Of a DNA stretch of 64,000 bases, positions 1 through 64,000 are shown piece by piece; position 1 is the stretch's first letter, and every line of letters begins with the position of its first letter. Location of the stretch: positions 64,001 to 128,000 of the forward strand of contig JBEPZY010000004.1 of the NCBI GenBank assembly GCA_041640595.1, read 5' to 3'. The stretch is from Gemmatales bacterium (GTDB taxonomy: Bacteria; Planctomycetota; Planctomycetia; Gemmatales; HRBIN36). The notes under the pieces are model-generated. The model ran no database searches, had not been told where the DNA came from, and saw only the letters and a list, made by a program, of their open reading frames with translations. The position numbers and the translations under genes were made by a program.

Positions 1-803
1 CCGGCAAAATGACCGTGCAGCGCCTGCTGGAGCGCGACGATTTTACCAAACGATTGAAAGCGGGAACACCGATTTACCTGCATGAGTGTTTATATCCGCT
101 GATGCAGGGATACGACAGTGTCGCTGTTCGCAGCGATATTGAGCTGGGCGGTAGCGAACAGCTGTTCAGTCTGCTGGTCGCTCGCGATTTGCAGCGGGAC
201 GCAGGTCAGGAACCCCAGGTGGCCATCACCCTGCCGATCCTGAGAGGCCTGGATGGGGTTCGCCGGATGGGCAAGAGTCTTGGTAATTACATCGGCGTCG
301 GGGAACCGCCATTCGACCAGTTCGCCAAAACGATGAGCATCCCCGACGAACTGATGCAGGAGTGGTTCACTTTACTGACAGATCGTTCGCCGGAAGAAAT
401 CGCCCGATTAACCGACCCGCAACGAACGCACCCGAAACTGGCGAAAATGCAGCTGGCACGGGACATCGTCAGCTTCTTCCACGGCGCTGATGCTGCCGAG
501 CAGGCAGCGCACGAATGGGAACGCCGACTCAGCCAGCGGCAAGACCCCAGTGAGATTCCCGAAGTGCATTTGAGCTATCTAGACATTCCCGAGGGGAAAA
601 TGAACGTTTGTCGGTTGTTGACCCGGCTGGGATTAACTGCCAGCAATAGCGAAGCCCGACGCCTGATCCAGCAAGGCGGAGTTACCATGGGCCCCGAACG
701 AACGCGGATCAGCGATCCCAACCTGGAGTTGGTCTTGCAGGACGGTTTGATTTTGCGTATCGGCAATAATCGCAAGATTGTCCGCATTCGCTGGCAAGCC
801 TGA
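1..803 (+). CDS. tyrS: Tyrosyl-tRNA synthetase, 3' part (gene starts upstream of window)
   Basis: YPLMQGYDS and ELGGSEQ motifs, KMSKS-equivalent [10 protein letters not shown]-terminal S4-like domain ([14 protein letters not shown]); HIGH motif lies outside the window. Confidence 0.95.
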
Positions 804-1032
804 AAGCGATACCAACTCCACCGGCCAACGGTGAAGTTGTCTCCACAGGTAAATGCTGCCTGGTTTCGGATCCCGGCTGAGATTTCGCCATCGGCAACCT
901 GGCTCCGTGATGATAGGGCATTATTTGACGCGAAGCCAGGAGGCACGCAGGCAACTCCGCGGCGAAACGCCGGCAGCTCTCAAGCGACATGCGGGTTAGC
1001 CGGATGCACACCACAGCCGAGACGATAGATCC

Positions 1033-1917
1033 ATGACCTGGTGGCAAGCTATTGTCCTGGGTGCGTTGCAGGGGATCACCGAGTTCTTACCGGTGTCCAG
1101 CAGCGGACATCTGGTTCTGGTGCAGCACTGGTGGCCGATCGTGGGCGACGAATCGGCAGCGGCGTTATTTTTTGATGGCATGCTCCATCTCGGCACGGTT
1201 TTTTCGGTGCTGGCTTATTTCTGGCGTTATCGGTCGGACGCCGTCACCGGTGACGAAGCGGTGCCGGCGACGCTGCGCTATGCTGTACCCGACAACCGAT
1301 CGATTACCGCAACGGGAACGTCCTGGTGGCACTGGTTCTGGCTGTTGAGCTGGGCAAGTGCACCCGCGGCCGTGGCGGTGTTGGCTTTTCCACGCTGGAT
1401 ACGCGACTCGTTTGTCAGCCTGCCTATGGTTGCGGTGGATTTCGTCCTGCTCGGTATCCTGCTCTGGTTGACGGATCGGTTGCCCGCTGGCACTCTGAGA
1501 GCCGACCAGACCAGGTGGTATCACGCCCTCATCATTGGAACTGGGCAGATGCTATCGGCCCTGTTTCGAGGATTGTCGCGCAGCGGTATGACTATTGCGA
1601 CCGCCCTTTTTCTGGGTCTGGAGCGCAGCTGGGCATTGCGACTGAGTTTCGCCATGTCGGTGATCGCCAATCTGGGTCTGGCCGGGCTTGGTATCATCCA
1701 CCTGATCCGCGAACCCGGTACGCTGCCCTGGCTGACACCAGACTTTCTTGCCTGCACTCTCCTGGGTGCGGCCACGAGTGCCGTGGTGGGTTACCTGAGC
1801 ATTTACCCGCTGCTGGCGCTGGTCCGCCGTTGTCGGCTCCGCTGGTTCAGCCTGTACCTGTGGCTGGTGGCGGCACTCGCGGGATTGGCAAGTGTTTTCC
1901 GTTACCTGCCGGGTTAG
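1033..1917 (+). CDS. uppP: Undecaprenyl-diphosphate phosphatase (BacA family)
   Basis: QGITEFLPVSSSGHL and GLSRSGMTI motifs, multiple hydrophobic helices. Confidence 0.95.
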   Translation: MTWWQAIVLGALQGITEFLPVSSSGHLVLVQHWWPIVGDESAAALFFDGMLHLGTVFSVLAYFWRYRSDAVTGDEAVPATLRYAVPDNRSITATGTSWWHWFWLLSWASAPAAVAVLAFPRWIRDSFVSLPMVAVDFVLLGILLWLTDRLPAGTLRADQTRWYHALIIGTGQMLSALFRGLSRSGMTIATALFLGLERSWALRLSFAMSVIANLGLAGLGIIHLIREPGTLPWLTPDFLACTLLGAATSAVVGYLSIYPLLALVRRCRLRWFSLYLWLVAALAGLASVFRYLPG

Positions 1918-2074
1918 CTCGTCCTGGCCGAAGGTAACAAACCTCTCCGGCTAGGGGTTCTGTAATCGTGTGCCTGACGCCTGAAGTGCGTTCTGGAGCA
2001 GGTCGAAACGGCAAACTTCTCTGGCACAGGATCGTCAAGCCCGCCGCCGCGTGGAAACTGCTGTAAAAACCGGT

Positions 2075-2641
2075 TTATTTTGGCCCACGAAGCAAAGGGT
2101 CGTCCGCTTCGAGCATCTTGAACAGATTGGAATCTTCGAGGAGTGAGGTCTTTTTTGGCTTGGGTTTGTTAGCTTGAGGGGCGGTGGGCGATTCCTGAGG
2201 CGAAGGATTGGCTGAGGAAACGGGTTGCACAGTCGGTTGACTGGGTTGCGGCGGGCGAGCAGGTTGGGCAATCGGTTGTGCCGGCTTACGCGGTTGCGCA
2301 TGTGGAGACGTGGTCGGCGAAGGGCCTGGTGGCGCAGCTGCTGCCGCCGTTTCAGGTTGCCACAACACGCGGAACACATACGGGCCAACCGTCAACAAGT
2401 CGCCGTTCCTTAACTGCCCCTCCAGCACTTCGCGTCCGTTGATGCGAATGCCGTTAGTGCTGCCCAGGTCGCGCACGGCCAGGTAATCGTTGACCTGAGC
2501 GACACAGCAATGCCGCCGGGAAACTTTGCGTGAATCTAACCGGATCTCACAGTCCGCCAGACGACCGATAATGTAAACTTCTTCCGAACCTCCCAGCGAA
2601 AACTTCAGCTTGCCGTCCAGGGATTCCAGCAAGTACGGCAT
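2075..2641 (-). CDS. FHA domain protein with Pro/Gln-rich C-terminal tail
   Basis: FHA signature GR...SRRH...DLGSTNG; start taken at ATG 2641 (MPYLLES). Confidence 0.88.
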   Translation of the reverse strand: MPYLLESLDGKLKFSLGGSEEVYIIGRLADCEIRLDSRKVSRRHCCVAQVNDYLAVRDLGSTNGIRINGREVLEGQLRNGDLLTVGPYVFRVLWQPETAAAAAPPGPSPTTSPHAQPRKPAQPIAQPARPPQPSQPTVQPVSSANPSPQESPTAPQANKPKPKKTSLLEDSNLFKMLEADDPLLRGPK

Positions 2642-2833
2642 ATTCGGGTCTCCACTAGTCGTGCCTGCACCAGGCAGGTGGCACACCCTGGCATCCTGTC
2701 CTGAACGTGCTCGTCAGCCCCATCCATTTGCCGCGATCTTTTCCAGCCTTGCTACCGGGATTATAGCTTCTTAATGCCAGGTCTAGAACTGGCATGTCCC
2801 AGTCTGGGAAGGTGCTGCGGCCCGTGTTCCGGC

Positions 2834-4228
2834 TTAGCTGTCGGACGTGCTAGGGGTATCGAAAACGCCGAATCCAAACGGGCGAGTATCTCGGCGTGGG
2901 GGAGTCGGGGGAACCGATGGAGAAGGTCGCTCCGTACCGGTCGCGGAAGTTGGAGGTGCAGCAGGGCCGCTTGCGGTGCCAGGTTTCTCTTCCGACACAG
3001 CCGGGGGCTGTTCCACGGGGGTAACCGCAGACGCCGTTTCGGACGGGAGTAAACCACCTTCGCCGGCCGATTTCTCCTCAACTGCTGGCGACGGTTCAGG
3101 GGCAGCTACCGGAGCTGGTGCGGGAGGTTCGTAATGCGGCTCGGGTCGGCGTGCAGCTTCGCCAATTGTGAAAACAATTCGCGGTGGCCCAGGAGGAACG
3201 GTCGGCGTTGAAGTTACAGCTTGTGTCGGCGTGCTGACCGCGTCCCCACTGAGCGAATCGGAAACCGCCCCAGCGAGCGAATGCACAGACGGTTTTTCCG
3301 CAGAAACCATCTGATCCTCGGCCGGTGCGCTACCGGTTCGGGTCAGGCTGACACTTTCCCGAACCTCTCCGGTCGTCGAATGCTCAGCGTAGCGGGTGAG
3401 CCGCGAGGCTCGACTGCGCCCCAACGCAGCCCGGCGACGCATACGCTGTTCACCGAACGCAGGTTCTTCGCGCATTTCTTCGCCGAAGCGGGTCACCACA
3501 TAAGTGCCGCTTCGCCGCTCTTTTGCCAATTCCAGCAAGCCGTGCCTTTCCGCATCTTCAAGCAAATCCGTGAACGAATAATACCCGTGGTAGGTTTCGT
3601 TGAAACTCGGTTTCAGCCGCTTCATGGTCTCCTTGATCATGGACGACCATAGCACTTCCTTGTTTTCTCGCCGCAACGCCGTCAATGCGTCCATCAACAG
3701 CTGGAAGGCCTTTCGCTTGTTTTCCGGCAGACGCGGATCGACCTGGAAAGTGCTGACAATATGCTCCAGGTCTTCGTAATAAATGAACTCATCGCAATTG
3801 TCGCGGAGAAGGTCCGAGGTAGCATTCGCCATCCCGACACCGATAACGTGTTTACCCAGTTCCTTCAGCTTGGAAACCAGTGGGGTGAAATCGCTGTCCC
3901 CGGACAGGATCACGAAGGTGTCAATGTGCTCCTTGGAGTAGGCGAGGTCCATCGCGTCCACGCACAGGCGAATGTCTGCGGAGTTTTTGCCGCTCTGGCT
4001 GCGGCGAGGAATGTCAATCAATTCAAAACCGGCTTCGTGCAATGCCGCTGTATAGGACGAATAATAGCTCCAATCCGCGTAAGCCTTTTTGACCACTACC
4101 TTCCCTTTTTCCACCATGCGCCGCATGACACGGTTAATGTCAAAACGTTCACGCGGGTCGGTCAAACCGAGGGCGAAATTCTCGAAGTCCAGGAAAAGTG
4201 CTAGGGAATGTGCATGTGCTTCGGCCAT
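2834..4228 (-). CDS. NYN (LabA/DUF88, PIN-like) domain protein with OST-HTH/LOTUS domain and long Pro-rich disordered tail
   Basis: FLDFEN, GKNSADIRLCVDAMD and SGDSDFTPL NYN motifs; IKETMKRLKPSFNETYHGYYSFTDLLE resembles OST-HTH. Confidence 0.88.
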   Translation of the reverse strand: MAEAHAHSLALFLDFENFALGLTDPRERFDINRVMRRMVEKGKVVVKKAYADWSYYSSYTAALHEAGFELIDIPRRSQSGKNSADIRLCVDAMDLAYSKEHIDTFVILSGDSDFTPLVSKLKELGKHVIGVGMANATSDLLRDNCDEFIYYEDLEHIVSTFQVDPRLPENKRKAFQLLMDALTALRRENKEVLWSSMIKETMKRLKPSFNETYHGYYSFTDLLEDAERHGLLELAKERRSGTYVVTRFGEEMREEPAFGEQRMRRRAALGRSRASRLTRYAEHSTTGEVRESVSLTRTGSAPAEDQMVSAEKPSVHSLAGAVSDSLSGDAVSTPTQAVTSTPTVPPGPPRIVFTIGEAARRPEPHYEPPAPAPVAAPEPSPAVEEKSAGEGGLLPSETASAVTPVEQPPAVSEEKPGTASGPAAPPTSATGTERPSPSVPPTPPRRDTRPFGFGVFDTPSTSDS

Positions 4229-4623
4229 CCTGACACTCTCTCAGTGATGATTTTCCCACGAATGTGCCACAGTTCGACCATACCACACTCGGCCAATCGG
4301 ACCGGCAAGAAGCAGACCGCTGCCAACGCAGTTAGAGCATTCCGCAGGCATGTCCCCGGCCGAGTTGGCCTTCCTGCCTGCGTGGCCATCCAGGCAAAGA
4401 TATTTTACGGCGATGACGATTTTCGGACAACCAATCCACCACCAGCCAGGTACCCCGCATGAGCAGCCGTCTGCGATTCCTCGCTACCTTGCAGCCCGTG
4501 CAAAATTTGACAAGGTGCCAACCGATTTTCGGATGGTTCTGCGTATGCGATGGCTCACTAGCTTGCAGTCGGCGTAAAACGGGCCCGCATTCAATCTTCA
4601 GCCCATTCGGCAAGGCTCGTTTC

Positions 4624-4727
4624 TGGACGTAGCCAACAGGTTGGCGTATTATTCAGTGCGTACCTGACGATAGTCAGGGGAGCAACTGCCTGACTCAGCC
4701 GCGATCCGGCGTATTATTCAAAGCGTA
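4624..4727 (+). promoter_or_regulatory. Putative tandem sigma70-type promoters of tRNA-Leu
   Basis: Direct repeat GGCGTATTATTCAnnGCGTA at 4643-4662 and 4708-4727, each with a TATTAT -10 box; weak -35 boxes TGGACG and CTGACT. Confidence 0.5.
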
Positions 4728-4750
4728 ACTGCCAGCTTGCGATAGCGCCA

Positions 4751-4836
4751 GCGGGAGTGGCGGAATTGGCAGACGCGCCAGGTTGAGGGCCTGGTGGGAA
4801 TTTTATCCCGTGTGGGTTCGAGTCCCACCTCCCGCA
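4751..4836 (+). tRNA. tRNA-Leu(GAG)
   Basis: Acceptor GCGGGAG/CTCCCGC, D-loop TGGCAGAC, anticodon arm CCAGG-TTGAGGG-CCTGG, long variable arm, T-loop GTTCGAGTC; CCA not encoded. Confidence 0.97.
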
Positions 4837-5752
4837 TTCCCAGGCAACCCTGGATGACCGGGCCAGAGGTGCCAGCCGGTTTCTGAAATCCGAGGACTGG
4901 ATCGCTTCCAGATCGGACTTCCCGATGGCCGTAAAACAGCGGCATCGTTGCGGCTTTAGCGAAGCCCCCATCGTGGCTGTGCAGTGACAGCGACTCCGCT
5001 CGCCATGGCATCTTGCGGCATGAACCAGGCGACCACCTGGTCGCACAGCTCTTGCGTAGCGACAATGCATCGGTCATCGTTGAGGGACTAACAAAGCAGC
5101 CACGTAGCACAGGCAGCAGCAAGGGCGATCGCAGGCCCGGTCAGCATCACGGTGCCGGCGAATCAGCCACTTTGCTTCCCGTTTTGCATTGTCCCGATTG
5201 GCTTTGTTCCGGATGGGCATGGCTGCTGACTCTCCTGCCGTCCGCCGAAGGGCGACACAGTGGTCGGCATCTACGGCAGCCACGGGATTCCTGTTGACAC
5301 TGCTGTCCGCCTAAGGTCGACTCTGAGCGGAATCAGGCCAAACCTGACGCCGCTTCGGAGGATGCGATCGGTTGCTGATTCGGCCCGGCCAGTCGTCGAA
5401 ATAATCCGATGAGCAGCCGACCGCTGGGAACCTGTGTCTTTCGTTGTTTACAATCCGAACTTCTGGATGCTGAAGGGGGCAGCTGCCAAATGGGAACCCG
5501 TCCCCAACTTTCATCCGAAACGACCTTACAATCTTGTGGAAGGCTCGGTAGGCTCGATGAACATCCAGGCAACGGAGATTACGTCGCTCTGCAACTAGCA
5601 CTGGGCACCAGCAAAATGGAGAAGGACAGCCTCTTCACGGAGATTTCTGGCAACTATGGATTGGCGAATTCGGGCGACCGCTTCATGGCCCGGAAGGCCG
5701 GGTTCAGCACGGTACTGGTCAGAGAAACAAGGCACGTCCCTGGGGCCTGACG

Positions 5753-7213
5753 GTGAATGACTTTATTGCAACCCATCCGGTGGCGGTGGTGCTCTCGGTA
5801 GTGGCGGTGGTGCACGCACTGACCGTCGTTGTTGGCGTGCCCTGGGTGGTGTTTACCAAAAAAGAATCGCAGGCCACGATGGCCTGGGTATTGACCGTTA
5901 TCAGCTTACCGATGCTGGGGATTATGCTTTTTGCATTATTTGGTTACAACTACGTCTATCGGCCGATCAAACGGCGTCGGCGGTTGCAGATAGGACGAGC
6001 CCGGTGGCAACATTCGCTCCCCGAGCATCTGCGTCGCGGTCATCACCGGGAACGCACCCTCGAAACCTGGAATCAGCTGGGCAAACTCGCGGTCAAGCTC
6101 GGTTCTTTCCCAGTCAGTGCCGGCAACCGGGTGCAGTTGTACCACGAAACCGCTCAGGCTTTCGCCGATATGTTCCAGGCTATTGAGCAAGCCGAGCACC
6201 ACATTCATCTCGAATATTTCATCGTTCGCGCGGACCGCACTGGCAGCCGATTGCTGGATCTGCTCACCCGAAAGGCGAAATCAGGGGTAGAAGTGCGATT
6301 GCTTTACGACGCCGTCGGCTCGCTCACACTCCATACCTGGTTTATTCGCCCGCTGCGTCAGGCCGGCGGACAATGCGTGCCTTTCCTGACCATTAACCCC
6401 TTGCGTCGTCGCATCCAGGTCAACTTACGCAATCACCGCAAAATCACGGTGATTGATGGGCGCGTCGGTTTCACCGGAGGCATCAACATCGGCGACGAAT
6501 ACCTGGGGCGTGACCCGCATTTCGGTTACTGGCGAGACGAACATCTGCGTCTGGAAGGCCCGGCTGTATCGTGTTTGCAAATGATTTTTGCGGAGGACTG
6601 GGAATTTGCCAGTGGCGAGGCTTTGCGGGGCAACAAGTATTTCCCGCCCGTGGAGCCGGTCGGGGAAGCGCTGGTGCAGATCGTGGACAGCGGACCCGAT
6701 CAGGGCAAAAACGCCAACCGCGACCTGATTTTCGCTGCCATCACTTTAGCTCGCCGGCGGGTCTGGATCGCCACTCCCTATTTCGTACCGGACGCCGGTT
6801 TACAGGACGCCTTACGCCTGGCAGCACGGCTGGGTGTGGATGTGCGTATCTTGCTGCCGAGTATTGCCGACCACTGGCTCGCTTTTTTTGCTCGCCAGAC
6901 TTACGTCGAGGAACTCCTGGACGAGGGCATTCAGTTTTATGAGTATCTGCCCGGCATGATGCATTCCAAGATGATGCTGGTAGATGACAATTGGGGCTAC
7001 GTCGGCAGCGTCAATTTTGACAATCGGAGTTTGCGCCTGAATTTTGAGGTGAACTGTGTGCTGCATTCTCCCGCGGAGTTAGCAGAACTGCAAACCGCTT
7101 TTGAAAACGACTTCGCCAAGAGCAAGCGCATTGAACCGGCGGCCTTTCGGCAACGCCCATTCACGATCAAGTTAGCGGCACAGGTGTCGCGGTTGTTTGC
7201 CCCGTTATTGTGA
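5753..7213 (+). CDS. cls: Cardiolipin synthase
   Basis: Two N-terminal TM helices, two HKD motifs (NHRKITVIDG, HSKMMLVDD). Confidence 0.95.
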   Translation: MNDFIATHPVAVVLSVVAVVHALTVVVGVPWVVFTKKESQATMAWVLTVISLPMLGIMLFALFGYNYVYRPIKRRRRLQIGRARWQHSLPEHLRRGHHRERTLETWNQLGKLAVKLGSFPVSAGNRVQLYHETAQAFADMFQAIEQAEHHIHLEYFIVRADRTGSRLLDLLTRKAKSGVEVRLLYDAVGSLTLHTWFIRPLRQAGGQCVPFLTINPLRRRIQVNLRNHRKITVIDGRVGFTGGINIGDEYLGRDPHFGYWRDEHLRLEGPAVSCLQMIFAEDWEFASGEALRGNKYFPPVEPVGEALVQIVDSGPDQGKNANRDLIFAAITLARRRVWIATPYFVPDAGLQDALRLAARLGVDVRILLPSIADHWLAFFARQTYVEELLDEGIQFYEYLPGMMHSKMMLVDDNWGYVGSVNFDNRSLRLNFEVNCVLHSPAELAELQTAFENDFAKSKRIEPAAFRQRPFTIKLAAQVSRLFAPLL

Positions 7214-7391
7214 CCGACAGTCCGGATGCTCTTTATAGCGTTTGTGGTATCAGGCCGCCTGTTAGCTCCGCCATTATGACACATTGTGACGGACGATCTC
7301 CGCGATTGAACATCGAAGCAACAGCCGCCAGCCTGCTTCCCTGATTGACGCAGAGCAGCCGGGCCATTCAGCATTCGCTGGCTAAGCCGAC

Positions 7392-8846
7392 TCAGCGCAA
7401 GAAATCGAGCAAGCTTGGCTGCAATACCTGTGCGGTTGCGCCCAGCACGAGCAGAAGCTGATTTTGTTGCGCCTGCAGACGCACCACCAGCTCCGCGAGG
7501 TCCGCCTCTTCCAGTTCGCCTAACCGGCCGCGCAATTCCACCTGCGTATCCTGCAAGTGCTGCTCCAGCGTCTCCAGCTGAGCCAGCGTCGCGGACTGTT
7601 CCCCCAGGAAGTGAAGCAACCGCGCATGAACACTGTCGAGCGCATCGAGCGAGCGACTGATGGCTTGTGCCTGCTGGGTAGGCGACAGGCCGCGGACATT
7701 TTCCAGGTCGTCGCGCAGCGCTATAAACGAATCGAATAACCCGTAACTGTTGGGAAATTCCACCCAATCGGTTCCGGTGCGGCGAACCGCTGTGGTATCC
7801 AGAAAAATAGTTCGGCCCTGGGCATCAGTGAGTTGTTGATTGGGCGAAAAGGTGATCGGGGTAATCGTCACCCCGCCGTCCAGCGATAAGGTGCCGTCCG
7901 CGGTAATCGCCACTGTGCCGGAAAAACCAGGCGTGATGGCGGTTGTGTTGAGATAGACCACCTCTCCGTTCGGCCCCACCACACGCAGGTCGGTGTCGGC
8001 GTTTGTCCAGGTAAATACCGGCCCTCCGTTCAGCGATACCGTACCGCTGGCTCCTGTCCCGCTGGTATCCGTCAGCGTTACGGTATGGGCACCGCTGGGA
8101 CCGAGAACCGTATCACCCGTCGGGGAACTGGCTCCTGGCAAAACGCCTGAACCAGGCGCATACGTCGTGGCCGTGTGCTGCACAGTAACAGCTACGCGTC
8201 CCCGCAGGCTCGACGTGCCGTTTCCCACCGCCAGGCCGGTTTGACCGATCACAACAGCCGGGCCGGTTTCGCCTGGCTGGAAAACCTCCGCCCCACTGTA
8301 AAGGTAGCGCACCAGGTCCGCTTCCCCGATGGCCGCGGTAGCTTCCGCTTCGTCGCCGACATAGCGCACGCGCACAATGCGACCACTGCCGTCTCGCTCA
8401 GCAACGAAGGGGGCAGCATTCGAATGCGCTCCCGCAAAGACGTATTGATCGGGAGTTCGGCTGTTGACCTGGTCGAGCAATTGTCCCAGCAGTCCGTCCA
8501 TTTCCTGAGCGATAGCATGCAGGGAGTTGGGGTCCTGGCTCCCATGCACTGCTTCAATAGCCAGGCTCCGTGCTCGCGCTATGATGCTGCTGATGTTTTG
8601 CAGAGCACTTGAAGAAGTCTGAAGAGTCAGGCGAACATCGCGGAGATTGTTACCCAGAGCGGTCAGGTGCTCGACGCGGGAACGATAGACCTGAGCGGTA
8701 TGAAACTTCACCGGATCATCCGAAGACCGCTGCAACTTTTTGCCGGTAAGTGCCTGCTGATGTAGCCGACCCAGTTCCCGCAAGGTAGCCGACAGATGGT
8801 CCAGCGCGTTTTGCACCAGAGCCGTAAACGTGGTGCGTTGAATCAT
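7392..8846 (-). CDS. flgL: Flagellar hook-associated protein 3 (hook-filament junction)
   Basis: Flagellin-like N-terminus (TGKKLQRSSDDP), C-terminus LQPSLLDFLR, follows flgK. Confidence 0.9.
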   Translation of the reverse strand: MIQRTTFTALVQNALDHLSATLRELGRLHQQALTGKKLQRSSDDPVKFHTAQVYRSRVEHLTALGNNLRDVRLTLQTSSSALQNISSIIARARSLAIEAVHGSQDPNSLHAIAQEMDGLLGQLLDQVNSRTPDQYVFAGAHSNAAPFVAERDGSGRIVRVRYVGDEAEATAAIGEADLVRYLYSGAEVFQPGETGPAVVIGQTGLAVGNGTSSLRGRVAVTVQHTATTYAPGSGVLPGASSPTGDTVLGPSGAHTVTLTDTSGTGASGTVSLNGGPVFTWTNADTDLRVVGPNGEVVYLNTTAITPGFSGTVAITADGTLSLDGGVTITPITFSPNQQLTDAQGRTIFLDTTAVRRTGTDWVEFPNSYGLFDSFIALRDDLENVRGLSPTQQAQAISRSLDALDSVHARLLHFLGEQSATLAQLETLEQHLQDTQVELRGRLGELEEADLAELVVRLQAQQNQLLLVLGATAQVLQPSLLDFLR

Positions 8847-8862
8847 GGCTGTCTCTCAAGCT

Positions 8863-10827
8863 CTAGACAATGCGGAGCAATTCGTCGAGCGTGTCGTTGA
8901 CCACGGAAATATAGCGTGCCGCCAGCTGGAAAGCCCGTTGATGTTGCAACAGGCGGACCAGCTCTTCGTTGGGATCAACTCCGGAAACGGCCTGCTGCTC
9001 TGCCTGGAGTTGCTGGCTGACCGCGTGGAGATGATCTTCCACTTCAGCCGCGGATTGTACCTGTGCACCGATATCCGCCACCATGCGGTCGTAGAATCCG
9101 GCCAGCGTCAACCCGCTGCCTGGAAAGACAACCTGGGAGCGCAAGGCCAGCATTTCCCGCAATCGCCCGGCTTCGGCAGGTGCACCCGTGCGCGAAATCG
9201 CCAGCCGTGCGGGATCAGCGAGTACGTCGGGCTGCACTGCGACCGTCGCGGCATCTTTCCCCGTGAACAGCGTATTCAGCCCCAGAGCGCTCAGCAAACC
9301 GGCAGTGTCGGGCTCCGCGATGACAGGCACCTGAAAACTGTCTCCGGCATTGAGCGTTCCTGCCGAAAGTTGCACCAGCAGGCCATCCACGGCCGGGATC
9401 GCTGTGCCGGGAGCATAACCCTGGCCTACCTGCACGGTGCCCAGCACCTGGCCGGCGCTGTTGCGAATCTCCAGGGTCAAATTCGGCGTCACACCGATGG
9501 TGCCGCTCGTCAGGGCCTTAAATGTGTAGGTGTCGTTGACCGTGCCGGTGTATGTGCCGCTTACACTTGGCTGGGCCGTGCCAGTAATGCTCGTGGCTGG
9601 TTGGGTCGGTAGCCTGCCGGCAAAATCGAAAGCGTAACCCGGTTCGGCCAGGAACTTGAGGGTCCTGGTTTGAGGGTCGGCGATCGCTTGAAAGTGCGGT
9701 ACGCTGCTGAACGCCGACGCCAGTTGCGCCAGCGTTTGGGCACTCGGCTGCACCGACACGGCATGTAACGTTCGCTGTCCGGTGGCGAGATTGGTAATGC
9801 TGACGTAAACGGTGCCATTGCGGATTGGCCAGGCTGTATCGGCGCGGTCGAGGAAAATGTCCACGTGGCTTACCGACCTGGTTCCTGCCAGAAAAGTAAA
9901 CGGCCCGGCAAGACCTAATCCGCGAGCATGTATCGCATCGAACTCCCGCATCAGGACCCGTGCCAGTTCGTCGAGACGTTGGCGGAAATCGGCCAGGGTT
10001 TCATTCCGGGTCTGTAATAATCCAGCCAATCGCCCGCCCGGCAAGGTTACCGGCTCCGCACTGGTGCCGGCGAAGATGAGTAACCGATTTTCTGAGTCAA
10101 TTACCTGCCGCAGTTCTACCGCTTCCGTACCGCTGACCACCAGATTCCCACCCACCAGCACATTGACCTGTCCAAGCGGTTGTTCGATTACCTGCACTCC
10201 TACCAGCTGGGCAAGCTCTTGAATCAACTGATCGCGGCGATCCTGAGCATCGTTGGCGGGGCTACCGCGAGCCAGAGCCTGGGCAATTCGGCCGTTAAGT
10301 TCCGCAATCTGTTTTGTCAGCGCGTTGGCCTGTTGCAGAGCAGTTTGCACCTCGGCGGTGATTCCCTCGCGTAGCTCATTGAGCTGGTCCGCCACCTGGT
10401 GAAAACGGTTGGCGAGACGGTCAGCAGCATCCAGAACCAGCCGACGCTGCGTGAGATCTGCCGGCCGAACAGCCAATTCCTCCAGCCGATTGAAAAATTC
10501 GTCCAGAGCCTGACGCAGCGAACCGCTACCGCTCCCCAGGATAGTTTCCACCTCACGCAGGCGACTGAGCCGACTCGAAACAAACGCCAACTCACCCGCA
10601 TTTTGCCTGATGGCCTGCTCAAGCACCCCATCGCGCAAGCGTCGAATGGTGGTCAGTTCGACGCCGAAACCGATCGGATTTTCCGGGACAAATCGCGCCG
10701 CGAGTAACGGCTCCTGACGGTGATAACCAGGCGTATTGATATTGGCGATATTATGACCGAGCAGGTCGAGCACCTGCTGATTGACCCGAAAAGCCGAAAG
10801 CCCTGCCGAGAAATTCACGATGGCCAT
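8863..10827 (-). CDS. flgK: Flagellar hook-associated protein 1
   Basis: HNIANINTPGYHRQ N-terminus, SGVDPNEELVRLLQHQRAFQ C-terminus. Confidence 0.95.
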   Translation of the reverse strand: MAIVNFSAGLSAFRVNQQVLDLLGHNIANINTPGYHRQEPLLAARFVPENPIGFGVELTTIRRLRDGVLEQAIRQNAGELAFVSSRLSRLREVETILGSGSGSLRQALDEFFNRLEELAVRPADLTQRRLVLDAADRLANRFHQVADQLNELREGITAEVQTALQQANALTKQIAELNGRIAQALARGSPANDAQDRRDQLIQELAQLVGVQVIEQPLGQVNVLVGGNLVVSGTEAVELRQVIDSENRLLIFAGTSAEPVTLPGGRLAGLLQTRNETLADFRQRLDELARVLMREFDAIHARGLGLAGPFTFLAGTRSVSHVDIFLDRADTAWPIRNGTVYVSITNLATGQRTLHAVSVQPSAQTLAQLASAFSSVPHFQAIADPQTRTLKFLAEPGYAFDFAGRLPTQPATSITGTAQPSVSGTYTGTVNDTYTFKALTSGTIGVTPNLTLEIRNSAGQVLGTVQVGQGYAPGTAIPAVDGLLVQLSAGTLNAGDSFQVPVIAEPDTAGLLSALGLNTLFTGKDAATVAVQPDVLADPARLAISRTGAPAEAGRLREMLALRSQVVFPGSGLTLAGFYDRMVADIGAQVQSAAEVEDHLHAVSQQLQAEQQAVSGVDPNEELVRLLQHQRAFQLAARYISVVNDTLDELLRIV

Positions 10828-10854
10828 GGTTGCATCCGCGATTCCAGGGGGAGT

Positions 10855-11373
10855 CTAGCCCAGGAGCTGGATCAATGGGTCGCAGCAGCGCTGGCCGGGT
10901 TGTCCGTGTCGGTCATAATTTCCCGAACCTGGCGCAGATTCATTCAAGATGGCCGCAAGCATTCGGCCGTACAATTCACGCCCGAACCAGGCCAGCACCG
11001 CTACCCGCCGCAAATTCCGCTGCATTTCCAGGGCAAGCTGTCGCAGGCGCTCCCGCTGCCGACGCAATGACACCGCGGTGTCAGCGGTAAGCCGGCTTTC
11101 AAACGCCAACCAGTCCACACTTCCGTCACCGCGTACCGGCAGATTCCTTTTCAGAGCTTCCCGCTCCGCCTGTAATTTCTCCGCCCGCTTGGCCTGTACG
11201 AGAAACTCCTCCAGTACCGCACTAAGCTGGGCCAACTCCCCATTGACCAGACACGCATGCAGTCGAGCTAACGCTTCGCGCAGCGACTGGAGCCTTGCTT
11301 CTTCCTGCTCCAGATAATATGCCACGGCGGTCGCTGAAATCTGTGGATGCTCGCTCATGGTGATCGCTTTCAT
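10855..11373 (-). CDS. flgN: Flagellar export chaperone FlgN-like
   Basis: Small helical coiled-coil protein directly upstream of flgK, ending with Y-D-R-H-G and ...IQLLG; largely positional call. Confidence 0.65.
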   Translation of the reverse strand: MKAITMSEHPQISATAVAYYLEQEEARLQSLREALARLHACLVNGELAQLSAVLEEFLVQAKRAEKLQAEREALKRNLPVRGDGSVDWLAFESRLTADTAVSLRRQRERLRQLALEMQRNLRRVAVLAWFGRELYGRMLAAILNESAPGSGNYDRHGQPGQRCCDPLIQLLG

Positions 11374-11389
11374 CTAATGTTCAGGTTGC

Positions 11390-11824
11390 TCAGACGCCAG
11401 AGGTTGCCCGCGGGGAATTCGATAACCGTGGCTCGCTTCCTGAAGCCTCGGGTGTCTCCTGCGATAGCTTGGCTGCCCCGGTTTGCCATCGCTCATAGTG
11501 CTCTTGTATCAGTCGGCCGATGCCGAGCTGCTGCCGCTGGGCCAGAAACTGCCCAAGATAATAATCGAAGAGTCCACCAAAAATGTCGGCCTCATCTCCA
11601 GCGAACAAGCCTTCCCCTAATTCCTGAGTGGTCTGCCGCAACTGTTTGATGAGCGTGCTGTAAAAGAGCGCCTCGAAACTCAAAGCCGCCTGCCGCAATG
11701 CCTCTTTTGATTTCGCGGCATGTTCTGCGAGTGATGTCCGTCCAGACCTGACCAGGCCGGCTAGCCGGTCCGCTTGTGTCGCCAGGAGATCTACCGGTAT
11801 TCGCGGTGTGGCCAGAAGTTCCAT
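11390..11824 (-). CDS. flgJ: Rod-binding protein (FlgJ N-terminal domain only, no muramidase domain)
   Basis: LRQAALSFEALF...IKQLRQT...QLGIGRLI rod-binding pattern, downstream of flgI. Confidence 0.75.
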   Translation of the reverse strand: MELLATPRIPVDLLATQADRLAGLVRSGRTSLAEHAAKSKEALRQAALSFEALFYSTLIKQLRQTTQELGEGLFAGDEADIFGGLFDYYLGQFLAQRQQLGIGRLIQEHYERWQTGAAKLSQETPEASGSEPRLSNSPRATSGV

Positions 11825-11852
11825 CCTGCTTCTCCGGCTTTTCGGTTGCACT

Positions 11853-12977
11853 TCATTCAATAATGAGTTCCGCATGCAACGCCCCGGCGTCCTTCAGTGC
11901 CTGGAAAATGGCAATCAAATCGCGAGGGGTAACGCCCAGGGCGTTTAGAGCGCGGGCCAGCTCGGCTACCGTGACCGATTGCTCCACCACCGCCAGACCT
12001 CCGCCTTGTTCGGTTACGTTGAGTTGCGTACGTGGCACTACCGTCGTCTGGCCGCGACTAAAAGGCAATGGTTGCGACACTTCGGGATTTTCCGCGGTTA
12101 CGATCGTGAGATTGCCGTGCGCGACCGCCACTGTAGATATTTTGACATGCTGTCCGGCAACGACCGTTCCGGTGCGCTCATTGATAACAACCACCGCTAC
12201 TGCATCGGGAGCAACTTCGAGCAAGCCGATCTCTCCGGCAAAACCCACCACATTGCCACGTTTTTCCGGCGGAATGGCCACCTCCACCGTGCCGGCGTCC
12301 AGAGTTACTGCCGATTCTGGAAATTTCTGGTTGATAGCACGGGCAATAGCTTGTGCCGTTGTGAAATCCGGACGCTTCAGTAAAAGACGCAACCGTCCAT
12401 TGCAAACGATCTCGCCTCGTGCCTCAGCCTCTACAATCGCTCCACCTGGAATGCGTCCCACCGTCGGAAAATTCTGCTGTGCCGATGCCGCTCGTCCAGT
12501 TGCTAAAAATCCTCCCACCGATACAGGCCCTTGGGCCACCGCATACACTTCCCCATCCGCTCCGCGCAAAGGCGTCAAAAGCAGCACGCCACCCTGCAAA
12601 CTCTTGGCGTCATCCAGCGCCGATACGGTCACGTCTATTCGACTCCCTTTGCGTGCAAACGGGCCTAACTCCGCCGTCACCATCACAGCCGAAATATTCC
12701 CCGAACGAAACACTGGATCAATCTGCGATTCTCGCACTGCCTTCGCATTCACCGATAGTTTCTGCAACATATCCGCCGCTACCTGTTGTGTGAACTGACT
12801 GCGTCCACCTGTATTACCCAGTCCCACAACTAAACCAAATCCATAGAGCTGATTCGGCCGTGCCCCTTCAAAGTCGGTAATATCCTTGATCCGCACCGTC
12901 TGTGCTTGTGCTTGCGGGAGGCAATTCCATAAGTATAAGGCTACTAATAAAACCCGTGGTCGGTTGCAGAACCTCAT
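11853..12977 (-). CDS. flgI: Flagellar P-ring protein
   Basis: RIKDI...NQLYGFGLVVGLGNTG, INERTGTVVAG, ALKDAGALHAEL. Confidence 0.96.
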   Translation of the reverse strand: MRFCNRPRVLLVALYLWNCLPQAQAQTVRIKDITDFEGARPNQLYGFGLVVGLGNTGGRSQFTQQVAADMLQKLSVNAKAVRESQIDPVFRSGNISAVMVTAELGPFARKGSRIDVTVSALDDAKSLQGGVLLLTPLRGADGEVYAVAQGPVSVGGFLATGRAASAQQNFPTVGRIPGGAIVEAEARGEIVCNGRLRLLLKRPDFTTAQAIARAINQKFPESAVTLDAGTVEVAIPPEKRGNVVGFAGEIGLLEVAPDAVAVVVINERTGTVVAGQHVKISTVAVAHGNLTIVTAENPEVSQPLPFSRGQTTVVPRTQLNVTEQGGGLAVVEQSVTVAELARALNALGVTPRDLIAIFQALKDAGALHAELIIE

Positions 12978-13082
12978 ATGTCTGCCACCCTTGATTTTGC
13001 CCCGAAATTATCTTGCTGCTGGATATTGCACATGGTATGTTTCCGCCGATATTTATTCTGGTAGCACTATGCGTCATCTAGC

Positions 13083-13778
13083 TTAGAACGGCCAAAGACG
13101 ATTCATGATACGGCCCCACCAGTTCGGGTCGTTATAACTCGATTCATAACCCCGTCCCAGATATTCGATGCTAAGGTTGCCGATAAACTGCGATTGAACG
13201 GTGTTGTTACTGGCTATATCAACCGGCCGTACAATACCCCGCAGGCGTAAAATGCGTTGTTCTCCACTTATGACGCGACTACGGTAACCTTCGATGACGA
13301 GATTTCCGTTTGGTAGAACCGCCACGACCTCAACTGTTATACGATCAGCCATCCGCCGGTCAGCGCGATAATCGGCCTTCCCCTGGAAACTTCGTTCGGC
13401 ATCGTTACTGATATTCAGAGCCGCCTCAGCTTTTCGGCTCGACACATTTCCCTGTGTTTTGCCCTTAAACTGAAAGGCTTCCGAACTGCGCGTTTGCTTC
13501 TCCATGTCCCGCTTATCTCGATTATCTATATCCGTGGTCTCGTTGATGATCACTGTCAGCAGATCGCCTACCCGACGGGCACGCAGATCGGTGAATAGAT
13601 AAGCACTTCGGGGGTCGCGTCGGTCCCAGAGCGACTCGCCCCAGACATGGCTGGTAAATGCTAAGGCGAATCCTATGCTGATTAATCCAGCCAAGCAAAG
13701 GAGTGACTTATGCTGATAATAGCTCTCGCATCGGCTAACCTGCGTATTATCCATTCTCTTTCCCCCGCAGTAAGCCAC
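13083..13778 (-). CDS. flgH: Flagellar L-ring protein
   Basis: DLRARRVGDLLTVIINE, VLPNGNLVIEG, GIVRPVDI, C-terminal WPF; exact start uncertain. Confidence 0.93.
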   Translation of the reverse strand: MAYCGGKRMDNTQVSRCESYYQHKSLLCLAGLISIGFALAFTSHVWGESLWDRRDPRSAYLFTDLRARRVGDLLTVIINETTDIDNRDKRDMEKQTRSSEAFQFKGKTQGNVSSRKAEAALNISNDAERSFQGKADYRADRRMADRITVEVVAVLPNGNLVIEGYRSRVISGEQRILRLRGIVRPVDIASNNTVQSQFIGNLSIEYLGRGYESSYNDPNWWGRIMNRLWPF

Positions 13779-13840
13779 CCTGGTGGTTCTAACATATAAT
13801 AATGTCCCTTAGCCGCAGCTATCTTGTTCGTTTTTATGCT

Positions 13841-14668
13841 TTAGTAATCCACCTGCACGGTAGCTGGCCGCAATACCCGCGCATGCACAACCTGCTTAGA
13901 ATCCACATTCCGGACCGGAATTACCTGTCCGATCTTGCCATCTGCCAGGGCTTCGCCGCGAGTGCTAATCTCCAGCACGCCCACTCGTGCGATCATCCGA
14001 ACAAACTCTCCTTTCTTGATCACGGTGGTCTGTTCCGCACTTGCAATGTGTTCGGCTCGGATTACTTGATTCGGCGATATATTACGACTCACCGTTCGGC
14101 CATAAGCGGCATTTGGGCTTACAGCATTGGTCTCGCCGACTCTGTGTTCCGTTCGCGTGTTATTGGGACTAAGCAGCTCGCCTGGCTGCAACGATCTGGC
14201 AGCCACCAGCACCACGTCTCCACCGGTAGCGGAAACAGATCCGGTCTGTTTGAACCTAACTCGGGTCATTCGCGCCCCTTCTATCCGAACAGTGTCGGGA
14301 TGAATTCCCGCCAGGCGGATTCGGTAAACGACTCGTCGCTGGCTGATTATTAATTCGCTGCCCGGGCCCGCGCTTTCCTCTAACTCAAGCGGAGCAATCT
14401 GCAGGCGCCTGGGAGCAGGCCCGCCTCTAATGTCCGCAATATCCCCTATCTGTACGCGGCCGGCAGGTAACTCTACTTCCTCATGCATGACAACATACGT
14501 TACGTCATCACCTGATTCCACGCCTAATAACTTGCCCGGCAGCATAGGCGTTGAAGCGAAAGCAACAGTCAGTGTGAACAGCATGAGCTTCAGGAGCGCA
14601 AAAAGGTAATGCCTGGACTGTTGCGACAGGAATGCTACCTGCTTCATGGGAAGCATTAGCCGTACCAT
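13841..14668 (-). CDS. flgA: P-ring assembly chaperone FlgA
   Basis: SAF-like C-terminus (GEALADGKIGQVIPVRNVDSKQVVHARV), between flgG and flgH. Confidence 0.85.
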   Translation of the reverse strand: MVRLMLPMKQVAFLSQQSRHYLFALLKLMLFTLTVAFASTPMLPGKLLGVESGDDVTYVVMHEEVELPAGRVQIGDIADIRGGPAPRRLQIAPLELEESAGPGSELIISQRRVVYRIRLAGIHPDTVRIEGARMTRVRFKQTGSVSATGGDVVLVAARSLQPGELLSPNNTRTEHRVGETNAVSPNAAYGRTVSRNISPNQVIRAEHIASAEQTTVIKKGEFVRMIARVGVLEISTRGEALADGKIGQVIPVRNVDSKQVVHARVLRPATVQVDY

Positions 14669-14760
14669 ATCACTATCGTGGTTATACTCTGTAGTGCCTA
14701 CTGCGTCCTCAGATGGTAAGGCTCCGATGACTATCGTTGTTCATCGGGTCTAGCGTGCTC

Positions 14761-15552
14761 CTATCGGACCAATTCGTTGGAACTGGCCAGCATATCATCG
14801 GCGACACGTATAGCCTTACTGTTAAATTCGTAAGCTCGCTGTGCCAGGATAAGATTAATAAGCTCCTGGACGACATCTACGTTGGACCTTTCCAGGAACC
14901 CCTGCCGTATAGTACCCACTCCATCCTGCCCTGGAGTTGCTTCCACTGGGGCACCGGAAGATGCGGTTTCCGCGTAAAGATTGCGGCCTTCGCTGCTAAG
15001 TCCGGCAGGATTAGGAAAACGTACCAGCACGAGATTGCCAATTACTGTGGATGTTGTCGGAGCGTCGGCGGTAATCACGGAAACCGTCCCATCAGTGGCT
15101 ATGGATATAGACAGGGTGTTGACTGGCACCGTGATTGGAGGATCGAGCAGAAAACCATCGGAAGTGACTACTTGACCGTTGGCATTCATGCGAAAGGCAC
15201 CATCGCGGGTATATCGGAAGGTGCCGTTCGGCAGTTGCACGCGGAAAAATCCTTCCCCTTCAATAGCGAGATCCAGGGGATTGTTAGTATTTTCGAGCAC
15301 CCCCTCGCTAAACAACTTCATGTTACCGCCGATGCGCACGCCGCTACCGATCTGCAAGCCATTTTGTTCCTGCAAACCGGCAGCGGTTTCCGCACCGGTA
15401 GGTCGCTGGGTAACGTAAACCAGATCCTGAAACGATACCTGGCTCTTCTTGAATCCGGTTGTATTGACGTTAGCGAGATTGTTAGCGGTGTTATCTACTA
15501 CAATTTGTTGCGCTGCCATGCCGGTGGCACTGGTGAAGAGGGACTTAAGCAT
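14761..15552 (-). CDS. flgG: Flagellar distal rod protein
   Basis: ANNLANVNTTGFKK, YTRDGAF, LERSNVDVVQELINLILAQRAYEFNSK. Confidence 0.96.
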   Translation of the reverse strand: MLKSLFTSATGMAAQQIVVDNTANNLANVNTTGFKKSQVSFQDLVYVTQRPTGAETAAGLQEQNGLQIGSGVRIGGNMKLFSEGVLENTNNPLDLAIEGEGFFRVQLPNGTFRYTRDGAFRMNANGQVVTSDGFLLDPPITVPVNTLSISIATDGTVSVITADAPTTSTVIGNLVLVRFPNPAGLSSEGRNLYAETASSGAPVEATPGQDGVGTIRQGFLERSNVDVVQELINLILAQRAYEFNSKAIRVADDMLASSNELVR

Positions 15553-15573
15553 GGCTATCTCCCCTGCTAAGTT

Positions 15574-16305
15574 TTACGAGCCTGGTCGCGTTTGCAGTTG
15601 CAGACTATCTGCTAATACGTGCAAGGCGCGTTGTGCCGCTTCAAAATGACGTAAAGTCGTAATGAGTTGCACCAATTGACTTACGATATCCACGTTAGAA
15701 CTTTCACGATAGCCCTGAAGAACACTACTGTCATTAGCATCACTAACAGCTTCGGGCGGAGCACGGAATAAAGTCGCACCAACTGGTTCTAATGCTCGCG
15801 GATCATTGATTTCGACCAGACGGATTTGTCCTACGGTCTGCGTGTCGGCGAGCACAGTGCCATCCTGAAGTATAGTAACCGTGGATGTGTTCTCGGGCAA
15901 GGTAATGCGTCCACCAGCACCGAGGAGAGGATAACCACCGGGAGTGACTAACTCTCGGGCCGCATTCAAAGAGAGGGAACCCGCGCGGGTGTAAAGCGGA
16001 CCATCGGGGCCTTCCACAACGAAAAAGCCAGGACCGCGAACAGCGAGATCAAGAGGTGCCCCAGTAAACTCAATTGCTCCCTGAGTCAAGTCCACGAGCG
16101 ATCCTGCACGAAGTGTACCGTAACGCTCATATTCTGTCGGGGCGGCGCCTAGAACCTGATTCAGCTGTGCCTCGAAGGTTGCCGAGGCATCGAGTCGCTG
16201 GCGGTAACCGGGGACAGCGGCATGGGCGAGGTTAAAAGCCACTAGCTCCTGGTGTTCCTGAGCACGATTCAAGGCAGTAGCGGCACTATAAAAACCCGTA
16301 AGCAT
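15574..16305 (-). CDS. flgF: Flagellar proximal rod protein
   Basis: NLAHAAVPGY, DLAVRGPGFF, YTRAGSL, QGYRESSNVD; upstream of flgG. Confidence 0.9.
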   Translation of the reverse strand: MLTGFYSAATALNRAQEHQELVAFNLAHAAVPGYRQRLDASATFEAQLNQVLGAAPTEYERYGTLRAGSLVDLTQGAIEFTGAPLDLAVRGPGFFVVEGPDGPLYTRAGSLSLNAARELVTPGGYPLLGAGGRITLPENTSTVTILQDGTVLADTQTVGQIRLVEINDPRALEPVGATLFRAPPEAVSDANDSSVLQGYRESSNVDIVSQLVQLITTLRHFEAAQRALHVLADSLQLQTRPGS

Positions 16306-16481
16306 GGCCTACCCCGCCTCAGTGTGGCCTCCCTTCTCCACGCTCGTTATCATCACGACTATAAGAGGCGAATATGCTGGCCTTAATTCCACGGGGCTCA
16401 TCGGGGATGTTAAAGTTTGCGGGAGAGTTAAAATTTACGCCCTTTGCTGAATCATCTAAGTCGCCATCAGCTCCAGAACTC

Positions 16482-16509
16482 TTATCGGTTGCAAGGGATG
16501 CGAAATTGA
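16482..16509 (-). promoter_or_regulatory. Putative sigma28 (FliA)-like promoter upstream of flgF
   Basis: Minus strand TCAA-N16-ACCGATAA versus consensus TAAA-N15-GCCGATAA, about 175 bp upstream of flgF. Confidence 0.35.
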
Positions 16510-16640
16510 TCGCGTCCACCTGTTTTAGGGAATAGGCGCGAGAAAATAGAAGGTTGGAACAAATCAAGGGGAGTTGACGGAACAGAACTTCCGCCTGGGC
16601 ACGAACTCGTTCGCCAGCCGCAATCTGCGTTTATTGCTGC

Positions 16641-18095
16641 TTAAACGGAAATTTCTGCCCGCTGCTTAAGGTACGCACGGTAACGGTCTCGAATAGGCTC
16701 GACGACTTCCTGGATGAATTCGACAACCTGTTGCGGAGCACGCCCCACACAGCGCTCGGGTTTGCTTAGAGCGTCAAAATCCATCCCGGCAAAAATCGGT
16801 TCGTCCGCAAGACGTTGCCACAAGTGCTCAACTTTGCCGTGCTTGAGCTGCTCAGCCACGGCGAGTGTGTGTCGGCGAATGATTTCGTGAACGGCCTGGC
16901 GATCAGCACCGCGACGAACTGCCTCCATGAGCAAGTGTTCCGTGGCCATAAACGGCAACTCCCGCTGCAGATGAAGAGCTATCATTTCAGTATTTACCAC
17001 AAGGCCGCTCACTATATTCAGATAAAGCCGAAGGACGGCGTCTGCCGTCAGGAAAGCCTGTGGTAACACTAGGCGACGATTAGCACTATCGTCGAGAGTG
17101 CGTTCCAGCCATTGCGTCGCTGCTGTGTAGTGGGCATTGTGGCTAAGTTCGATCAAGAATCGCGCCAGGCCGCACAGTCGTTCAGCACGCATAGGATTGC
17201 GCTTATAAGGCATGGCAGATGAGCCAACCTGTTCTGCTTCAAACGGTTCTTCGATTTCATGCTCGTGCTGTAAGAGCCGCAGGTCACTGGCAAACTTATG
17301 GGCCGACTGACCGATACCGCTCAGAGCATCGAGTATCTGAGCATCTACCTTTCTAGTGTATGTTTGTCCAGTAACGGGGTGGACGTTTTCGAAGCCCAAC
17401 TTCTTTGCGACGAGCCGATCGAGACGGCGAACCTTATCGTGATCTCCGTGGAATAGCGTAAGAAAACTCGCTTGCGTACCGGTGGCACCCTTGGCGCCGC
17501 GAAAAGCTAGACCTTGAAGCCGGCGCTCCAGTTCCTGGAGATCCAGCACCAGATCGTAGCACCAGAGGCAAGCGCGTTTGCCGACTGTAGTTAGTTGTGC
17601 GGGTTGGAAATGCGTGTAACCCAGCGTTGGCAGGTCGCGCCAGCGCTCGGCGAATTCCGCCAGACGATCGATTACCCCAACCAGCCTTTGCACCAGTAAA
17701 CGCAAACCCTCCCGCATCAGGATCAGATCAGCATTATCGGTCACATAGCAACTGGTCGCCCCCAGATGAATGATGGGTCTGGCTTGTGGACAAACGTCTC
17801 CGAACGCATAAATGTGAGCGGTAACATCGTGGCGGAAGCGCCGTTCGTAAGCGGCTGCTTTTTCCCAATCAATGTCGTCTAAATGAGCACGCATCGCTTC
17901 GAGTTGCTCTGCTGTAATAAGGGGAGTAACGCCGTCCGCCGCAGTTAGTCCCAGTTCGTATTGCGCTTCCGCTAACGCCAGCCAGAGCCGCCGCCATAAG
18001 CCATAGCGGCGTTGGGGACTCCATAGTTCGATCATTTCCGGTGAGGCATAGCGTTCGACGAGCGGATTATCGCATATTCTGGTTTCACATTGCAT
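16641..18095 (-). CDS. purB: Adenylosuccinate lyase
   Basis: [19 protein letters not shown], signature [11 protein letters not shown]. Confidence 0.97.
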
Positions 18096-18342
18096 GTCGC
18101 TGTTCCTTCTTCCAGCATAGTAAGGGGATTGCGTGATTTATGGCCTATTGATTATACGGACTAGCCGGACAGAGGCTACGCTTTGCCTCCAGGTGTCCAG
18201 GCACTAAATTTGTTTTTCCACGACTAATTGTTACAACCGCGCATAGACAGCAAGATATGGGAACATAACAGTGCGATTTTGCCGGCCTGGCTCTTTAGCA
18301 TGTGGTAAACTAAACTGGGGCATTAGCCCGAAACAGGGAGAT

Positions 18343-18648
18343 ATGACCATGTCAGGAAGACGCTATTGGCTGGCCGGAGTGGCTCTTATCTGGTTGGGAT
18401 TAGCGCAAGTGTACGGACAATATCCGATTCCCAGCGCTAATCCTACGACCTACTATTACTATCCGTACTACTACTACCCGCACAACTACTGGCCGAACCA
18501 GCAACCCTGGCCCGACCCGTCACGTCCGTTTCAATTGCCGCCGCCTTATATGGCATATCCCCCCTATCTCGATCGGAATTTCCGCTACGATCTGTTTATG
18601 CCAAAACCCTACTACAAGGGTTTTCATTTTTGGCTCGATCAGTTTTAG
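18343..18648 (+). CDS. Small secreted Tyr/Pro-rich protein of unknown function
   Basis: GGGAG RBS, signal peptide (RRYWLAGVALIWLGLAQVYG), YYYYPYYYYPHNYWP, C-terminal FHFWLDQF; start 18343 or 18349. Confidence 0.8.
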   Translation: MTMSGRRYWLAGVALIWLGLAQVYGQYPIPSANPTTYYYYPYYYYPHNYWPNQQPWPDPSRPFQLPPPYMAYPPYLDRNFRYDLFMPKPYYKGFHFWLDQF

Positions 18649-18927
18649 TGGCAGCGCGAGCGAAGGACATTTTGCTGATACGCAGCCTGCATGCCAGGTG
18701 CAATAGGCTCTACTCAGGATAAACGCCTCGGTAGAGCCTGCCGCAGCCTTTCTATTTTGATTGCCAGCCAGGCACGTTATCGAAGGCAGCAATCTTTCGT
18801 AACGCTGCTGCAGGCTTTTTATTTTGATATCCAGTTCCACTTTGTTTGCGGCTATGGGGAAGTGATCACAACTGGCCTGTCTGGCCTGCAAGACTGATAA
18901 TGGTTTGTGCGCGAGAAGGAGAGCAAC

Positions 18928-20445
18928 ATGGCTTACGAATCGTTGCGGGAATTCATTGAGGAACTGGAAGCGGAAGGCGAACTGGTACGGGTGCGGGTCG
19001 AGGTGGACCCGGTCCTGGAAATCAGCGAGATTACGGATCGCATCAGCAAGGCTGGTGGTCCGGCCCTGCTTTTCGAACGGGTGCGTGGTTCCGAATTTCC
19101 GGTAGTAATCAATCTATTTGGTTCGGAGAAACGTACCGCGAAGGCCCTTGGTGTGCGTCGGCTGGACGAACTGGGGGCGCGTTTGGCGGCCCTGCTGAAA
19201 CCGGAGGTACCGGAAACATTCCTCGGGAAAGTCCATAAGGCCCTGGAAATTTTGCCGCAGTTACGCGCTATTCCCCCGAAAATCGTAAACCAGGGGCCGT
19301 GTCAGGAGATTGTCAAGACTGGTACGCAGGTTAACCTTTATCAGTTGCCGGTGCTGCAATGCTGGCCGAAGGATGCAGGCAGGTTTATCACGTTTGGTCA
19401 GGTTTATACCCGCAATCCGGAAACGGGAGAACGCAACGTCGGCTTATACCGTTTGCAACTGCTGGGCCCTAACAAGACGGCCATGCACTGGCATTTGCAC
19501 CACGATGGTTGCCAGCACTACCAGATGTACAAACGTTTAGGAAAACGTATGCCCATCGCGGTGGCTCTGGGTGGCGATCCCGTTTATACCTACATGGCTA
19601 CTGCTCCACTGCCACCAAGCACCGACGAATGTTTGCTGGGTGGTTTTTTGCGTGGCCGACCGGTCGAACTGGTGCCGTGCAAAACCATTGACATGGAAGT
19701 GCCAGCAAGCGCGGAGATAGTGCTGGAAGGATATATTGACCCCACGGAACCGCTGGTTACGGAAGGGCCGTTCGGCGATCACACGGGATTTTATAGTCTG
19801 GCCGACCAGTTCCCCGTTTTCCATGTAACCGCCTTGACGCATCGTGCCAACGCCATTTATCCGACGACTATCGTCGGCAAACCGCCCATGGAAGATTGCT
19901 TCCTCGGCAAAGCAACGGAGCGGCTGTTTTTGCCGTTGGTGAAGCTGTTTATACCCGAGGTGGTGGACTACGACTTACCGTGGTTTGGCGTATTTCATAA
20001 CTTTTGCTTCGTTTCCATTCGCAAGCGCTGGCCGCAACAAGCACGCAAAGTGATGAGTGCCATCTGGAGCCTGGGGCAACTCATGTTCAGCAAGATTATC
20101 GTGGTTGTGGACGAAGACGTGGACGTGCACAATTACGAAGAGGTGTGGTTCCATGTAGGGGCGAATGTACACCCTGGCCGGGATGTGGTGTTTTGCGAAG
20201 GCCCGACGGACATTCTGGATCACGCTGCGCCGGTGTGTGGGGTCGGACACAAAATGGGCATTGACGCCACCCGCAAGTTTCCCGAAGAAGGCCATCCCCG
20301 ACCCTGGCCCGAAGAAATACTCATGGATGATGCCACGGTTGCTAAGGTAACGGCACGCTGGCCCGAATACGGAATCGGCCCGGATCCCGGCCCGGTAGGC
20401 AAAGGGCTGGGCCCGTATCTGCGAAAAATCGGCAAGGGGCGATGA
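18928..20445 (+). CDS. UbiD-family prFMN-dependent decarboxylase (menaquinone biosynthesis type)
   Basis: GERNVGLYR, EGPFGDHTGFY, GKPPMED, KMGIDAT; GAAGGAG RBS. Confidence 0.93.
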   Translation: MAYESLREFIEELEAEGELVRVRVEVDPVLEISEITDRISKAGGPALLFERVRGSEFPVVINLFGSEKRTAKALGVRRLDELGARLAALLKPEVPETFLGKVHKALEILPQLRAIPPKIVNQGPCQEIVKTGTQVNLYQLPVLQCWPKDAGRFITFGQVYTRNPETGERNVGLYRLQLLGPNKTAMHWHLHHDGCQHYQMYKRLGKRMPIAVALGGDPVYTYMATAPLPPSTDECLLGGFLRGRPVELVPCKTIDMEVPASAEIVLEGYIDPTEPLVTEGPFGDHTGFYSLADQFPVFHVTALTHRANAIYPTTIVGKPPMEDCFLGKATERLFLPLVKLFIPEVVDYDLPWFGVFHNFCFVSIRKRWPQQARKVMSAIWSLGQLMFSKIIVVVDEDVDVHNYEEVWFHVGANVHPGRDVVFCEGPTDILDHAAPVCGVGHKMGIDATRKFPEEGHPRPWPEEILMDDATVAKVTARWPEYGIGPDPGPVGKGLGPYLRKIGKGR

Positions 20446-20476
20446 CAAATCGCGCGGCTGAGTCATTTCCAATGCC

Positions 20477-21199
20477 ATGATGAGCACCACGACAATTGAC
20501 AAGAGTGCAAGCCGAATTCGCGGCATGTTCGGTGCCATCGCGCCGACTTACGATTTGCTGAACCATTTGCTCAGTTGCAATGTGGATCGTTACTGGCGGT
20601 GGAAAACCACGCAATTAGTTCCGCCGGACGCTGGAATACCCGTCCTCGATGTGTGTACAGGTACGGGAGATTTAGCCCTGGCTTACTGGCGACGCGGTCG
20701 CGGACAGGTGCCGGTGATTGGAGCCGATTTTTGCGGCGATATGCTCGCCCTGGCGCGTCGCAAAGCAGCCCGGTTAGGCGCCCGCAATGTTGCGTTTGTC
20801 CAGGCCGATGCGCAACGGCTGCCGTTTGCCGACAATTATTTCCAGATCGTCAGCGTAGCCTTCGGCCTGCGCAACATCAGCGATTACCAACAAGGTCTGG
20901 CAGAAATGGTGCGGGTGGTGCAGCCAGGTGGCCGGGTTGTTATTCTCGAATTCTCACGCCCCAGTCAATCCCTGGCCGGACGGCTATACCGCTGGTATTT
21001 TCGGCGTTTGCTCCCGTGTATCGGACAGCTACTGTCGGGCACCCGGGCGTATTATTACCTGCCAGCCAGCGTGCTGGAGTTTCCCGACGGCGAGGCGTTG
21101 GCCAACGTTTTGAGGCAGATGGGCCTGGTAAACGTCTGGTATCGGCCGTTCGCTTTCCGCATTGCCACGCTGTATGTGGGTAGCAAGCCGAAAACTTGA
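20477..21199 (+). CDS. ubiE: UbiE/MenG quinone C-methyltransferase
   Basis: MFGAIAPTYDLLNHLLS, LDVCTGTGD, AFGLRNI, ILEFS. Confidence 0.92.
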   Translation: MMSTTTIDKSASRIRGMFGAIAPTYDLLNHLLSCNVDRYWRWKTTQLVPPDAGIPVLDVCTGTGDLALAYWRRGRGQVPVIGADFCGDMLALARRKAARLGARNVAFVQADAQRLPFADNYFQIVSVAFGLRNISDYQQGLAEMVRVVQPGGRVVILEFSRPSQSLAGRLYRWYFRRLLPCIGQLLSGTRAYYYLPASVLEFPDGEALANVLRQMGLVNVWYRPFAFRIATLYVGSKPKT

Positions 21200-21335
21200 A
21201 GCTAGCGAACGCGGCATGGCAGTGGGTAAGGGCATCCGTGTTCCAGCCACCTATAATCACTGCAACCCGGAACAAGTTTCCGCCAGAGACTGGCATGCGA
21301 CTGCTATCCGGTTCGATGCCCAGGAGACACAAGCG

Positions 21336-21938
21336 ATGACCGCGGTGGTGGATAAACCGAAAGTTACGCCGGAGGATTTGCTCAAGATGCCCAGGGATCG
21401 CCGTTACGAACTCGTGGACGGCGAGCTGGTGGAGAAACCGATGGCTTGGAGTACGGCAGTAGTTACAGCGCATCTGGTCAGATTACTAGGCAACTATTGT
21501 GAGGCACACAAGACTGGGGTCGTGGCGGACTCCAGTGCCAGTTACCGCTGCTTTCCCCATGACCCCGATCGGGTGCGAAAACCCGACATTTCGCTGATCC
21601 TGAGAGAGCGAATAACCCCGGAGTTGCTGGAACCAGGACACATCCGCATTGCTCCCGATCTGGTTGTGGAAGTGGTTTCGCCCAACGACGAAGTGAGTGA
21701 GGTGGACAAACGTGTGCTCGATTACCAGCGTGCCGGTGTTCCGCTGTTATGGGTGGTGCATCCTGAATCGCGTCATGTGGACGTTTATCGGCTGGGCAGG
21801 CGTGGTGAGATTCTGAGCGAACAACACGAACTGACCGGCGAACCGGTGTTGCCAGGCTTTCGCTTACCGGTACGCGAAATTTTCCGCCCTTTAGAGCTGG
21901 TTCCAGTGTCCGAAGCGAAAACCGGTGGCCAGACATAG
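21336..21938 (+). CDS. Uma2-family (DUF820) putative endonuclease, copy 1
   Basis: YELVDGELV, RKPDIS, APDLVVEVVSPND, YQRAGVPLLWVV, EPVLPGF; AGGAG RBS. Confidence 0.93.
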   Translation: MTAVVDKPKVTPEDLLKMPRDRRYELVDGELVEKPMAWSTAVVTAHLVRLLGNYCEAHKTGVVADSSASYRCFPHDPDRVRKPDISLILRERITPELLEPGHIRIAPDLVVEVVSPNDEVSEVDKRVLDYQRAGVPLLWVVHPESRHVDVYRLGRRGEILSEQHELTGEPVLPGFRLPVREIFRPLELVPVSEAKTGGQT

Positions 21939-22531
21939 GCGGCTTTGTCTGTTTCTGCGGAGAGGCATCATGACCGCGGTGGTGGATAAACCGAAAGTTA
22001 CGCCGGAGGATTTGCTCAAGCTGCCCAGGGATCGCCGTTACGAACTCGTGGACGGCGAGCTGGTGGAGAAACCGATGTCGGCAATGGCTGGAGCGGTGTG
22101 TGCTGAGCTGCTCTTCAGACTTGGAACGTTTCTGGAGTCCACTCGGCAGGGAACGCTGTTCAGTGCGGACACCGGTTACCAGTGCTTCGTAAAGTGCCCC
22201 GACAAAGTACGTAAACCGGACATCTCGTTTATCCGAAAGGAACGCATCACGGCTGACTTGTGGGAGCAAGGCTTCATTCGCATTCCGCCCGATCTGGTGG
22301 TAGAAGTGTTATCGCCCAGCGACTCCACATCCGAGACAGAGAGACGGGTGGATGATTATCTTGACGCTGGTGTGCCCCTGGTCTGGGTGGTTCAACCGGA
22401 AACGCGGCGAGTTTACGTCTATCGCCACGGTGGCACAGGCCTGATTTTGCGAGAACAAGACGAACTGACCGGCGAACCTGTGTTGCCAAGCTTTCGCTTA
22501 CCGGTACGCGAAATTTTCCGCCCTTTAGAGC
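21336..22531 (+). repeat. Direct repeats at both ends of the two Uma2 genes (634-bp offset)
   Basis: 21336-21443 vs 21970-22077: 107/108 nt identical; 21819-21897 vs 22453-22531: 76/79 nt identical (manual alignment). Confidence 0.95.
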
Positions 22532-22563
22532 AACTTACGCAACAGCCCTCGCAAACGAAGTGA
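21970..22563 (+). CDS. Uma2-family (DUF820) putative endonuclease, copy 2
   Basis: Same motifs (RKPDIS, PDLVVEVLSPSD, YLDAGVPLVWVV). Confidence 0.93.
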   Translation: MTAVVDKPKVTPEDLLKLPRDRRYELVDGELVEKPMSAMAGAVCAELLFRLGTFLESTRQGTLFSADTGYQCFVKCPDKVRKPDISFIRKERITADLWEQGFIRIPPDLVVEVLSPSDSTSETERRVDDYLDAGVPLVWVVQPETRRVYVYRHGGTGLILREQDELTGEPVLPSFRLPVREIFRPLEQLTQQPSQTK

Positions 22564-22570
22564 ACATTCC

Positions 22571-23593
22571 ATGAGCTCGGAACATCTGCTATTGCGGGCC
22601 TTGCAAGGCAAGCCAGTACCGCGTCCGCCTGTCTGGGCGATGCGGCAAGCGGGGCGCTGGGATCCGAAATTTCGCGAATTGCGGGCAGAACGTGATTTCT
22701 ACAGTTTTGCCACGGATAGCCAGCTCGCGGCACAAGCCTCGTTGCTTCCGGCACGTTTCGGTGTGGATGCGATTATTCTTTTCTACGACATTACCACGCT
22801 GGCCCAGGCTATGGGCGTGGCATTTCAAATGCAGGCAGGCGGTCCTGTGCCTGTCGCGCCCACGACCAGCATGTCTCAGGTTCGCCAGTTGTCTGAGGAA
22901 CCGGACGCTGACCGCTTTGCATCGGTGCTGGATACTTTGAGTGCCGTGCGGCAGGCCTTACAAGATGCCTCTGGTCGGAAGCGGTTACCTATCCTCGTGT
23001 TTGCCGGCGCACCGTTTACGCTGGCGAGCTATTGCCTGGGTACGGGCAAGGACATCACCGCCACCTGTCGCTTCGCAAGAGAAAATCAGGACGTGTTTGC
23101 AGCATTGCTGGACAAGCTGGAGTCGGCAACGATTCATTTTGTCCGCACACTGTTACGGCAGGGTGCGGATGCGTGGCAACTGTTCGACTCCTGGGCCGGG
23201 GGATTACCAGCAGACGATTACGCACGCTGGGCTTTGCCTTACCATCAGCGCATTTTCGCGGCCATCCCCGAGGCTCCCGGAATCCTGTTCGTAAAAGAGT
23301 GTCCTTATCTGGACTGGCTCGTAGCCAGCGGCGCACGTGCTGTCAGTCTGGGTGTTACGCATGACCTGCGAACCGCACGCCAGCGTTACCCCAATGTGGT
23401 GTTTCAGGGGAACGTGGATTCCCGGGTGTTGCGCGATGGCCAACCACTTGATGTCATCGAGGTTGCGCGTGCCTGCGTCCAGGCTGGCGGCAAAAGCAAC
23501 CACATCGTCAACTTGAACCACGGCGTGGATCCGCGTACCCCGGTGGAAAACTTTGCTGCCTTCGTTGCCACCGTACGGGGTTGCGAAAGTTAG
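22571..23593 (+). CDS. hemE: Uroporphyrinogen decarboxylase
   Basis: PPVWAMRQAGR, DAIILFYDI, GAPFTLASY, QLFDSW, NLNHGV. Confidence 0.92.
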   Translation: MSSEHLLLRALQGKPVPRPPVWAMRQAGRWDPKFRELRAERDFYSFATDSQLAAQASLLPARFGVDAIILFYDITTLAQAMGVAFQMQAGGPVPVAPTTSMSQVRQLSEEPDADRFASVLDTLSAVRQALQDASGRKRLPILVFAGAPFTLASYCLGTGKDITATCRFARENQDVFAALLDKLESATIHFVRTLLRQGADAWQLFDSWAGGLPADDYARWALPYHQRIFAAIPEAPGILFVKECPYLDWLVASGARAVSLGVTHDLRTARQRYPNVVFQGNVDSRVLRDGQPLDVIEVARACVQAGGKSNHIVNLNHGVDPRTPVENFAAFVATVRGCES

Positions 23594-23784
23594 TGCTCTT
23601 CCGCAGGTCTTGGCAATTCTTCGTGGTGTTTACACGGCACCGGTTTCCGATTTTTTCGAAGTATCGTCCTGCGCCGGGCGTGAGTGTGTGCTAGACTTGT
23701 TCGGCCTTTGCGTGAGACAACGAAAAAGAGGGTTATGGTGAAAGCGCAACTTTTTGCGCTTCGCTAACTATCGCGGACGCCAAG

Positions 23785-24636
23785 ATGATCGCTATTGTCG
23801 GTGCGGTGGTGGTACTGGCAGCGGTGCTGCTCGGCTTCACCATGGCCGGGGGACACGTTGGCGCGCTGATCCATCCTTCCGAACTTGTGGTGATCGGAGG
23901 CTCGGCTCTGGGTGCGCTGATAATCATGTCCCCCAAACGCGTGCTCGTGGATGTGGCTAAGGGGATCGTGCAGGTCATTAAAGGCTCACCTTACGATAAA
24001 GCCACCTGCATGGAACTGCTGGGGGTGCTCAATGCTTTAGCCCGACTTGCTCGCCGTGACGGCATGCTGGCTCTCGACAGCCACCTTTCCGATCCCGAAA
24101 ACAGCGACATTTTCCGCCAGTATCCAAGAGTGCTTCATAACCATCATTTGCGACAATTCCTGTGCAATGCCCTGAGCCGGATCGTGGATGGTTCTGCCGA
24201 ACCGGAGGCCCTGGAGCAAGAACTGGAAAGCGACATCGCCGTCCTGGAACGCGAACATCACCAGGTGGTTACGGCCCTGGCTAAAACAGCCGACAGTTTG
24301 CCCGGCTTTGGCATCGTAGCGGCAGTGCTGGGCATTGTCATCACCATGCAGGCCATTGATGGGCCGGTGGAAGAGATCGGCCACAAGGTAGGCGCGGCTC
24401 TGGTCGGAACGTTCCTGGGTATCTTGCTCTCCTACGGCTTTCTGACACCGCTGGCCGCACGTCTGGAACTCATTGGGGAACAGGAAACGGTGGTGTTGCG
24501 AGCGGTTATTTTGGCCACCGTGGAACTGGCCAAGGGCGCCAATCCGCGCGAATTGATTTCCCGCGTCAGCCGTGTCCTCAGCAGTGATTGCCGACCCACC
24601 GCCGAGGAACTCAAGCAACTGGTAGGCAGCAGCTAG
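23785..24636 (+). CDS. motA: Flagellar stator A subunit
   Basis: ARRDGMLALD torque loop, LPGFGIVAAVLG, GAALVGTFLGILLSYGF. Confidence 0.95.
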   Translation: MIAIVGAVVVLAAVLLGFTMAGGHVGALIHPSELVVIGGSALGALIIMSPKRVLVDVAKGIVQVIKGSPYDKATCMELLGVLNALARLARRDGMLALDSHLSDPENSDIFRQYPRVLHNHHLRQFLCNALSRIVDGSAEPEALEQELESDIAVLEREHHQVVTALAKTADSLPGFGIVAAVLGIVITMQAIDGPVEEIGHKVGAALVGTFLGILLSYGFLTPLAARLELIGEQETVVLRAVILATVELAKGANPRELISRVSRVLSSDCRPTAEELKQLVGSS

Positions 24637-24646
24637 GAGACCAACG

Positions 24647-25270
24647 GTGGCGGCTAAAGGCGGCGGTCAGTGGAAGGTAGCCTATGCCGATTTCGTAACG
24701 GCCATGATGGCCTTCTTTCTCGTCATGTGGATCACTGCCCAGGATCAGAAAATCAAGCAGGCAGTCGCGCGATATTTCAACAACCCCATGAATTTCGAGT
24801 CCGTTGGACAGTCAACGAAGCCCGACAAAACCGGCTCCGCCTTGCCCATGCCCAGCACCGGACAGGTGCCCTTGCAAGACAGCGTAGCGATGGGGCAAGG
24901 CCGACATTCTTATTCGCAACCAGCTCCCAAAAGTCCTCAAACCAAAGCCGTCGCCGACTGGATCCACTCCAAACAGGACCAGCTGCAGCACTGGCTACGC
25001 GAAGCCGAACGCTCCTACTGGCTGGCAGCCCAATCCCCCGAGGTGCGTCTCAAACGTCGGCCCGTGCGCGAAGTCGCTACTCAGCAGTTGGCGCGTCGCC
25101 TCCGCGAGGAGTTTGCCGATAATATACCCCCGTCGGTTTCCGGTATTTACCAGGACCTGCTCTACTTCTCCCTCAGTGAGGTTAACTGGGCGGAGATCGC
25201 CGAAGACCTTCTCACCCACTGGCAAGGTTCCAATACGGCCAGCCAACTCTTGAACAGCAAAGTGCCGTAA
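24647..25270 (+). CDS. motB: Stator B subunit: MotB TM/plug region with non-OmpA C-terminal domain
   Basis: GGQWKVAYADFVTAMMAFFLVMW with the essential Asp, AGGAG RBS, directly after motA; no OmpA-like motifs. Confidence 0.85.
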   Translation: MAAKGGGQWKVAYADFVTAMMAFFLVMWITAQDQKIKQAVARYFNNPMNFESVGQSTKPDKTGSALPMPSTGQVPLQDSVAMGQGRHSYSQPAPKSPQTKAVADWIHSKQDQLQHWLREAERSYWLAAQSPEVRLKRRPVREVATQQLARRLREEFADNIPPSVSGIYQDLLYFSLSEVNWAEIAEDLLTHWQGSNTASQLLNSKVP

Positions 25271-25720
25271 CTCGTGTGGCGATTTCCCTCGCCTGGTTTA
25301 CTTGCCGAGATTGTGTCGGCTGCTACAAACCCGATATCCGTGCAAGGGCATCGAGCCCAGACGAAAGGGGCTTCAACATCCCCCGCGGCCACAATCCCGC
25401 TATCTGCGCGATGGCACCCCTTGAAGTTACGGGGCTGGCGTTTATGATAAGGGAGCGATGTCGCTGCGACTGAACGCATGGAATCGCAACATTTTTCGCT
25501 CTGCGAGGAACTTTACGACTGCCGCAGCCGGCCAAAATGCCCCTTATCGGGAAGTGCTGCGGTAGTCGCTACCGTCCAGCAATCAGACGACGCACAAATA
25601 ATCGCCTGCCCCAATTTCCCGGTCAAATCAAAACGAAACTTTGGCAGCGTCCGGGCTTTCTCAGACTCCCGGCTCCGCTTAGAATTGCGGCAAACCTCGC
25701 TCGATTGCAAAACCTTGGCC

Positions 25721-25792
25721 TGCCCGGTGGTGTAAATGGTAGCACAAGGGATTTTGGTTCCCTTTGTCCAGGTTCGAATCCTGGCCGGGCAG
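25721..25792 (+). tRNA. tRNA-Gln(TTG)
   Basis: Acceptor TGCCCGG/CCGGGCA, anticodon arm AGGGA-TTTTGGT-TCCCT, T-loop GTTCGAATC. Confidence 0.96.
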
Positions 25793-25820
25793 CTCTGTCA
25801 CGCTTCGTGCCGCCAGCAAC

Positions 25821-25848
25821 AACGCGAAGCTGTTTGCGTTTCTCTTTT
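25821..25848 (+). terminator. Putative intrinsic terminator after tRNA-Gln
   Basis: Hairpin AACGCGAA-GCTG-TTTGCGTT followed by TCTCTTTT. Confidence 0.5.
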
Positions 25849-26286
25849 ACACCATGGTTTCGTCGCAGCCCTGACGGATCGAACTTTTGTTCACCCGATT
25901 TACACGGGAGCAGGACGGCTACCGGGAGCCGTGAGTCGCACGCTGCCAGTCCGAGCTTTCATTTACCCAGTTTCACACCCGCCACACGATCAGTGCTCAG
26001 ACCGTCAAGTTCGCCGGCAACGTGCCCCTGGCATTGATATTGTGAATCCAAGGCCCAACAGCCTCAGTTCTCGTTCGGATACCGTCTAACTCGACAACAT
26101 CGTCGGGCTGGCAGACGAAGGAAACAGTTCCAGTCCCGGTTCAAATCCCCTCGCCGTCGGTCCGGACTGCGACACCAACCCGCAAGGCCACGCCAAAGGA
26201 ATCCGGCACCGACAGCGTTCCGGCTTTTTGCAACGTTCCCTTCAGGATGAGGCACGACTCCGATCGAGGCGTCCGGCGCTGCGGAG

Positions 26287-26359
26287 TGCCCCCAGGGGGA
26301 CTCGAACCCCCGTCTTGGCCTTGAGAGGGCCACGTCCTAGGCCGCTAGACGATGGGGGC
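26287..26359 (-). tRNA. tRNA-Glu(CTC)
   Basis: Reverse complement GCCCCCATCGTCTAGCGGCCTAGGACGTGGCCCTCTCAAGGCCAAGACGGGGGTTCGAGTCCCCCTGGGGGCA folds as a cloverleaf with anticodon CTC. Confidence 0.97.
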
Positions 26360-26560
26360 CTTGCTATGCCGGGCTTCGAATAGCCACTGGAACTTATCTC
26401 GCGGATGCTGGCACGTACTACGGCCGGAGCACCAGTTACCGCGGTCTCCGCCGGTTGTTGCGTTTCAGCTTGTATCACCGAGGCAAAGATTCATCCTTTC
26501 GCCGTGATGGGTCGGCCAGCCCTGCTAATCCGGCCTGCTTTCAAATCAGGGCACGCTATT

Positions 26561-28879
26561 CTACTTGGAGGTAGCGGGTTTGTCCACCGGCCAGCGTAAG
26601 TGCTGGCGAAGAAAAGCGAACGTGCCCTGGCCGTGAATCGTGTGTCCGCCCACAAACCATTCGATGCGGCAACGATCGCCAATCCCCAGACGGCCCTGAT
26701 ATAAGTGCCGCACTTTCGCAAACTCATAAGCGACCCGTTCATCGGGAGCTACTCCGTCAAAATGCCCACGCTCTACCATAAACGGCCGGGGACATATCAA
26801 CGCTGCCATCTCAGCATAATTAAAGGTGTTGCCCAGGTCGAATTCAAAAATTTCGTATTCGCCGGTCCAAACATAGCTATACGGGCTTTGCGTCGAAGCG
26901 TTTTTCCACACCCAATCATTGAAATCGGCCGAACAAATGGACAGCTTATAATCGGTCAGCAGGGCTGGGACGCGCATAGCTGTTTTACCCCCGTAACTAA
27001 GACCGTAAAAGCCGATCCGTTCACCGTCCACAAATGGAAGCGATTTCAACCAGTTGAGTATCTGCCGATGCTGAGCGGTAATCAACGAAAAGAGTGTCTT
27101 TTTCAGGGGATAGCACTTCCGCTGAAGCGAACGAAATGCATCGCCGAAAATATAGGGGTTCTGAGGTGCGAATACGACAAAACCTTCCTCGGCCAGGCGT
27201 GCTGCAAAGTCGTTATAAGCGGGGTGCTTGCCGCTAATGACATGCTGAGGCCGGCCCTCTAAACCGTGTTGACAAACTACTACCGGTCGCTTTTCGTTCG
27301 ACTTAATATTATCGGGCACTAATAAGATGCCATATGCGATAACTTCTGGCCAAACCTGCAGCACCACCTCATATCCGTGCCAATTTCGACCCTGATAAGC
27401 CAGCCGAGACCGCGGTCTTGCTGGAATCAACGGTTCGTCAAATTGTCCTATCACTTCCTCGGCGAAATAACGCCGATAGTATTCCTGCGACTTGACAAAA
27501 TTTTCCAGCGAACTGGTGTCCAGCTTGCCCATAAATGCTCGCCGTACGTCTTCGCATTTGACCAGCAACTCCTGCGTATGCCGGTCTAAGCCATCTAATA
27601 ATCTTTTCTGACGTTCTTCGGAATCGTGAGCCTGAATCTTCCAGGGTATGGCAGGACTCTGCTCTGGCACGCTCAGATTCCACACCTGAAGCAAAGCAGC
27701 CACGGCTTCCCGATGCTGAAAGGTTCCGGAAAAGTGCTGGGGAACCACTAACTTTGGTTGCCAGGCTGGCAGTAACGCTGCGACGATTCGCTCTGCCCTG
27801 CGCAATTCCTGGCGGGTTTCCTCAACGCCTGGGCCAACTAATCGCCCTGGTGCCCCTCCCTGGCTGGGAAATTCTACCTGTGGACCCGGGCGAGCCTCTA
27901 TTATCAAGGTCCTGGGAGCAATCAAGGTGGCTATTTCCGCGTCTCCAAATTGCTCCAGCAAGCCAAACACATTTCGCTCAATTGGCTCTCGCCAAAGTTG
28001 TTCGCGGGGAGCAAAATAACCGCTGACAACTGCCGCATGGATGCGCTTATCGAGCGCCGCACTATAAAGGGCCAGCATACCTCCTTCCCCGTAACCGAAA
28101 ATTCCTATAGGCCGTTTAGTTGCTTCAATAGCATCTATAAGAGAAAAAATCGCCTGGATTTCGTAACCAATGATATGACGGCCCAGTTCATAGGCAGGAC
28201 GATAGATATATTCTCGATGCGACATCTTAGCCCGTCCTCTGCGCGCCTCGACTGTCCGACTAACTATTGTTGGAACAAAAACGCGGCAGCCGACTCGTAA
28301 AGCATCCTGCCAGCAGGCCAGACTAGCCAATTCTTCTGGCGTCTGATCAGCATCGGGTATCGCGATTAACTCCGCTCGGATTGGCCCTTTGGGAATCAAA
28401 ACTAAACCTTCCGCGGTATAGGTGGGAAAAACTTTCCAGCGAATATAATATGCGAACCAGGGAGCGTTTTCCGGTGCCAGGTTCGTCAGGGCAGGTTTAT
28501 CGGATTGAGTTAGTTCTCCCACTAGTTCTATGCGAGCAGGCTGAACGCGAACATCGCGCACACCCAGAATCCAGGCCAGTCGCTGGCGGTTAACCTCTAC
28601 CGAGCGCTCGTACGCCTGGAGTGAACTGAAATCTCGATGCCAGTAACGCTCCCGCCTTTGCGCAGATTCTGTCAGCTTTCTGTCTAGAAATTTATGAAGT
28701 CCGTCGAGCATTACTTTGGCAAAATCAGCGGATTGTTCCAGCGGTTCGGTTCCGGGCAACACTGCCGGCGGTGATTTGTTCTCAGCCCCGTTGCCAATCG
28801 CCCCTTTCACCGCTATACCTGCAAAAATTGCTATTGCCGTCAAAATACCTGCCATCATCCACCGATCGCTACGGCCCAT
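26561..28879 (-). CDS. Secreted two-domain alpha/beta hydrolase (dienelactone hydrolase/acetylxylan esterase-like)
   Basis: Signal peptide; two hydrolase-like halves (GYGEGG and GLSYGG elbows; LIAPR and LICPRP; C-terminal GGH); start at 28879 inferred. Confidence 0.8.
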   Translation of the reverse strand: MGRSDRWMMAGILTAIAIFAGIAVKGAIGNGAENKSPPAVLPGTEPLEQSADFAKVMLDGLHKFLDRKLTESAQRRERYWHRDFSSLQAYERSVEVNRQRLAWILGVRDVRVQPARIELVGELTQSDKPALTNLAPENAPWFAYYIRWKVFPTYTAEGLVLIPKGPIRAELIAIPDADQTPEELASLACWQDALRVGCRVFVPTIVSRTVEARRGRAKMSHREYIYRPAYELGRHIIGYEIQAIFSLIDAIEATKRPIGIFGYGEGGMLALYSAALDKRIHAAVVSGYFAPREQLWREPIERNVFGLLEQFGDAEIATLIAPRTLIIEARPGPQVEFPSQGGAPGRLVGPGVEETRQELRRAERIVAALLPAWQPKLVVPQHFSGTFQHREAVAALLQVWNLSVPEQSPAIPWKIQAHDSEERQKRLLDGLDRHTQELLVKCEDVRRAFMGKLDTSSLENFVKSQEYYRRYFAEEVIGQFDEPLIPARPRSRLAYQGRNWHGYEVVLQVWPEVIAYGILLVPDNIKSNEKRPVVVCQHGLEGRPQHVISGKHPAYNDFAARLAEEGFVVFAPQNPYIFGDAFRSLQRKCYPLKKTLFSLITAQHRQILNWLKSLPFVDGERIGFYGLSYGGKTAMRVPALLTDYKLSICSADFNDWVWKNASTQSPYSYVWTGEYEIFEFDLGNTFNYAEMAALICPRPFMVERGHFDGVAPDERVAYEFAKVRHLYQGRLGIGDRCRIEWFVGGHTIHGQGTFAFLRQHLRWPVDKPATSK

Positions 28880-28994
28880 AGCATCGCCCTCCTTTGAAGG
28901 TGCGGGCAGCTTTTTACCCGGCGCCATTACGTTGCCTTGCTTGCAAGTCGGTTTGCGGATAATATATGAATAGCGGCTACTGGAGAGGTAAACT

Positions 28995-29519
28995 ATGCGC
29001 GTACACCTAATAGCTGGATTGTGTGCCTTTCTGAGCGCAGGCGTTCTGGCTGCCCAGGACCATTGGCAAACCTTTGAAGGGCCGGATAAGACCTTTCGTT
29101 TCCAGGGACCTGGCAAACCGAATCTGGAAAAGTACCCGCTGAAAATTGCCGGCAAGGAAATTGTCCTTTACAGCTACCTATTTGTGGATGTGCCCTATGC
29201 CTATATTCTCGGTTATGGCGATTATCCTGCCGACTATATTGCGAAGCGAAAGCCAGAGGAATTGCTGCGGCTCGACCGGGATCGGTTCGTGAAGACCACC
29301 GGTACCAAAATTTTGCAGGAAAAATCCTTACTGCACCAGGGCAGGCCCGGGCTGGAATTCGTCTCCGAAGCCGCGGATACGAAATCGCTCTACCAGGTGC
29401 GGATCGTGCTTGTTGATAATCGCGTCTATGTATTGGCTGTTAGTTTTCCTAACAATGCCGATCCTAAGCCAGCTATCAAATTTCTCGACTCCCTGCACCT
29501 GGTCGAAACCAAGAAGTAG
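28995..29519 (+). CDS. Secreted hypothetical protein (possibly PsbP/DcrB-like fold)
   Basis: GGAGAGG RBS, signal peptide ending VLA-AQ, C-terminal KFLDSL; fold assignment tentative. Confidence 0.7.
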   Translation: MRVHLIAGLCAFLSAGVLAAQDHWQTFEGPDKTFRFQGPGKPNLEKYPLKIAGKEIVLYSYLFVDVPYAYILGYGDYPADYIAKRKPEELLRLDRDRFVKTTGTKILQEKSLLHQGRPGLEFVSEAADTKSLYQVRIVLVDNRVYVLAVSFPNNADPKPAIKFLDSLHLVETKK

Positions 29520-29627
29520 AAACCACTAACCTGGACAATCGCCCTTTCGCACACTTCGCCAAGCTATTAGAAACACTAAGCGCAACACGTGCCCCAGCTG
29601 ACTGCTTTTGTAGGGGTTCGACCGTCA

Positions 29628-30722
29628 TCAGCCTCGGGAGAGAAAGTCGCGATAAAGGTTATGAAAGGTTTGCAGCAGTGTTTTCTCGCTCAAGTTATTA
29701 GCAGCATAAGACGCGGCGTTATGGCTAAGGTGATCACGTAAGTATGATGATTCCAGGCACTGGCGGCTTTGATAGGCTAATGCCACCGGGTCCTGGTTCG
29801 GAATGAGGATGCCATTCTCGCCCGGTCTAATAATTTCCCTTACCCAGGGCGAATCCAGAGCGATGACGGATTTTCCGGCGGCTAACGCGGACGTCAGATA
29901 AAACCAGCTGTCAGAAGCGTCCGAACAAATCCAAACGAGTTTTGCGAGAGCCAGCCACACACCAAGGTCGGTAGCGTTGCTCAGAAACTGAACGTAATCC
30001 TGAACATGCAAGTCACGGGTAAATTGTTGCCATCGTCGCTGTTCCGGTCCGTTGCCGAGAATGACTAAGTATATATCGAGGCCTGCGTGAATAAGGATGT
30101 CTATGGCCCAGATTATTATCTTGATTTGCGACGTCGCCGTGAATGTCCCGCATGCCACGATCAGTTGGCGGTCTGCAGCGAGACGCTGGACAGTTCCCGG
30201 CATTTCCAATCGTTTTTGGTCGAACAATTGCTGATGCGCCGCTAGTGGGACTGAATAAATCTTAGAATGCGGCAGGCCCAGTTGCAGCAACTTATCCGCG
30301 ACACAACGAAAAGGTGTGCATATTCCGACATCCCGCCGGTGTAAGTGGCCCACTATAGAATGGCCGAATAAGCTCGGGGACGGTTGCTGTAAATATAGAG
30401 CAAGCATCGGACTGCTAAGCGACGTTAGCATGCCCAGGCGCGTCCAGAGGTGGGAAGGCCAGTCACAACTCTGTACCAAACCGGGGTTTAATTTTTTTAC
30501 AAAACGCGGGGCAAAAAGCGGTGCGAAAAGACGGGAGCGTGATAACGTGAACGTCCTGATAGAGATACTGGATTCTTTTAAATAGGGGGAAGCCCGACCA
30601 CCAGTACGGGTGAGCAGGGTAACGTTGTAGCCTTTTTGCGTGAGACCGTCCGCCAGGTAGCCAAGATAATAGACAGCTCCGATGCGGTCGAGACTGTCGA
30701 GGGTGAAAAGCACATCCGACAC
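29628..30722 (-). CDS. Divergent GT4-like glycosyltransferase (GT-B fold)
   Basis: LVILGNGPE, ALAAGKSVIA, REIIRPGENGILI; GTG start at 30722 with AGGAG RBS; EX7E motif absent. Confidence 0.75.
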   Translation of the reverse strand: MSDVLFTLDSLDRIGAVYYLGYLADGLTQKGYNVTLLTRTGGRASPYLKESSISIRTFTLSRSRLFAPLFAPRFVKKLNPGLVQSCDWPSHLWTRLGMLTSLSSPMLALYLQQPSPSLFGHSIVGHLHRRDVGICTPFRCVADKLLQLGLPHSKIYSVPLAAHQQLFDQKRLEMPGTVQRLAADRQLIVACGTFTATSQIKIIIWAIDILIHAGLDIYLVILGNGPEQRRWQQFTRDLHVQDYVQFLSNATDLGVWLALAKLVWICSDASDSWFYLTSALAAGKSVIALDSPWVREIIRPGENGILIPNQDPVALAYQSRQCLESSYLRDHLSHNAASYAANNLSEKTLLQTFHNLYRDFLSRG

Positions 30723-30735
30723 GCTTGCGCTCCTG

Positions 30736-31764
30736 TCAGCTGCGTGGCGGAGCCATAGAGAGATCAACGTCGGTTTCCCGCAGAAATTCTGCGGCCTGTT
30801 CTGGCGGCACCGGATTAATATAGAAGCCGGTTCCCCATTCAAACCCAGCGACACGGGTCAAGCGAGGAATAATTTCCATGTGCCAGTGGTAGTGTGGCAA
30901 GGATTGCGTATCGAAGGGAGCAGTGTGGATGATATAGTTATAAGGGGGTTTATCCAGGGCCGTTTCCAGTTTCAATAAGACCGTTTTCAGCACCGTACCA
31001 AGTTCATCAATCTCCATCTTCTGGATATTTTCATAATGGCTGTTATGCAGCTTGGGAACAATCCAGGTCTCAAAGGGAAACCTGCTGGCGAAAGGACAGA
31101 GAGCCACGAAGTTTGGCGTGTCCAGAACGACGCGCTTTTCGGTGGCGAGTTCCTGGGCGATCATATCGCAGTAAATACAACGGCCACGGTAATTGAAAAA
31201 ATCCGCCGCACCTTGCATTTCTTCCAGCACGTTGATGGGAACAATAGGGGTAACAATAAGCTGAGAGTGAGTATGTTCCAGCGAGGCTCCGGCTAACGCA
31301 CCGACGTTTTTGAATACCATGCCGTAAACTAAGCGAGGATCTTTTTTCAAATCCACGAGGCGATCGCGATATGCCCACAAGACTTCGCGGATGTTTTCCT
31401 CCGTCAAACCAGTCATCGAGACCTCATGGAACGGGCACTCGATAATCACCTCATGGGCCCCTATCCCGTTCATCTTATCATAAATGCCTTCGCCACGTTT
31501 ATTGAGATTTCCTTCGACCTGCAAAGCGGGAAACTTGTTAGGAACAACGCGGACGCGCCAGCCTGGTTTATTAGGTTGGGACTGGCGATCGCGGTAAGCG
31601 AGAATTTCGTTAGGGGTTTTGTCTTCCTGACCTTCGCAGAACGGACATAGGCTACCGCTGGGTATAGTACGGGGTTCGAGTTTAGGCATAACAGTGCGTT
31701 TGGCGCGTTCGGTGGCGATAATAACCCACCGGCCAACAATGGGGTCCTTACGCAGTTCCGGCAT
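30736..31764 (-). CDS. galT: GalT-family hexose-1-phosphate nucleotidylyltransferase
   Basis: [34 protein letters not shown] (HxHxQ), [14 protein letters not shown]. Confidence 0.92.
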
Positions 31765-31863
31765 GGGCAAGCTCCTGAGACTAAAGCGCGGTACCTGGAT
31801 TGCAGGTGTGGTCATAATCGAGGTCGCAGCTTACTTGATCCGGATATAAGGGATGGAGAAAGC

Positions 31864-34047
31864 TTAGACATCCCAGTTAATCCGTTCAAAGTCCGGACTC
31901 GGGCGCTGTAATTGTATAGTGGAATCGCGGGGGGCACGGTCCCGGCTCTGGTTACCTTGCATAAGTTCGACATAGAAAGCCAGGGGCTGATCGACGGCCA
32001 GGCCGAGAGCGTCGAAGGGAATGGCGAATTCCGCTACCTGGAGTTGTGCGAAAGCCAGCCCAGGGGCTGATATCTCTTTTCCGTCGCGAAGCAGGCGTAC
32101 TTTAGGATGAGGCGAACCTGGGTCCAGGACTTCGACTTCATAGCCTTCTGGCTGAGCGAAACGGACGCGGAGACGATCGTAAGCGGGCAATACCTGGGCA
32201 GCAGGAGCGTCGAAGTCAATACGCAGGAAAAGCAGTTCCGGAGTAAAACCGAAATAGATTTCGGTAATCGGGCCTGGGGTAACCATGACCATCGTGCCGC
32301 GTTCTTCGTGGACGCTGTAACGACCGGCACCGATCCACTCCAGGGGCCGACGGCGACCGTCCACACGGATTTCGACGAACGAGGTAGGCTGGGTGTGGAT
32401 GGCGCGAACGGCGCGGCGGCGAATTCGCTGGGCCAGAATCGGCGGCGGTTGCGTGCCCAGTAGCAGATAAACATTTTGCAAGTGCTTGCGAAACAGAAAG
32501 TCGAAAACCACATCTTGAGCACTGCTGTTATGAGGTCCGTACCACCAGAACCAGTCACTTCCTTCAGCGATGTAGATTTCACGCCAGGCACGCTGCAGAA
32601 CTTCGGGGGGTAAATTTCCCTGTTCCTGGTGCTGGCGTAGAAACTCCCGCGTCTGGTGCAGCAGGTCCCAGGCAGTGTTGTCTTCATCGTGGCCGATCCA
32701 GATGTCGAAATTAGCATGGATCCAGCTTCCGGCCACCAGACGGGGCAGGGTGTTACGCGGAGGTTTGTCCCGAAGAAAGTCGCTCATGCGCACCGGCTCG
32801 ATGCCCCGTGTGCTGACGCAGCCGCGGTACAGTGCCCGCAGAAAGGCCACACCACCGCCTGGGTAATGCTCCCAGCAATTTTCGCCGTCCAAAATCACAG
32901 GCACCAGCACAGGCCGACCGTCCGGAATAGCCCGACCAATGGCCTTCACCTTCTCCAGAAAATCCTGGGCGGCTTCTTCGCCATCGCTACGCTGGTAGTG
33001 GAAACCGATCAGGTCGCTGAGGGCGTGATCGCGAAAGACGACGGCGAGTCGAGCGTTGCCTTCCTGAACCCAGTAAGGCTGGTAAAGTTGTTCGGGGTTG
33101 CGGACATAACCTCGAGGATCACGGCTGACGATACCGTGGGTAGAAACGCGCAGCACTTCTTCGTCCGTCGCCATCCACTCAATACCGTGGGCCGCCAGAA
33201 TAGGTACCATACTTTGACACACTGCTCCTTCGGCTGGCCACATACCTCGGGGAGCAAACCCGAAGACGGCCTGATGGTACTGAATGGCTTCACGGACATG
33301 CCACTGCGCATCTTCGAGATACGGGGTCAGAAACCGAGGCAGCTTGACTTCGGGCATGGTTTCACGGGCCAGGCGTTTGTCGAGCAGTAACGGCAGGATG
33401 GGATGGTAATAAGGGGTCGTGGTCAACTCGATTTGCCCTGACTCAGCCAGTTGGCGATACAGGGGAAGAATGCGGCTCAGAATTTCGCGATGACGTGTCA
33501 GTACCAGCTGCTTATCGCTTTCGCTGAAATAACGGCCCTTGCGAACGAGTTCTTTGAGGTCTGCGTCCTGTTCAATGACCAGGGGATGAATCCAGGTGAG
33601 ATTGAACCAGACCTGCAAATCGCGCAGTTCCGATTCCTGAAATCGGCGCAGTGCCGCCTCGGCAGGCAGTTTTCCCATATCCCTGCGGGTGTACAGTTCT
33701 CGATAACGAGGATACGGCAGGATCATGTGCTGGGGATTGGCAAAGAAAAAATTGTTGAGCAAAAAAAGGGCTTGTTCTTCGCTGAGGTCTGCCGCGGGAA
33801 TTTCCGAAACTTCCAGAAAACGGTCCGTCCCTTTATGTTCCGTATAGCGGCGAATCTGTTCCACCAGGCACGGAACGAAGTTAACCGTGCAACGCATTTC
33901 TGGAACTTCCTGCAAATGTAAAGCCATGCCGTAATAACTCTTGACACCATGCAGGCGAACCCAGGGCATCAGGTTTTCCCCGGCTACATCGTCGGGATAC
34001 CAGGGCTGATGCATGTGCCACAAAAAGGCCAAAGCGACGTCGCTCAT
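31864..34047 (-). CDS. GH57 glycoside hydrolase (amylopullulanase-like)
   Basis: WHMHQP, HPILPLL, MWPAEG (nucleophile), LDGENCWE (acid/base), AEGSDWFWW. Confidence 0.93.
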   Translation of the reverse strand: MSDVALAFLWHMHQPWYPDDVAGENLMPWVRLHGVKSYYGMALHLQEVPEMRCTVNFVPCLVEQIRRYTEHKGTDRFLEVSEIPAADLSEEQALFLLNNFFFANPQHMILPYPRYRELYTRRDMGKLPAEAALRRFQESELRDLQVWFNLTWIHPLVIEQDADLKELVRKGRYFSESDKQLVLTRHREILSRILPLYRQLAESGQIELTTTPYYHPILPLLLDKRLARETMPEVKLPRFLTPYLEDAQWHVREAIQYHQAVFGFAPRGMWPAEGAVCQSMVPILAAHGIEWMATDEEVLRVSTHGIVSRDPRGYVRNPEQLYQPYWVQEGNARLAVVFRDHALSDLIGFHYQRSDGEEAAQDFLEKVKAIGRAIPDGRPVLVPVILDGENCWEHYPGGGVAFLRALYRGCVSTRGIEPVRMSDFLRDKPPRNTLPRLVAGSWIHANFDIWIGHDEDNTAWDLLHQTREFLRQHQEQGNLPPEVLQRAWREIYIAEGSDWFWWYGPHNSSAQDVVFDFLFRKHLQNVYLLLGTQPPPILAQRIRRRAVRAIHTQPTSFVEIRVDGRRRPLEWIGAGRYSVHEERGTMVMVTPGPITEIYFGFTPELLFLRIDFDAPAAQVLPAYDRLRVRFAQPEGYEVEVLDPGSPHPKVRLLRDGKEISAPGLAFAQLQVAEFAIPFDALGLAVDQPLAFYVELMQGNQSRDRAPRDSTIQLQRPSPDFERINWDV

Positions 34048-34115
34048 GCCAGTACCTCAAAAAGCGGGCAAGCTTCTGGAAGCCTACGCCGATCGGGCTG
34101 AATCTCCGCAGCCAG

Positions 34116-35618
34116 TCAGTGGTGTGTCAGGAGGCGATGGTAGGCGTTTTCATATTCGGCAGCGCTGCGATCCCATGACCAGTCCTGGCGCATGCCGGTG
34201 TTTTGTAACTGACGCCAGATTTCAGGATGGTTGCGGAAAGTAGCTATGGCCCGTCGCAACGCTTCCAACAAGGCTTCGGCGGTGTATGGTTCAAAGCAAA
34301 AACCGTTGGCGGTGCCCGCGGCAAGTGTTTCTGGGGTGCAATCGGTGATGGTATCGGCCAGGCCACCCGTTTTTCGCACCACCGGCACCGTGCCATAACG
34401 CAAACTGTAGAGCTGGCTCAGACCGGAAGGCTCAAAGCGGCTGGGCATCAAAAAAATGTCCCCGCCGGCCTCGAACAAATGGGCCAGCGGTTCGTTGAAT
34501 TCCAGCACCGCGACGAATTTATTGGGGTGCTGCTCCTGCAGTCGCCGCAATAACTGGTGGTAGCGTGGTTCGCCCACTCCCAGGACAGCCCACTGGATGT
34601 CCCATCGGAGTATTTCTTCCGCTGCCTGCTCTACCAGGTCGAGCCCCTTTTGTTCAACCAGGCGTGAGACCATGACGACCAAGGGCACGCCTGGCCGCAT
34701 GGGTAACCCCAGGCGTTCGCACAGCACGCGGCGACACTCCCGTTTACCGGCGACCACCGTTTCCGCGGTGTAGTGGCAGGGCAGATACGGGTCATGAGCG
34801 GGGTCCCACTGGCTGTAATCCACACCGTTGAGGATACCGAGCAACTTGTGGCGATGCTCGCGCAAGACGCCTTCCAGACCGCAGCCATATTCGGACGTTT
34901 GAATTTCCTCGGCATAGCGGCGACTGACAGTGGTGAGCAGGTCTGCGAAAACAATACCCGCTTTGAGGAAGTTGAGTTTGCCATAAAACTCCAGCTCGCG
35001 CCAGTTGAACAGCGACCAGTCGAGGCCGGTCAGAATCATATCCCAGTGCCAGAACAGTCCCTGGTAGGCGAGGTTGTGGATCGTCAGAACGGTTTTGGGA
35101 ACCGGTTGAGACCACCGCGACGCATAAAGTTTTTTCACGTACACAGGAATGAGGGCGGTCTGCCAGTCATGGAGATGCAGAATGTCGGGCCAGAATGCGA
35201 AACTGGGCAGTGCTTCCAGGGTAGCGCGACACAGGAAAATGAAGCGGCTGGCGTTGTCGGCATAGTCGGCCGTCCTGCTGTCGGGCAGACGATACTGATA
35301 GAGGTCAGCGCCGCTTTTGGGGTCGTCCCGTTCGTAGAACTCGGTTTGTTCGAGAAAATAGACGGGAATGTCGGTGCCGGGAAAGGTGCCGCGGTACCAG
35401 CGACCGGTATATAAGCGCTGGCCGAGTGGGATGCTGACGGTGGTGTCGGCAATGGTCGGGCAAAACTTGCTCTGTTTCACGCAGCGATACAAAGGCATTG
35501 CCAGAGCGACTTGATGCCCCCGGCGTGCCATAGCGCGAGGCAAAGCCGCCAGCACATCGGCCAGACCACCTGTCTTTGCAAAAGGTGCAATCTCGGGACT
35601 GACGTAGAGAATTTTCAC
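34116..35618 (-). CDS. glgA: Glycogen synthase
   Basis: KTGGLADV, HDWQT, TIHNLAYQG, MPSRFEPSGLSQ. Confidence 0.96.
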   Translation of the reverse strand: MKILYVSPEIAPFAKTGGLADVLAALPRAMARRGHQVALAMPLYRCVKQSKFCPTIADTTVSIPLGQRLYTGRWYRGTFPGTDIPVYFLEQTEFYERDDPKSGADLYQYRLPDSRTADYADNASRFIFLCRATLEALPSFAFWPDILHLHDWQTALIPVYVKKLYASRWSQPVPKTVLTIHNLAYQGLFWHWDMILTGLDWSLFNWRELEFYGKLNFLKAGIVFADLLTTVSRRYAEEIQTSEYGCGLEGVLREHRHKLLGILNGVDYSQWDPAHDPYLPCHYTAETVVAGKRECRRVLCERLGLPMRPGVPLVVMVSRLVEQKGLDLVEQAAEEILRWDIQWAVLGVGEPRYHQLLRRLQEQHPNKFVAVLEFNEPLAHLFEAGGDIFLMPSRFEPSGLSQLYSLRYGTVPVVRKTGGLADTITDCTPETLAAGTANGFCFEPYTAEALLEALRRAIATFRNHPEIWRQLQNTGMRQDWSWDRSAAEYENAYHRLLTHH

Positions 35619-35873
35619 CGCTGGAATCGAGGCTACGGCATCTGTCTATGATAAAAGCCGAGTTTACCCCACGCGCTCGGTTCACCAGCTGAGTAGCTTA
35701 GCACAGTAGCAGCACGGGGGCTAATGGATGCATTGTACTGTCTGCTGCGATGGAATAAAGCTGTGGCTGTTAGTTGCCGTCAGGCCCGGCTTTACGCAGA
35801 AAGTATCGCATATACCCACCGTAAAAGGAGGACAAGCGTTCGGCCAGGATGCGGCTGGTTCTATACGGATCAG

Positions 35874-36644
35874 CTAAGCAGCAAGGGAGCGGACCTGGTT
35901 TGTTTGCTGGCGATACTGAGCGACAAAGCGGCGGTAATCTTCCCAGGTGTCAACGCCGCGAGCCGCCTCCGCTACCAGACCGACCTGGATGCGGGCCCCC
36001 AATGCCAGAGCGCGTAACTGTTCGAGTTTTTCGAGCTGTTCCAGGGGATGTGGTGGAGTACTGGCAAAACGAAGCAGAAAGTCCCGCCGGTAGGCGTATA
36101 ACCCGACATGGCGTAAAAACATGGCCGGCAACGCTGTCCAGTTCGGCTGTCCGTCGCGGACATGGGGAATGGGACTGCGGCTGAAATACAGAGCCTGGCC
36201 GTGTTCGTTCAGCACCACCTTGACCACAGCAGGGTCTTCGTATTCCTCGCGCGAGCGAATCGGGGTGGCGAGAGTGGCCAGCTCGCAATCCGGATGACGC
36301 TGCAGCAGCTCGATGACATAATCGAGGTGGGCAGGTTCCACCAGAGGTTCATCGCCCTGGAGATTAACAAATACTTCCGCCGACAAAGAACGTGCCACTT
36401 CCGCCACTCGTTCGGAACCGCAGGTATGTTCCCGGCTGGTGCGGAGCACTGGCGCGCCGAAAGTGCTGGCGGCTGCTTCGACCCGCGGGTCGTCCGTCGC
36501 AATCACCACCTGTTGTGCTCTGCGGGCTAAACAGGCGCGCTCATAAACATGCTGCACCAGATATTTGCCCGTCTCCTTCAGGAGCACCTTCGCCGGCAAA
36601 CGCTGCGATGCATAGCGTGCCGGAATGACAATGATCGCATTCAC
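35874..36644 (-). CDS. kdsB: 3-deoxy-manno-octulosonate cytidylyltransferase
   Basis: IPARYASQRLPAK, VNLQGDEP, LYFSRSPIP, EKLEQLRAL; GTG start with AGGAGG RBS. Confidence 0.95.
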   Translation of the reverse strand: MNAIIVIPARYASQRLPAKVLLKETGKYLVQHVYERACLARRAQQVVIATDDPRVEAAASTFGAPVLRTSREHTCGSERVAEVARSLSAEVFVNLQGDEPLVEPAHLDYVIELLQRHPDCELATLATPIRSREEYEDPAVVKVVLNEHGQALYFSRSPIPHVRDGQPNWTALPAMFLRHVGLYAYRRDFLLRFASTPPHPLEQLEKLEQLRALALGARIQVGLVAEAARGVDTWEDYRRFVAQYRQQTNQVRSLAA

Positions 36645-36996
36645 GCCGGACCTCCTTACCTCCTTTTCCTGGACTGGCTCAGGGTACTGCTTGTGTGTTG
36701 CCGACTGCGGCAATTCCGAGACCCGAGCCTGTGCCTTGTTCCCTGGCGTTTGGATTGGCCGCGTTCGTTAGGGCGACGCCTAGTTTACCCGCTAGTCCAC
36801 AATTCAAGCAAGCCCATGCCGAAGCCGTGCGCTTGCGGTTGGCTGAACCCCCTATGTTCACCGATGCTCGCACAGTTCCCGGCCGGTCGAATAGAATCAT
36901 GCGAACGGTAGAAGAGGCTCACCGTGAGCCTGGCACGATATGTCTCGAAAGCCGGAAGCCTCGGATAAGACTGGGAAGCAGCTGGCTCCAGCAGTC

Positions 36997-38190
36997 ATGC
37001 ACGACCGGCAATGCTCCGGCAGGGAGCTTCCGGTCGGGCTCGAGGAACGAATCAAGGAACGAGCCCGGCAGTTGGGTTTTGCCCTGGCTGGTATTGCTGC
37101 CGCTGTGCCACCCGAAAGTTTACCCCATTTGCAAAACTGGTTAGCTCAAGGTCTGGCGGGTTCGATGGAATATATGCATCGTCAGGCGGAAGCTCGCTCT
37201 CATCCCCGCTACGTTTTCCCAGAGGTCCGCAGCATCGTCGTGGTTGGGCTGAATTATAAACCCGGGCACTGGGTGAGCCAGGAAGAATTGCCTGCCATGT
37301 CCGGTCGGATTTCCAGTTACGCCTGGGGGCGCGATTATCATCGGGTTGTGCGGAAGAAATTGCGGGAGCTGCTGCGGTGGTTGCAAGCGCAGGTTCCCGA
37401 ATGTCGCGGCCGTATTGCTGTGGACTCGGCACCGTTACTGGAGCGCGATTACGCACGGCAGGCGGGATTGGGCTGGTTCGGCAAAAACACCATGCTGCTG
37501 AACAAGCGTTACGGGAGCTTCTTTTTCCTGGGAGCACTATTGACGAATCTGGAATTGCGTCCCGATCCGCCGCTGGAGACATCGCATTGCGGAACATGCA
37601 CGGCTTGCCTGGAAGCGTGTCCGACGCAGGCATTCGTTGCCCCGAAAATTCTCGACGCCCGACGCTGTATCAGTTACCTGACCATTGAGCATCGCGGCCC
37701 GATTGCCAAGGAGTTGCGTCCGCAAATCGGCGATTGGGTGTTTGGTTGCGACGTGTGTCAGGAGGTTTGTCCCTGGAATCGTAAAGCCCCGCCGGGATCG
37801 GAACCTGAGCTGCAAGTGCGTCCGGAGCTGGCTGCGCCGGACTTGACGGCATGGTTCGAGTGGAGCGAGGAGCAATTTCGCCAGCACTTTGCGGGAACGG
37901 CTCTGTGGCGAGCCAGGCGAGACGGGTTACTCCGCAACGCGGCCATCGTGCTGGGTAATCGTAAAGACCCGCGTGCCGTGCCAGCTTTGTGTCGGGGCTT
38001 GTGGGACAGCTCGGCGGTTGTTCGCGGTGCCGCTGCCTGGGCATTGGGACAGATCGCCACGAACGAGGCTCTGAGTGCTCTGCATTCGCGGCTGGCCAGC
38101 GAAAACGACCCGGAAGTGCGCGAGGAAATCAAGACTGCCCTGGCCAGCGCAGGACAGTTACCTGCGATCACCGCCGGGATGGTTCGATGA
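36997..38190 (+). CDS. queG: Epoxyqueuosine reductase with C-terminal HEAT repeats
   Basis: [43 protein letters not shown]; start uncertain (36940 or 36997). Confidence 0.94.
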
Positions 38191-39256
38191 GACCTTCGAG
38201 CGGGCTGGAAGCGGTGGCATAGAGCTTTTTGGGAATACGTCCCGCCCGATAGGCGAGACGGCCTGCTTGCCAGGCCCAACGCATAGCCCAGGCCATTCGC
38301 ACCGGGTCTTTCGCTTGCGCCACACCGGTGTTCAGCAAAACGCCATCACAGCCCAGCTCCATGGCGATGGTCACATCGCTGGCCGTGCCTACTCCTGCAT
38401 CCACAATGACCGGATACTGCGGGTCATCTTCCTTCAGGTATTCCAGGAGGATGCGGATGTTGTTGGGGTTGAGGATGCCCTGACCGCTGCCGATTGGGCT
38501 TCCGGCAGGCATAACGCTGGTGGCACCCGCCTGCTTGAGCCGACGAGCCAGAACTGGATCATCCGTCGTGTACACCAGCACCTGGAAACCCTCGGCCACC
38601 AGGCGCTCGGTCGCTTCCAGCGTGGCAATCGGGTCGGGCAGCAGGGTCTTGGGATCGCCGAGCACTTCCAGTTTGACCCATGCAGCGCCCGGATTGCCAT
38701 AGCCCTCCAGAATCTCCCGACCGAGTCGTGCATGACGCACGGCATCTTCTGCCGTGTAACATCCGGCGGTGTTGGGAAGAATGGTGTACTTTTTCGGGTC
38801 AATAAAGTCGAGAATGTTGCGGCCTTGTTTGTCGAAAAGCCGTTCCCGGCGAACGGCGACGGTCACAATTTCGCAACCACTTGCCTCGTGGCATTGCTGC
38901 ATGATTTCGAAACTGGGATACTTCCCCGAACCAAGAATGAGCCGACTGCGAAAGCGAAACTTGCCAATGACCAGCGGCTCGTCTTCCGGCTCGGCAACTT
39001 CCCCGCCACCGACCAGAGTAACAATTTCCACGCGATCGCCCGGACGTAAGACATATTCGCCCAGGCGAGTACGAGGGACGAGTTCCTGATTGACCTCGAC
39101 GGCAATACGCCGCGGTTCCAATCCTAGCCGGCTCAATAAGTCAGCCAATGTGTTGCCAGCTGGCACCCGGTATTGCTCACCGTTGACCCGGATTTCAATA
39201 GTTGGCCCTGCTGTGCCTGGCGACTCCGACCGCACCGTGGTGAATTCTTCGATCAT
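38168..39256 (-). CDS. thiG: ThiS-ThiG fusion (sulfur carrier plus thiazole synthase)
   Basis: ThiS-like N-domain (IRVNGE...IAVEVN...EIVTLVGGG) in frame with ThiG ([23 protein letters not shown]). Confidence 0.94.
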
Positions 39257-39415
39257 CGCTAGTCTTCCTTTGGTGATCCTCTCCAATGATTGTAGGCAGC
39301 AATCAGGGAAAACGGTCAAAACGTTGCTCATTCGCTAAGGCCTTGCCCCGCCGGCAGTAGGTGGCCATGCGAAAGCGGACCAGCGCCAATAAAATGCCAT
39401 AGCGGAGCTTGTGCT

Positions 39416-39640
39416 ATGAACCCACTGATTACCCTGGGCTGGATGCTGATCGTACTGGGCTTCGTCTTACTCTTGCTCGGCCTGGCGGGAAAAGTTCCCT
39501 GGCTGGGCCGACTGCCTGGTGATATTGTCATCGAACGAGACGGCCTGCGAATTTACATCCCGATTATGACTTCGCTGTTGCTGAGTGTCCTGTTGACGCT
39601 GGTGGTTTGGCTCATGCAGTGGTGGTATGGGCGTCGCTAA
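39416..39640 (+). CDS. DUF2905 small membrane protein
   Basis: WLGRLPGDIVIER...YIPIMTSLLLS. Confidence 0.88.
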   Translation: MNPLITLGWMLIVLGFVLLLLGLAGKVPWLGRLPGDIVIERDGLRIYIPIMTSLLLSVLLTLVVWLMQWWYGRR

Positions 39641-40331
39641 GACCGGCGAACAAAGCCGTGCCGATGCGTATCAGGGTCGCCCCTTCCCGAATGGCCCCGC
39701 GAAAGTCGTTGCTCATGCCCATGGAGAGATGGTGAAGCGTATGGGGTGTGCCTGCCAGTCGCAGCGCCAGTCGGTCGCGCAATTGTCGCAGGGCGGCAAA
39801 AGTGGGTCGGGCTGATTCGTGATCCGTGCCCAGTGGTGCCAGCGTCATCAGTCCTCGCACCCGAACATAGTGCAGCCCCGCCAGTGCATCGGGAACCTCC
39901 GCTTCCTGTTCAGGAACGAATCCGTGTTTGGCCGGTTCGCCGCTCAGGTTGAATTCCAGCAGCACCTCAGCGATGCGGTTGATCTTTTGGGCCGCTGCTT
40001 CAATCGCCGCCAGCAAGCGCCAACTATCTACCGAATGGATCAGGGTCACCAGGGGCAGAGTGCGCTCGACTTTGTTGCGTTGCAAATGGCCAACAAGATG
40101 CCAGCGCGCTTGTGGAATTGCCCCGGCTTTCCGCCACAGTTCCTGAGGACGGCTTTCGCCCAGGTCGCTAACCCCCAGTTCCGTCAAGAGTGCTGCCACT
40201 TCGCTACTGACGGTTTTCGTTACCGCAACCAGCCTGACCTCAGCTGGATCGCGATGGGCGACCCGGCAAGCATCGGCGATCTGGCTGGTAATGCGTTCCA
40301 GGTTGTTCCGCAAAATTTCGCGCACTTCCAT
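39612..40331 (-). CDS. yggS: PLP homeostasis protein (YggS/PLPBP)
   Basis: LVAVTK, WHLVGHLQRNK, GLMT, LSMGMSNDF, IRIGTALF; start at 40331 inferred. Confidence 0.94.
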   Translation of the reverse strand: MEVREILRNNLERITSQIADACRVAHRDPAEVRLVAVTKTVSSEVAALLTELGVSDLGESRPQELWRKAGAIPQARWHLVGHLQRNKVERTLPLVTLIHSVDSWRLLAAIEAAAQKINRIAEVLLEFNLSGEPAKHGFVPEQEAEVPDALAGLHYVRVRGLMTLAPLGTDHESARPTFAALRQLRDRLALRLAGTPHTLHHLSMGMSNDFRGAIREGATLIRIGTALFAGLSDAHTTTA

Positions 40332-40530
40332 AGCGATTCGTTGACGGTTATCAGCGGTCGGTGTTGGATGACCAGCCACCAGTGGTGGGATTCGCTGAAA
40401 ATGAGCGAATCCAGGGCGACTGGTGAGCCTGCTGTCGGCCATCCCGAGTCCGCGTAACCTGGCGGGTTCGCACACTTTGAAGCCGCCGAGCACGATCTCG
40501 TCCGTTTCCGTCAACCATCATCTCCCATTT

Positions 40531-41433
40531 TTATAGCGGGGCAGGTAAATCGCGACGGTGGAAGATTTCCGCGGCCAGGACGTACCCGGCCAGGCCGAGA
40601 CTTCCCAGCACCAACGGCGGACAAACTGACCACGAGAAGTTCGGAACCTGTACCCACCAGGAATTTTGCAGAATGTGTAATTGCGGCTGGAAGTAAAAGA
40701 ACAGTGTGGCCGGTCGGTAAGGCTCTAAAGGTGGCCAGAGTTGGCCGAACAGGTTTACCAGAAACATCACCAGCAACATCAGCAGCACACCGCCGGCCAC
40801 TTTCCAGCGCGACCGACCCAGAGCCGATGCTACCAGGGTCAGTCCGCTGACGGAAAAAGCCAGCGTCATCAGGTTAGTGGCTGCTATTGCATAGCTACTC
40901 AATACGACGCCTGGCAGTGCCAGCAGCCAAACTCCCAGAGCAGTTCCGAGCAGCATCGCTGCTGCCAGAACGGGCAGTGTGAGCAAATCGAGCAGCAGGT
41001 GAGTGTAAACCAGCTGTCGTCGGCTGATCGGCTGCGCCAGCAGTAATTCCAAGGTTCCTCGTTCCAGTTCTCCCGCAAGCGCTGCCGATCCGCGTCCCAC
41101 TCCCCAGAGGCACAGCACAAATTGCACGAATGGATGCACGTAACCGATGGTTAGAACCGTGGCTGGATCGTTCAGGTTGACCAGATCGCCGCCCAGGAGT
41201 GCATAAACGATCTGCCCCGGCCCTTCCCAGAAGCGTTTTTCCAAGGCCTTGATGGCCCACGGGGTGAGCCGCGCCAGTTCAAACACTTCGTTGATCAGGG
41301 GCATGACCTGACGGTAGATGCGATCGGCGATTTTGCACCATAGCAGTTCGTAAACGCCCAGCACCACGCACGCCAGTATAAACGGGCCGCGCCAATCGCG
41401 CCACAATTTGCTCAGCAATATCCGAGTGTTCAT
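40531..41433 (-). CDS. ABC-2 type transporter permease
   Basis: LAGELERGTLELLLAQPISR, multiple TM helices, C-terminal RRDLPAPL; overlaps the ATPase stop. Confidence 0.88.
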   Translation of the reverse strand: MNTRILLSKLWRDWRGPFILACVVLGVYELLWCKIADRIYRQVMPLINEVFELARLTPWAIKALEKRFWEGPGQIVYALLGGDLVNLNDPATVLTIGYVHPFVQFVLCLWGVGRGSAALAGELERGTLELLLAQPISRRQLVYTHLLLDLLTLPVLAAAMLLGTALGVWLLALPGVVLSSYAIAATNLMTLAFSVSGLTLVASALGRSRWKVAGGVLLMLLVMFLVNLFGQLWPPLEPYRPATLFFYFQPQLHILQNSWWVQVPNFSWSVCPPLVLGSLGLAGYVLAAEIFHRRDLPAPL

Positions 41434-42332
41434 GTTGCCGTACCGTGAATTTGCCGATAGAGCATCTCCAATCCGACGGGTTCGACGTGAATGTCTTCGA
41501 CTTCCTGTTGGGCGAGCCAGTTCAGGAGTGGTCGCAAAGATCCACGCACCAGCCAGGTCGACTGGTTACCCTCCCGACTGAGCAGGTTATCCGGGAACGG
41601 GCAGCCGTCCACGACCGGTTTTGCAAAACGTACGCGCACACGGCGACACTGTTGCAGATCGTCGAGATTTTCCAGAGCTGCAAGTCGCCCGCTTCGCAAA
41701 ATGGCCACGCGATCGCAAACCGCTTCCACTTCGCTGAGCACATGCGAGGAAAACACAATGGTTCGGCCGGCGTCGCGCAAGGCCCGCAGCAACTCAAACA
41801 GTTCGCCCCGCATCGCCGGGTCGAGGGTATTGGTCGGCTCGTCCAGGATCAGCAGTGAGGTTCGGGAAGCCAGCACACTTACCAGAGCCAATTTATGTTT
41901 CATTCCCGAAGAGAGCGTGCGGATAGGCCGGTCGAGATCGAGGGCGAAGCGTTTTGCCAGGCTTTCGACACTCCAGGGAGAAGGATCGCCTGCTACTTGC
42001 GGGGAAACCGCTGCTCGCAGGCCGCTGAAAAAGTTGAGCAATTCCCGACTGGTCAGATGTTCATAAAGCCGCAATTCCCCTGGCAAATAAGCCAGACGGC
42101 GTCGCACTTCCAGGCTCTGCTTCCAGCAATCGAAACCGCACACACTTGCCGTTCCCGCGGTGGGGCGCAGGAAGCCAAGCACCAGGCGGACGAAAGTGGT
42201 TTTGCCGGAACCGTTCGGCCCGAGCAAACCGACAATTTCGCCCTGGCGGATGCTCAAAGTAAGGTTTTCGAGCGCCACCACAGCACGGTAATGTTTTGTC
42301 AGGTTATGCGTCTGCAAAAGCACCCCGGCCAT
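41430..42332 (-). CDS. ABC transporter ATP-binding protein
   Basis: Walker A GPNGSGKT, LSSGM signature, LILDEP, SSH. Confidence 0.95.
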   Translation of the reverse strand: MAGVLLQTHNLTKHYRAVVALENLTLSIRQGEIVGLLGPNGSGKTTFVRLVLGFLRPTAGTASVCGFDCWKQSLEVRRRLAYLPGELRLYEHLTSRELLNFFSGLRAAVSPQVAGDPSPWSVESLAKRFALDLDRPIRTLSSGMKHKLALVSVLASRTSLLILDEPTNTLDPAMRGELFELLRALRDAGRTIVFSSHVLSEVEAVCDRVAILRSGRLAALENLDDLQQCRRVRVRFAKPVVDGCPFPDNLLSREGNQSTWLVRGSLRPLLNWLAQQEVEDIHVEPVGLEMLYRQIHGTAT

Positions 42333-42489
42333 TTTCGTCCCATAGCTAAATTTCTGGCAAAATCGGGTCAGCCTCGTGAGATATAATACCGGAAGGAAAA
42401 CCTTTCAGAGCCGCGGTCGGTAGGACATACCGTTGGCGGTAGCGATTGGGAATTGACGCTGAGCAGGATGGCTGCAGGAGACCTTCTGC

Positions 42490-44409
42490 ATGAACCCAGG
42501 CAGCCCGTGTCCATCTCCCGATGTGTGGCGTAGATGGTTGCGGCGATGGATTGAGCCATCCCCGGAGGAACAACAACGGTTGGCCCAGCATCTCGAAGGA
42601 TGTTCGGCGTGTCGGCGGTTGTTTGCTGCCGAGTATATCCGTCTGCAAATTTCGGAATTTGCCAGCCTGGACCATATCGTTCCTGAAGTGCTGGCCCGCG
42701 TGGAATGGTGTTTACGGGAACCCGTGCCGGATTCCGCGAGTGCAACCCCTCCTACGGTGGCGATGAGTCCGGCTGCAGTCGAGGAAATCATCAAACCCGC
42801 CGCAATTCCGGTCCGTCCGGAGAAACCGACACCTGGCGACGCAGCTGCAGATGCTGCAGCGGCGAAAGCCCGGCGGCCACGCATTTTCGGCAACTACTGT
42901 TTGTACCGCCGCCTCGGCGAAGGGGCTATGGGTGTGGTTTTTGAAGCCGAGGACATGCGCACGCGCAAACGGGTGGCACTGAAGTTGATGAAACCGGAAC
43001 TGGCCAACAATGTCACCAGCCGACAGCGGTTCCTTCGCGAGGCCCAGGCCGCTTCCGCTCTCCAACATTCCAACGTAGTGGCGATACACTAAGTCGGCGA
43101 ACTGAGCGAAATCCCGTTCATCGCCATGGAGTATCTCGTTGGCGAATCGCTCCGTGATCGAATCAAACGGGGTGGGGCGATGCCCTGGCGTGAGGCTTGC
43201 CGGATTGCCGCTGAAGTCGCTGATGGACTGGCCGCTGCTCACCGTCAGGGACTCGTTCACCGCGATGTCAAGCCAGCCAACATCTGGTTGCAGCATCCCG
43301 GCCAGCGTGTCAAACTGCTCGACTTCGGTCTGGTACGTTTGCAGCATCAGGATGTCGAACTGACCCGCGAAGGGCTTACCGTCGGCACACCTGCCTACAT
43401 GTCGCCGGAACAAATCCGTGGCCAGAACGTAGATGGTCGGTCGGATTTATTCAGCCTGGGCGTGGTGCTGTATGAGTGCCTGACAGGAAAAAGACCGTTC
43501 AGCGGGGACCAGGTGCTGGCGGTTATGGCCCAGGTTCTAACGCATGACCCCGCCCCACCGCGACAATTGAATCCACAGGTACCCGAGGCGGTCTCGAGGC
43601 TGGTCATGCAATTGCTGGCCAAAGATCCGGCACGGCGTCCTGCTTCTGCCAGCGAAGTGGCTGAGAACCTCCGCCAGTTAATCCGTTCGCCTTCGAGTCA
43701 GCCTGCAGCTCCGGAGCACAAGCACGACAAGCCAGATTCGCCGCAGTCAGTCCAGCCTAAAACGGTGGAACCAACTCTCGGGGGAACGCCCTGGGTATAT
43801 TGGCCTGCACCCAGTAGCACATCACCTCGAGAAGAACCGGAACCCCGGGAACCTGTCCCACCACGGCCGCGTAAACGCAAAAAATCCCGGCCTCCTGAAA
43901 GCCCCTGGAATCAATGGTTGTTATTAGCCGCGGTCATCGTGTTACCTGCGGCGTTGCTGCTTTTCATCGGCCATCAGTTGCTGGAATGGTTTCGAGAGAA
44001 GCCAGGTCTGGTCGCTGTCGAGGTAGAGGAAAAGGCTGTGCCATTCTGGAAGAACGCGGAGCTTCGCATTTACAGCGACAAAGATCGCATCGCAGCCGTG
44101 CTGAGACCCAATATGCCGACTGTCGAGTTGCCCCCCGGGCGTTACTGGGCAGTTCTACCCAGAGAGTGGACCGCGCACCTGCAGGTGGACAAGTTCGAGT
44201 TTCAAGTGGAGGCCAACCGTCGAACGATGCTGACCGTTCGGTTGCGCGGCGATATAGGGCAACCGGCACCTAAGCCTGAAGAGAAGCTGCCTGAAGAACC
44301 GTTGCCGAAACCGATTCCGCCTGCCGAACAACCGCCGGGTCAGGAATTGCAACCGCCTGGCGAAGGGAAAGTTTCCTATTGTGAGCGACGATCCAGGTGG
44401 CCAGTTTAG
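42490..44409 (+). pseudogene. Hanks-type Ser/Thr kinase (zinc-finger N-terminus, TM, extracellular domain) interrupted by in-frame TAA at 43090-43092
   Basis: HLEGCSAC; LGEGAMGVV, VALK, RFLREA; then ...VVAIH*VGELSEIPFIAMEYL... in the same frame; HRDVKPANI, DFG, GTPAYMSPE. Confidence 0.8.
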
Positions 44410-44511
44410 CCGCGAATTGTTGCGGAAAGTGTAAACGTGTATGACAGCGAGCTGGTTATTCGCTAAAATCACCGCCGGCGTCAGGTGGATAACCCAGGGC
44501 GGAGGGCAACT

Positions 44512-45387
44512 ATGCAGCGACGCGATTTCTTGCAATGGGGACTTTTCGGAGGAATGACGGCAGCCATTAGCCAGCTAACTTATGCCGCACCGTCATCTTC
44601 TGCCAACGTACCTGCGGCACGGTTTAAGTTGGGAATGGTCACCTACAACATCGCGGCGAAGTGGGACCTGGCAACGATCCTGCGGGTTTGCCGTAATGTC
44701 GGCCTGGCTGCCGTGGAACTGCGCACCACTCACGCCCACGGTGTCGAACCGGACCTACCAGCAGCCAAACGTGCCGATGTTCGCAAACAATTTGCCGACA
44801 GCGGTGTGGTGTTCTGGGGGTGCGGTACGGTCTGCGAGTTTCATTCTCCCGACCCCAGTCAGGTGCGCAAGAACATCGAAACTTGCAAAGAGTTTATTGA
44901 CCTGGTCGCCGACCTGGGCGGCAAAGGCGTGAAGGTACGCCCCAATGCTCTGCCCAAAGAAGTGCCCGTCGAAAAAACGCTGGCCCAGATCGGCCAGGCC
45001 TTACGGGAATGTGGCAAAGCAGCCGCAAACCGGGGCGTGGAAATCTGGCTGGAAGTGCACGGCCCGGGAACTTCCCACCCTCCGCATGTTCGCACCATCA
45101 TGGAACATTGCGGACTGGATAACGTCGGCATTACCTGGAACTCCAATCCTACTGACGTCAAAAACGGTTCGGTCAGCGAGTATTTCGAATTGCTCCGCCC
45201 CTGGCTCAAATCCTGCCACATCAACGAACTGTATTCCAGTTACCCCTGGCGAGAACTATTCACGCTGCTCCGGCAATGTGGTTACGATCGCTACACGCTG
45301 GCGGAGATTCCCGGCAGTCCCGATGTGGCCAGCGGCGAGCGATTGCTCCGCTATTACAAAACTCTCTGGCAGGAACTGATCCGTTAG
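44512..45387 (+). CDS. Tat-exported sugar phosphate isomerase/epimerase (xylose isomerase-like TIM barrel)
   Basis: Tat signal QRRDFL; VELRTTHAHG, WLEVHG, CHINE. Confidence 0.82.
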   Translation: MQRRDFLQWGLFGGMTAAISQLTYAAPSSSANVPAARFKLGMVTYNIAAKWDLATILRVCRNVGLAAVELRTTHAHGVEPDLPAAKRADVRKQFADSGVVFWGCGTVCEFHSPDPSQVRKNIETCKEFIDLVADLGGKGVKVRPNALPKEVPVEKTLAQIGQALRECGKAAANRGVEIWLEVHGPGTSHPPHVRTIMEHCGLDNVGITWNSNPTDVKNGSVSEYFELLRPWLKSCHINELYSSYPWRELFTLLRQCGYDRYTLAEIPGSPDVASGERLLRYYKTLWQELIR

Positions 45388-45503
45388 CGTCTTAGCCAAT
45401 CGCCAAGCGAAAGGGCCAGTGCGAACCACCAGTCCTGGCGCCTCACGATTACCATCATCCGCACTTATGGCGTCCTAAAAAGTGCCGGAAGGAATAGACG
45501 ATT

Positions 45504-46535
45504 ATGCCTGAAAAGATTCGTGTCGCTATCCTGGGTGCTTCAGGCTATACCGCGCGGGAACTGCTCCTGCTGCTGTTGCGGCATCCGCATGTCGAAATTG
45601 CAGCGGTGACCACACGTCAGGAAGGTAAAGAAGGCACGCCGCTGGTGAGCGAGTTGCATCCGAGTTTGTACGGTCGGTTAGCGATCCGGTGCGAACCGCT
45701 GGATGCCGAGGAATTAGCCCGGAGAGGTGTGCGCTGCGTTTTCGCTTGCCTGCCTCATGGCGTGAGCATGGAAATCGTGCCAGCACTGTTGCGGCTGGGA
45801 TTGCGAGTCATTGATCTCAGCGCTGATTACCGTCTCCGCGATCCCCAGATTTACCAGGAGTGGTATGGCGAACCCCACCACGATCCCGATCATCTGCGCC
45901 TGGCTGTTTACGGGTTGCCGGAAATTTACGGCCCGCAAATCCGCGAGGCGCTGCTGGTGGCCAATCCCGGTTGCTATCCGCAAACGGTGATTCTCGGTCT
46001 GGCCCCGCTCATCGCCCACGACTGGATCGAACGGGAAGACATCATCGCCGATAGCAAAAGTGGCGTTTCCGGAGCGGGGAGAGCACCTCGCCAGCATACG
46101 CATTTCCCCGAATGCAATGAAAGTGTTGCTGCCTACAGTGTGGGCAAACATCGCCACACACCAGAGATGGAACAGGTTCTCTCGGACGTAACCTCAGCAC
46201 CGGTACGCATCATTTTCACCCCGCACCTGGTGCCGATGGACCGCGGTATCTTCAGCACGATATACGTGCGTCCGCGGCGAGCGGTGTCGGAAGCGGAATT
46301 GTTTGAACTTTACCGCGACTATTATGCCCGCGCTCCGTTCGTGCGGATCGTGCCTCACCTTCCCAACTCCAAGGATACGACCGGCACCAATTTCTGCGAC
46401 ATTACATTACGGCTGGTGCGCGACCGTATTGTTGTGCTGGCCTGCGAGGATAATTTGATTCGCGGCGCCAGTGGTGTCGCCGTGCAAAATTTCAACCTGA
46501 TGTTCGGTTTCGAGGAAACCACTGCCTTGCTCTAA
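45504..46535 (+). CDS. argC: N-acetyl-gamma-glutamyl-phosphate reductase
   Basis: GASGYT, DLSADYRL, ANPGCY, SGVSGAG, DNLIRGASG. Confidence 0.97.
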   Translation: MPEKIRVAILGASGYTARELLLLLLRHPHVEIAAVTTRQEGKEGTPLVSELHPSLYGRLAIRCEPLDAEELARRGVRCVFACLPHGVSMEIVPALLRLGLRVIDLSADYRLRDPQIYQEWYGEPHHDPDHLRLAVYGLPEIYGPQIREALLVANPGCYPQTVILGLAPLIAHDWIEREDIIADSKSGVSGAGRAPRQHTHFPECNESVAAYSVGKHRHTPEMEQVLSDVTSAPVRIIFTPHLVPMDRGIFSTIYVRPRRAVSEAELFELYRDYYARAPFVRIVPHLPNSKDTTGTNFCDITLRLVRDRIVVLACEDNLIRGASGVAVQNFNLMFGFEETTALL

Positions 46536-46568
46536 CTATAGACCAAGCCGCTCCAAAAGTCGCTGCGG

Positions 46569-47639
46569 TCACCGTCGCGGGGGATGCACCATCTGGTTGA
46601 ACACGCTCGGATCGAACGGATCGGCGGGGGTACTGGCGGACGGCATCGGTTTGTTAGGCAAGCTGATGGGCGCTCGGTTCGTCGGCAGTACCGTTCCGCT
46701 GGCAAAAGGATTGGGCGGCAGGTTGTGGCTGGTCGGTATCGGTAGGCCAGGCGGATTATTCACGACATTGGGCGAGGCAGATGGCAGACGGGGTACCGTT
46801 GTCGGCGCGGACGATGCGGAACCGGTGCTGGTTCGTGCATTGCTGTCAAGGGGCGTAAAACTGTTCGGCAAACCAGCCGCTGGCCCAGAGGAGCTGCTTC
46901 CGACAATCGCTCCAGGCAAAGCCAGACCGCCAAGGCCTGGCGAACGTACTGGCTTTTCCGTACCGCGGCCATTCAGGGTGGGTAAAGGTGCACCGCCTGA
47001 CCAGGGCAGGGACGAATTGCCGACATTGCCAGGCAGTACGGGAGCAACTGCGGCGGGATTTGTCGGCCCTGGTGCAAAAACAGGGGCGGGCGAATTGCCC
47101 ATCGGCACTGCCGGAGCTACCGGGTTCGTGCCGGAGGCGGTTACGCTGACCGGCGGTGAAACACTGGTTTCCGGGGCAGTCCTGGCCAGATCGTGGCCGT
47201 TTGCGTTGGAACCTGTTTTGCCGGCAACTTCGAGCACCCAGTTTTCGAGTGTTCGATAAGCGGCACTATTCGCACCTGGTAACGGTGGGCGAGTGCTTCC
47301 CCCGTGTGGCTGTAAGGCCTGCTGCAATAACGGGCTTTCCCGCGGCTTTTCGAGATTCAAAAGCGGCAGCACCTGAGCGAGGTTATGCTCGGTCATCAGC
47401 GGAGTCAGTTGACTGAATCGGACAGGCACCCGCAATTCCAAGCCGGGAGCATCAGCACGACCGTGACAGGCCAGGCTACCGCAGCAGTTGAACAGGATCG
47501 GCTGTATGCGGCGAGTGAAAGCCAGTCGGGCTTCATCTGTTAGAAGCGGTTGTGCTGGCTGAGCATGCAGACTGTCGGCCGTCAGCAACATGGCCAGCAC
47601 ATAGACCGTGGCCCAGCCGAATTTCCACCTACCTGGCAC
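46569..47639 (-). CDS. Exported hypothetical protein with CxxxxCH motif and long Pro/Ser/Gly-rich tail
   Basis: GTG start with GGAGG RBS, signal peptide, FTRRIQPILFNCCGSLACHG, PHGG; low-complexity C-terminal half. Confidence 0.7.
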   Translation of the reverse strand: MPGRWKFGWATVYVLAMLLTADSLHAQPAQPLLTDEARLAFTRRIQPILFNCCGSLACHGRADAPGLELRVPVRFSQLTPLMTEHNLAQVLPLLNLEKPRESPLLQQALQPHGGSTRPPLPGANSAAYRTLENWVLEVAGKTGSNANGHDLARTAPETSVSPPVSVTASGTNPVAPAVPMGNSPAPVFAPGPTNPAAVAPVLPGNVGNSSLPWSGGAPLPTLNGRGTEKPVRSPGLGGLALPGAIVGSSSSGPAAGLPNSFTPLDSNARTSTGSASSAPTTVPRLPSASPNVVNNPPGLPIPTSHNLPPNPFASGTVLPTNRAPISLPNKPMPSASTPADPFDPSVFNQMVHPPRR

Positions 47640-47843
47640 TGCATTCCTCCCATCGTACGGCAGTGATGGATCGAATATGGTTACAGTTCCGGCAGGGTGC
47701 ACTTCTGTTATCGCAAAATGAACGCCGAGGCACGTCCATAACTTTTGGCGGTGCTATCCTCTGACTGCCAGGGTTCTCGATAGCCGTCAGGAAATGAATG
47801 TCCCCCGACCATGAGTGTATAAGCGTCGAATCGCAGCTACTGG

Positions 47844-48986
47844 CTAGGCGGCCAGTCGCAATGCCTGCCGGTAGTACGCAGTACAGCTCTGGATGACGAT
47901 TTTCTGCTGGGGATAGGTCAATTCCGGATACATGGGCAGGGCAAGCACTTCCTGGGAAAGCTGTTCGCTGACGGGGAAGTCGCCGCGACGGTAACCGAAT
48001 TCGCGAAAGCACGGCTGCAGGTGCAACGGGAGAGGATAGTAGATTTCGGTGCCAATGCCGTGTTGCGACAGGTGCCGCATCAGGGCGTCGCGATGACCGT
48101 TGGTGATGCGCACGACGAATTGGTTGAAGCTGTGCTTGCCGTAAGGCCGCTGTACAAGCGGTCTCATTTCCGTTTGCAAATTTTCCTGCGCGAGCAGCTC
48201 CTGATACCGTTTGGCGATAGCCCGTCGAGCATCCACAAAGCGATCCACCCAGGGCAACTTCACCCGCAAAATGGCCGCTTGCAACGCATCGAGGCGACTG
48301 TTCCAGCCCAGTTCGGCGTGATAATACTTGGGTTCCATGCCGTGCACACGCAGCCGGGCCAAACGTTGGGCCCAGTGGGGATCGTTGGTGACCACCATGC
48401 CAGCGTCGCCGAAAGCTCCGAGGTTTTTCGTCGGATAGAAACTGAAGCAGGCCAGATGGCCCAGCGTACCCGCTTTTTTACCCTGGTATTCCGCCCCGAA
48501 CGCCTGGGCGGCATCCTCGATGATATACAATCCGTAACGCTCTGCCAGTTTCCACAACGGTTCCATCTCCGCACACTGGCCGAACAGATGAACCGCGATG
48601 ACTGCCCGAGTGCGCGAGGTGATCCGTTCGGCGACATCCCGCGGATCCAGGTTAGCCGTATCCGCTTCGACATCGGCAAAGACAGGCGTTGCCCCCGCTC
48701 GCACTACCGAAGCTGCCGTTGCGAAAAAGGTAAATGCCGGCACAATCACTTCGTCCCCCGGGCCGATGTCCAACGCCTTCAGTGCCAGCAGCAGTGCATC
48801 GGTTCCTGAGGCGCAACCCACCGCATAGCCGACGCCAAGATACCGCGCAACTTCGTTTTCGAAGGCGGCTACCTCCGGGCCGAGAATCACCTGACCGGAT
48901 TGTAACACCCGCTGAATGGCCTCTTCGATTGCTTTCTGCAAACCGCGATACTGTAACCGCATGTCAAAAAGCGGTACCTGCATCAT
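47844..48986 (-). CDS. DegT/DnrJ/EryC1/StrS PLP-dependent sugar aminotransferase
   Basis: SGTDAL, IEDAAQA, SFYPTKNLGAFGDAG, NSRLD. Confidence 0.95.
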   Translation of the reverse strand: MMQVPLFDMRLQYRGLQKAIEEAIQRVLQSGQVILGPEVAAFENEVARYLGVGYAVGCASGTDALLLALKALDIGPGDEVIVPAFTFFATAASVVRAGATPVFADVEADTANLDPRDVAERITSRTRAVIAVHLFGQCAEMEPLWKLAERYGLYIIEDAAQAFGAEYQGKKAGTLGHLACFSFYPTKNLGAFGDAGMVVTNDPHWAQRLARLRVHGMEPKYYHAELGWNSRLDALQAAILRVKLPWVDRFVDARRAIAKRYQELLAQENLQTEMRPLVQRPYGKHSFNQFVVRITNGHRDALMRHLSQHGIGTEIYYPLPLHLQPCFREFGYRRGDFPVSEQLSQEVLALPMYPELTYPQQKIVIQSCTAYYRQALRLAA

Positions 48987-49208
48987 GGTTTGGCCCCTTC
49001 CCCGGCGAATGGATGAAAGTGAGCTCCTGTTGCCTGCTAGTCCCCGTTTGCAATTGTCCCCATCCCGAGAGCAAGCTGCACCATAACCGGTGCTGCAAGC
49101 TGTGTCAATCGGAACATGGGGCAGGTTACAAACCGTGCGTTGCGGCTCCCATGACTGCGCGCCAGATGGTCATGGTTGCCGTTTGTCATGCCGGAGGCGC
49201 AGCCCAGG

Positions 49209-49389
49209 GTTTTGTCGAGTTCGCATACTCATGACGAAAACTCGATTGCCTGCTGGACATCGCTTTCTTTCCCTCAAGTTTTGTCGAGTTCGCATACCAT
49301 GACTGAAATGGCCTGCGTTGCCCTCGCACTGCCAGAGTGCGGGGATGGATTTGTCCTCTGGCGTGCATACACTCTGGTCAGACGAAAAC
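49209..49389. repeat. Imperfect palindromic direct repeats with about 70-bp period
   Basis: GTTTTGTCGAGTTCGCATAC exact at 49209 and 49278; degenerate third unit 49348-49389 (TTTGTC...GCATAC...GACGAAAAC). Confidence 0.75.
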
Positions 49390-49429
49390 CGAATTGCGGC
49401 GTCGGTCAGGCATCGCAGGAGACACTACC

Positions 49430-51220
49430 ATGTACCAGCGGCCAAATGCATCAGGATCGCTCGCTGCGTCAGGTTCCGCAGGCGTCGAAGGCAGGGACCG
49501 GTTCGCATCCTCGAAGACTTTTGCAGCGTTTCCGAAACATCGGCTCTTTCTTGCGGTCGGGGTGGTGGTTGCGGGCTGGGTGATGATTGGGCTGGCGGAA
49601 AATGGAACGGGAGCCGCGCTTCCATCCGCCTCGCCGGAGACGATTTTCCGTTTCACCGACGTTACGGAAGAAGCTGGCCTGGCTGATGCACTGCGCGGAG
49701 CACTGAATCACGCTACTGCCTGGGGCGATTTCGACAACGATGGCCGACTGGATCTCTTCAGCGGCAATTTTGCCGACCGCCCCAATCAGCCGTTCGACGG
49801 AGCCAATCAGTTATTCCGTCAGGTGGCAGCGGGAAAGTTTGAGCGTGTAGCAGTATCGCCAGTGCAACGCCGGGGACGCGCCAGCGGTGCCGTATTTGCC
49901 GACCTGGACAATGATGGCTGGTTGGACCTGTACGTGGCCAATAACACTTTGCCTGGGCAACGGGCCAGCGCTCGCCCGGAATTGGCCGCCATCCTGACGG
50001 AGCCTTCTCGACTGTACCACAATCAACAGGGTCGCTTTGTGGACATTTCCGAAACCTGCGGCGCCTGTCCGAAAGACCTGTACCGCGCCCGCGACATTGG
50101 CGTGTTCGATTACGATGGCGACGGGTTACTCGATTTGTTCGTTTGCGAAGACCTGTTCTTGCGGCAGGACCAGCGGAAACCTCATTCGCGGCTTTTTCAC
50201 AACGAGGGGAAGATGAAGTTTCGAGACGTGACCGCTGAAGTTGGGTTGCCGGACGATATTGGTGGATTCGGGATTGCGGTGGCTGACCTGAATGAAGACG
50301 GCCGACCGGATTTCTTCGTCGCCGGGAGCAATCGCCTTTTCCTGAGCCAGCCGGGTAACCGTTACCGCGAGGCGGAATCCTTGCGGAGCGTTCTCGAACA
50401 CAAAATGAGCGATCGCGGTGAAGATGTAGCGGTCGGAGCGAGTTTCGGCGACATTAACGGCGACGGTCTGATGGATTTGATTGTCGGAGTCCACTTTGCG
50501 CCCTCGCGGGTGCATGTGTTCTTGAACCAGGGCTTGCGCGACGGTGTACCTCAGTTTCGAGAAATCACCGCGGAAATTGGCCTGACGGCGGTACCGAATA
50601 AAACTCCGCACACGGAAATTCAGGATTTTGACAACGATGGCCGGCCCGACCTGTACTGGTCGGCATGGTTTGCGGAGGGAGATCGCCGCTGGCCCTTCAT
50701 TTGCCGGAACGTTTCAGAACGAGGCGGCCTGCTTAAGTTCTTGATCCCCGACATGCGGTCGGTAAAAACGGAGGGGATTCGCAAGAACGTTCCTCCGACC
50801 ACGGGACTGGGCATGGTTTATTATGTGGATGGCCCGGCTGTGGATTACAATGGCGATGGGAAACTGGATTTGTTCGTGGGTATGTGGCCTCCGGAAGGTT
50901 CGCGGCTATACCGCAACGATACGCCGACGGGTAACTGGTTGCAGGTGCGCGTAGTGGGACGGCGGATGAACCGCATGGGCATCGGGGCGCAGGTGCGGAT
51001 TTACGAGCCCGGACAGGCAGGGAAAGAAACGGCGTTGCTCGGCCATCAGGAAATCACAGTCAACGGCGGCTACAGTTCGGGTCGGCCAGCGGTGGTGCAC
51101 TTCGGCTTAGGGCCGCGCCGCTCCGTAGATGTGCTGGTACGCCTGCCTCATCGCACTCAACCGGTGCTCCTGTCAAACGTGCAGGCGAGTCAACTCCTGA
51201 CTGTGGAGGAAATGCCGTAA
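49430..51220 (+). CDS. CRTAC1-family protein (FG-GAP/VCBS repeats plus ASPIC/UnbV domain)
   Basis: Repeated D(F/L/Y)DNDGxxDL motifs; C-terminal GNWLQVR...GIGAQV...GYSS...VHFGLG; AGGAG RBS before ATG 49430. Confidence 0.88.
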   Translation: MYQRPNASGSLAASGSAGVEGRDRFASSKTFAAFPKHRLFLAVGVVVAGWVMIGLAENGTGAALPSASPETIFRFTDVTEEAGLADALRGALNHATAWGDFDNDGRLDLFSGNFADRPNQPFDGANQLFRQVAAGKFERVAVSPVQRRGRASGAVFADLDNDGWLDLYVANNTLPGQRASARPELAAILTEPSRLYHNQQGRFVDISETCGACPKDLYRARDIGVFDYDGDGLLDLFVCEDLFLRQDQRKPHSRLFHNEGKMKFRDVTAEVGLPDDIGGFGIAVADLNEDGRPDFFVAGSNRLFLSQPGNRYREAESLRSVLEHKMSDRGEDVAVGASFGDINGDGLMDLIVGVHFAPSRVHVFLNQGLRDGVPQFREITAEIGLTAVPNKTPHTEIQDFDNDGRPDLYWSAWFAEGDRRWPFICRNVSERGGLLKFLIPDMRSVKTEGIRKNVPPTTGLGMVYYVDGPAVDYNGDGKLDLFVGMWPPEGSRLYRNDTPTGNWLQVRVVGRRMNRMGIGAQVRIYEPGQAGKETALLGHQEITVNGGYSSGRPAVVHFGLGPRRSVDVLVRLPHRTQPVLLSNVQASQLLTVEEMP

Positions 51221-51333
51221 GGTCAGCGCTTCTTGACGGCGAGCATTCCGTTCGTAAGCATGTATTATCTCAGCCAAGCCCGCCCAATACCTGGTCGCTG
51301 CCTCTTGCCTGCGTCCTTGTTAGGGACTAACCC

Positions 51334-52008
51334 ATGAGCCACGGTCAGCCCTTGAATTTACACTCGCCTTCTTCGCAGCTAACCAGCTCGCCGGAAATGC
51401 AGGAAAGCCGGCGGCGTTTTCTGCGCTGGCTGGTGCACGGTGTGAACACGCTGGTGGGTGTGGTGCTGGGTTTTCCGGTCGTCTGTTACCTTCTCGGTGG
51501 CCGACAACGCTCGGGCGACTCGCAAGGCTATCGTCGGGTGGCCCGCCTGAGCGATATTCTGCGAGGCGGACAAATTTCGCGGAGCACCGGTAAACGCATC
51601 TACGAAGTAGCAGTGCGGGACACTCGCCGCGATGCCTGGATGATTTATCCCAATGAGATCCTGGGTCGGGTGTGGCTGGTTTACGATCCGAAGGCGGCAC
51701 TACCCGCGGACGATCAACAAGCCTTTGAACCCGGCGAGGCTTTGAAAGCCTTTACTTCCATCTGCCCGCATCTGGGCTGTTCGATCAGCTATCATGCCGA
51801 GAGCGACCGGTTTCTCTGCCCGTGCCACACGGGAACTTTCGATGTTACCGGTCAACGGGTGAGCGGACCACCACCGCGACCGATGGACTGGCTGGAGGTG
51901 CGACTGGTGCGCGACCCAGAGAGTCCCAGGCACAACCCTGATTATTTTGTGGAAGTCAGGTACCAAACCTTCTGGCCGGAAAAGGCCGAGCGCATTCCCA
52001 AAACGTAA
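51334..52008 (+). CDS. Rieske iron-sulfur subunit of a Rieske/cytochrome b complex
   Basis: Tat motif SRRRFL plus TM; CPHLGC and CPCH boxes; GPPPRP. Confidence 0.93.
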   Translation: MSHGQPLNLHSPSSQLTSSPEMQESRRRFLRWLVHGVNTLVGVVLGFPVVCYLLGGRQRSGDSQGYRRVARLSDILRGGQISRSTGKRIYEVAVRDTRRDAWMIYPNEILGRVWLVYDPKAALPADDQQAFEPGEALKAFTSICPHLGCSISYHAESDRFLCPCHTGTFDVTGQRVSGPPPRPMDWLEVRLVRDPESPRHNPDYFVEVRYQTFWPEKAERIPKT

Positions 52009-54123
52009 GTGGCAAACCAGAAAGCGAACGAGGCAATCGTGTGGCGGCGCTTTTGTGATTGGCTGGACGACCGCACCGGATGGCTCAGCCTGTGGCGGGC
52101 TTTTCTGCTTCACGAAATTCCAGGCGGAGCGAAATGGCGCTACGTCTGGGGCAGATGCCTGCTGGTTGCCTTCCTGCTGCAAGTGCTCACCGGCGTATTG
52201 CTCATGGCCGGATACAGTCCCAGCCTTACGGGCGCCTGGGGAAGCGTTTACTATATCCAGTACGAGACTGATTTCGGCTGGCTGATTCGCGGGTTGCATC
52301 ATTTTGGCTCGCAGATGCTGATTGTGCTCCTGGTGAGCCACCTGGTTGTGGTTGTCTGGCTGGGAGCCCATCTACCGCCGCGAGAATTCACCTGGTGGCT
52401 GGGACTGTTGGCTCTGGGGATCGTCATGGTCATGGAAATGACCGGCTGGTTGTTGCCCATGGATCAAAAAGGTTACTGGGCAACACGGGTCGGTACCAAC
52501 ATCATGGGTACCGTGCCGATAATCGGGCCGTGGTTGCAAACGTTCCTGGTCGGAGGCAGCGAATACGGCCAGCGAACTCTCACCCGTTTTTTCACCCTGC
52601 ATGTAGCGGTGTTGCCGGGATTGCTGATGCTGGTCATCCTCCTGCATCTGGTTCTGGTTCAGCGACACGGGCCGACTTACCACAGAGTTTCACCGGAAAC
52701 TACTCGCTTCTGGCCACATCAGGCTGCCCGTGATGCGCTGGCGTTTGTGGTTATTTTCGGCGTGCTGGTCTGGCTCAGCTATCAACGCCACGCGGCACCT
52801 CTGAAAGACGCACCACCACGCGAATCGCTGAGCTGGTACGAAAACCTCGCCCGGGCGGGCCAGTATGGCCACGGTCCTCCGCTCATGGCACCGGTGGATC
52901 CCCAGCGCGAGTACAACATTGCCCGGCCCGAATGGTATTACCTGTTTTTGTTCCAGGCTTTGAAGTATCTGGAAGGCCCCTACGCGGTGTTCGGAACGGT
53001 GGGCATTCCGGTAGGGACAGGTATTTTGCTCTTTGTCTTGCCTTTGCTGGGACGCGGGCGCTATCGCCGATGGGGACACATTGCGGGAGTGGTCATCGTC
53101 ATGGTGTTGCTCGCGGCTGCCACGACGCTGATCGGTTTAGCCCTCTGGGCGGACTACGGACCAACGGAATCCGCCAAACGATTCCACGAAGAATTGAGCA
53201 AGGAAAAAGAACGTGCTGAGCGCGCGGTGGCGTTAGCCCATCGCGGTATTCCGCCGCAGGGTGCTGTGGAACTGCTCCGCCGCGATCCACGCCTGCGTGG
53301 GCGTGAATTATTCCAGTTGCATTGCGGCAGCTGTCATCCCTATGGCAAAGACATTCGGCCTGATAAACCGACCGCCCTGGATTTGCAGGATTTCGCCACT
53401 GCCGATTGGCTTATCCGACTTTTCGATCAGTTGCGCGACGAGAAAAGTCTGGAAGCCCAGGTACTGCCGCAAATGGCCAGTTACGTTCGCCGCGAACTCG
53501 AACGAGCTCAGCGTGCCGACGCCAAAGCCAAGGCCTCCGGTGAACTTCCTACCGCAGAACAGGAATTGCAAGAGGATTGGCGGCGCATCGCCGAATGGCT
53601 GGCCAGTCACCCACGCCGAACGGTACCTTCAGACGAACCCGAGCTTCACGAGTTGGAACAGAAGGAGCCGACTTTTGTGCAGGGCTACCGGGCTTTTGAA
53701 AAACGGTGCATGAGGTGCCACACGTATAACGGTACCGGCGGCGGGGATGTTAACGGCCCTGATCTGACAGGTTATGGTGACGCCGATTGGTTGCGGGGTT
53801 TGCTGCACGCTCCTTTTGATCGCCAGTATTACGGTCCGGCCATGGTACGCTGGTCGCGCGTTCCCAAGGAACGCATCTGGATGCCGGCTTTCCGCGATAA
53901 CGAAGGGATTCACGCGGGCTTATGGCAACGCGACTGGCAACGCACACTGGAAGAGCTCGAACGTTTGATTCCCGAAGATTCGCCGGATCGGGATAAACGA
54001 ATCGCGGTCTTGCGGGATGCGTGTCGGGTAATGCAGTTGAACGACGTCGAAAGAGAATTGATCATCCGCTTTATACTGAGAGACGATCGGCCCGTATTTG
54101 GCGGAGAACCGATCAGCCCTTGA
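52009..54123 (+). CDS. Cytochrome b (b6-like plus subunit IV) fused to dihaem cytochrome c
   Basis: Haem b His pairs (RGLHH...SHL; TLH...LLHL), GYWA, PEWY; two CxxCH motifs (CGSCH, CMRCH). Confidence 0.92.
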   Translation: MANQKANEAIVWRRFCDWLDDRTGWLSLWRAFLLHEIPGGAKWRYVWGRCLLVAFLLQVLTGVLLMAGYSPSLTGAWGSVYYIQYETDFGWLIRGLHHFGSQMLIVLLVSHLVVVVWLGAHLPPREFTWWLGLLALGIVMVMEMTGWLLPMDQKGYWATRVGTNIMGTVPIIGPWLQTFLVGGSEYGQRTLTRFFTLHVAVLPGLLMLVILLHLVLVQRHGPTYHRVSPETTRFWPHQAARDALAFVVIFGVLVWLSYQRHAAPLKDAPPRESLSWYENLARAGQYGHGPPLMAPVDPQREYNIARPEWYYLFLFQALKYLEGPYAVFGTVGIPVGTGILLFVLPLLGRGRYRRWGHIAGVVIVMVLLAAATTLIGLALWADYGPTESAKRFHEELSKEKERAERAVALAHRGIPPQGAVELLRRDPRLRGRELFQLHCGSCHPYGKDIRPDKPTALDLQDFATADWLIRLFDQLRDEKSLEAQVLPQMASYVRRELERAQRADAKAKASGELPTAEQELQEDWRRIAEWLASHPRRTVPSDEPELHELEQKEPTFVQGYRAFEKRCMRCHTYNGTGGGDVNGPDLTGYGDADWLRGLLHAPFDRQYYGPAMVRWSRVPKERIWMPAFRDNEGIHAGLWQRDWQRTLEELERLIPEDSPDRDKRIAVLRDACRVMQLNDVERELIIRFILRDDRPVFGGEPISP

Positions 54124-54159
54124 CGCGATGTCAAAGCCGGTAGAGGCGACACTTCCTCT

Positions 54160-54351
54160 TTATTGCGGCTCGGAAGTGTTAACGGGCCAGGTTTTCAGGT
54201 ACTGGTCAAACGAACTTCCGGCGAAAATACCGCGAAGCACCTCCTGGGCACGGGAGATGTTCGGGTCATCTGGTCTGGTAACCAGAACCAGCCCCACCAG
54301 CAAAGTCATCAGCACTCCCAGGGTGACTCCCAACCTGGCGTCGTTCGGCAT
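54160..54351 (-). CDS. Small single-pass membrane protein
   Basis: MPNDARLGVTLGVLMTLLVGLVLVTR hydrophobic N-terminus, co-oriented with the upstream operon. Confidence 0.65.
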   Translation of the reverse strand: MPNDARLGVTLGVLMTLLVGLVLVTRPDDPNISRAQEVLRGIFAGSSFDQYLKTWPVNTSEPQ

Positions 54352-54453
54352 CAGGGTAGCCTTTCAGTCCAGAAAAAGATTGCAGACCGATCCTTGCGTT
54401 TGCTAGGAGAATCTGGCAAAATCAGCACAGATGGTAATCGCCTTGCTGACCGC

Positions 54454-56286
54454 TCAACTGGCAGTGCTGGCCACCAGCGGCAGGGCGACGGATGCCAGAT
54501 GGCCATTCGATTCCGGCTGATCAGCATTCTCACCGGCATCGGATGCAGGCTCAGCCAGCACGTTGTCCACCAGGTAGTATAGCAGCTCGCGCAGGGAGTC
54601 AGGCTGAATCTCATCCGCGACCGCTTCCGCACGGGCACGATGTTTGTCCACGAGTTGCCTGGCACGAGCGAAAACACCGGCCCGTTCAAACAATCTCCGC
54701 ACCGTGGCCAGACGGTCCACGCTGTCCCGTTGTTCTTTGAGCAATCTGAGCAAGCGTAGCCGCTCTTCGCCGGTGAGCGTTTCCAGCGCCAGCGCCAGAA
54801 GCACGGTAGGCCGAGCACTCAGTATATCCTGCCCGGCGAGCAGTTTGTTATCTCCATCGCCTTGCCAATCCTGCAAATCGTTGAGAATCTGAAAAGCTAC
54901 ACCGAGATGCCGACAAAACTCGGCGACGGGTTTTTCGTAATGTTCGACAGGCCCAGCCAGACGCAGACCGGCATACAGGGCTGCCTCGAACGCTGGGGCG
55001 GTTTTCAAGGCATAAATCTTCAGAGCATCCAGCGGCGTCAGGGTTTTATCTCTGGCATCTCGCCAAGCCAGTTCTGCACCCTGGCCTTCCGATAATTTCA
55101 TGTGGGCTTCTGCCAGCTTGTGCAAAATATCACTGCAAGCAGCCGGTTCCACTTCGTTTCGTGCCCGAGCGGCTAACCGGTAGCCTAGGCCGATCAAATA
55201 ATCGCCGACGTTGATTGCCGTGGCTACTCCGTATTGCCGGTGCAATGTCTCCTGGCCGTAACGATAGCAGTCGTCGTCCTCAATGTCATCGTGCACCAGG
55301 GATGCCTTATGGAAAACTTCGATGGCCAGAGCAATCCGCTTGACAGCTGGCGGCAGGTAAGAGGTGTCATTCTCCGACACCGCGCGGCCGCCCTGGAGCG
55401 CATCGTAAGCTGCCAGGGTGATGAATGGGCGGAAGCGTTTGCCTCCCTGACGCAGCCAGTCATAAGCAATCGTCTCGGTCAGCCCCAGGGGATCGCCGGA
55501 CGATTGCCCCGCGCCGGTGCGAATTCGCGGTGCCAGCATTTCCAGTTCACCGTTGAACAATTCGTTAGCCGCTCGCAATAACGGCAGATAACTGCGGGTT
55601 CTGGTAGCCGGCGGGGCAGTGTGCAGCGCAATGACTTCCTGCACCCAGTGCACATCTACCGAGGTATTTTTGCAATTGGAAGACAAAAGCGGTACGGCCA
55701 GCGCGGGCACCTGTACCTGCAGCACTTTATCCAGCGCTTTTTCCAGCACATTCAGACAGGCGACGCCAACAATCCCGTCCACATGGCCGCTCAAGATGAT
55801 TTTGAGCACAATCGGAGTCCCTTCGGCAACCAGGACCTTGTAACCCAGTTCTTCGGCACGGGTTTTGAAATCGGCAATCGTGCATGCCCCGCATTTACGG
55901 CAATCCAGACCGAATTCATCGTAATCTGCCGGGCAACCTTCTGCATGTTTCAAACAATGCGGCAGCAGCAGCAATCGTTTGGAAAAATCCACTGCCATCA
56001 GTTGCTCTCGCCAGAACTCGTTGGAAAGACAAACCGCGGTAAAACCCAGATACTGCTCCCCCAAGCCCATGCGCTGCAACAAATCCTGCGACCATTGCTG
56101 TAACTGTGTCCGTGTCAGCGCTTTGCTGCGATCTACGTTTGCCAGATATTCTTTAGCAGCGGACTTGATGCGCTCGCGCAGGGCCAGGGTTTCCGGAATA
56201 ACCTTCCAGCCAGCCGTGCTGACCGGCGGACTTTTTACAGTTGCGGCAGGCGAAGCGGCCAGCGCAGATGCGGTTAGCGTATCCAC
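54454..56286 (-). CDS. DUF116-like Cys-rich domain fused to trans-isoprenyl diphosphate synthase
   Basis: N-domain LLLLPHCL...C...CRKCGAC...GVAC; C-domain GGKRFRP, HDDIEDDD (first Asp-rich motif), GQGAEL, KT, FQILNDLQD; GTG start at 56286 inferred from AAGGA RBS. Confidence 0.87.
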   Translation of the reverse strand: MDTLTASALAASPAATVKSPPVSTAGWKVIPETLALRERIKSAAKEYLANVDRSKALTRTQLQQWSQDLLQRMGLGEQYLGFTAVCLSNEFWREQLMAVDFSKRLLLLPHCLKHAEGCPADYDEFGLDCRKCGACTIADFKTRAEELGYKVLVAEGTPIVLKIILSGHVDGIVGVACLNVLEKALDKVLQVQVPALAVPLLSSNCKNTSVDVHWVQEVIALHTAPPATRTRSYLPLLRAANELFNGELEMLAPRIRTGAGQSSGDPLGLTETIAYDWLRQGGKRFRPFITLAAYDALQGGRAVSENDTSYLPPAVKRIALAIEVFHKASLVHDDIEDDDCYRYGQETLHRQYGVATAINVGDYLIGLGYRLAARARNEVEPAACSDILHKLAEAHMKLSEGQGAELAWRDARDKTLTPLDALKIYALKTAPAFEAALYAGLRLAGPVEHYEKPVAEFCRHLGVAFQILNDLQDWQGDGDNKLLAGQDILSARPTVLLALALETLTGEERLRLLRLLKEQRDSVDRLATVRRLFERAGVFARARQLVDKHRARAEAVADEIQPDSLRELLYYLVDNVLAEPASDAGENADQPESNGHLASVALPLVASTAS

Positions 56287-56449
56287 GGGGCAGGTTCCTT
56301 TCAGGCTGGTCGGCGTCTGGGCAGGCGCACCGTCAGCACATGGGCCTATCGGCTGCCATGAGCGATGGTGCCGGTGCAGCGCCGAATTTCTTTGCAATTC
56401 GGTTGTCCGGCCTGATGTGGCACTGTTTGGCTATTCGCGACACTAGCAA

Positions 56450-58321
56450 CTACTGATATGAAAAAGGCAGGTGCAAGGCACGCCTCAGGGCCTGAGTGGC
56501 AAAAATGGTCGGATAGAGTCGCTCGTAGTACCAGAGTCGGGCGAAGTATAAGCCGATGGGCGCTGGAGTGAGCTGGTCTGTTTCCACACATTCCACGAGC
56601 CAGACCAGACCGCGGTGAATGCTGGCGGAAACGAGCCATTCGCCCTGCTTTTTGGGGACTGCCAGCAGCCAGGCGAGCAAGGCATCGGTAGCCAGTGCCG
56701 TCTCTTCGACAGTTCCTGGCAAGCCGCGATCACCGCCCCAGCTGCCATCGCGATTCTGTGCTGCAAGCAACCATTGCACAGCTCGCCGTGCCGGTTCGCT
56801 GTCCGCCAGACGCCAGGCCAGCAAGCCATGCAAGACCCTGGCCGTGCCATACGTGAGGTTCGCTTCTTCGGGAGCCAGCTCATTGCCAAACCAGAGCGGT
56901 TGCCAGGCCCCATTCGCCTGCTGTTGCGCCAGCAGGAAACGCAAGCCTTTGTGCGCCGCTGCGACCATGCGGGCGATCACCTGACTTGCCAGCACCCGAA
57001 CGCTGGCATCCGCGGCTAACCGCCAGCGCCGTACTCGCGGTGCCCAGCTCGCCAGTGCGCGCAGAGCATGTGCTGTCAAATCGCTGGCACTCCGGTCAAA
57101 CGGTAATCGGCCCCATCCCCGACAGAAAGTCGGCCAGCCACCATCGCGATTTTGCAGGTCGAGGAGCCATTTCAAACCCAGTAGCACCGTTTCCGCGTGA
57201 GCGTCAGCGAGAGTCTCGGGCAACAGTTCTGCCAGTGCCAGCAATGCTCCGGAGGTATCGTCGGCATCGGGCACACTTCCGCTCAAGTGCGACCAGCCCC
57301 ACCCGCCAGGTTCCGCTCCTGTGTAAGGATGCCTGCGCCGCACCTGTTGCTGCAACAGCCATTGTCGCGTAGCCTCTGGATCGGCCAGATTGTCCGCACC
57401 CAGAGCGACAACACTCAGAGTGGTGAGCCAGACCGAGAGATTGGAATCAATGGGCCAGCTACCGTCCCTGCGAACACTGTTCAGGAGAAACGCGATGCCG
57501 TTTCGACAAACCGGATGCTGTGCATGACCGCAACTTGCCAGAGCCATGACCACGAACGCGGTCAGGGGCACCGCTTCGAGGAAGCCGCCACTGGTCGGTT
57601 GCAATCGCCGTAATCGGTTCAGCGTCGGCTCAACGGCCCACTTTCTCCAGAGCTGACCCCGGCGGTGATACATGACCGCCTGGCCTATAGCAATCAGTGC
57701 CGGCAACGCATAGCTGACCACCGGTAAACGCGCGAATCGGTACCAGGACTGCGGCAAGACCGCCAGCTCAAAGGGTAAATGCGGTACTTGCTCCCACGGT
57801 ATCAAACCCGCCAGCGCTGCGTTCATCAGGATTGGCACGGAGAAGGTTCGGTCTGAACCGTATCTGCGTCGCACCGCTTCAGCATGAGCCAGGGCTCCGG
57901 GGCCGCAGATACGGTCGAGATACGCAGTGGCTGCTTTATCCGCCGCGATCGACGCCATCCCGGAATCGGCACCTAACCACGGTTGGGCCAGCTGCAACGC
58001 CGCCCGAACCAGCATCGTCGTCGAAATATTGCCGCGACTGCACGGGGTATCACCCCAGCTTCCATCGTCTCGCTGAGTGTCAAGTAACCAGCGAACTCCG
58101 TGGTCAACGCGCTGCCGCAATACTGCCGCGGCAGCATGGCTTTTCTGTCCCCAGATGCTGAGAGCCGATACTGCCGTGGCTGTGCTCAGTGCCGAACTCG
58201 CCAACTCGCCAACCCAGTATCCTTCTGGTAGCTGCTCATCCACAAGACGCCGCACCAGTCGTCGGTAAGCCTGCAGCAGACGCTCGCGGTCCAGCTTTGG
58301 CGTCAATGCGGTTACCCTCAC
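56450..58321 (-). CDS. Squalene-hopene cyclase-like class II terpene cyclase
   Basis: QW repeats ([28 protein letters not shown]), DxDD motif PDADDT; GTG start overlaps the purF stop (GTGA). Confidence 0.88.
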
Positions 58322-59907
58322 GAAACCGAGCCGGTTGGTTGTTCGACGATTTCGTAAGTCCGCCGGTTACAGCCCTCCTGGTGCCGCAACGCCAGCTGAT
58401 AAAGGCGCTCTCCCGTCGGCGTAGGATAGCGACCGGTGATGCAGGCCTGGCACAGACGGTTAGCATCCATACCAATGCACCGCGCCACAGCTTCGATCGG
58501 CAGATAGAGCAAACTGTCCGCTCCCAATTCCGCCGCCATGCGTTGCAGTTCTTCCAGGGTTGGCCGAAGGCTTTGCAGATGTTTCGGGGCGAACAGTTCG
58601 TTCACCGTGGACATATCAATGCCGTAAAAACATGGGGCGACGATGGGCGGACAGGCCACGCGAACGTGAATTTCTCTGGCTCCGCCCCGACGACGCATCT
58701 CCTGCAGAAGTGCCTTCATCGTGGTGCTGCGAACAATCGTGTCTTCCACCAGTAAAACGCGCTTGCCTTCCAGAACTTCCCGCAACGGGGTGTATTTCAT
58801 CCGCGCTCGCGTCGCCCGATCTTCGCCTTGGATGAAGGTTCGGCCGACATAGCGGTTGCGCATCAGGCCTTCAACCGAGGGCAAGCCCAGCTCATAAGCC
58901 ATCGCATCCGCGGCGGCTTTACCGGTATCCGGAACGGGCACGACTATCGTGTTGCTGTCCAGCGGCACCAGACCGAGTCGTTTCTCCTGCCAGGCCAGTT
59001 CGCGTCCCAGGGCACATCGCACGCTGTACACACCGCGGCCTTCAATGCTGCTTGCGGCATTGGCGAAATAAATCCATTCGAAGAAACAATGGGCTGTCGT
59101 CTTGCTGCGGGCGAAGTATTCCAGGCGAACCTCGTTGTCCTGGATGATGATCATCTGCCCGGGTTCAACATCGCGGATATCGGTAAAACCGAGATTACTG
59201 AGGGCAACGCTTTCACTGGCGGCAGCGAAAAGCGGGCCGTCTATCGCATACACCAGCGGGCGAAAACCCAGCGGATCCCGCGCCACTACCATGTCGCCTC
59301 GTGCGTTGAGATAAACGATGTTGTAGGCTCCTTCGAAGCGCTGGCTCAGATTGTGGAACACTTCCACCAGGTCCGGTTCCTGGTCGCCGCGCAGCTCGTA
59401 ACTGAGATAGTGCATGATCACTTCCGTGTCCGTATCGCGGGTCAGATGATAATCCCGCTGCGACAACAACTCGTTTTTCAACTCCTGGTAGTTGGCCAGC
59501 TGACCGTTGAAAGCGAAGCTGAACCATTTCCATCGGCAACCGTGATAGCGCTGGAACGGCTGGGCGTAACTTTTTTTATCGCTGCCGCAGGTGGCGTAAC
59601 GCACATGCCCGATGGCTGCATACCCGGCATACTGCTGCATCAGCGACTCGAACTTGCCGCGATGGTTCAGCCGCAGTGCCTCGATCACCGTGCCGATGTC
59701 TTTGTAGGTATCGAGCAATTTCTCGCGGTGGGGATTGAAGGTGGTGATTCCTGCGGCCAGTTGACCGCGATTCTGCAAATCCAGCAACATGCGCGGCATG
59801 AGGCGTACGATTTGTTCACGACCACCCGGAGGGGCGAGCGCACTGCGTTCCGGTCGGTCGAGATAATACAGGGCTGCAATGCCGCACTCGTGCTGCAGGC
59901 AAAGCAT
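58318..59907 (-). CDS. purF: Amidophosphoribosyltransferase
   Basis: Short propeptide then [41 protein letters not shown]. Confidence 0.95.
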
Positions 59908-60102
59908 AGACGTTTCCCGTGAGGGCGCTGGTCTCCGCGTGAAATTATATTGGCCACACGCCAATTCGCTGTCGGTTGTTCTCCAGGCTGTTCCTGGCCA
60001 GACCGCAAACCCGTTCACTACGCTTACTACAACAGCATCCGATATCGGCACCAGGAAGCTGGCCCCACAGAGAAATTTTCCACTAAAGTATCAAGCAAGG
60101 CT

Positions 60103-60927
60103 ATGAAAATCTGGCTTCTGGGAAATGGTGCCCGGCCCGGTGTCGCCGAATGGGCGGAGCGCATCCGCGCTTTACTGGGAGAACGGGTCACCGTCTTCGA
60201 CCTGACAGGGCAAGCTGATCTGGCACAGTCAGAGGCGGACGTCGCACTGGTGATCGGCGGCGACGGTGCCATTCTCCGCGCTGCCAGGCAAATGGCTTAT
60301 CGTCAGCGTCCGGTTCTCGGTTTGAATCTGGGTCGGCTTGGGTTTTTAGCCGAGGTGTCGCCGCAGGAATTTCTGCAACATCCGGAACAGTTCCTCGCTG
60401 GCCAATTCAGCGTGTCGCGGCATGTGATGTACGAATGCACGGTCACCTCACCCGCCGACCAGCGCACTATCCTGGGATTGAACGAGATTGTCATTTACCA
60501 CGGCCCGCCATTTCATCTGATTGAAATTGAGCTGTACGTCGAGGAGGAACTGGCCGCCCGTTATAGCGGCGATGGTTTCATTTTGAGCACGCCCATCGGT
60601 TCCACCGGACATAATCTTTCCGCCGGAGGGCCGATCCTGCATCAGGAACTGGCGGCCTTCGTCGTAACCTACATTTGTCCGCACATGCTGACCAACCGCT
60701 CTCTCGTCGATCGTGCCGACAAATCCTACCGTATCCGCGTTCCTCGCTGCGGTCCGGGAACTACTTTGATTTTGGACGGGCAGGAAATTGTGCCGCTTTC
60801 GCCTCAGCACACAATCACTGTGCGTCAGGCACCGGTCTGGTTTCAGCTGGTTCACTTGCCTGGTCGCAGCTATTATCGTACTCTCCGCGACAAATTGCAC
60901 TGGAGTACGCCACCAGGACAGCATTAG
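60103..60927 (+). CDS. nadK: NAD kinase
   Basis: GGDG, GRLGFL, LNE, STPIGSTGHNLSAGGP. Confidence 0.95.
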   Translation: MKIWLLGNGARPGVAEWAERIRALLGERVTVFDLTGQADLAQSEADVALVIGGDGAILRAARQMAYRQRPVLGLNLGRLGFLAEVSPQEFLQHPEQFLAGQFSVSRHVMYECTVTSPADQRTILGLNEIVIYHGPPFHLIEIELYVEEELAARYSGDGFILSTPIGSTGHNLSAGGPILHQELAAFVVTYICPHMLTNRSLVDRADKSYRIRVPRCGPGTTLILDGQEIVPLSPQHTITVRQAPVWFQLVHLPGRSYYRTLRDKLHWSTPPGQH

Positions 60928-60938
60928 AGGAGTAGGCC

Positions 60939-62315
60939 ATGCTCAGCCGTAAATTCACCCTGTGTCTAGCCGCTACGCTGCTGGTCGTCCAGTCCGCGCG
61001 AGCTGAAGATCGCCCGCCGAACATCGTGCTGATCCTTGCCGACGACCTGGGCTGGGCGGACCTGAGTTGCTACGCTCCGTCGCTGTGGCAAACGCCCAAT
61101 CTCGACCGCCTGGCTCAGCAGGGTATCCGCTTCACCCACGCCTACGCCGCCAGTTGTGTCTGTTCGCCGACACGAGCCGCCCTGATGACCGGCCGGCATC
61201 CCGCACGCCTGCACCTGACCACCTTCCTACCGGGACGCAAAGATTTCCCCGATCAGAAACTGTTGCAGCCGACCATTCGCCAGCAATTGCCGCCGGAAGA
61301 AATCACCCTCGCCGAAGTGTTGAAAAAACGGGGTTACGTCTGCGGCCATTTCGGCAAGTGGCACCTCGGCGAAGGGCCAATGGTCAACCCACTCGCTCAG
61401 GGCTTCGACGTCTATAAAGGTTCCGCCGGTCGCTATTTCAACTTCAAAGGCCCCAACCTCGTCGCCCGTTCGGAGAAGGACTACCTTACCGACCGCCTGA
61501 CCGAAGAAGCGGAACGCTTCCTCGAAGAAAACCGCTCCCGGCCATTCTTCCTGTACCTGCCCCATTTCGCTGTGCACATCCCGTTGCAGGCTAAGGAAGA
61601 ACTGCTCGCCTTCTACCAGAAGAAAGCCGAGTCGGCGCCGGCCGAATTGTTGCGGAAGAATCCCTATTACGCCGCCGTGTTGCACAGCCTGGATGAAAGT
61701 GTGGGCCGCATCTTGCAGAAACTTGACGACTTGAAACTGACCGAGAACACCGTGGTGATTTTCACGTCCGATAACGGCGGGCTGTCGGTCAAAGAAGGGC
61801 CGAACACGCCAGCCACCTCCAATGCTCCGTTGCGAGCCGGCAAAGGGCATCTCTATGAAGGTGGCATTCGGGTACCGCTGTTGGTTCGCTGGCCGGGTGT
61901 GGTCAAGCCAGGGCGGGTCTGTTCGACACCGGTTCGCACCGAGGACCTGTTCCTGACCCTCGCAGAACTTGCTGGTGCCGAGTTGCCCAAAGACCGCGAA
62001 CTGGACGGTGTCAGCCTGTTGTCTCTGTTGCGCGGTCAAAGCGAATCCTTGCCACGCGAGTGCCTCTACTGGCACTTTCCGCATTACAGCAACCAGGGCG
62101 GCCAGCCCAGCGGTGCGATTCGGAGTGGCGACTGGAAGTTGATCGAGTTTTTCGAGGATGGCCGACTCGAATTGTACAACCTGCGCACCGACGAAGCGGA
62201 ACAGCACAATGTCGCCGACAAGCATCCCCAATTGCGGGACAAACTCCATCGTCAACTGGTGGAGTGGCGTCAGCGTCTGCAGGTGCAGATGCCCCAACCC
62301 CGCCCGAAGAATTGA
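60939..62315 (+). CDS. Secreted formylglycine-dependent (S1) sulfatase, copy 1
   Basis: Signal peptide, PNIVLILADDLG, CSPTR, GKWHLG, SDNGG, KGHLYEGGIRVP. Confidence 0.95.
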   Translation: MLSRKFTLCLAATLLVVQSARAEDRPPNIVLILADDLGWADLSCYAPSLWQTPNLDRLAQQGIRFTHAYAASCVCSPTRAALMTGRHPARLHLTTFLPGRKDFPDQKLLQPTIRQQLPPEEITLAEVLKKRGYVCGHFGKWHLGEGPMVNPLAQGFDVYKGSAGRYFNFKGPNLVARSEKDYLTDRLTEEAERFLEENRSRPFFLYLPHFAVHIPLQAKEELLAFYQKKAESAPAELLRKNPYYAAVLHSLDESVGRILQKLDDLKLTENTVVIFTSDNGGLSVKEGPNTPATSNAPLRAGKGHLYEGGIRVPLLVRWPGVVKPGRVCSTPVRTEDLFLTLAELAGAELPKDRELDGVSLLSLLRGQSESLPRECLYWHFPHYSNQGGQPSGAIRSGDWKLIEFFEDGRLELYNLRTDEAEQHNVADKHPQLRDKLHRQLVEWRQRLQVQMPQPRPKN

Positions 62316-63946
62316 TCGCCAGTCGCCCACACGTAAACTTGTGCACGCCAGTTACGCGCTGGCGACTGCATTTTGGTGAGCCCTCGACAAGTCAGAGGCG
62401 TGCCGCGACAGTAACAGAAATGATGCGAGGCCTGTATCGTGGTCGCGGCAACATACAGCGTCAACGGCACGAGAAGGTGGTTGGTTGAAAAAAGAGCACG
62501 AGATCAGACTCAGGCTCTGTCATATCGCAGGGGGACTTGCAATGCGTTTCAGTAGAACACTGCTCTGGCTGCTTGCGTCATTGGTAATGGCTCTAGCTGC
62601 GCGAGCTGAAGATCGCCCGCCGAACATCGTGCTGATCCTTGCCGACGACCTGGGCTGGGCGGACCTGAGCTGTTATGCCCCGTCGCTGTGGCAAACGCCG
62701 AATCTCGACCGCCTGGCTCAGCAGGGTATCCGTTTCACCCACGCCTACGCCGCCAGTTGTGTTTGTTCGCCGACGCGAGCCGCACTGATGACCGGCCGGC
62801 ATCCCGCACGCCTGCACCTGACAAACTACCTGCCGGGTCGTAAAGACGCCCCTGACCAGAAACTGTTGCAGCCGAGTATTCGCCAGCAATTGCCGCCTGA
62901 AGAAATCACCCTCGCCGAAGTGCTGAAAAAACGCGGATACGTCTGCGGCCATTTCGGCAAGTGGCACCTCGGCGAGGGGCCAGCGGTCAACCCGCTCGCC
63001 CAGGGCTTCGATGTTTACGTAGGGTTTGACCAAGGTTCCTCCCCAGGCGGCTATTTCAACTTCAAAGGTTCCAACCTCGTTGCTCGTTCGGACAAGGACT
63101 ACCTTACCGACCGCCTGACCGAAGAAGCGGAACGCTTCCTCGAAGAAAACCGCTCCCGGCCGTTTTTCCTGTACCTGCCCCATTTCGCCGTGCACATGCC
63201 CCTGCAGGCTAAGCAGGAACTGCTCGCTCTTTACCAGAAGAAGGCCAAATCTGCGCCGGCCGAGTTGTTGCGGAAGAATCCCTCTTACGCCGCCGTTTTG
63301 CACAGCCTGGATGAAAGTGTGGGCCGCATCTTGCAGAAACTTGACGAGTTGAAACTGACCGAGAACACCGTGGTGATTTTCACGTCCGATAACGGCGGGC
63401 TGGCAGAAAAAAGATGGCCAGCCACCTCCAACGCTCCGTTGCGAGCCGGCAAAGGGCATCTCTATGAAGGCGGCATTCGGGTACCGCTGTTGGTTCGCTG
63501 GCCGGGTGTGGTCAAGCCAGGGCGGGTCTGTTCGACACCGGTTCGCACCGAGGACCTGTTCCCGACCCTCGCAGAAATTGCCGGTGCCGAGTTGCCCAAA
63601 GACCGCGAACTGGACGGTGTCAGCCTGTTGTCCCTGTTCCGCGGTCAGAGTGAGACTCTTCCACGCGACTGCATGTACTGGCACTATCCGCATTATCACT
63701 ATAGCAGCAGAGAAGGCGGCCAGCCCAGCGGTGCGATTCGGAGTGGCGACTGGAAGTTGATCGAGTTTTTCGAGGATGGCCGGCTCGAATTGTACAACCT
63801 GCGCACCGACGAAGCGGAACAGCACAATGTTGCCGACAAGCATCCCCAGTTGCGGGACAAACTCCATCGTCAACTGGTGGAGTGGCGTCAGCGGCTGCAG
63901 GTGCAGATGCCCCAACCCCGCCCGAAGAATTGATCGCCAGTCGCCC
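60996..63946 (+). repeat. Tandem duplication of the sulfatase mature region
   Basis: 60996-62328 vs 62599-63946 near-identical over long tracts, extending 13 nt past both stop codons (TCGCCAGTCGCCC). Confidence 0.95.
62542..63933 (+). CDS. Secreted formylglycine-dependent (S1) sulfatase, copy 2
   Basis: Same motifs, different signal peptide; ATG at 62542. Confidence 0.95.
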   Translation: MRFSRTLLWLLASLVMALAARAEDRPPNIVLILADDLGWADLSCYAPSLWQTPNLDRLAQQGIRFTHAYAASCVCSPTRAALMTGRHPARLHLTNYLPGRKDAPDQKLLQPSIRQQLPPEEITLAEVLKKRGYVCGHFGKWHLGEGPAVNPLAQGFDVYVGFDQGSSPGGYFNFKGSNLVARSDKDYLTDRLTEEAERFLEENRSRPFFLYLPHFAVHMPLQAKQELLALYQKKAKSAPAELLRKNPSYAAVLHSLDESVGRILQKLDELKLTENTVVIFTSDNGGLAEKRWPATSNAPLRAGKGHLYEGGIRVPLLVRWPGVVKPGRVCSTPVRTEDLFPTLAEIAGAELPKDRELDGVSLLSLFRGQSETLPRDCMYWHYPHYHYSSREGGQPSGAIRSGDWKLIEFFEDGRLELYNLRTDEAEQHNVADKHPQLRDKLHRQLVEWRQRLQVQMPQPRPKN

Positions 63947-64000
63947 GCGCTTGTCGTGCTTCAACGAAGTGGATGTCGCTACGTAGAGTGCTGCTTGAAC

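Follow-up and report, generated by a model that had tools for sequence, protein, structure and literature searches.

The OmpA-like domain is regarded as a defining and indispensable part of the flagellar stator subunits MotB and PomB: it provides the fixed point for torque and, in the accepted activation model, unfolds when the stator is incorporated. A motA-motB locus in a planctomycete of the order Gemmatales raises the question of how a stator is held in place when its B subunit carries an unrelated domain at this position. We address this question for a 64,000-nucleotide stretch of genomic DNA (hereafter the window), its parent genome and its relatives. The explanation that we favour, with moderate confidence, is a flagellar stator in which the anchor domain of MotB has been swapped and which is held by protein contacts.

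The motA-motB locus and the C-terminal domain of MotB

In the window motA (23785..24636, plus strand), encoding a stator A subunit of 283 aa, is followed after a gap of 10 bases by motB (24647..25270, plus strand), which has a GTG start, is complete with its stop codon and encodes a short stator B subunit of 207 aa. MotA matches the Pfam families PF20560 MotA_N (1.6e-26) and PF01618 (5.2e-14), and passes the cut-off of the NCBIfam equivalog TIGR03818 (MotA1; 313.9 bits against 303.8). The sole Pfam match of MotB is PF13677 MotB_plug over residues 4-48 (57.2 bits, cut-off 24). The ORF calls and this match agree with the first-pass annotation, which was made from the nucleotide sequence and described an intact motA and a 207-aa MotB with a transmembrane helix, Asp, plug and linker. 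None of the NCBIfam MotB equivalogs is reached (the best, NF006548, scores 72.4 bits against a cut-off of 277, with residues 4-116 aligned), nor is the model of ZorB1 (E 0.033, 13.6 bits against a cut-off of 400). Residues 1-48 (24647..24790, plus strand) comprise a short cytoplasmic tip, a transmembrane helix that carries the conserved Asp15 (WKVAYADFVTAMMAFF), and the plug; their mean pairwise identity is 0.80, and the block of residues 9-24, which includes Asp15, is invariant in 26 sequences. Residues 49-95 (24791..24931, plus strand) form a periplasmic linker that is predicted to be disordered, with AlphaFold2 pLDDT below 50 at 46-59, 66-75 and 78-91. The alignment reveals a conserved linker motif consisting of G54, G63, G72-x-x-P75, A81 and G83-x-G85-R86; six of these residues (G54, G72, P75, G83, G85 and R86) are invariant in the 26 sequences, and the mean identity of the linker (0.39) is the same as that of the folded C-domain.

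The neighbors of motAB in the window are hemE-like and tRNA genes, the latter being tRNA-Gln (25721-25793, plus strand) and tRNA-Glu (26286-26359, minus strand) downstream of motB. A weak terminator-like hairpin (25278..25293, plus strand), found by a pattern scan as a consensus match only, lies 8 bases 3' of the motB stop; the region holds 3 terminator-like sites against 2.7 expected from shuffled sequences. Two contigs from RNA libraries map to the locus: one of 3,135 bases (X13) reaches across motA-motB, and one of 151 bases, from another run (X18), falls inside motA; neither is proof of transcription. Among related loci, motA is found directly 5' of motB in 37 of 37.

The earlier annotation had also reported that MotB lacks an OmpA-like signature (GHTD or NxxLSxxRA) and that none was seen in the ORFs downstream of it; it is profile searches rather than string matching that bear this out. 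MotB has no match to PF00691 at E <= 1, and 0 matches to this model were recovered when the entire genome (4.45 Mb, 95.5% complete) was searched in six frames; hence, motB is not followed by an OmpA remnant in any frame. In place of this domain, residues about 96-204 (24932..25258, plus strand) form a predicted helical domain. The AlphaFold2 model, built with the 26-sequence alignment, has helices at 97-108, 110-128, 131-134, 140-158, 167-177 and 181-204, with block pLDDT values of 84-91 over residues 101-190 except for 76 at 161-170. DSSP assigns only helices to the model and no strand. The model thus supports with confidence the all-helical domain of about 100 aa that had been recognized earlier, and with no beta-sheet present the fold is not a divergent OmpA-like one. 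T99, W116, L148, W181, A185 and D187 are invariant in the 26 sequences, and pairwise identities of the domain across the family range from 26 to 86%. Structure searches with the model gave 0 matches in the PDB at E <= 1e-3 with Foldseek; among 48,161 chains the top VIA-align Z was 5.8, a noise-level value for helical domains; OmpA-like chains are absent from the matches of both programs, an absence that is weak by itself. A search of BFVD likewise gave 0 matches at E <= 1e-3, and its top three entries (E 0.02-0.03) are small uncharacterized Caudovirales proteins. As no solved structure resembles the C-domain, its fold gives no hint of function. We conclude that the OmpA-like domain of this MotB is replaced by an unrelated helical domain rather than diverged, and we have very little doubt about the identity and architecture of the protein as a flagellar MotB with a swapped C-terminal domain.

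The notion that the short MotB is the product of an assembly artefact, a frameshift or a chimera has a negligible probability and was rejected, as the architecture recurs clade-wide, in more than 120 protein clusters, and its frame is kept in other assemblies: the best 120 homologous clusters encode proteins of 181-225 aa with PF13677 as the sole Pfam domain in 119 of 120, on contigs of up to 1.9 Mb; single contigs from three other runs, each belonging to a different study, contain motA-motB without a break at ~98.5% identity, with indels only at 25366, 25609 and 25709, all past the motB stop codon; and a full-length short MotB is encoded by 19 of 61 relatives and by 14 of 151 genomes of the class, closed genomes included. 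Restriction to this one assembly, named beforehand as a possible refutation, is thereby contradicted. Word searches of the literature outside subscription journals gave no report of a flagellar MotB without an OmpA-like domain in Planctomycetes.

Mobile-element relatives and origin of the domain swap

Sequence comparisons indicate that the MotB C-domain is homologous to the DUF7249/phrog_871 proteins. A phmmer search with MotB residues 94-207 against 1.84 billion representatives returned 176 hits at E <= 1e-3, reaching down to about 1e-7; PF23907 DUF7249 is present in 12 of 23 hits picked from these, and phrog_871 is matched by 7 of 11. The profile-profile comparison of the C-domain with DUF7249-type proteins by hhalign yielded 99.5% with E 4e-23 over 107 columns (MotB 95-201). 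The homology is based on these two lines and not on a direct match to a Pfam or PHROGs model: MotB does not match the profile of PF23907 itself at E <= 1, and residues 94-207 have no match in PHROGs at E <= 0.01. A feature-space lead from the C-domain to DUF7249 viral clusters was weak (score 0.81). The likeness to a family of stand-alone phage and bacterial proteins, which the first-pass annotation had suggested, was therefore real, the family being DUF7249 (PF23907)/phrog_871.

Both the MotB domain and the DUF7249/phrog_871 proteins display a W...W...DLL...VxWxEIA pattern. The latter are small, cytoplasmic-type proteins of phage, plasmid or integrated-element origin in which the domain stands alone or at the N-terminus, often fused to DUF6573, whereas in MotB it is C-terminal and follows the MotB linker. 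The MotB version is periplasmic by topology, near neutral and without the N-terminal YNGWxNYETW extension of its relatives, and its net charge ranges from -9.5 to +1.6, as against -2.1 to -20.4 in the mobile-element proteins, 19 of 20 of which have a net charge <= -6.4 in their first 110 residues. The small mobile-element relatives show no export signal. One protein of 356 aa (P0121) combines a signal peptide, PA14, the MotB linker and the C-domain; among proteins of 364-2000 aa no fused or longer forms were found at E <= 1e-3, which is weak evidence. When DUF7249-type proteins were compared with plasmids by tblastn, the DUF6573 half alone matched (262 records), and among phages there was one near-full-length match, on an unannotated jumbo-phage contig, the remaining 56 matches being to the short N-terminal motif in Synechococcus phages; neither comparison yielded any annotation. 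Literature word searches for DUF7249 and for DUF6573 each returned 0 papers.

Class-mates whose MotB matches only at the N-terminus possess the MotB_plug+OmpA architecture in 10 of 10 cases, with near-identical N-termini. In a MotA tree of 38 rows, rooted with 5 sequences from other classes, the 17 MotAs encoded beside a short MotB form one clade (97/92), which takes in four genomes of family f2, and the canonical MotAs of f2 form a separate clade (95/95). Because all 17 fall in a single clade, the tree is consistent with a single origin of the swap from the OmpA-like to the helical domain, which we consider probable; the four f2 genomes with a short MotB would then need either operon transfer or differential loss. 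In such a scenario the ancestor of the clade would have exchanged the C-terminal OmpA-like domain of MotB for a helical domain of ~100 residues of the DUF7249/phrog_871 type. The tree of the C-domain is unrooted and is neutral as to the direction of transfer between mobile elements and MotB.

Peptidoglycan loss was considered as a sufficient cause of the swap and rejected, as the class shows no association between PBPs and the type of MotB. In the 151-genome class sample the census of canonical MotBs used PF13677, which counts 76 genomes, rather than a full-length MotB profile, which counts 32. PBPs occur in only 4 of the 14 short-MotB genomes, but they are also absent from 7 of 10 genomes with a verified MotB_plug+OmpA protein and from 30 of 51 other MotB_plug genomes. 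The window's genome has no match to a PBP transpeptidase, SEDS or YkuD and a single Mur-ligase match, and none of 35 further genomes sampled across the order has a PBP.

The probable flagellar role of the stator

The short MotB is very likely the single flagellar stator B subunit of this planctomycete. Its gene is the 1 match to PF13677 in the genome, and exactly one such match is found in each of the 14 short-MotB genomes of the class sample; a second, canonical motB, the existence of which had been raised at the outset, is not found in the genome. The window encodes a flagellar cluster on the minus strand, flgF-flgG-flgA-flgH-flgI-(Rod-binding-like ORF)-flgN-flgK-flgL (7395..16305, assigned by Pfam matches), which includes the P-ring and L-ring genes, flgI (11856-12977; FlgI 6.1e-126) and flgH (13086-13778; FlgH 1.1e-44). 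The Rod-binding-like ORF (11393-11875, minus strand) is a weak match below the cut-off (E 0.0013), and further Pfam matches in the cluster are to ChapFlgA, FlgK_D1, Flagellin_N and rod domains. Genes for FliG and FliL are also found in the genome. As had been pointed out before, motAB lies outside the flg cluster, at a distance of about 7.5 kb.

This separation, together with the hemE-like and tRNA genes next to motAB and six further MotA/ExbB/TolQ-family matches in the genome, which suggest that such motors do other tasks here, could be taken to mean that the MotAB pair is an ion motor for a non-flagellar task, an alternative that the first-pass annotation had entertained. We consider it most improbable: the genome has no other MotB_plug gene, so that the flagellum would be without a stator if the pair served elsewhere, and MotA scores above the flagellar equivalog cut-off. 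Moreover, the gene tracks FliG: among 61 relatives 19 have a full-length short MotB and 19 a FliG_C domain, with both present in 18 and neither in 41, the two mismatches being a genome with MotB only (G200) and one with only a partial FliG (G157). Finally, in the sister family motAB closes a flagellar export cluster of the form fliF-fliG-fliI-fliJ-fliPQR-flhB-flhA-sigma factor.

The short MotB shares with canonical MotB and PomB of E. coli, Salmonella and Vibrio (MotB_plug + OmpA) the operon with motA, one Asp-bearing transmembrane helix, the plug, a flexible linker and a periplasmic C-domain, as well as the status of sole stator B subunit in a flagellated genome; the difference is the all-helical domain that occupies the place of the unrelated, peptidoglycan-binding OmpA-like domain. 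ExbD, TolR, AglS, the GldL-type proteins and ZorB of Zorya likewise illustrate that a 5:2 ion motor can couple to various periplasmic domains, but they belong to other families, whereas here both the N-terminal module of MotB and MotA are of the flagellar type.

Stator anchoring and a candidate TPR partner

As the OmpA-like domain is absent from an apparently functional flagellar stator, another fixed point must exist, and it follows logically that the anchoring differs from the OmpA type. We propose that MotB, which retains the plug as well as the transmembrane helix that bears the ion-binding Asp, would form an ion-driven motor of the MotA5MotB2 type, and that this stator would be fixed around the rotor via protein-protein contacts rather than by peptidoglycan binding of the OmpA type. 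The contacts could be made by the new helical domain, by the unusually conserved linker motif or by both, with a periplasmic scaffold of the flagellum as the presumed partner, for which an exported TPR protein is the best candidate. Protein-mediated anchoring as such is in our estimate a serious contender, if one that may well turn out wrong. Two points speak for anchoring of this kind: the conservation of the linker matches that of the fold, and the C-domain has lost the strong acidity of its relatives. Stators held by periplasmic scaffolds are known from Vibrio, where PomB associates with the MotX/MotY T-ring, and from Campylobacter and Helicobacter, where MotB associates with the TPR protein PflB. 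These systems share with our proposal the notion of dedicated periplasmic proteins that position the B subunit, PflB being a TPR protein as well, and the present candidate co-occurs with the short MotB, often in one operon; however, their B subunits keep the OmpA-like domain, and the putative TPR partner considered here is small (about 200-360 aa), with a likeness to known proteins that amounts to the generic TPR fold.

In the window's genome this TPR-domain protein is encoded at contig C2:270867-271958. Of 23 short-MotB genomes, 22 encode it; its layout is signal peptide, coiled coil, Pro-rich spacer and C-terminal TPR domain, with a signal-peptide-like start in all 7 copies inspected. The AlphaFold2 model of the putative TPR domain consists of paired helices consistent with TPR hairpins (pLDDT 88), and its top Foldseek matches are all TPR domains (best E 0.014); matches to the Pfam TPR models remain below the cut-offs (TPR_16, 24.3 bits against 32.7). 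Across the 151 genomes sampled from the class, all 14 with a short MotB have a strong match to the protein (E <= 5e-12), as do 10 of 11 genomes with a second type of OmpA-less stator, against 0 of the 51 other MotB_plug genomes. In 11 of the 14 genomes from the sister family, the gene directly follows motB on its strand; a synteny screen of 1.5-kb flanks at E 1e-8 recovered motA-motB alone as conserved and did not pick up the downstream TPR gene. One short-MotB genome with FliG (G154, 96% complete) has no match to the TPR protein, even by profile, and in another genome (G168) the TPR protein occurs where MotB and FliG are both lacking. In the window's genus the gene is distant from motAB and adjoins that of a sigma-54 activator, as it does in three f2 genomes as well; hence, the TPR protein may have a role broader than the stator. 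Its assignment as a stator partner, drawn from gene co-occurrence and order, is tentative. Equally speculative is the fuller picture in which the mobile-element-derived helical domain of MotB and the linker motif might dock onto the exported TPR scaffold to form a protein-only stator anchor, in an order whose genomes show no PBP, SEDS or L,D-transpeptidase genes, and in which the second OmpA-less stator type, which has two tandem MotB-like genes and occurs in neighboring lineages, might use the same scaffold.

Two other readings of the C-domain compete with protein-mediated anchoring. The less favored one, which strikes us as improbable, is that the domain is not an anchor at all and serves in dimerization or in plug control, that is, activation on incorporation, with FliL or a contact between the linker and the basal body holding the stator. 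FliL is indeed present, and the linker, with its six invariant residues, equals the fold in conservation. Furthermore, W116, L148, W181, A185 and D187 are largely common to the mobile-element family, whose invariant or nearly invariant columns include W, L, D-L-L, V-x-W and A, and so look like core residues rather than a MotB-specific binding site. Nevertheless, the domain occupies the exact place of the anchoring domain of every class-mate and has been kept across the family at 26-86% identity, and torque generation requires a fixed point on the B subunit.

The second reading, which fares better but which we still hold to be unlikely, is that the helical domain is a new wall-binding module that binds peptidoglycan or another envelope polymer directly. 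All-helical wall-binding domains, such as Pfam PG_binding_1, exist elsewhere; the P-ring gene flgI is retained, and the TPR candidate is missing from one short-MotB genome. The relatives of the domain, however, are the cytoplasmic-type mobile-element proteins without export signal described above and not a wall-binding lineage, and it has no structural match to any wall-binding domain, a point that is weak in being an absence. The window's genome, for its part, lacks matches to PBP transpeptidases, SEDS and L,D-transpeptidases. Against this, the four f2 short-MotB genomes possess PBPs, and Jeske et al. 2015 (cited in PMC5147048) reported peptidoglycan for Gemmata obscuriglobus, so that a wall likely exists in at least part of the clade.

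Whichever contacts hold the stator, a natural, clade-wide and apparently functional flagellar stator without an OmpA-like domain allows one to test which anchor features are really needed. The finding documents how a core motility protein apparently acquired a domain of the phage/plasmid type, and it supplies the first cellular context for DUF7249/phrog_871, a family to which no function has been assigned. Cultured relatives in the same order could permit direct testing by genetics and cryo-tomography, and the locus bears on the long-standing question of the composition of the planctomycetal envelope and of how envelope-spanning machines are fitted into it.

The motA-motB pair and its OmpA-less MotB

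The genome of the window (4.45 Mb in 42 contigs, 95.5% complete; the window is C4:64001-128000) encodes motA (23785-24636, + strand), an ORF with MotA_N and MotA_ExbB matches, followed by motB (24647-25270, + strand) of 207 codons. MotA passes the flagellar MotA equivalog TIGR03818 with 313.9 bits against a curated cut-off of 303.8. In MotB profile searches recovered MotB_plug as the sole domain match (residues 4-48, 57.2 bits against a cut-off of 24), with nothing beyond it reaching E 0.1, and the NCBIfam MotB models aligned with the N-terminal part only, at scores far under their cut-offs. A six-frame scan of the complete genome for the OmpA domain (PF00691) gave no match; the identical search of the phylum sample found OmpA domains in 147 of 151 genomes. 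The ORFs, profiles and six-frame search thus bear out, on every testable point, the first-pass annotation of a 207-aa MotB next to an intact motA and without an OmpA-like domain. Two tRNA genes lie downstream of motB. A hemE-like gene precedes motA, and just 5' of it are two adjacent paralogous Uma2-family genes (PF05685, putative restriction endonuclease; 21162-22563, + strand).

This short MotB, which is annotated as MotB and predicted to work like one, is an OmpA-less variant of the known flagellar MotB. It differs from the canonical MotB family in lacking the defining OmpA-like domain and in scoring below the curated equivalog cut-offs. The literature covered, which did not extend to subscription journals, yielded no account of a planctomycete flagellar MotB without the OmpA-like domain.

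An assembly artefact is ruled out by an architecture shared across protein clusters and by an indel-free motA-motB in other sequencing runs. In a word-indexed search the short MotB had 7,956 significant matches among 5.8 billion proteins, and the best 120 MotB-homologous clusters were inspected: all are 181-225 aa long, query coverage is 64-100% (at least 86% for all except P0007), and PF13677 is the sole Pfam domain in 119 of the 120. Some of these best clusters are carried by contigs of 1.6-1.9 Mb, and their source annotation reads MotB and 'Gemmatales bacterium'. Half or more of the sampled words of the stretch occur in 17 public runs, most of them metagenomes of hot springs and microbial mats; the rows that contain the stretch number 20 and come from 16 studies. 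One contig from each of three runs, representing three studies, spans 23500-25800 in one piece (one of them, X3, to 25767), with 28-37 substitutions and with indels limited to positions 25366, 25609 and 25709, all 3' of the motB stop. DNA about 98.5% identical to 23500-25800 is present in hot-spring and microbial-mat metagenome assemblies from many studies, and one of the near-identical contigs derives from a metatranscriptomic library.

The helical C-terminal domain and its relatives

An AlphaFold2 model of the window MotB, built on a 26-sequence alignment (A1), predicts a disordered linker (pLDDT below 50 at 46-59, 66-75 and 78-91) and a helical domain without any strand at residues 97-204; block pLDDT is 84-91 over residues 101-190, except for one block at 76 (161-170). 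Against solved structures the C-domain model gave no Foldseek match at E <= 1e-3 and no meaningful VIA-align match (best Z 5.8). A phmmer search with MotB 94-207 against 1.84 billion representatives recovered 176 proteins at E <= 1e-3, many of them 100-250 aa long with the domain at the N-terminus. Among 23 scanned relatives, 12 matched PF23907 (DUF7249), three had a C-terminal PF20213 (DUF6573) and one a PA14 domain, and 7 of 11 relatives matched phrog_871. In a profile-profile comparison the MotB alignment matched 20 DUF7249-type proteins with 99.5% probability (E 4e-23) over 107 columns (MotB 95-201). Together these results confirm the likeness to a stand-alone phage and bacterial protein family noted in the first-pass annotation. 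The relatives on mobile elements (phages, plasmids and integrated elements) differ in being strongly acidic: the net charge of their first 110 residues is -2.1 to -20.4, and -6.4 or lower in 19 of 20, whereas the MotB C-domain is close to neutral (range -9.5 to +1.6, with a median of about -1.9). A word search of the literature returned no mention of DUF7249 or DUF6573.

Genomes of the window's own order also carry mobile-element-type copies, with a YNGWxNYETW start and in some a DUF6573 fusion. Copies with this start occur at loci L035-L043 (G181, G170, G210, G208, G288 and G248, from the order and the class), and in part of them DUF6573 or a C-terminal module with the ending ...TEADRSxTxxLLPxEY is fused to the domain. 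The domain tree has 44 rows; of the 20 aligned mobile-element proteins, P0188 and P0240 are absent from it, as the motif filter missed them. Of its 18 mobile-element rows, 17 group in a single clade (100/99) separate from the MotB rows; the remaining one, P0221, has a long branch and falls among the MotB rows. Because this tree is unrooted, it does not give the direction of domain capture. A further protein, P0121 (356 aa), has a signal-peptide-like start, a weak match to the Ig-like domain of FlgD and a PA14 domain; these precede the MotB linker motif and a helical C-domain with 47% identity to that of the window. This layout implies either that linker and domain occur as a unit on a second exported protein or that the contig is chimeric.

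Probable flagellar role, distribution and origin

The first-pass annotation had also considered a motor repurposed for a non-flagellar task. Several observations speak against this, and the pair is very probably the flagellar stator. The genome has a single MotB_plug match, seven MotA/ExbB/TolQ matches, and both FliG and FliL; no second MotB was seen in short-MotB genomes, and a class-wide PF13677 census gave exactly one match in each of 14/14 such genomes. Among 61 relatives from the same genus, family and order, full-length short MotB was found in 19 and FliG_C in 19: 18 genomes have both, 41 neither, G200 the MotB only and G157 a partial FliG only. A twentieth genome, G208, was not counted, as its sole match is to a copy of the domain of the mobile-element type. 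In the sister family motAB lies at the end of a fliF-fliG-fliI-fliJ-fliPQR-flhB-flhA-sigma factor cluster, and the window itself has a cluster with flgF, flgG, flgA, flgH (L-ring), flgI (P-ring), flgN, flgK and flgL. Between flgI and flgN a 161-aa ORF (11393-11875, - strand) has a weak, below-cut-off match to the Rod-binding (FlgJ N-terminal) domain (E 0.0013); no muramidase part was seen.

Within the class sample (151 genomes) those with full-length short MotB belong to the window's family, to its sister family and to two genera (four genomes) of family f2. Sixteen other class genomes match at the MotB N-terminus only; all ten of these that were fetched proved to be MotB_plug+OmpA proteins whose first 45 residues are almost identical. 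Six genomes from outside the class gave an N-terminus-only match, in ORFs of 258-320 aa. In all 37 loci motA is 5' of motB. A maximum likelihood MotA tree of 38 rows (17 beside short MotB, 16 beside canonical class MotB and five outgroup rows from other classes; truncated locus L013 and duplicate loci left out) united all 17 short-type MotAs in a single clade (97/92; recovered in 98% of the bootstrap trees), with the four f2 rows sister to those of the order and separate from the clade of canonical f2 MotAs (95/95). On these sequences, the pattern fits one domain swap, followed by operon transfer into f2 or by differential loss.

In a class-wide survey FliG matched PF01706 at 1e-21 to 1e-32 in genomes with short MotB or the tandem MotB described below, and at 1e-40 to 1e-45 in canonical-MotB genomes; therefore the rotor protein facing MotA may also differ between the OmpA-less and canonical groups. 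Family f78 has many further weak partial FliG_C matches (1e-17 to 1e-21), which may not be FliG.

The cell wall and the anchoring of OmpA-less stators

Wall loss was considered as a cause of the swap. The genome of the window, at 95.5% completeness, gave no match to the PBP transpeptidase (PF00905), SEDS FtsW/RodA (PF01098) or L,D-transpeptidase YkuD (PF03734) models, and a single Mur_ligase_M match. No PBP was matched in any of 35 sampled genomes of the order, where OmpA-like domains are few and weak (56/81 at E <= 1e-3, just 35/81 above cut-off). The association does not hold across the class: PBPs are present in all four f2 genomes with short MotB, and are missing from 7 of 10 genomes with verified OmpA-type MotB and from 30 of 51 other MotB_plug genomes. 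In Gemmata obscuriglobus, moreover, peptidoglycan is reported, according to the statement in PMC5147048 citing Jeske et al. 2015. Hence we reject wall loss as a sufficient cause, though it may be relevant to the window's genus. Despite the lack of PBP, SEDS, YkuD and OmpA matches in its genome, the window retains an intact flgI, the P-ring gene.

A second OmpA-less stator emerged from the PF13677 census: in 11 of the 151 class genomes, nine from f2 and two from f80, a PomA-like MotA (257 aa) precedes a tandem pair of genes for MotB-like proteins of about 212-235 and 251-281 aa, as at L073:8805-11037 (G042), L074:4830-6272 (G316) and L075:4264-5666 (G215). In all six tandem proteins checked, from three genomes, MotB_plug is the sole match and OmpA is absent at E <= 0.1.

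A predicted exported protein with a putative TPR domain travels with OmpA-less stators. Its signal-peptide-like start (7/7 inspected proteins) is followed by a coiled coil, a Pro-rich spacer and, at the C-terminus, a domain of about 100 aa. This domain models as TPR hairpins (pLDDT 88), and the solved folds closest to it all belong to TPR domains, among them that of the periplasmic YbgF/CpoB (best E 0.014). The protein is present in 22 of 23 short-MotB genomes, and in 11 of 14 sister-family ones its gene is directly 3' of motB on the same strand. Strong matches (E <= 5e-12) in the class sample occur in 25 genomes, comprising 14/14 short-MotB genomes, 10/11 tandem-MotB genomes and G168, where both MotB and FliG are missing; there were none in the 51 other MotB_plug genomes. 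Two observations count against this lead: G154, with short MotB and FliG, has no detectable copy, and in the window's genus the gene lies away from motAB, flanked by the genes of a 727-aa TPR protein and of a sigma-54 activator. In the window's genome the gene (C2:270867-271958, - strand, equivalent to L063:9868-10959) encodes a 364-aa product that has a hydrophobic segment at the N-terminus and an extended Pro-rich region; its pairing with the sigma-54 activator recurs in three f2 genomes (G141, G268 and G042). Judged from these gene distributions, it is a tentative and rather doubtful candidate for the partner of short MotB.

Stators positioned by periplasmic proteins are known from the Vibrio T-ring and Campylobacter PflB systems, whose B subunits retain the OmpA-like domain that short MotB lacks. 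Short MotB has an intact ion-channel module and plug, a linker, and then a folded periplasmic domain in the place of the anchor. Its linker is conserved, with a mean pairwise identity of 0.39 against 0.38 in the fold and with G54, G72, P75, G83, G85 and R86 invariant, which suggests the signature of a short binding motif. The stator would still need a fixed point, and the conserved linker and candidate partner suggest that protein contacts could provide it.

Follow-up and report, generated by a model that had tools for sequence, protein, structure and literature searches.

Membranes are ordered by cyclic terpenoids, which also persist as molecular fossils. The described systems closest to the locus reported here are the 'SHC-like' relatives of squalene-hopene cyclase (SHC). 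Santana-Molina 2020 notes a cyclase with a nearby polyprenyl synthase, leaves the function open, and infers for the 'SHC-like' clade a precursor other than squalene (PMC7306690). A triterpenoid cyclase survey in MBE in 2025 names the 'SHC-like' substrate and product as an open question and places the epoxy-polyprenyl cyclases Lon15 and AtoE in a sister clade (PMC12414744). A fusion of DUF116 to a polyprenyl synthetase in Pirellula staleyi had already been named by Makarova 2015 (PMC5898192). Both the pairing and the non-squalene inference are in print; added here to the 'SHC-like' description are the fused DUF116 domain, an RYG signature in the synthase, an N/D split of its SARM, Fe-S and radical SAM partners that lie scattered, and a genome in which no SQS_PSY gene was found. 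A literature search, with most subscription journals outside its range, found no characterised function for DUF116 or for the SHC-like cyclase/synthase module.

The pair lies in a window of 64,000 nucleotides, meaning the whole stretch of DNA that was analysed (Table 1). Both open reading frames were found exactly, on the minus strand, at 56450-58321 for the cyclase P0001 and at 54454-56397 for the fusion P0002. The latter frame is open to a TTG at 56397 (647 aa), and the true start is likely the internal GTG, which gives a protein of the same length as the database copy P0004. The source organism is a hot-spring planctomycete, so the proteins are likely stable.

Table 1. Features of the cyclase and fusion genes, with coordinates in the window.
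Feature	Coordinates	Strand	Details
'SHC-like' class II (protonation-type) terpene cyclase P0001	56450..58321	minus	623 aa; PF13243 and PF13249 matches
DxDD proton-donor motif (DADD) of P0001, residues 352-355	57257..57268	minus	profile alignment to A. acidocaldarius SHC
DUF116::trans-isoprenyl diphosphate synthase fusion P0002	54454..56286	minus	610 aa from GTG 56286
DUF116 domain, P0002 residues 108-256	55630..56076	minus	PF01976; 7 invariant Cys including CxxCxxC
trans-prenyl diphosphate synthase domain (polyprenyl_synt), P0002 residues 311-566	54700..55467	minus	PF00348
FARM DDIED	55276..55290	minus	K-A-S-L-V-H just before (small residues at -5, -4)
RYG at canonical RRG position	55255..55263	minus	four residues after FARM
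SARM variant NDLQD	54868..54882	minus	departs from DDxxD

The matches of P0001 to SQHop_cyclase_C (PF13243, 2.3e-37) and SQHop_cyclase_N (PF13249, 1.9e-21) in an HMM search, like those of P0002 given below, are too strong for chance. The two Pfam halves and six repeats of the form [QR]x2-5GxW (residues 30, 83, 284, 390, 466 and 522) supply an alpha/alpha toroid in two domains. In a profile alignment the DADD motif falls on DVDD (374-377) of the solved A. acidocaldarius SHC, and equivalents of SHC H451, W312, W489 and Y495 are retained; across 19 orthologues of P0001, D352, D354 and D355 are invariant. An earlier sequence-only reading of this DNA had described a class II cyclase with an intact DADD and QW repeats, which is confirmed, and had proposed comparing it with SHC and OSC enzymes. 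That comparison set it far apart: P0001 scored 113.6 bits against a cut-off of 431.1 with the SHC equivalog model TIGR01507 and 110.1 bits against 322.7 with the broad SHC/OSC model TIGR01787, whereas all four second-tier planctomycete SHCs used as controls reached 715-755 bits with TIGR01507. Three of three SHC-like proteins scored 103-137 bits with the same model, and in the tree a 100/100 branch of about 8.7 changes per site separates the SHC-like group from canonical SHCs. The two model scores and this branch indicate that P0001, judged from its sequence, is not a canonical SHC and stands far from canonical SHC and OSC.

The domains that the sequence-only reading had assigned to the neighbouring gene, a Cys-rich DUF116 joined to a trans-isoprenyl diphosphate synthase, were likewise recovered. 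P0002 matches PF01976 at 4.2e-39 (133.9 bits against a cut-off of 25) and carries the Cys pattern PHC..C..CxxCxxC..GVAC..C that had been claimed for it. Cys 148, 155, 166, 169, 172, 214 and 242 do not vary in any of three alignments (16, 69 and 74 family members), and we regard them as a putative Fe-S or metal site. A model of the domain (pLDDT 85.2) has three N-terminal helices followed by a Rossmann/flavodoxin-like core. Foldseek returned no solved relatives at E<=1e-3; its top rows, all weaker than this threshold, were B12-binding, lumazine synthase and receiver domains. VIA-align, run over 48,161 chains, reached at most Z 6.2, below the value of about 8 that the tool itself treats as noise, and residues 1-300 of P0002 had no PDB match by sequence search. 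An ESM Atlas look-up returned DUF116 clusters only (0.75-0.81). Fold comparison of the model thus suggests a generic Rossmann/flavodoxin-like core only. In the AlphaFold model of the full-length fusion, pLDDT of 89.6 and pTM of 0.89 lead us to predict that the DUF116 and synthase domains form one packed unit.

The synthase domain matches PF00348 (1.7e-46, 158.9 bits against a cut-off of 27) and retains the usual motifs FARM DDxxD, GGKRxRP, KT and FQ. All 21 fusion orthologues have HKASL[IV]HDDIED, and KAS precedes the FARM in 120 of 120 close homologues. The chain-length work of Ohnuma and Wang reportedly links small residues at -5 and -4 before the FARM with medium- or long-chain synthases, and the A and S at these positions would fit that rule. 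All 16 NCBIfam product-class models that matched the domain scored under their cut-offs (the best at 135.5 bits against 450). The curated models for short-chain or GGPP types (135, 120 and 105 bits) rank above octaprenyl (90 bits), a ranking that does not support a long-chain guess for the fusion.

Two positions in this domain stand out. R342 and Y343 are invariant in alignment A1, and RYG occurs in 120 of 120 close homologues; the genome's two other synthases have RRH and RRG. Over 100 cluster representatives, 94 have RY-x and one has RRG. By these alignments, RYG instead of RRG is a family-wide deviation of the fusion synthases. The RRG position altered here is one that we take to bind the IPP diphosphate in FPP synthase structures, so the enzyme may not elongate with IPP at all. 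The SARM behaves differently. The sequence-only reading had singled out NDLQD as the second Asp motif, which is present in this protein and is not a trait of the family: among 21 orthologues, eight have NDxxD, all from the clade with the gene order cyclase then fusion, and 13 have canonical DDxxD. All 120 close homologues have NDxxD, and the GK that usually follows the SARM is absent in the DDxxD clade. An N-first SARM is linked with irregular coupling in chrysanthemyl diphosphate synthase; as a sign of such coupling here, NDxxD is weakened by being clade-specific (8/21).

The SQS_PSY family (Sqs or HpnCD) gave no matches in the window, as the sequence-only reading had noted for squalene synthase, or in the 95.5%-complete genome, where squalene supply was thus not detected; the same search was positive in 8 of 14 control genomes. 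No other strong cyclase was found in the genome. Separate genes encode an FPP synthase (317 bits; cut-off 275) and a synthase of long-chain type, so the fusion is not the housekeeping synthase. IspH is also present (313.5 bits), and on this ground we rejected DUF116 as an IspH replacement. Window neighbours of the pair (purF, NAD kinase, sulfatases, Rieske plus cytochrome b/c, an FG-GAP protein and a DegT aminotransferase) are unrelated, and the GC content of the region (0.565-0.608) is inside the window's range, so that nothing marks it as an island. Both genes turn up as fragments in four metatranscriptome libraries from four studies, a weak hint of expression, as contigs from RNA libraries may contain DNA; in runs X16, X18 and X19, the data are uninformative wherever the stretch lacks small RNA contigs.

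Across a sample of 151 Planctomycetota genomes, orthologues of P0001 (43-57% identity) are present in 39. The co-occurrence that the sequence-only reading had suggested checking is borne out: a long-frame DUF116 fusion is found in 38 of these 39 genomes and lies at most 5 kb from the cyclase in 28 of the 39. When loci were picked by the fusion alone, a cyclase accompanied it in 62 of 80, and in 37 of the 42 whose flanks both extend 5 kb or more; five well-flanked loci had no nearby cyclase. Two genomes (G118 and G019) have a fusion-like long frame and lack this cyclase type, and in another (G008) a distance of 547 kb separates the two genes. By gene content, cyclase and fusion are strictly co-inherited. 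SQS_PSY is absent from 15 of the 39 cyclase-type genomes, seven of them at least 90% complete, and present in the other 24, several of which also carry a canonical SHC.

In relatives, the pair belongs to operons of overlapping genes that also encode a radical SAM enzyme, a GcvH-like carrier with its lipoyl Lys kept, a CobW-like GTPase, an IscS-like cysteine desulfurase, a protein with a 2x[4Fe-4S] ferredoxin domain, a small toroid protein and a 112-aa protein. The radical SAM enzyme is of SPASM/twitch type, and its best matches are peptide maturases, all far under cut-offs. Orthologues of it occur in 30 of the 151 genomes, each of them one of the 39 with the cyclase. The genome studied here has the partner genes, scattered and outside the window, so that their tie to P0001 and P0002 is by homology only; for the 112-aa protein, tblastn found no match in this genome. 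Its radical SAM orthologue scores 37.2 bits with the HpnH model TIGR03470 (cut-off 225) and is not HpnH. Where the sequence-only reading had proposed a two-gene pathway, the link between the two genes stands, and the operons of relatives indicate a terpenoid pathway that exceeds two genes. Each computational check proposed in the sequence-only reading gave a result that favours it, and the interpretation as a whole is partly supported.

Together our results suggest, with a probability of roughly 0.6, that the pair is the local core of a conserved Planctomycetota terpenoid module containing 'SHC-like' cyclases. The module probably makes a non-squalene cyclic polyprenoid, a ring-bearing lipid. 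The synthase domain of the fusion would draw on the MEP pathway and the housekeeping FPP synthase for its allylic prenyl diphosphate and build a dedicated non-squalene substrate, most likely a regular polyprenyl with a chain of roughly C30 upwards. The DUF116 domain, closely packed and with a putative Cys-ligated metal or Fe-S centre, may serve a redox or sensing function at the synthase step. The cyclase would then protonate a terminal C=C through its SHC-type DxDD/His/Tyr machinery and fold the chain into a polycyclic lipid, which could be the one membrane lipid of hopanoid or sterol type that the organism has. The domains and motifs, the linkage of the pair, its difference from SHC, the missing SQS_PSY family and the other synthases of the genome were observed; metal binding, chain length, step order, product and membrane role are what we infer. 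A bolder proposal, which we hold only tentatively and consider doubtful, is a third route in PVC bacteria to a polycyclic membrane lipid, independent of squalene and oxygen, in which the RYG synthase, the fused Fe-S domain and the dedicated radical SAM enzyme would subject a prenyl diphosphate to an unprecedented reductive or radical step before the SHC-like cyclase closes the rings.

An alternative that we consider unlikely assigns irregular coupling to the synthase domain. It would join an allylic prenyl diphosphate to a non-IPP acceptor, for example a second prenyl unit in head-to-head or head-to-middle fashion, and the fused Fe-S domain would give electrons as NADPH does in squalene synthase; the result, a squalene-like hydrocarbon made independently of squalene synthase, would be folded by the cyclase. 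RYG in place of RRG throughout the family would suit such chemistry, as would the N-first SARM of this clade, shared with chrysanthemyl diphosphate synthase, and the missing GK in the other clade, but the set for IPP condensation (GGKRxRP, KT, FQ and FARM) is retained. A redox-type Cys domain predicted to pack on the synthase is in line with this alternative, although we found no precedent in the literature searched for Fe-S-dependent coupling in the synthase fold. The genome studied here, with no SQS_PSY gene found, favours irregular coupling, and so does the SHC-type proton-donor set of the cyclase, which suits an unactivated alkene, whereas in the 24 pair genomes with SQS_PSY, several of them with a canonical SHC, a second squalene route would be redundant.

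Modification of a protein or peptide is a good deal less probable still. Here a ComQ-like activity would transfer a prenyl group to a residue of a small Cys-rich protein or of the GcvH-like carrier. Cross-links would come from the SPASM/twitch-type radical SAM enzyme, and the cyclase would fold the attached chain. ComQ is an isoprenyl-diphosphate-synthase-fold Trp prenyltransferase that requires its pseudo-SARM NDxxx and is crippled by an N-to-D change (PMC5331326). The operons of relatives do contain a peptide-maturase-like radical SAM enzyme (under cut-offs), the 112-aa protein and the lipoyl-Lys carrier. The other clade of the fusion family has DDxxD, however, the fusion retains the IPP-site Lys and Arg, the cyclase keeps a full two-domain SHC-type build with lipid-cyclase residues, and the 112-aa protein had no match in this genome. 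Least probable of all, and already disfavoured, is a divergent squalene-hopene cyclase acting on squalene beside an ordinary synthase for FPP/GGPP or quinone side chains that happens to carry an accessory domain. This reading agrees with the names that database sources give to relatives ('squalene--hopene cyclase', 'geranylgeranyl pyrophosphate synthase') and with the SHC-like DxDD set but not with the shortfall of P0001 against true planctomycete SHCs, the separate FPP and long-chain synthases, the strict co-inheritance of the pair or the genome search that found no SQS_PSY gene.

A cyclase family of this kind, found across hundreds of planctomycete species, could explain orphan biomarkers and membrane stiffening in bacteria that lack hopanoids or sterols; if the squalene- and oxygen-independent route is true, an orphan terpane biomarker might derive from its product. 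With no SQS_PSY gene and no other strong cyclase found, this genome offers a clean test case.

Compared with known systems, P0001 fits the description of the 'SHC-like' clade in the two surveys (PMC7306690, PMC12414744): planctomycete, 550-700 aa, catalytic residues and an adjacent polyprenyl synthase. We saw no departure from it; P0001 was matched to the clade by description, and the tree tested its separation from canonical SHC. With the A. acidocaldarius SHC (PDB 1gsz/2sqc; TIGR01507) it has in common the toroid, the QW repeats, DxDD and the H451/Y495/W312/W489 equivalents, whereas it scores far under the curated SHC level, sits in a separate deep clade, belongs to a genome with no detected squalene supply and is co-inherited with its own synthase. 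The DUF116 domain shares with DUF116/arCOG02078/COG1852 the Pfam family, CxxCxxC and a predicted flavodoxin-like fold (PMC5898192). The archaeal proteins stand alone, have two predicted N-terminal membrane helices and lie beside sulfite reductase or ArsA-like genes (PMC5898192), whereas P0002 is predicted to have three soluble helices before the core and its domain to pack on the synthase.

ComQ resembles P0002 in its PF00348 fold, retained FARM and N-first SARM; only the second SARM Asp is kept in ComQ, whereas the fusion family retains N/D-D-x-x-D and the IPP-site Lys and Arg, and no ComX-like gene is found here. Lon15 and AtoE are, like P0001, class II cyclases, and they act on head-to-tail polyprenyl chains. 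Their substrates are epoxidised and they come from Actinomycetes, while the strong-acid DxDD/His set of P0001 should be able to protonate a plain alkene, and no epoxidase adjoins it. The Bacillus sporulenol pathway (HepS/HepT heptaprenyl synthase, YtpB and SqhC; PMC7306690) delivers a dedicated regular polyprenyl, not squalene, to an SHC-family cyclase, as is proposed here; by comparison, P0002 joins its synthase to a Cys-rich domain, P0001 comes from a different cyclase clade, and the partners are Fe-S and radical SAM proteins.

We compared the window cyclase (P0001) and the adjoining fusion protein (P0002), which joins a DUF116 domain to a trans-prenyl diphosphate synthase, with their relatives across Planctomycetota. 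The two genes are preceded by purF, the three being consecutive on the minus strand. Residues 352-355 of P0001 read DADD, and the protein has six QW-like repeats; the first and second Asp-rich motifs (FARM and SARM) of P0002 are DDIED and NDLQD. Seven cysteines, CxxCxxC among them, show no variation across alignments of 16, 69 and 74 members of the fusion family. The sequence-only reading, which had described the cyclase domains with DADD and QW repeats, the DUF116 and synthase domains, the second Asp-rich motif and the cysteine set, was right in all these details. The true start of the fusion is likely the GTG at 56286, giving 610 aa, the length of its database copy (P0004).

Coordinates of the gene pair and of homologues of its partner genes (C, contigs of the Gemmatales genome; L, fetched loci)
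Feature	Location	Strand	Remarks
purF	window 58318-60051	minus	TIGR01134 343 bits, just below cut-off 350
class II cyclase, 623 aa (P0001)	window 56450-58321	minus	both squalene-hopene cyclase (SHC) Pfam domains matched (2.3e-37 and 1.9e-21)
fusion ORF, 647 aa (P0002)	window 54454-56397	minus	DUF116 (residues 108-256, 4.2e-39) and polyprenyl_synt (residues 311-566, 1.7e-46)
small alpha/alpha-toroid partner	L014 9702-10631; L115 5378-6436		without DxDD; conserved PDLYYT and PDLLST motifs
radical SAM	C1:149171-150355		60% identity to L014 protein
ferredoxin-domain protein	C8:75467-76525		48% identity to L014 protein
GcvH-like	C7:89028-89465		50% identity to L014 protein
CobW-like	C1:113904-114983		40% identity to L014 protein
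toroid protein	C5:58431-59303		30% identity to L014 protein
GcvH-like homologue region	L113 (C7:84000-96000), 3878-8138	minus	between DGC-domain protein and HemN-like radical SAM

The purF stop and the cyclase GTG start overlap as GTGA (window 58318-58321). In relatives purF is not adjacent to the pair, and a purF-like gene lies within the fetched flanks of one locus only (L030). Further neighbours in the window are unrelated to the pair (NAD kinase, two sulfatases, an FG-GAP protein and a DegT aminotransferase). Equally unrelated are the two genes downstream at window 51334-54123, which converge on the fusion gene and encode a Rieske protein and then a 704-aa cytochrome b carrying a fused c-type cytochrome domain. 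GC content around the pair is unremarkable, the nearest relatives come from sources named Gemmatales and Gemmataceae, and near-identical DNA is present in metagenomes from hot springs and microbial mats.

P0001 falls outside canonical SHC: its scores are 113.6 bits against the SHC equivalog (cut-off 431.1), 110.1 against the broad SHC/OSC model (322.7), 90.2 against OSC (851) and 30.8 against tetrahymanol synthase (500). Searching 151 Planctomycetota genomes with P0001 returned two separate tiers of matches, the first in 39 genomes (E ≤ 5.7e-88, 43-57% identity) and the second in 24 further genomes with matches only at E ≥ 3.6e-22 (27-36% identity). As a control we scored four second-tier matches, of which two come from genomes with a first-tier cyclase as well. 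All four reached 715-755 bits with the SHC equivalog, against 103-137 bits for all three of the first-tier proteins scored. Maximum likelihood separated 19 first-tier proteins from four canonical ones with 100/100 support along a branch of ~8.7 changes per site; with these two groups only, the tree measures the depth of divergence and not the placement of P0001. The comparison with SHC and OSC that was proposed from the sequence alone comes out in favour of that reading, with scores far below every curated cut-off and full support for the split from canonical SHC. When P0001 is aligned by profile to the solved SHC of A. acidocaldarius, DADD falls on D374-D377 and the equivalents of H451, W312, W489 and Y495 are conserved. 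The proton-donor set is therefore of the strong-acid SHC type, a type that can initiate cyclisation at an unactivated terminal double bond.

The genome also appears to lack a route to squalene. No match to the squalene/phytoene synthase family, HpnC/HpnD and CrtB/CrtM included, turned up in this assembly (95.5% complete, 42 contigs), while the same search was positive in 8 of 14 control genomes; the earlier remark that the window holds no squalene synthase extends to the assembly as a whole. The window cyclase is its sole strong SHC-family match, with no other strong SHC/OSC match, and, judged by known gene families, the organism would produce no hopanoids, no sterols and no C30/C40 carotenoids. 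IspH is present, together with three prenyl synthase genes: an FPP synthase (317 bits, cut-off 275), a long-chain-type enzyme (RRH, DDLLD) and the fusion. Across the 39 first-tier cyclase genomes the squalene/phytoene synthase family is absent from 15, seven of them at least 90% complete, and present in the remaining 24, so the pair occurs irrespective of squalene synthesis and does not exclude it. Most likely, with a probability of about 0.6, the pair makes a cyclic polyprenoid not derived from squalene.

The two genes travel together. DUF116 occurs in 68 of the 151 genomes and lies in an open frame of at least 488 aa in 40, of which 38 belong to the 39 cyclase genomes. The genomes that break this pattern are G076, where the cyclase is accompanied by a short DUF116 frame on a different contig, and G118 and G019, each with a long frame weakly matching DUF116 and no first-tier cyclase. 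Twenty-eight of the 39 genomes have cyclase and fusion no more than 5 kb apart on a single contig, 10 have them on separate contigs of fragmented assemblies, and in one (G008) they are 547 kb apart. Conversely, scanning 185,579 species genomes for the fusion only gave at least 595 confirmed loci. Nearly all of the best 80 are labelled Planctomycetota, and the cyclase was present in the fetched DNA of 62 of them. Among those flanked by 5 kb or more on each side it was found in 37 of 42, a figure that leaves out 20 loci (L011-L030) because they had been picked for the presence of both genes. From either side, then, the association on which the sequence-only reading had built its pathway holds (38/39 and 37/42). 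Four typical planctomycete fusion genes (L045, L060, L105 and L108) sit in metagenome-assembled genomes labelled Kuenenia, Chitinophaga or Alcaligenaceae, for which misbinning or mislabelling is a likelier cause than gene transfer.

In the synthase domain of the fusion, HKASL[IV]HDDIED is present in all 21 orthologues, which also keep GGKRxRP/AGKRWRP, GQG, KT and FQ. The NDLQD motif, singled out earlier for its departure from DDxxD, does characterise the window protein and its clade, with NDxxD in 120/120 close homologues. It fails as a mark of the family: the Asn is a clade trait, because NDxxD occurs in 8 of the 21 orthologues, exactly those ordered cyclase then fusion, against DDxxD in 13. 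The family-wide deviation is instead RYG at the canonical RRG position, where R342 and Y343 are invariant. All 120 close homologues carry RYG, RRH and RRG stand at this place in the genome's two other synthases, and among 100 cluster representatives (those with a recognised FARM context out of the best 150) 94 have RY-x and one has RRG. Every one of the 93 representatives of at least 480 aa contains the synthase domain. In FPP synthase structures the second Arg of RRG binds the IPP diphosphate. By the rules of chain-length work, Ala at -5 and Ser at -4 would suggest a medium or long product, whereas curated-model ranking of the domain favours short-chain types.

A structure model of the DUF116 domain (residues 60-300, from 69 sequences; pLDDT 85.2, pTM 0.82) consists of three helices and, after them, a core of the Rossmann/flavodoxin type. 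Searches for solved relatives by sequence, by Foldseek (0 at E ≤ 1e-3) and by VIA-align (best Z 6.2) found none. The model of the full-length fusion reached pLDDT 89.6 and pTM 0.89, from which the two domains are predicted to pack as one unit.

In relatives the pair belongs to a larger module with two gene orders, cyclase then fusion as in the window, or fusion, a small toroid protein, then cyclase. This toroid partner is a single alpha/alpha-toroid of about 280-350 aa (PF00432 at 1e-13). At one locus (L014) ten genes follow in succession, nine of them so close that stops and starts overlap or abut: GcvH-like, CobW-family GTPase, IscS-like cysteine desulfurase, radical SAM, 112-aa protein, ferredoxin-domain protein, fusion, small toroid protein, cyclase and 169-aa protein. 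No gene of this run attains an NCBIfam equivalog cut-off; the GcvH-like protein keeps its lipoyl Lys. Over the 42 well-flanked, unbiased loci the partners recur at 18 (ferredoxin-domain), 16 (GcvH-like), 11 (radical SAM) and 8 (small toroid). In the Gemmatales genome their homologues are scattered. Beyond the GcvH-like region of L113 lies a PQQ-type beta-propeller protein, and the second GcvH-like gene there is divergent.

An orthologue of the radical SAM partner (E ≤ 7.5e-87) occurs in 30 of the 151 genomes, all 30 among the 39 with the cyclase. Among the nine cyclase genomes that lack it, three (G046, G143 and G050) are represented by fetched loci (L013, L016 and L029), and these carry a B12-type radical SAM gene instead. 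In this sub-clade, and in L075, the B12-binding type stands upstream of the cyclase, replacing the SPASM/twitch type. Downstream at L029 are a large permease of the FtsX type and an ABC ATPase, a possible exporter of the product. Identity of the partner with HpnH was ruled out by score (37.2 bits, cut-off 225). Seventeen genomes without the first-tier cyclase have second-tier paralogues of the radical SAM gene, at 29-36% identity and in frames of ~470-510 aa; 11 of the 17 have a stand-alone DUF116, so DUF116 may partner this radical SAM family without a cyclase.

Contigs 95-100% alike to the pair region were present in four metatranscriptome libraries of four studies, a weak hint of expression, as RNA libraries can contain DNA. 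One library (X13) holds a single 6,024-base contig running from 54983 to beyond 60300 across most of the fusion, the cyclase and purF, which does not show a single transcript; the others (X16, X18 and X19) hold short contigs inside both cyclase and fusion genes.

We found no published characterisation of the module in the literature searched, most subscription journals lying outside its scope. A 2025 survey of triterpenoid cyclases calls for characterisation of the SHC-like clade (PMC12414744), the divergent planctomycete type to which P0001 probably belongs. For the synthase, ComQ is an example of the same fold using an acceptor other than IPP, and it requires an N-first pseudo-SARM (PMC5331326). 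For DUF116, our model agrees with the flavodoxin-like fold that Makarova et al. 2015 predicted, along with an electron-transfer role (PMC5898192). A figure legend in a 2025 preprint on a Bipolaricaulota isolate lists a DUF116 protein, IspH, SHC, adenosylhopene transferase and polyprenyl synthetase as separate neighbours, which hints independently at the same DUF116/synthase/cyclase association. Santana-Molina et al. 2020 state that planctomycete SHC-like proteins keep catalytic residues, usually have a polyprenyl synthase nearby and may use a precursor other than squalene (PMC7306690). The gene pair described here is real, well conserved and a further member of a module already noticed in print: the pair and the non-squalene inference had appeared before (PMC7306690), as had the DUF116-synthase fusion, named in Pirellula staleyi by Makarova et al. 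2015 (PMC5898192).
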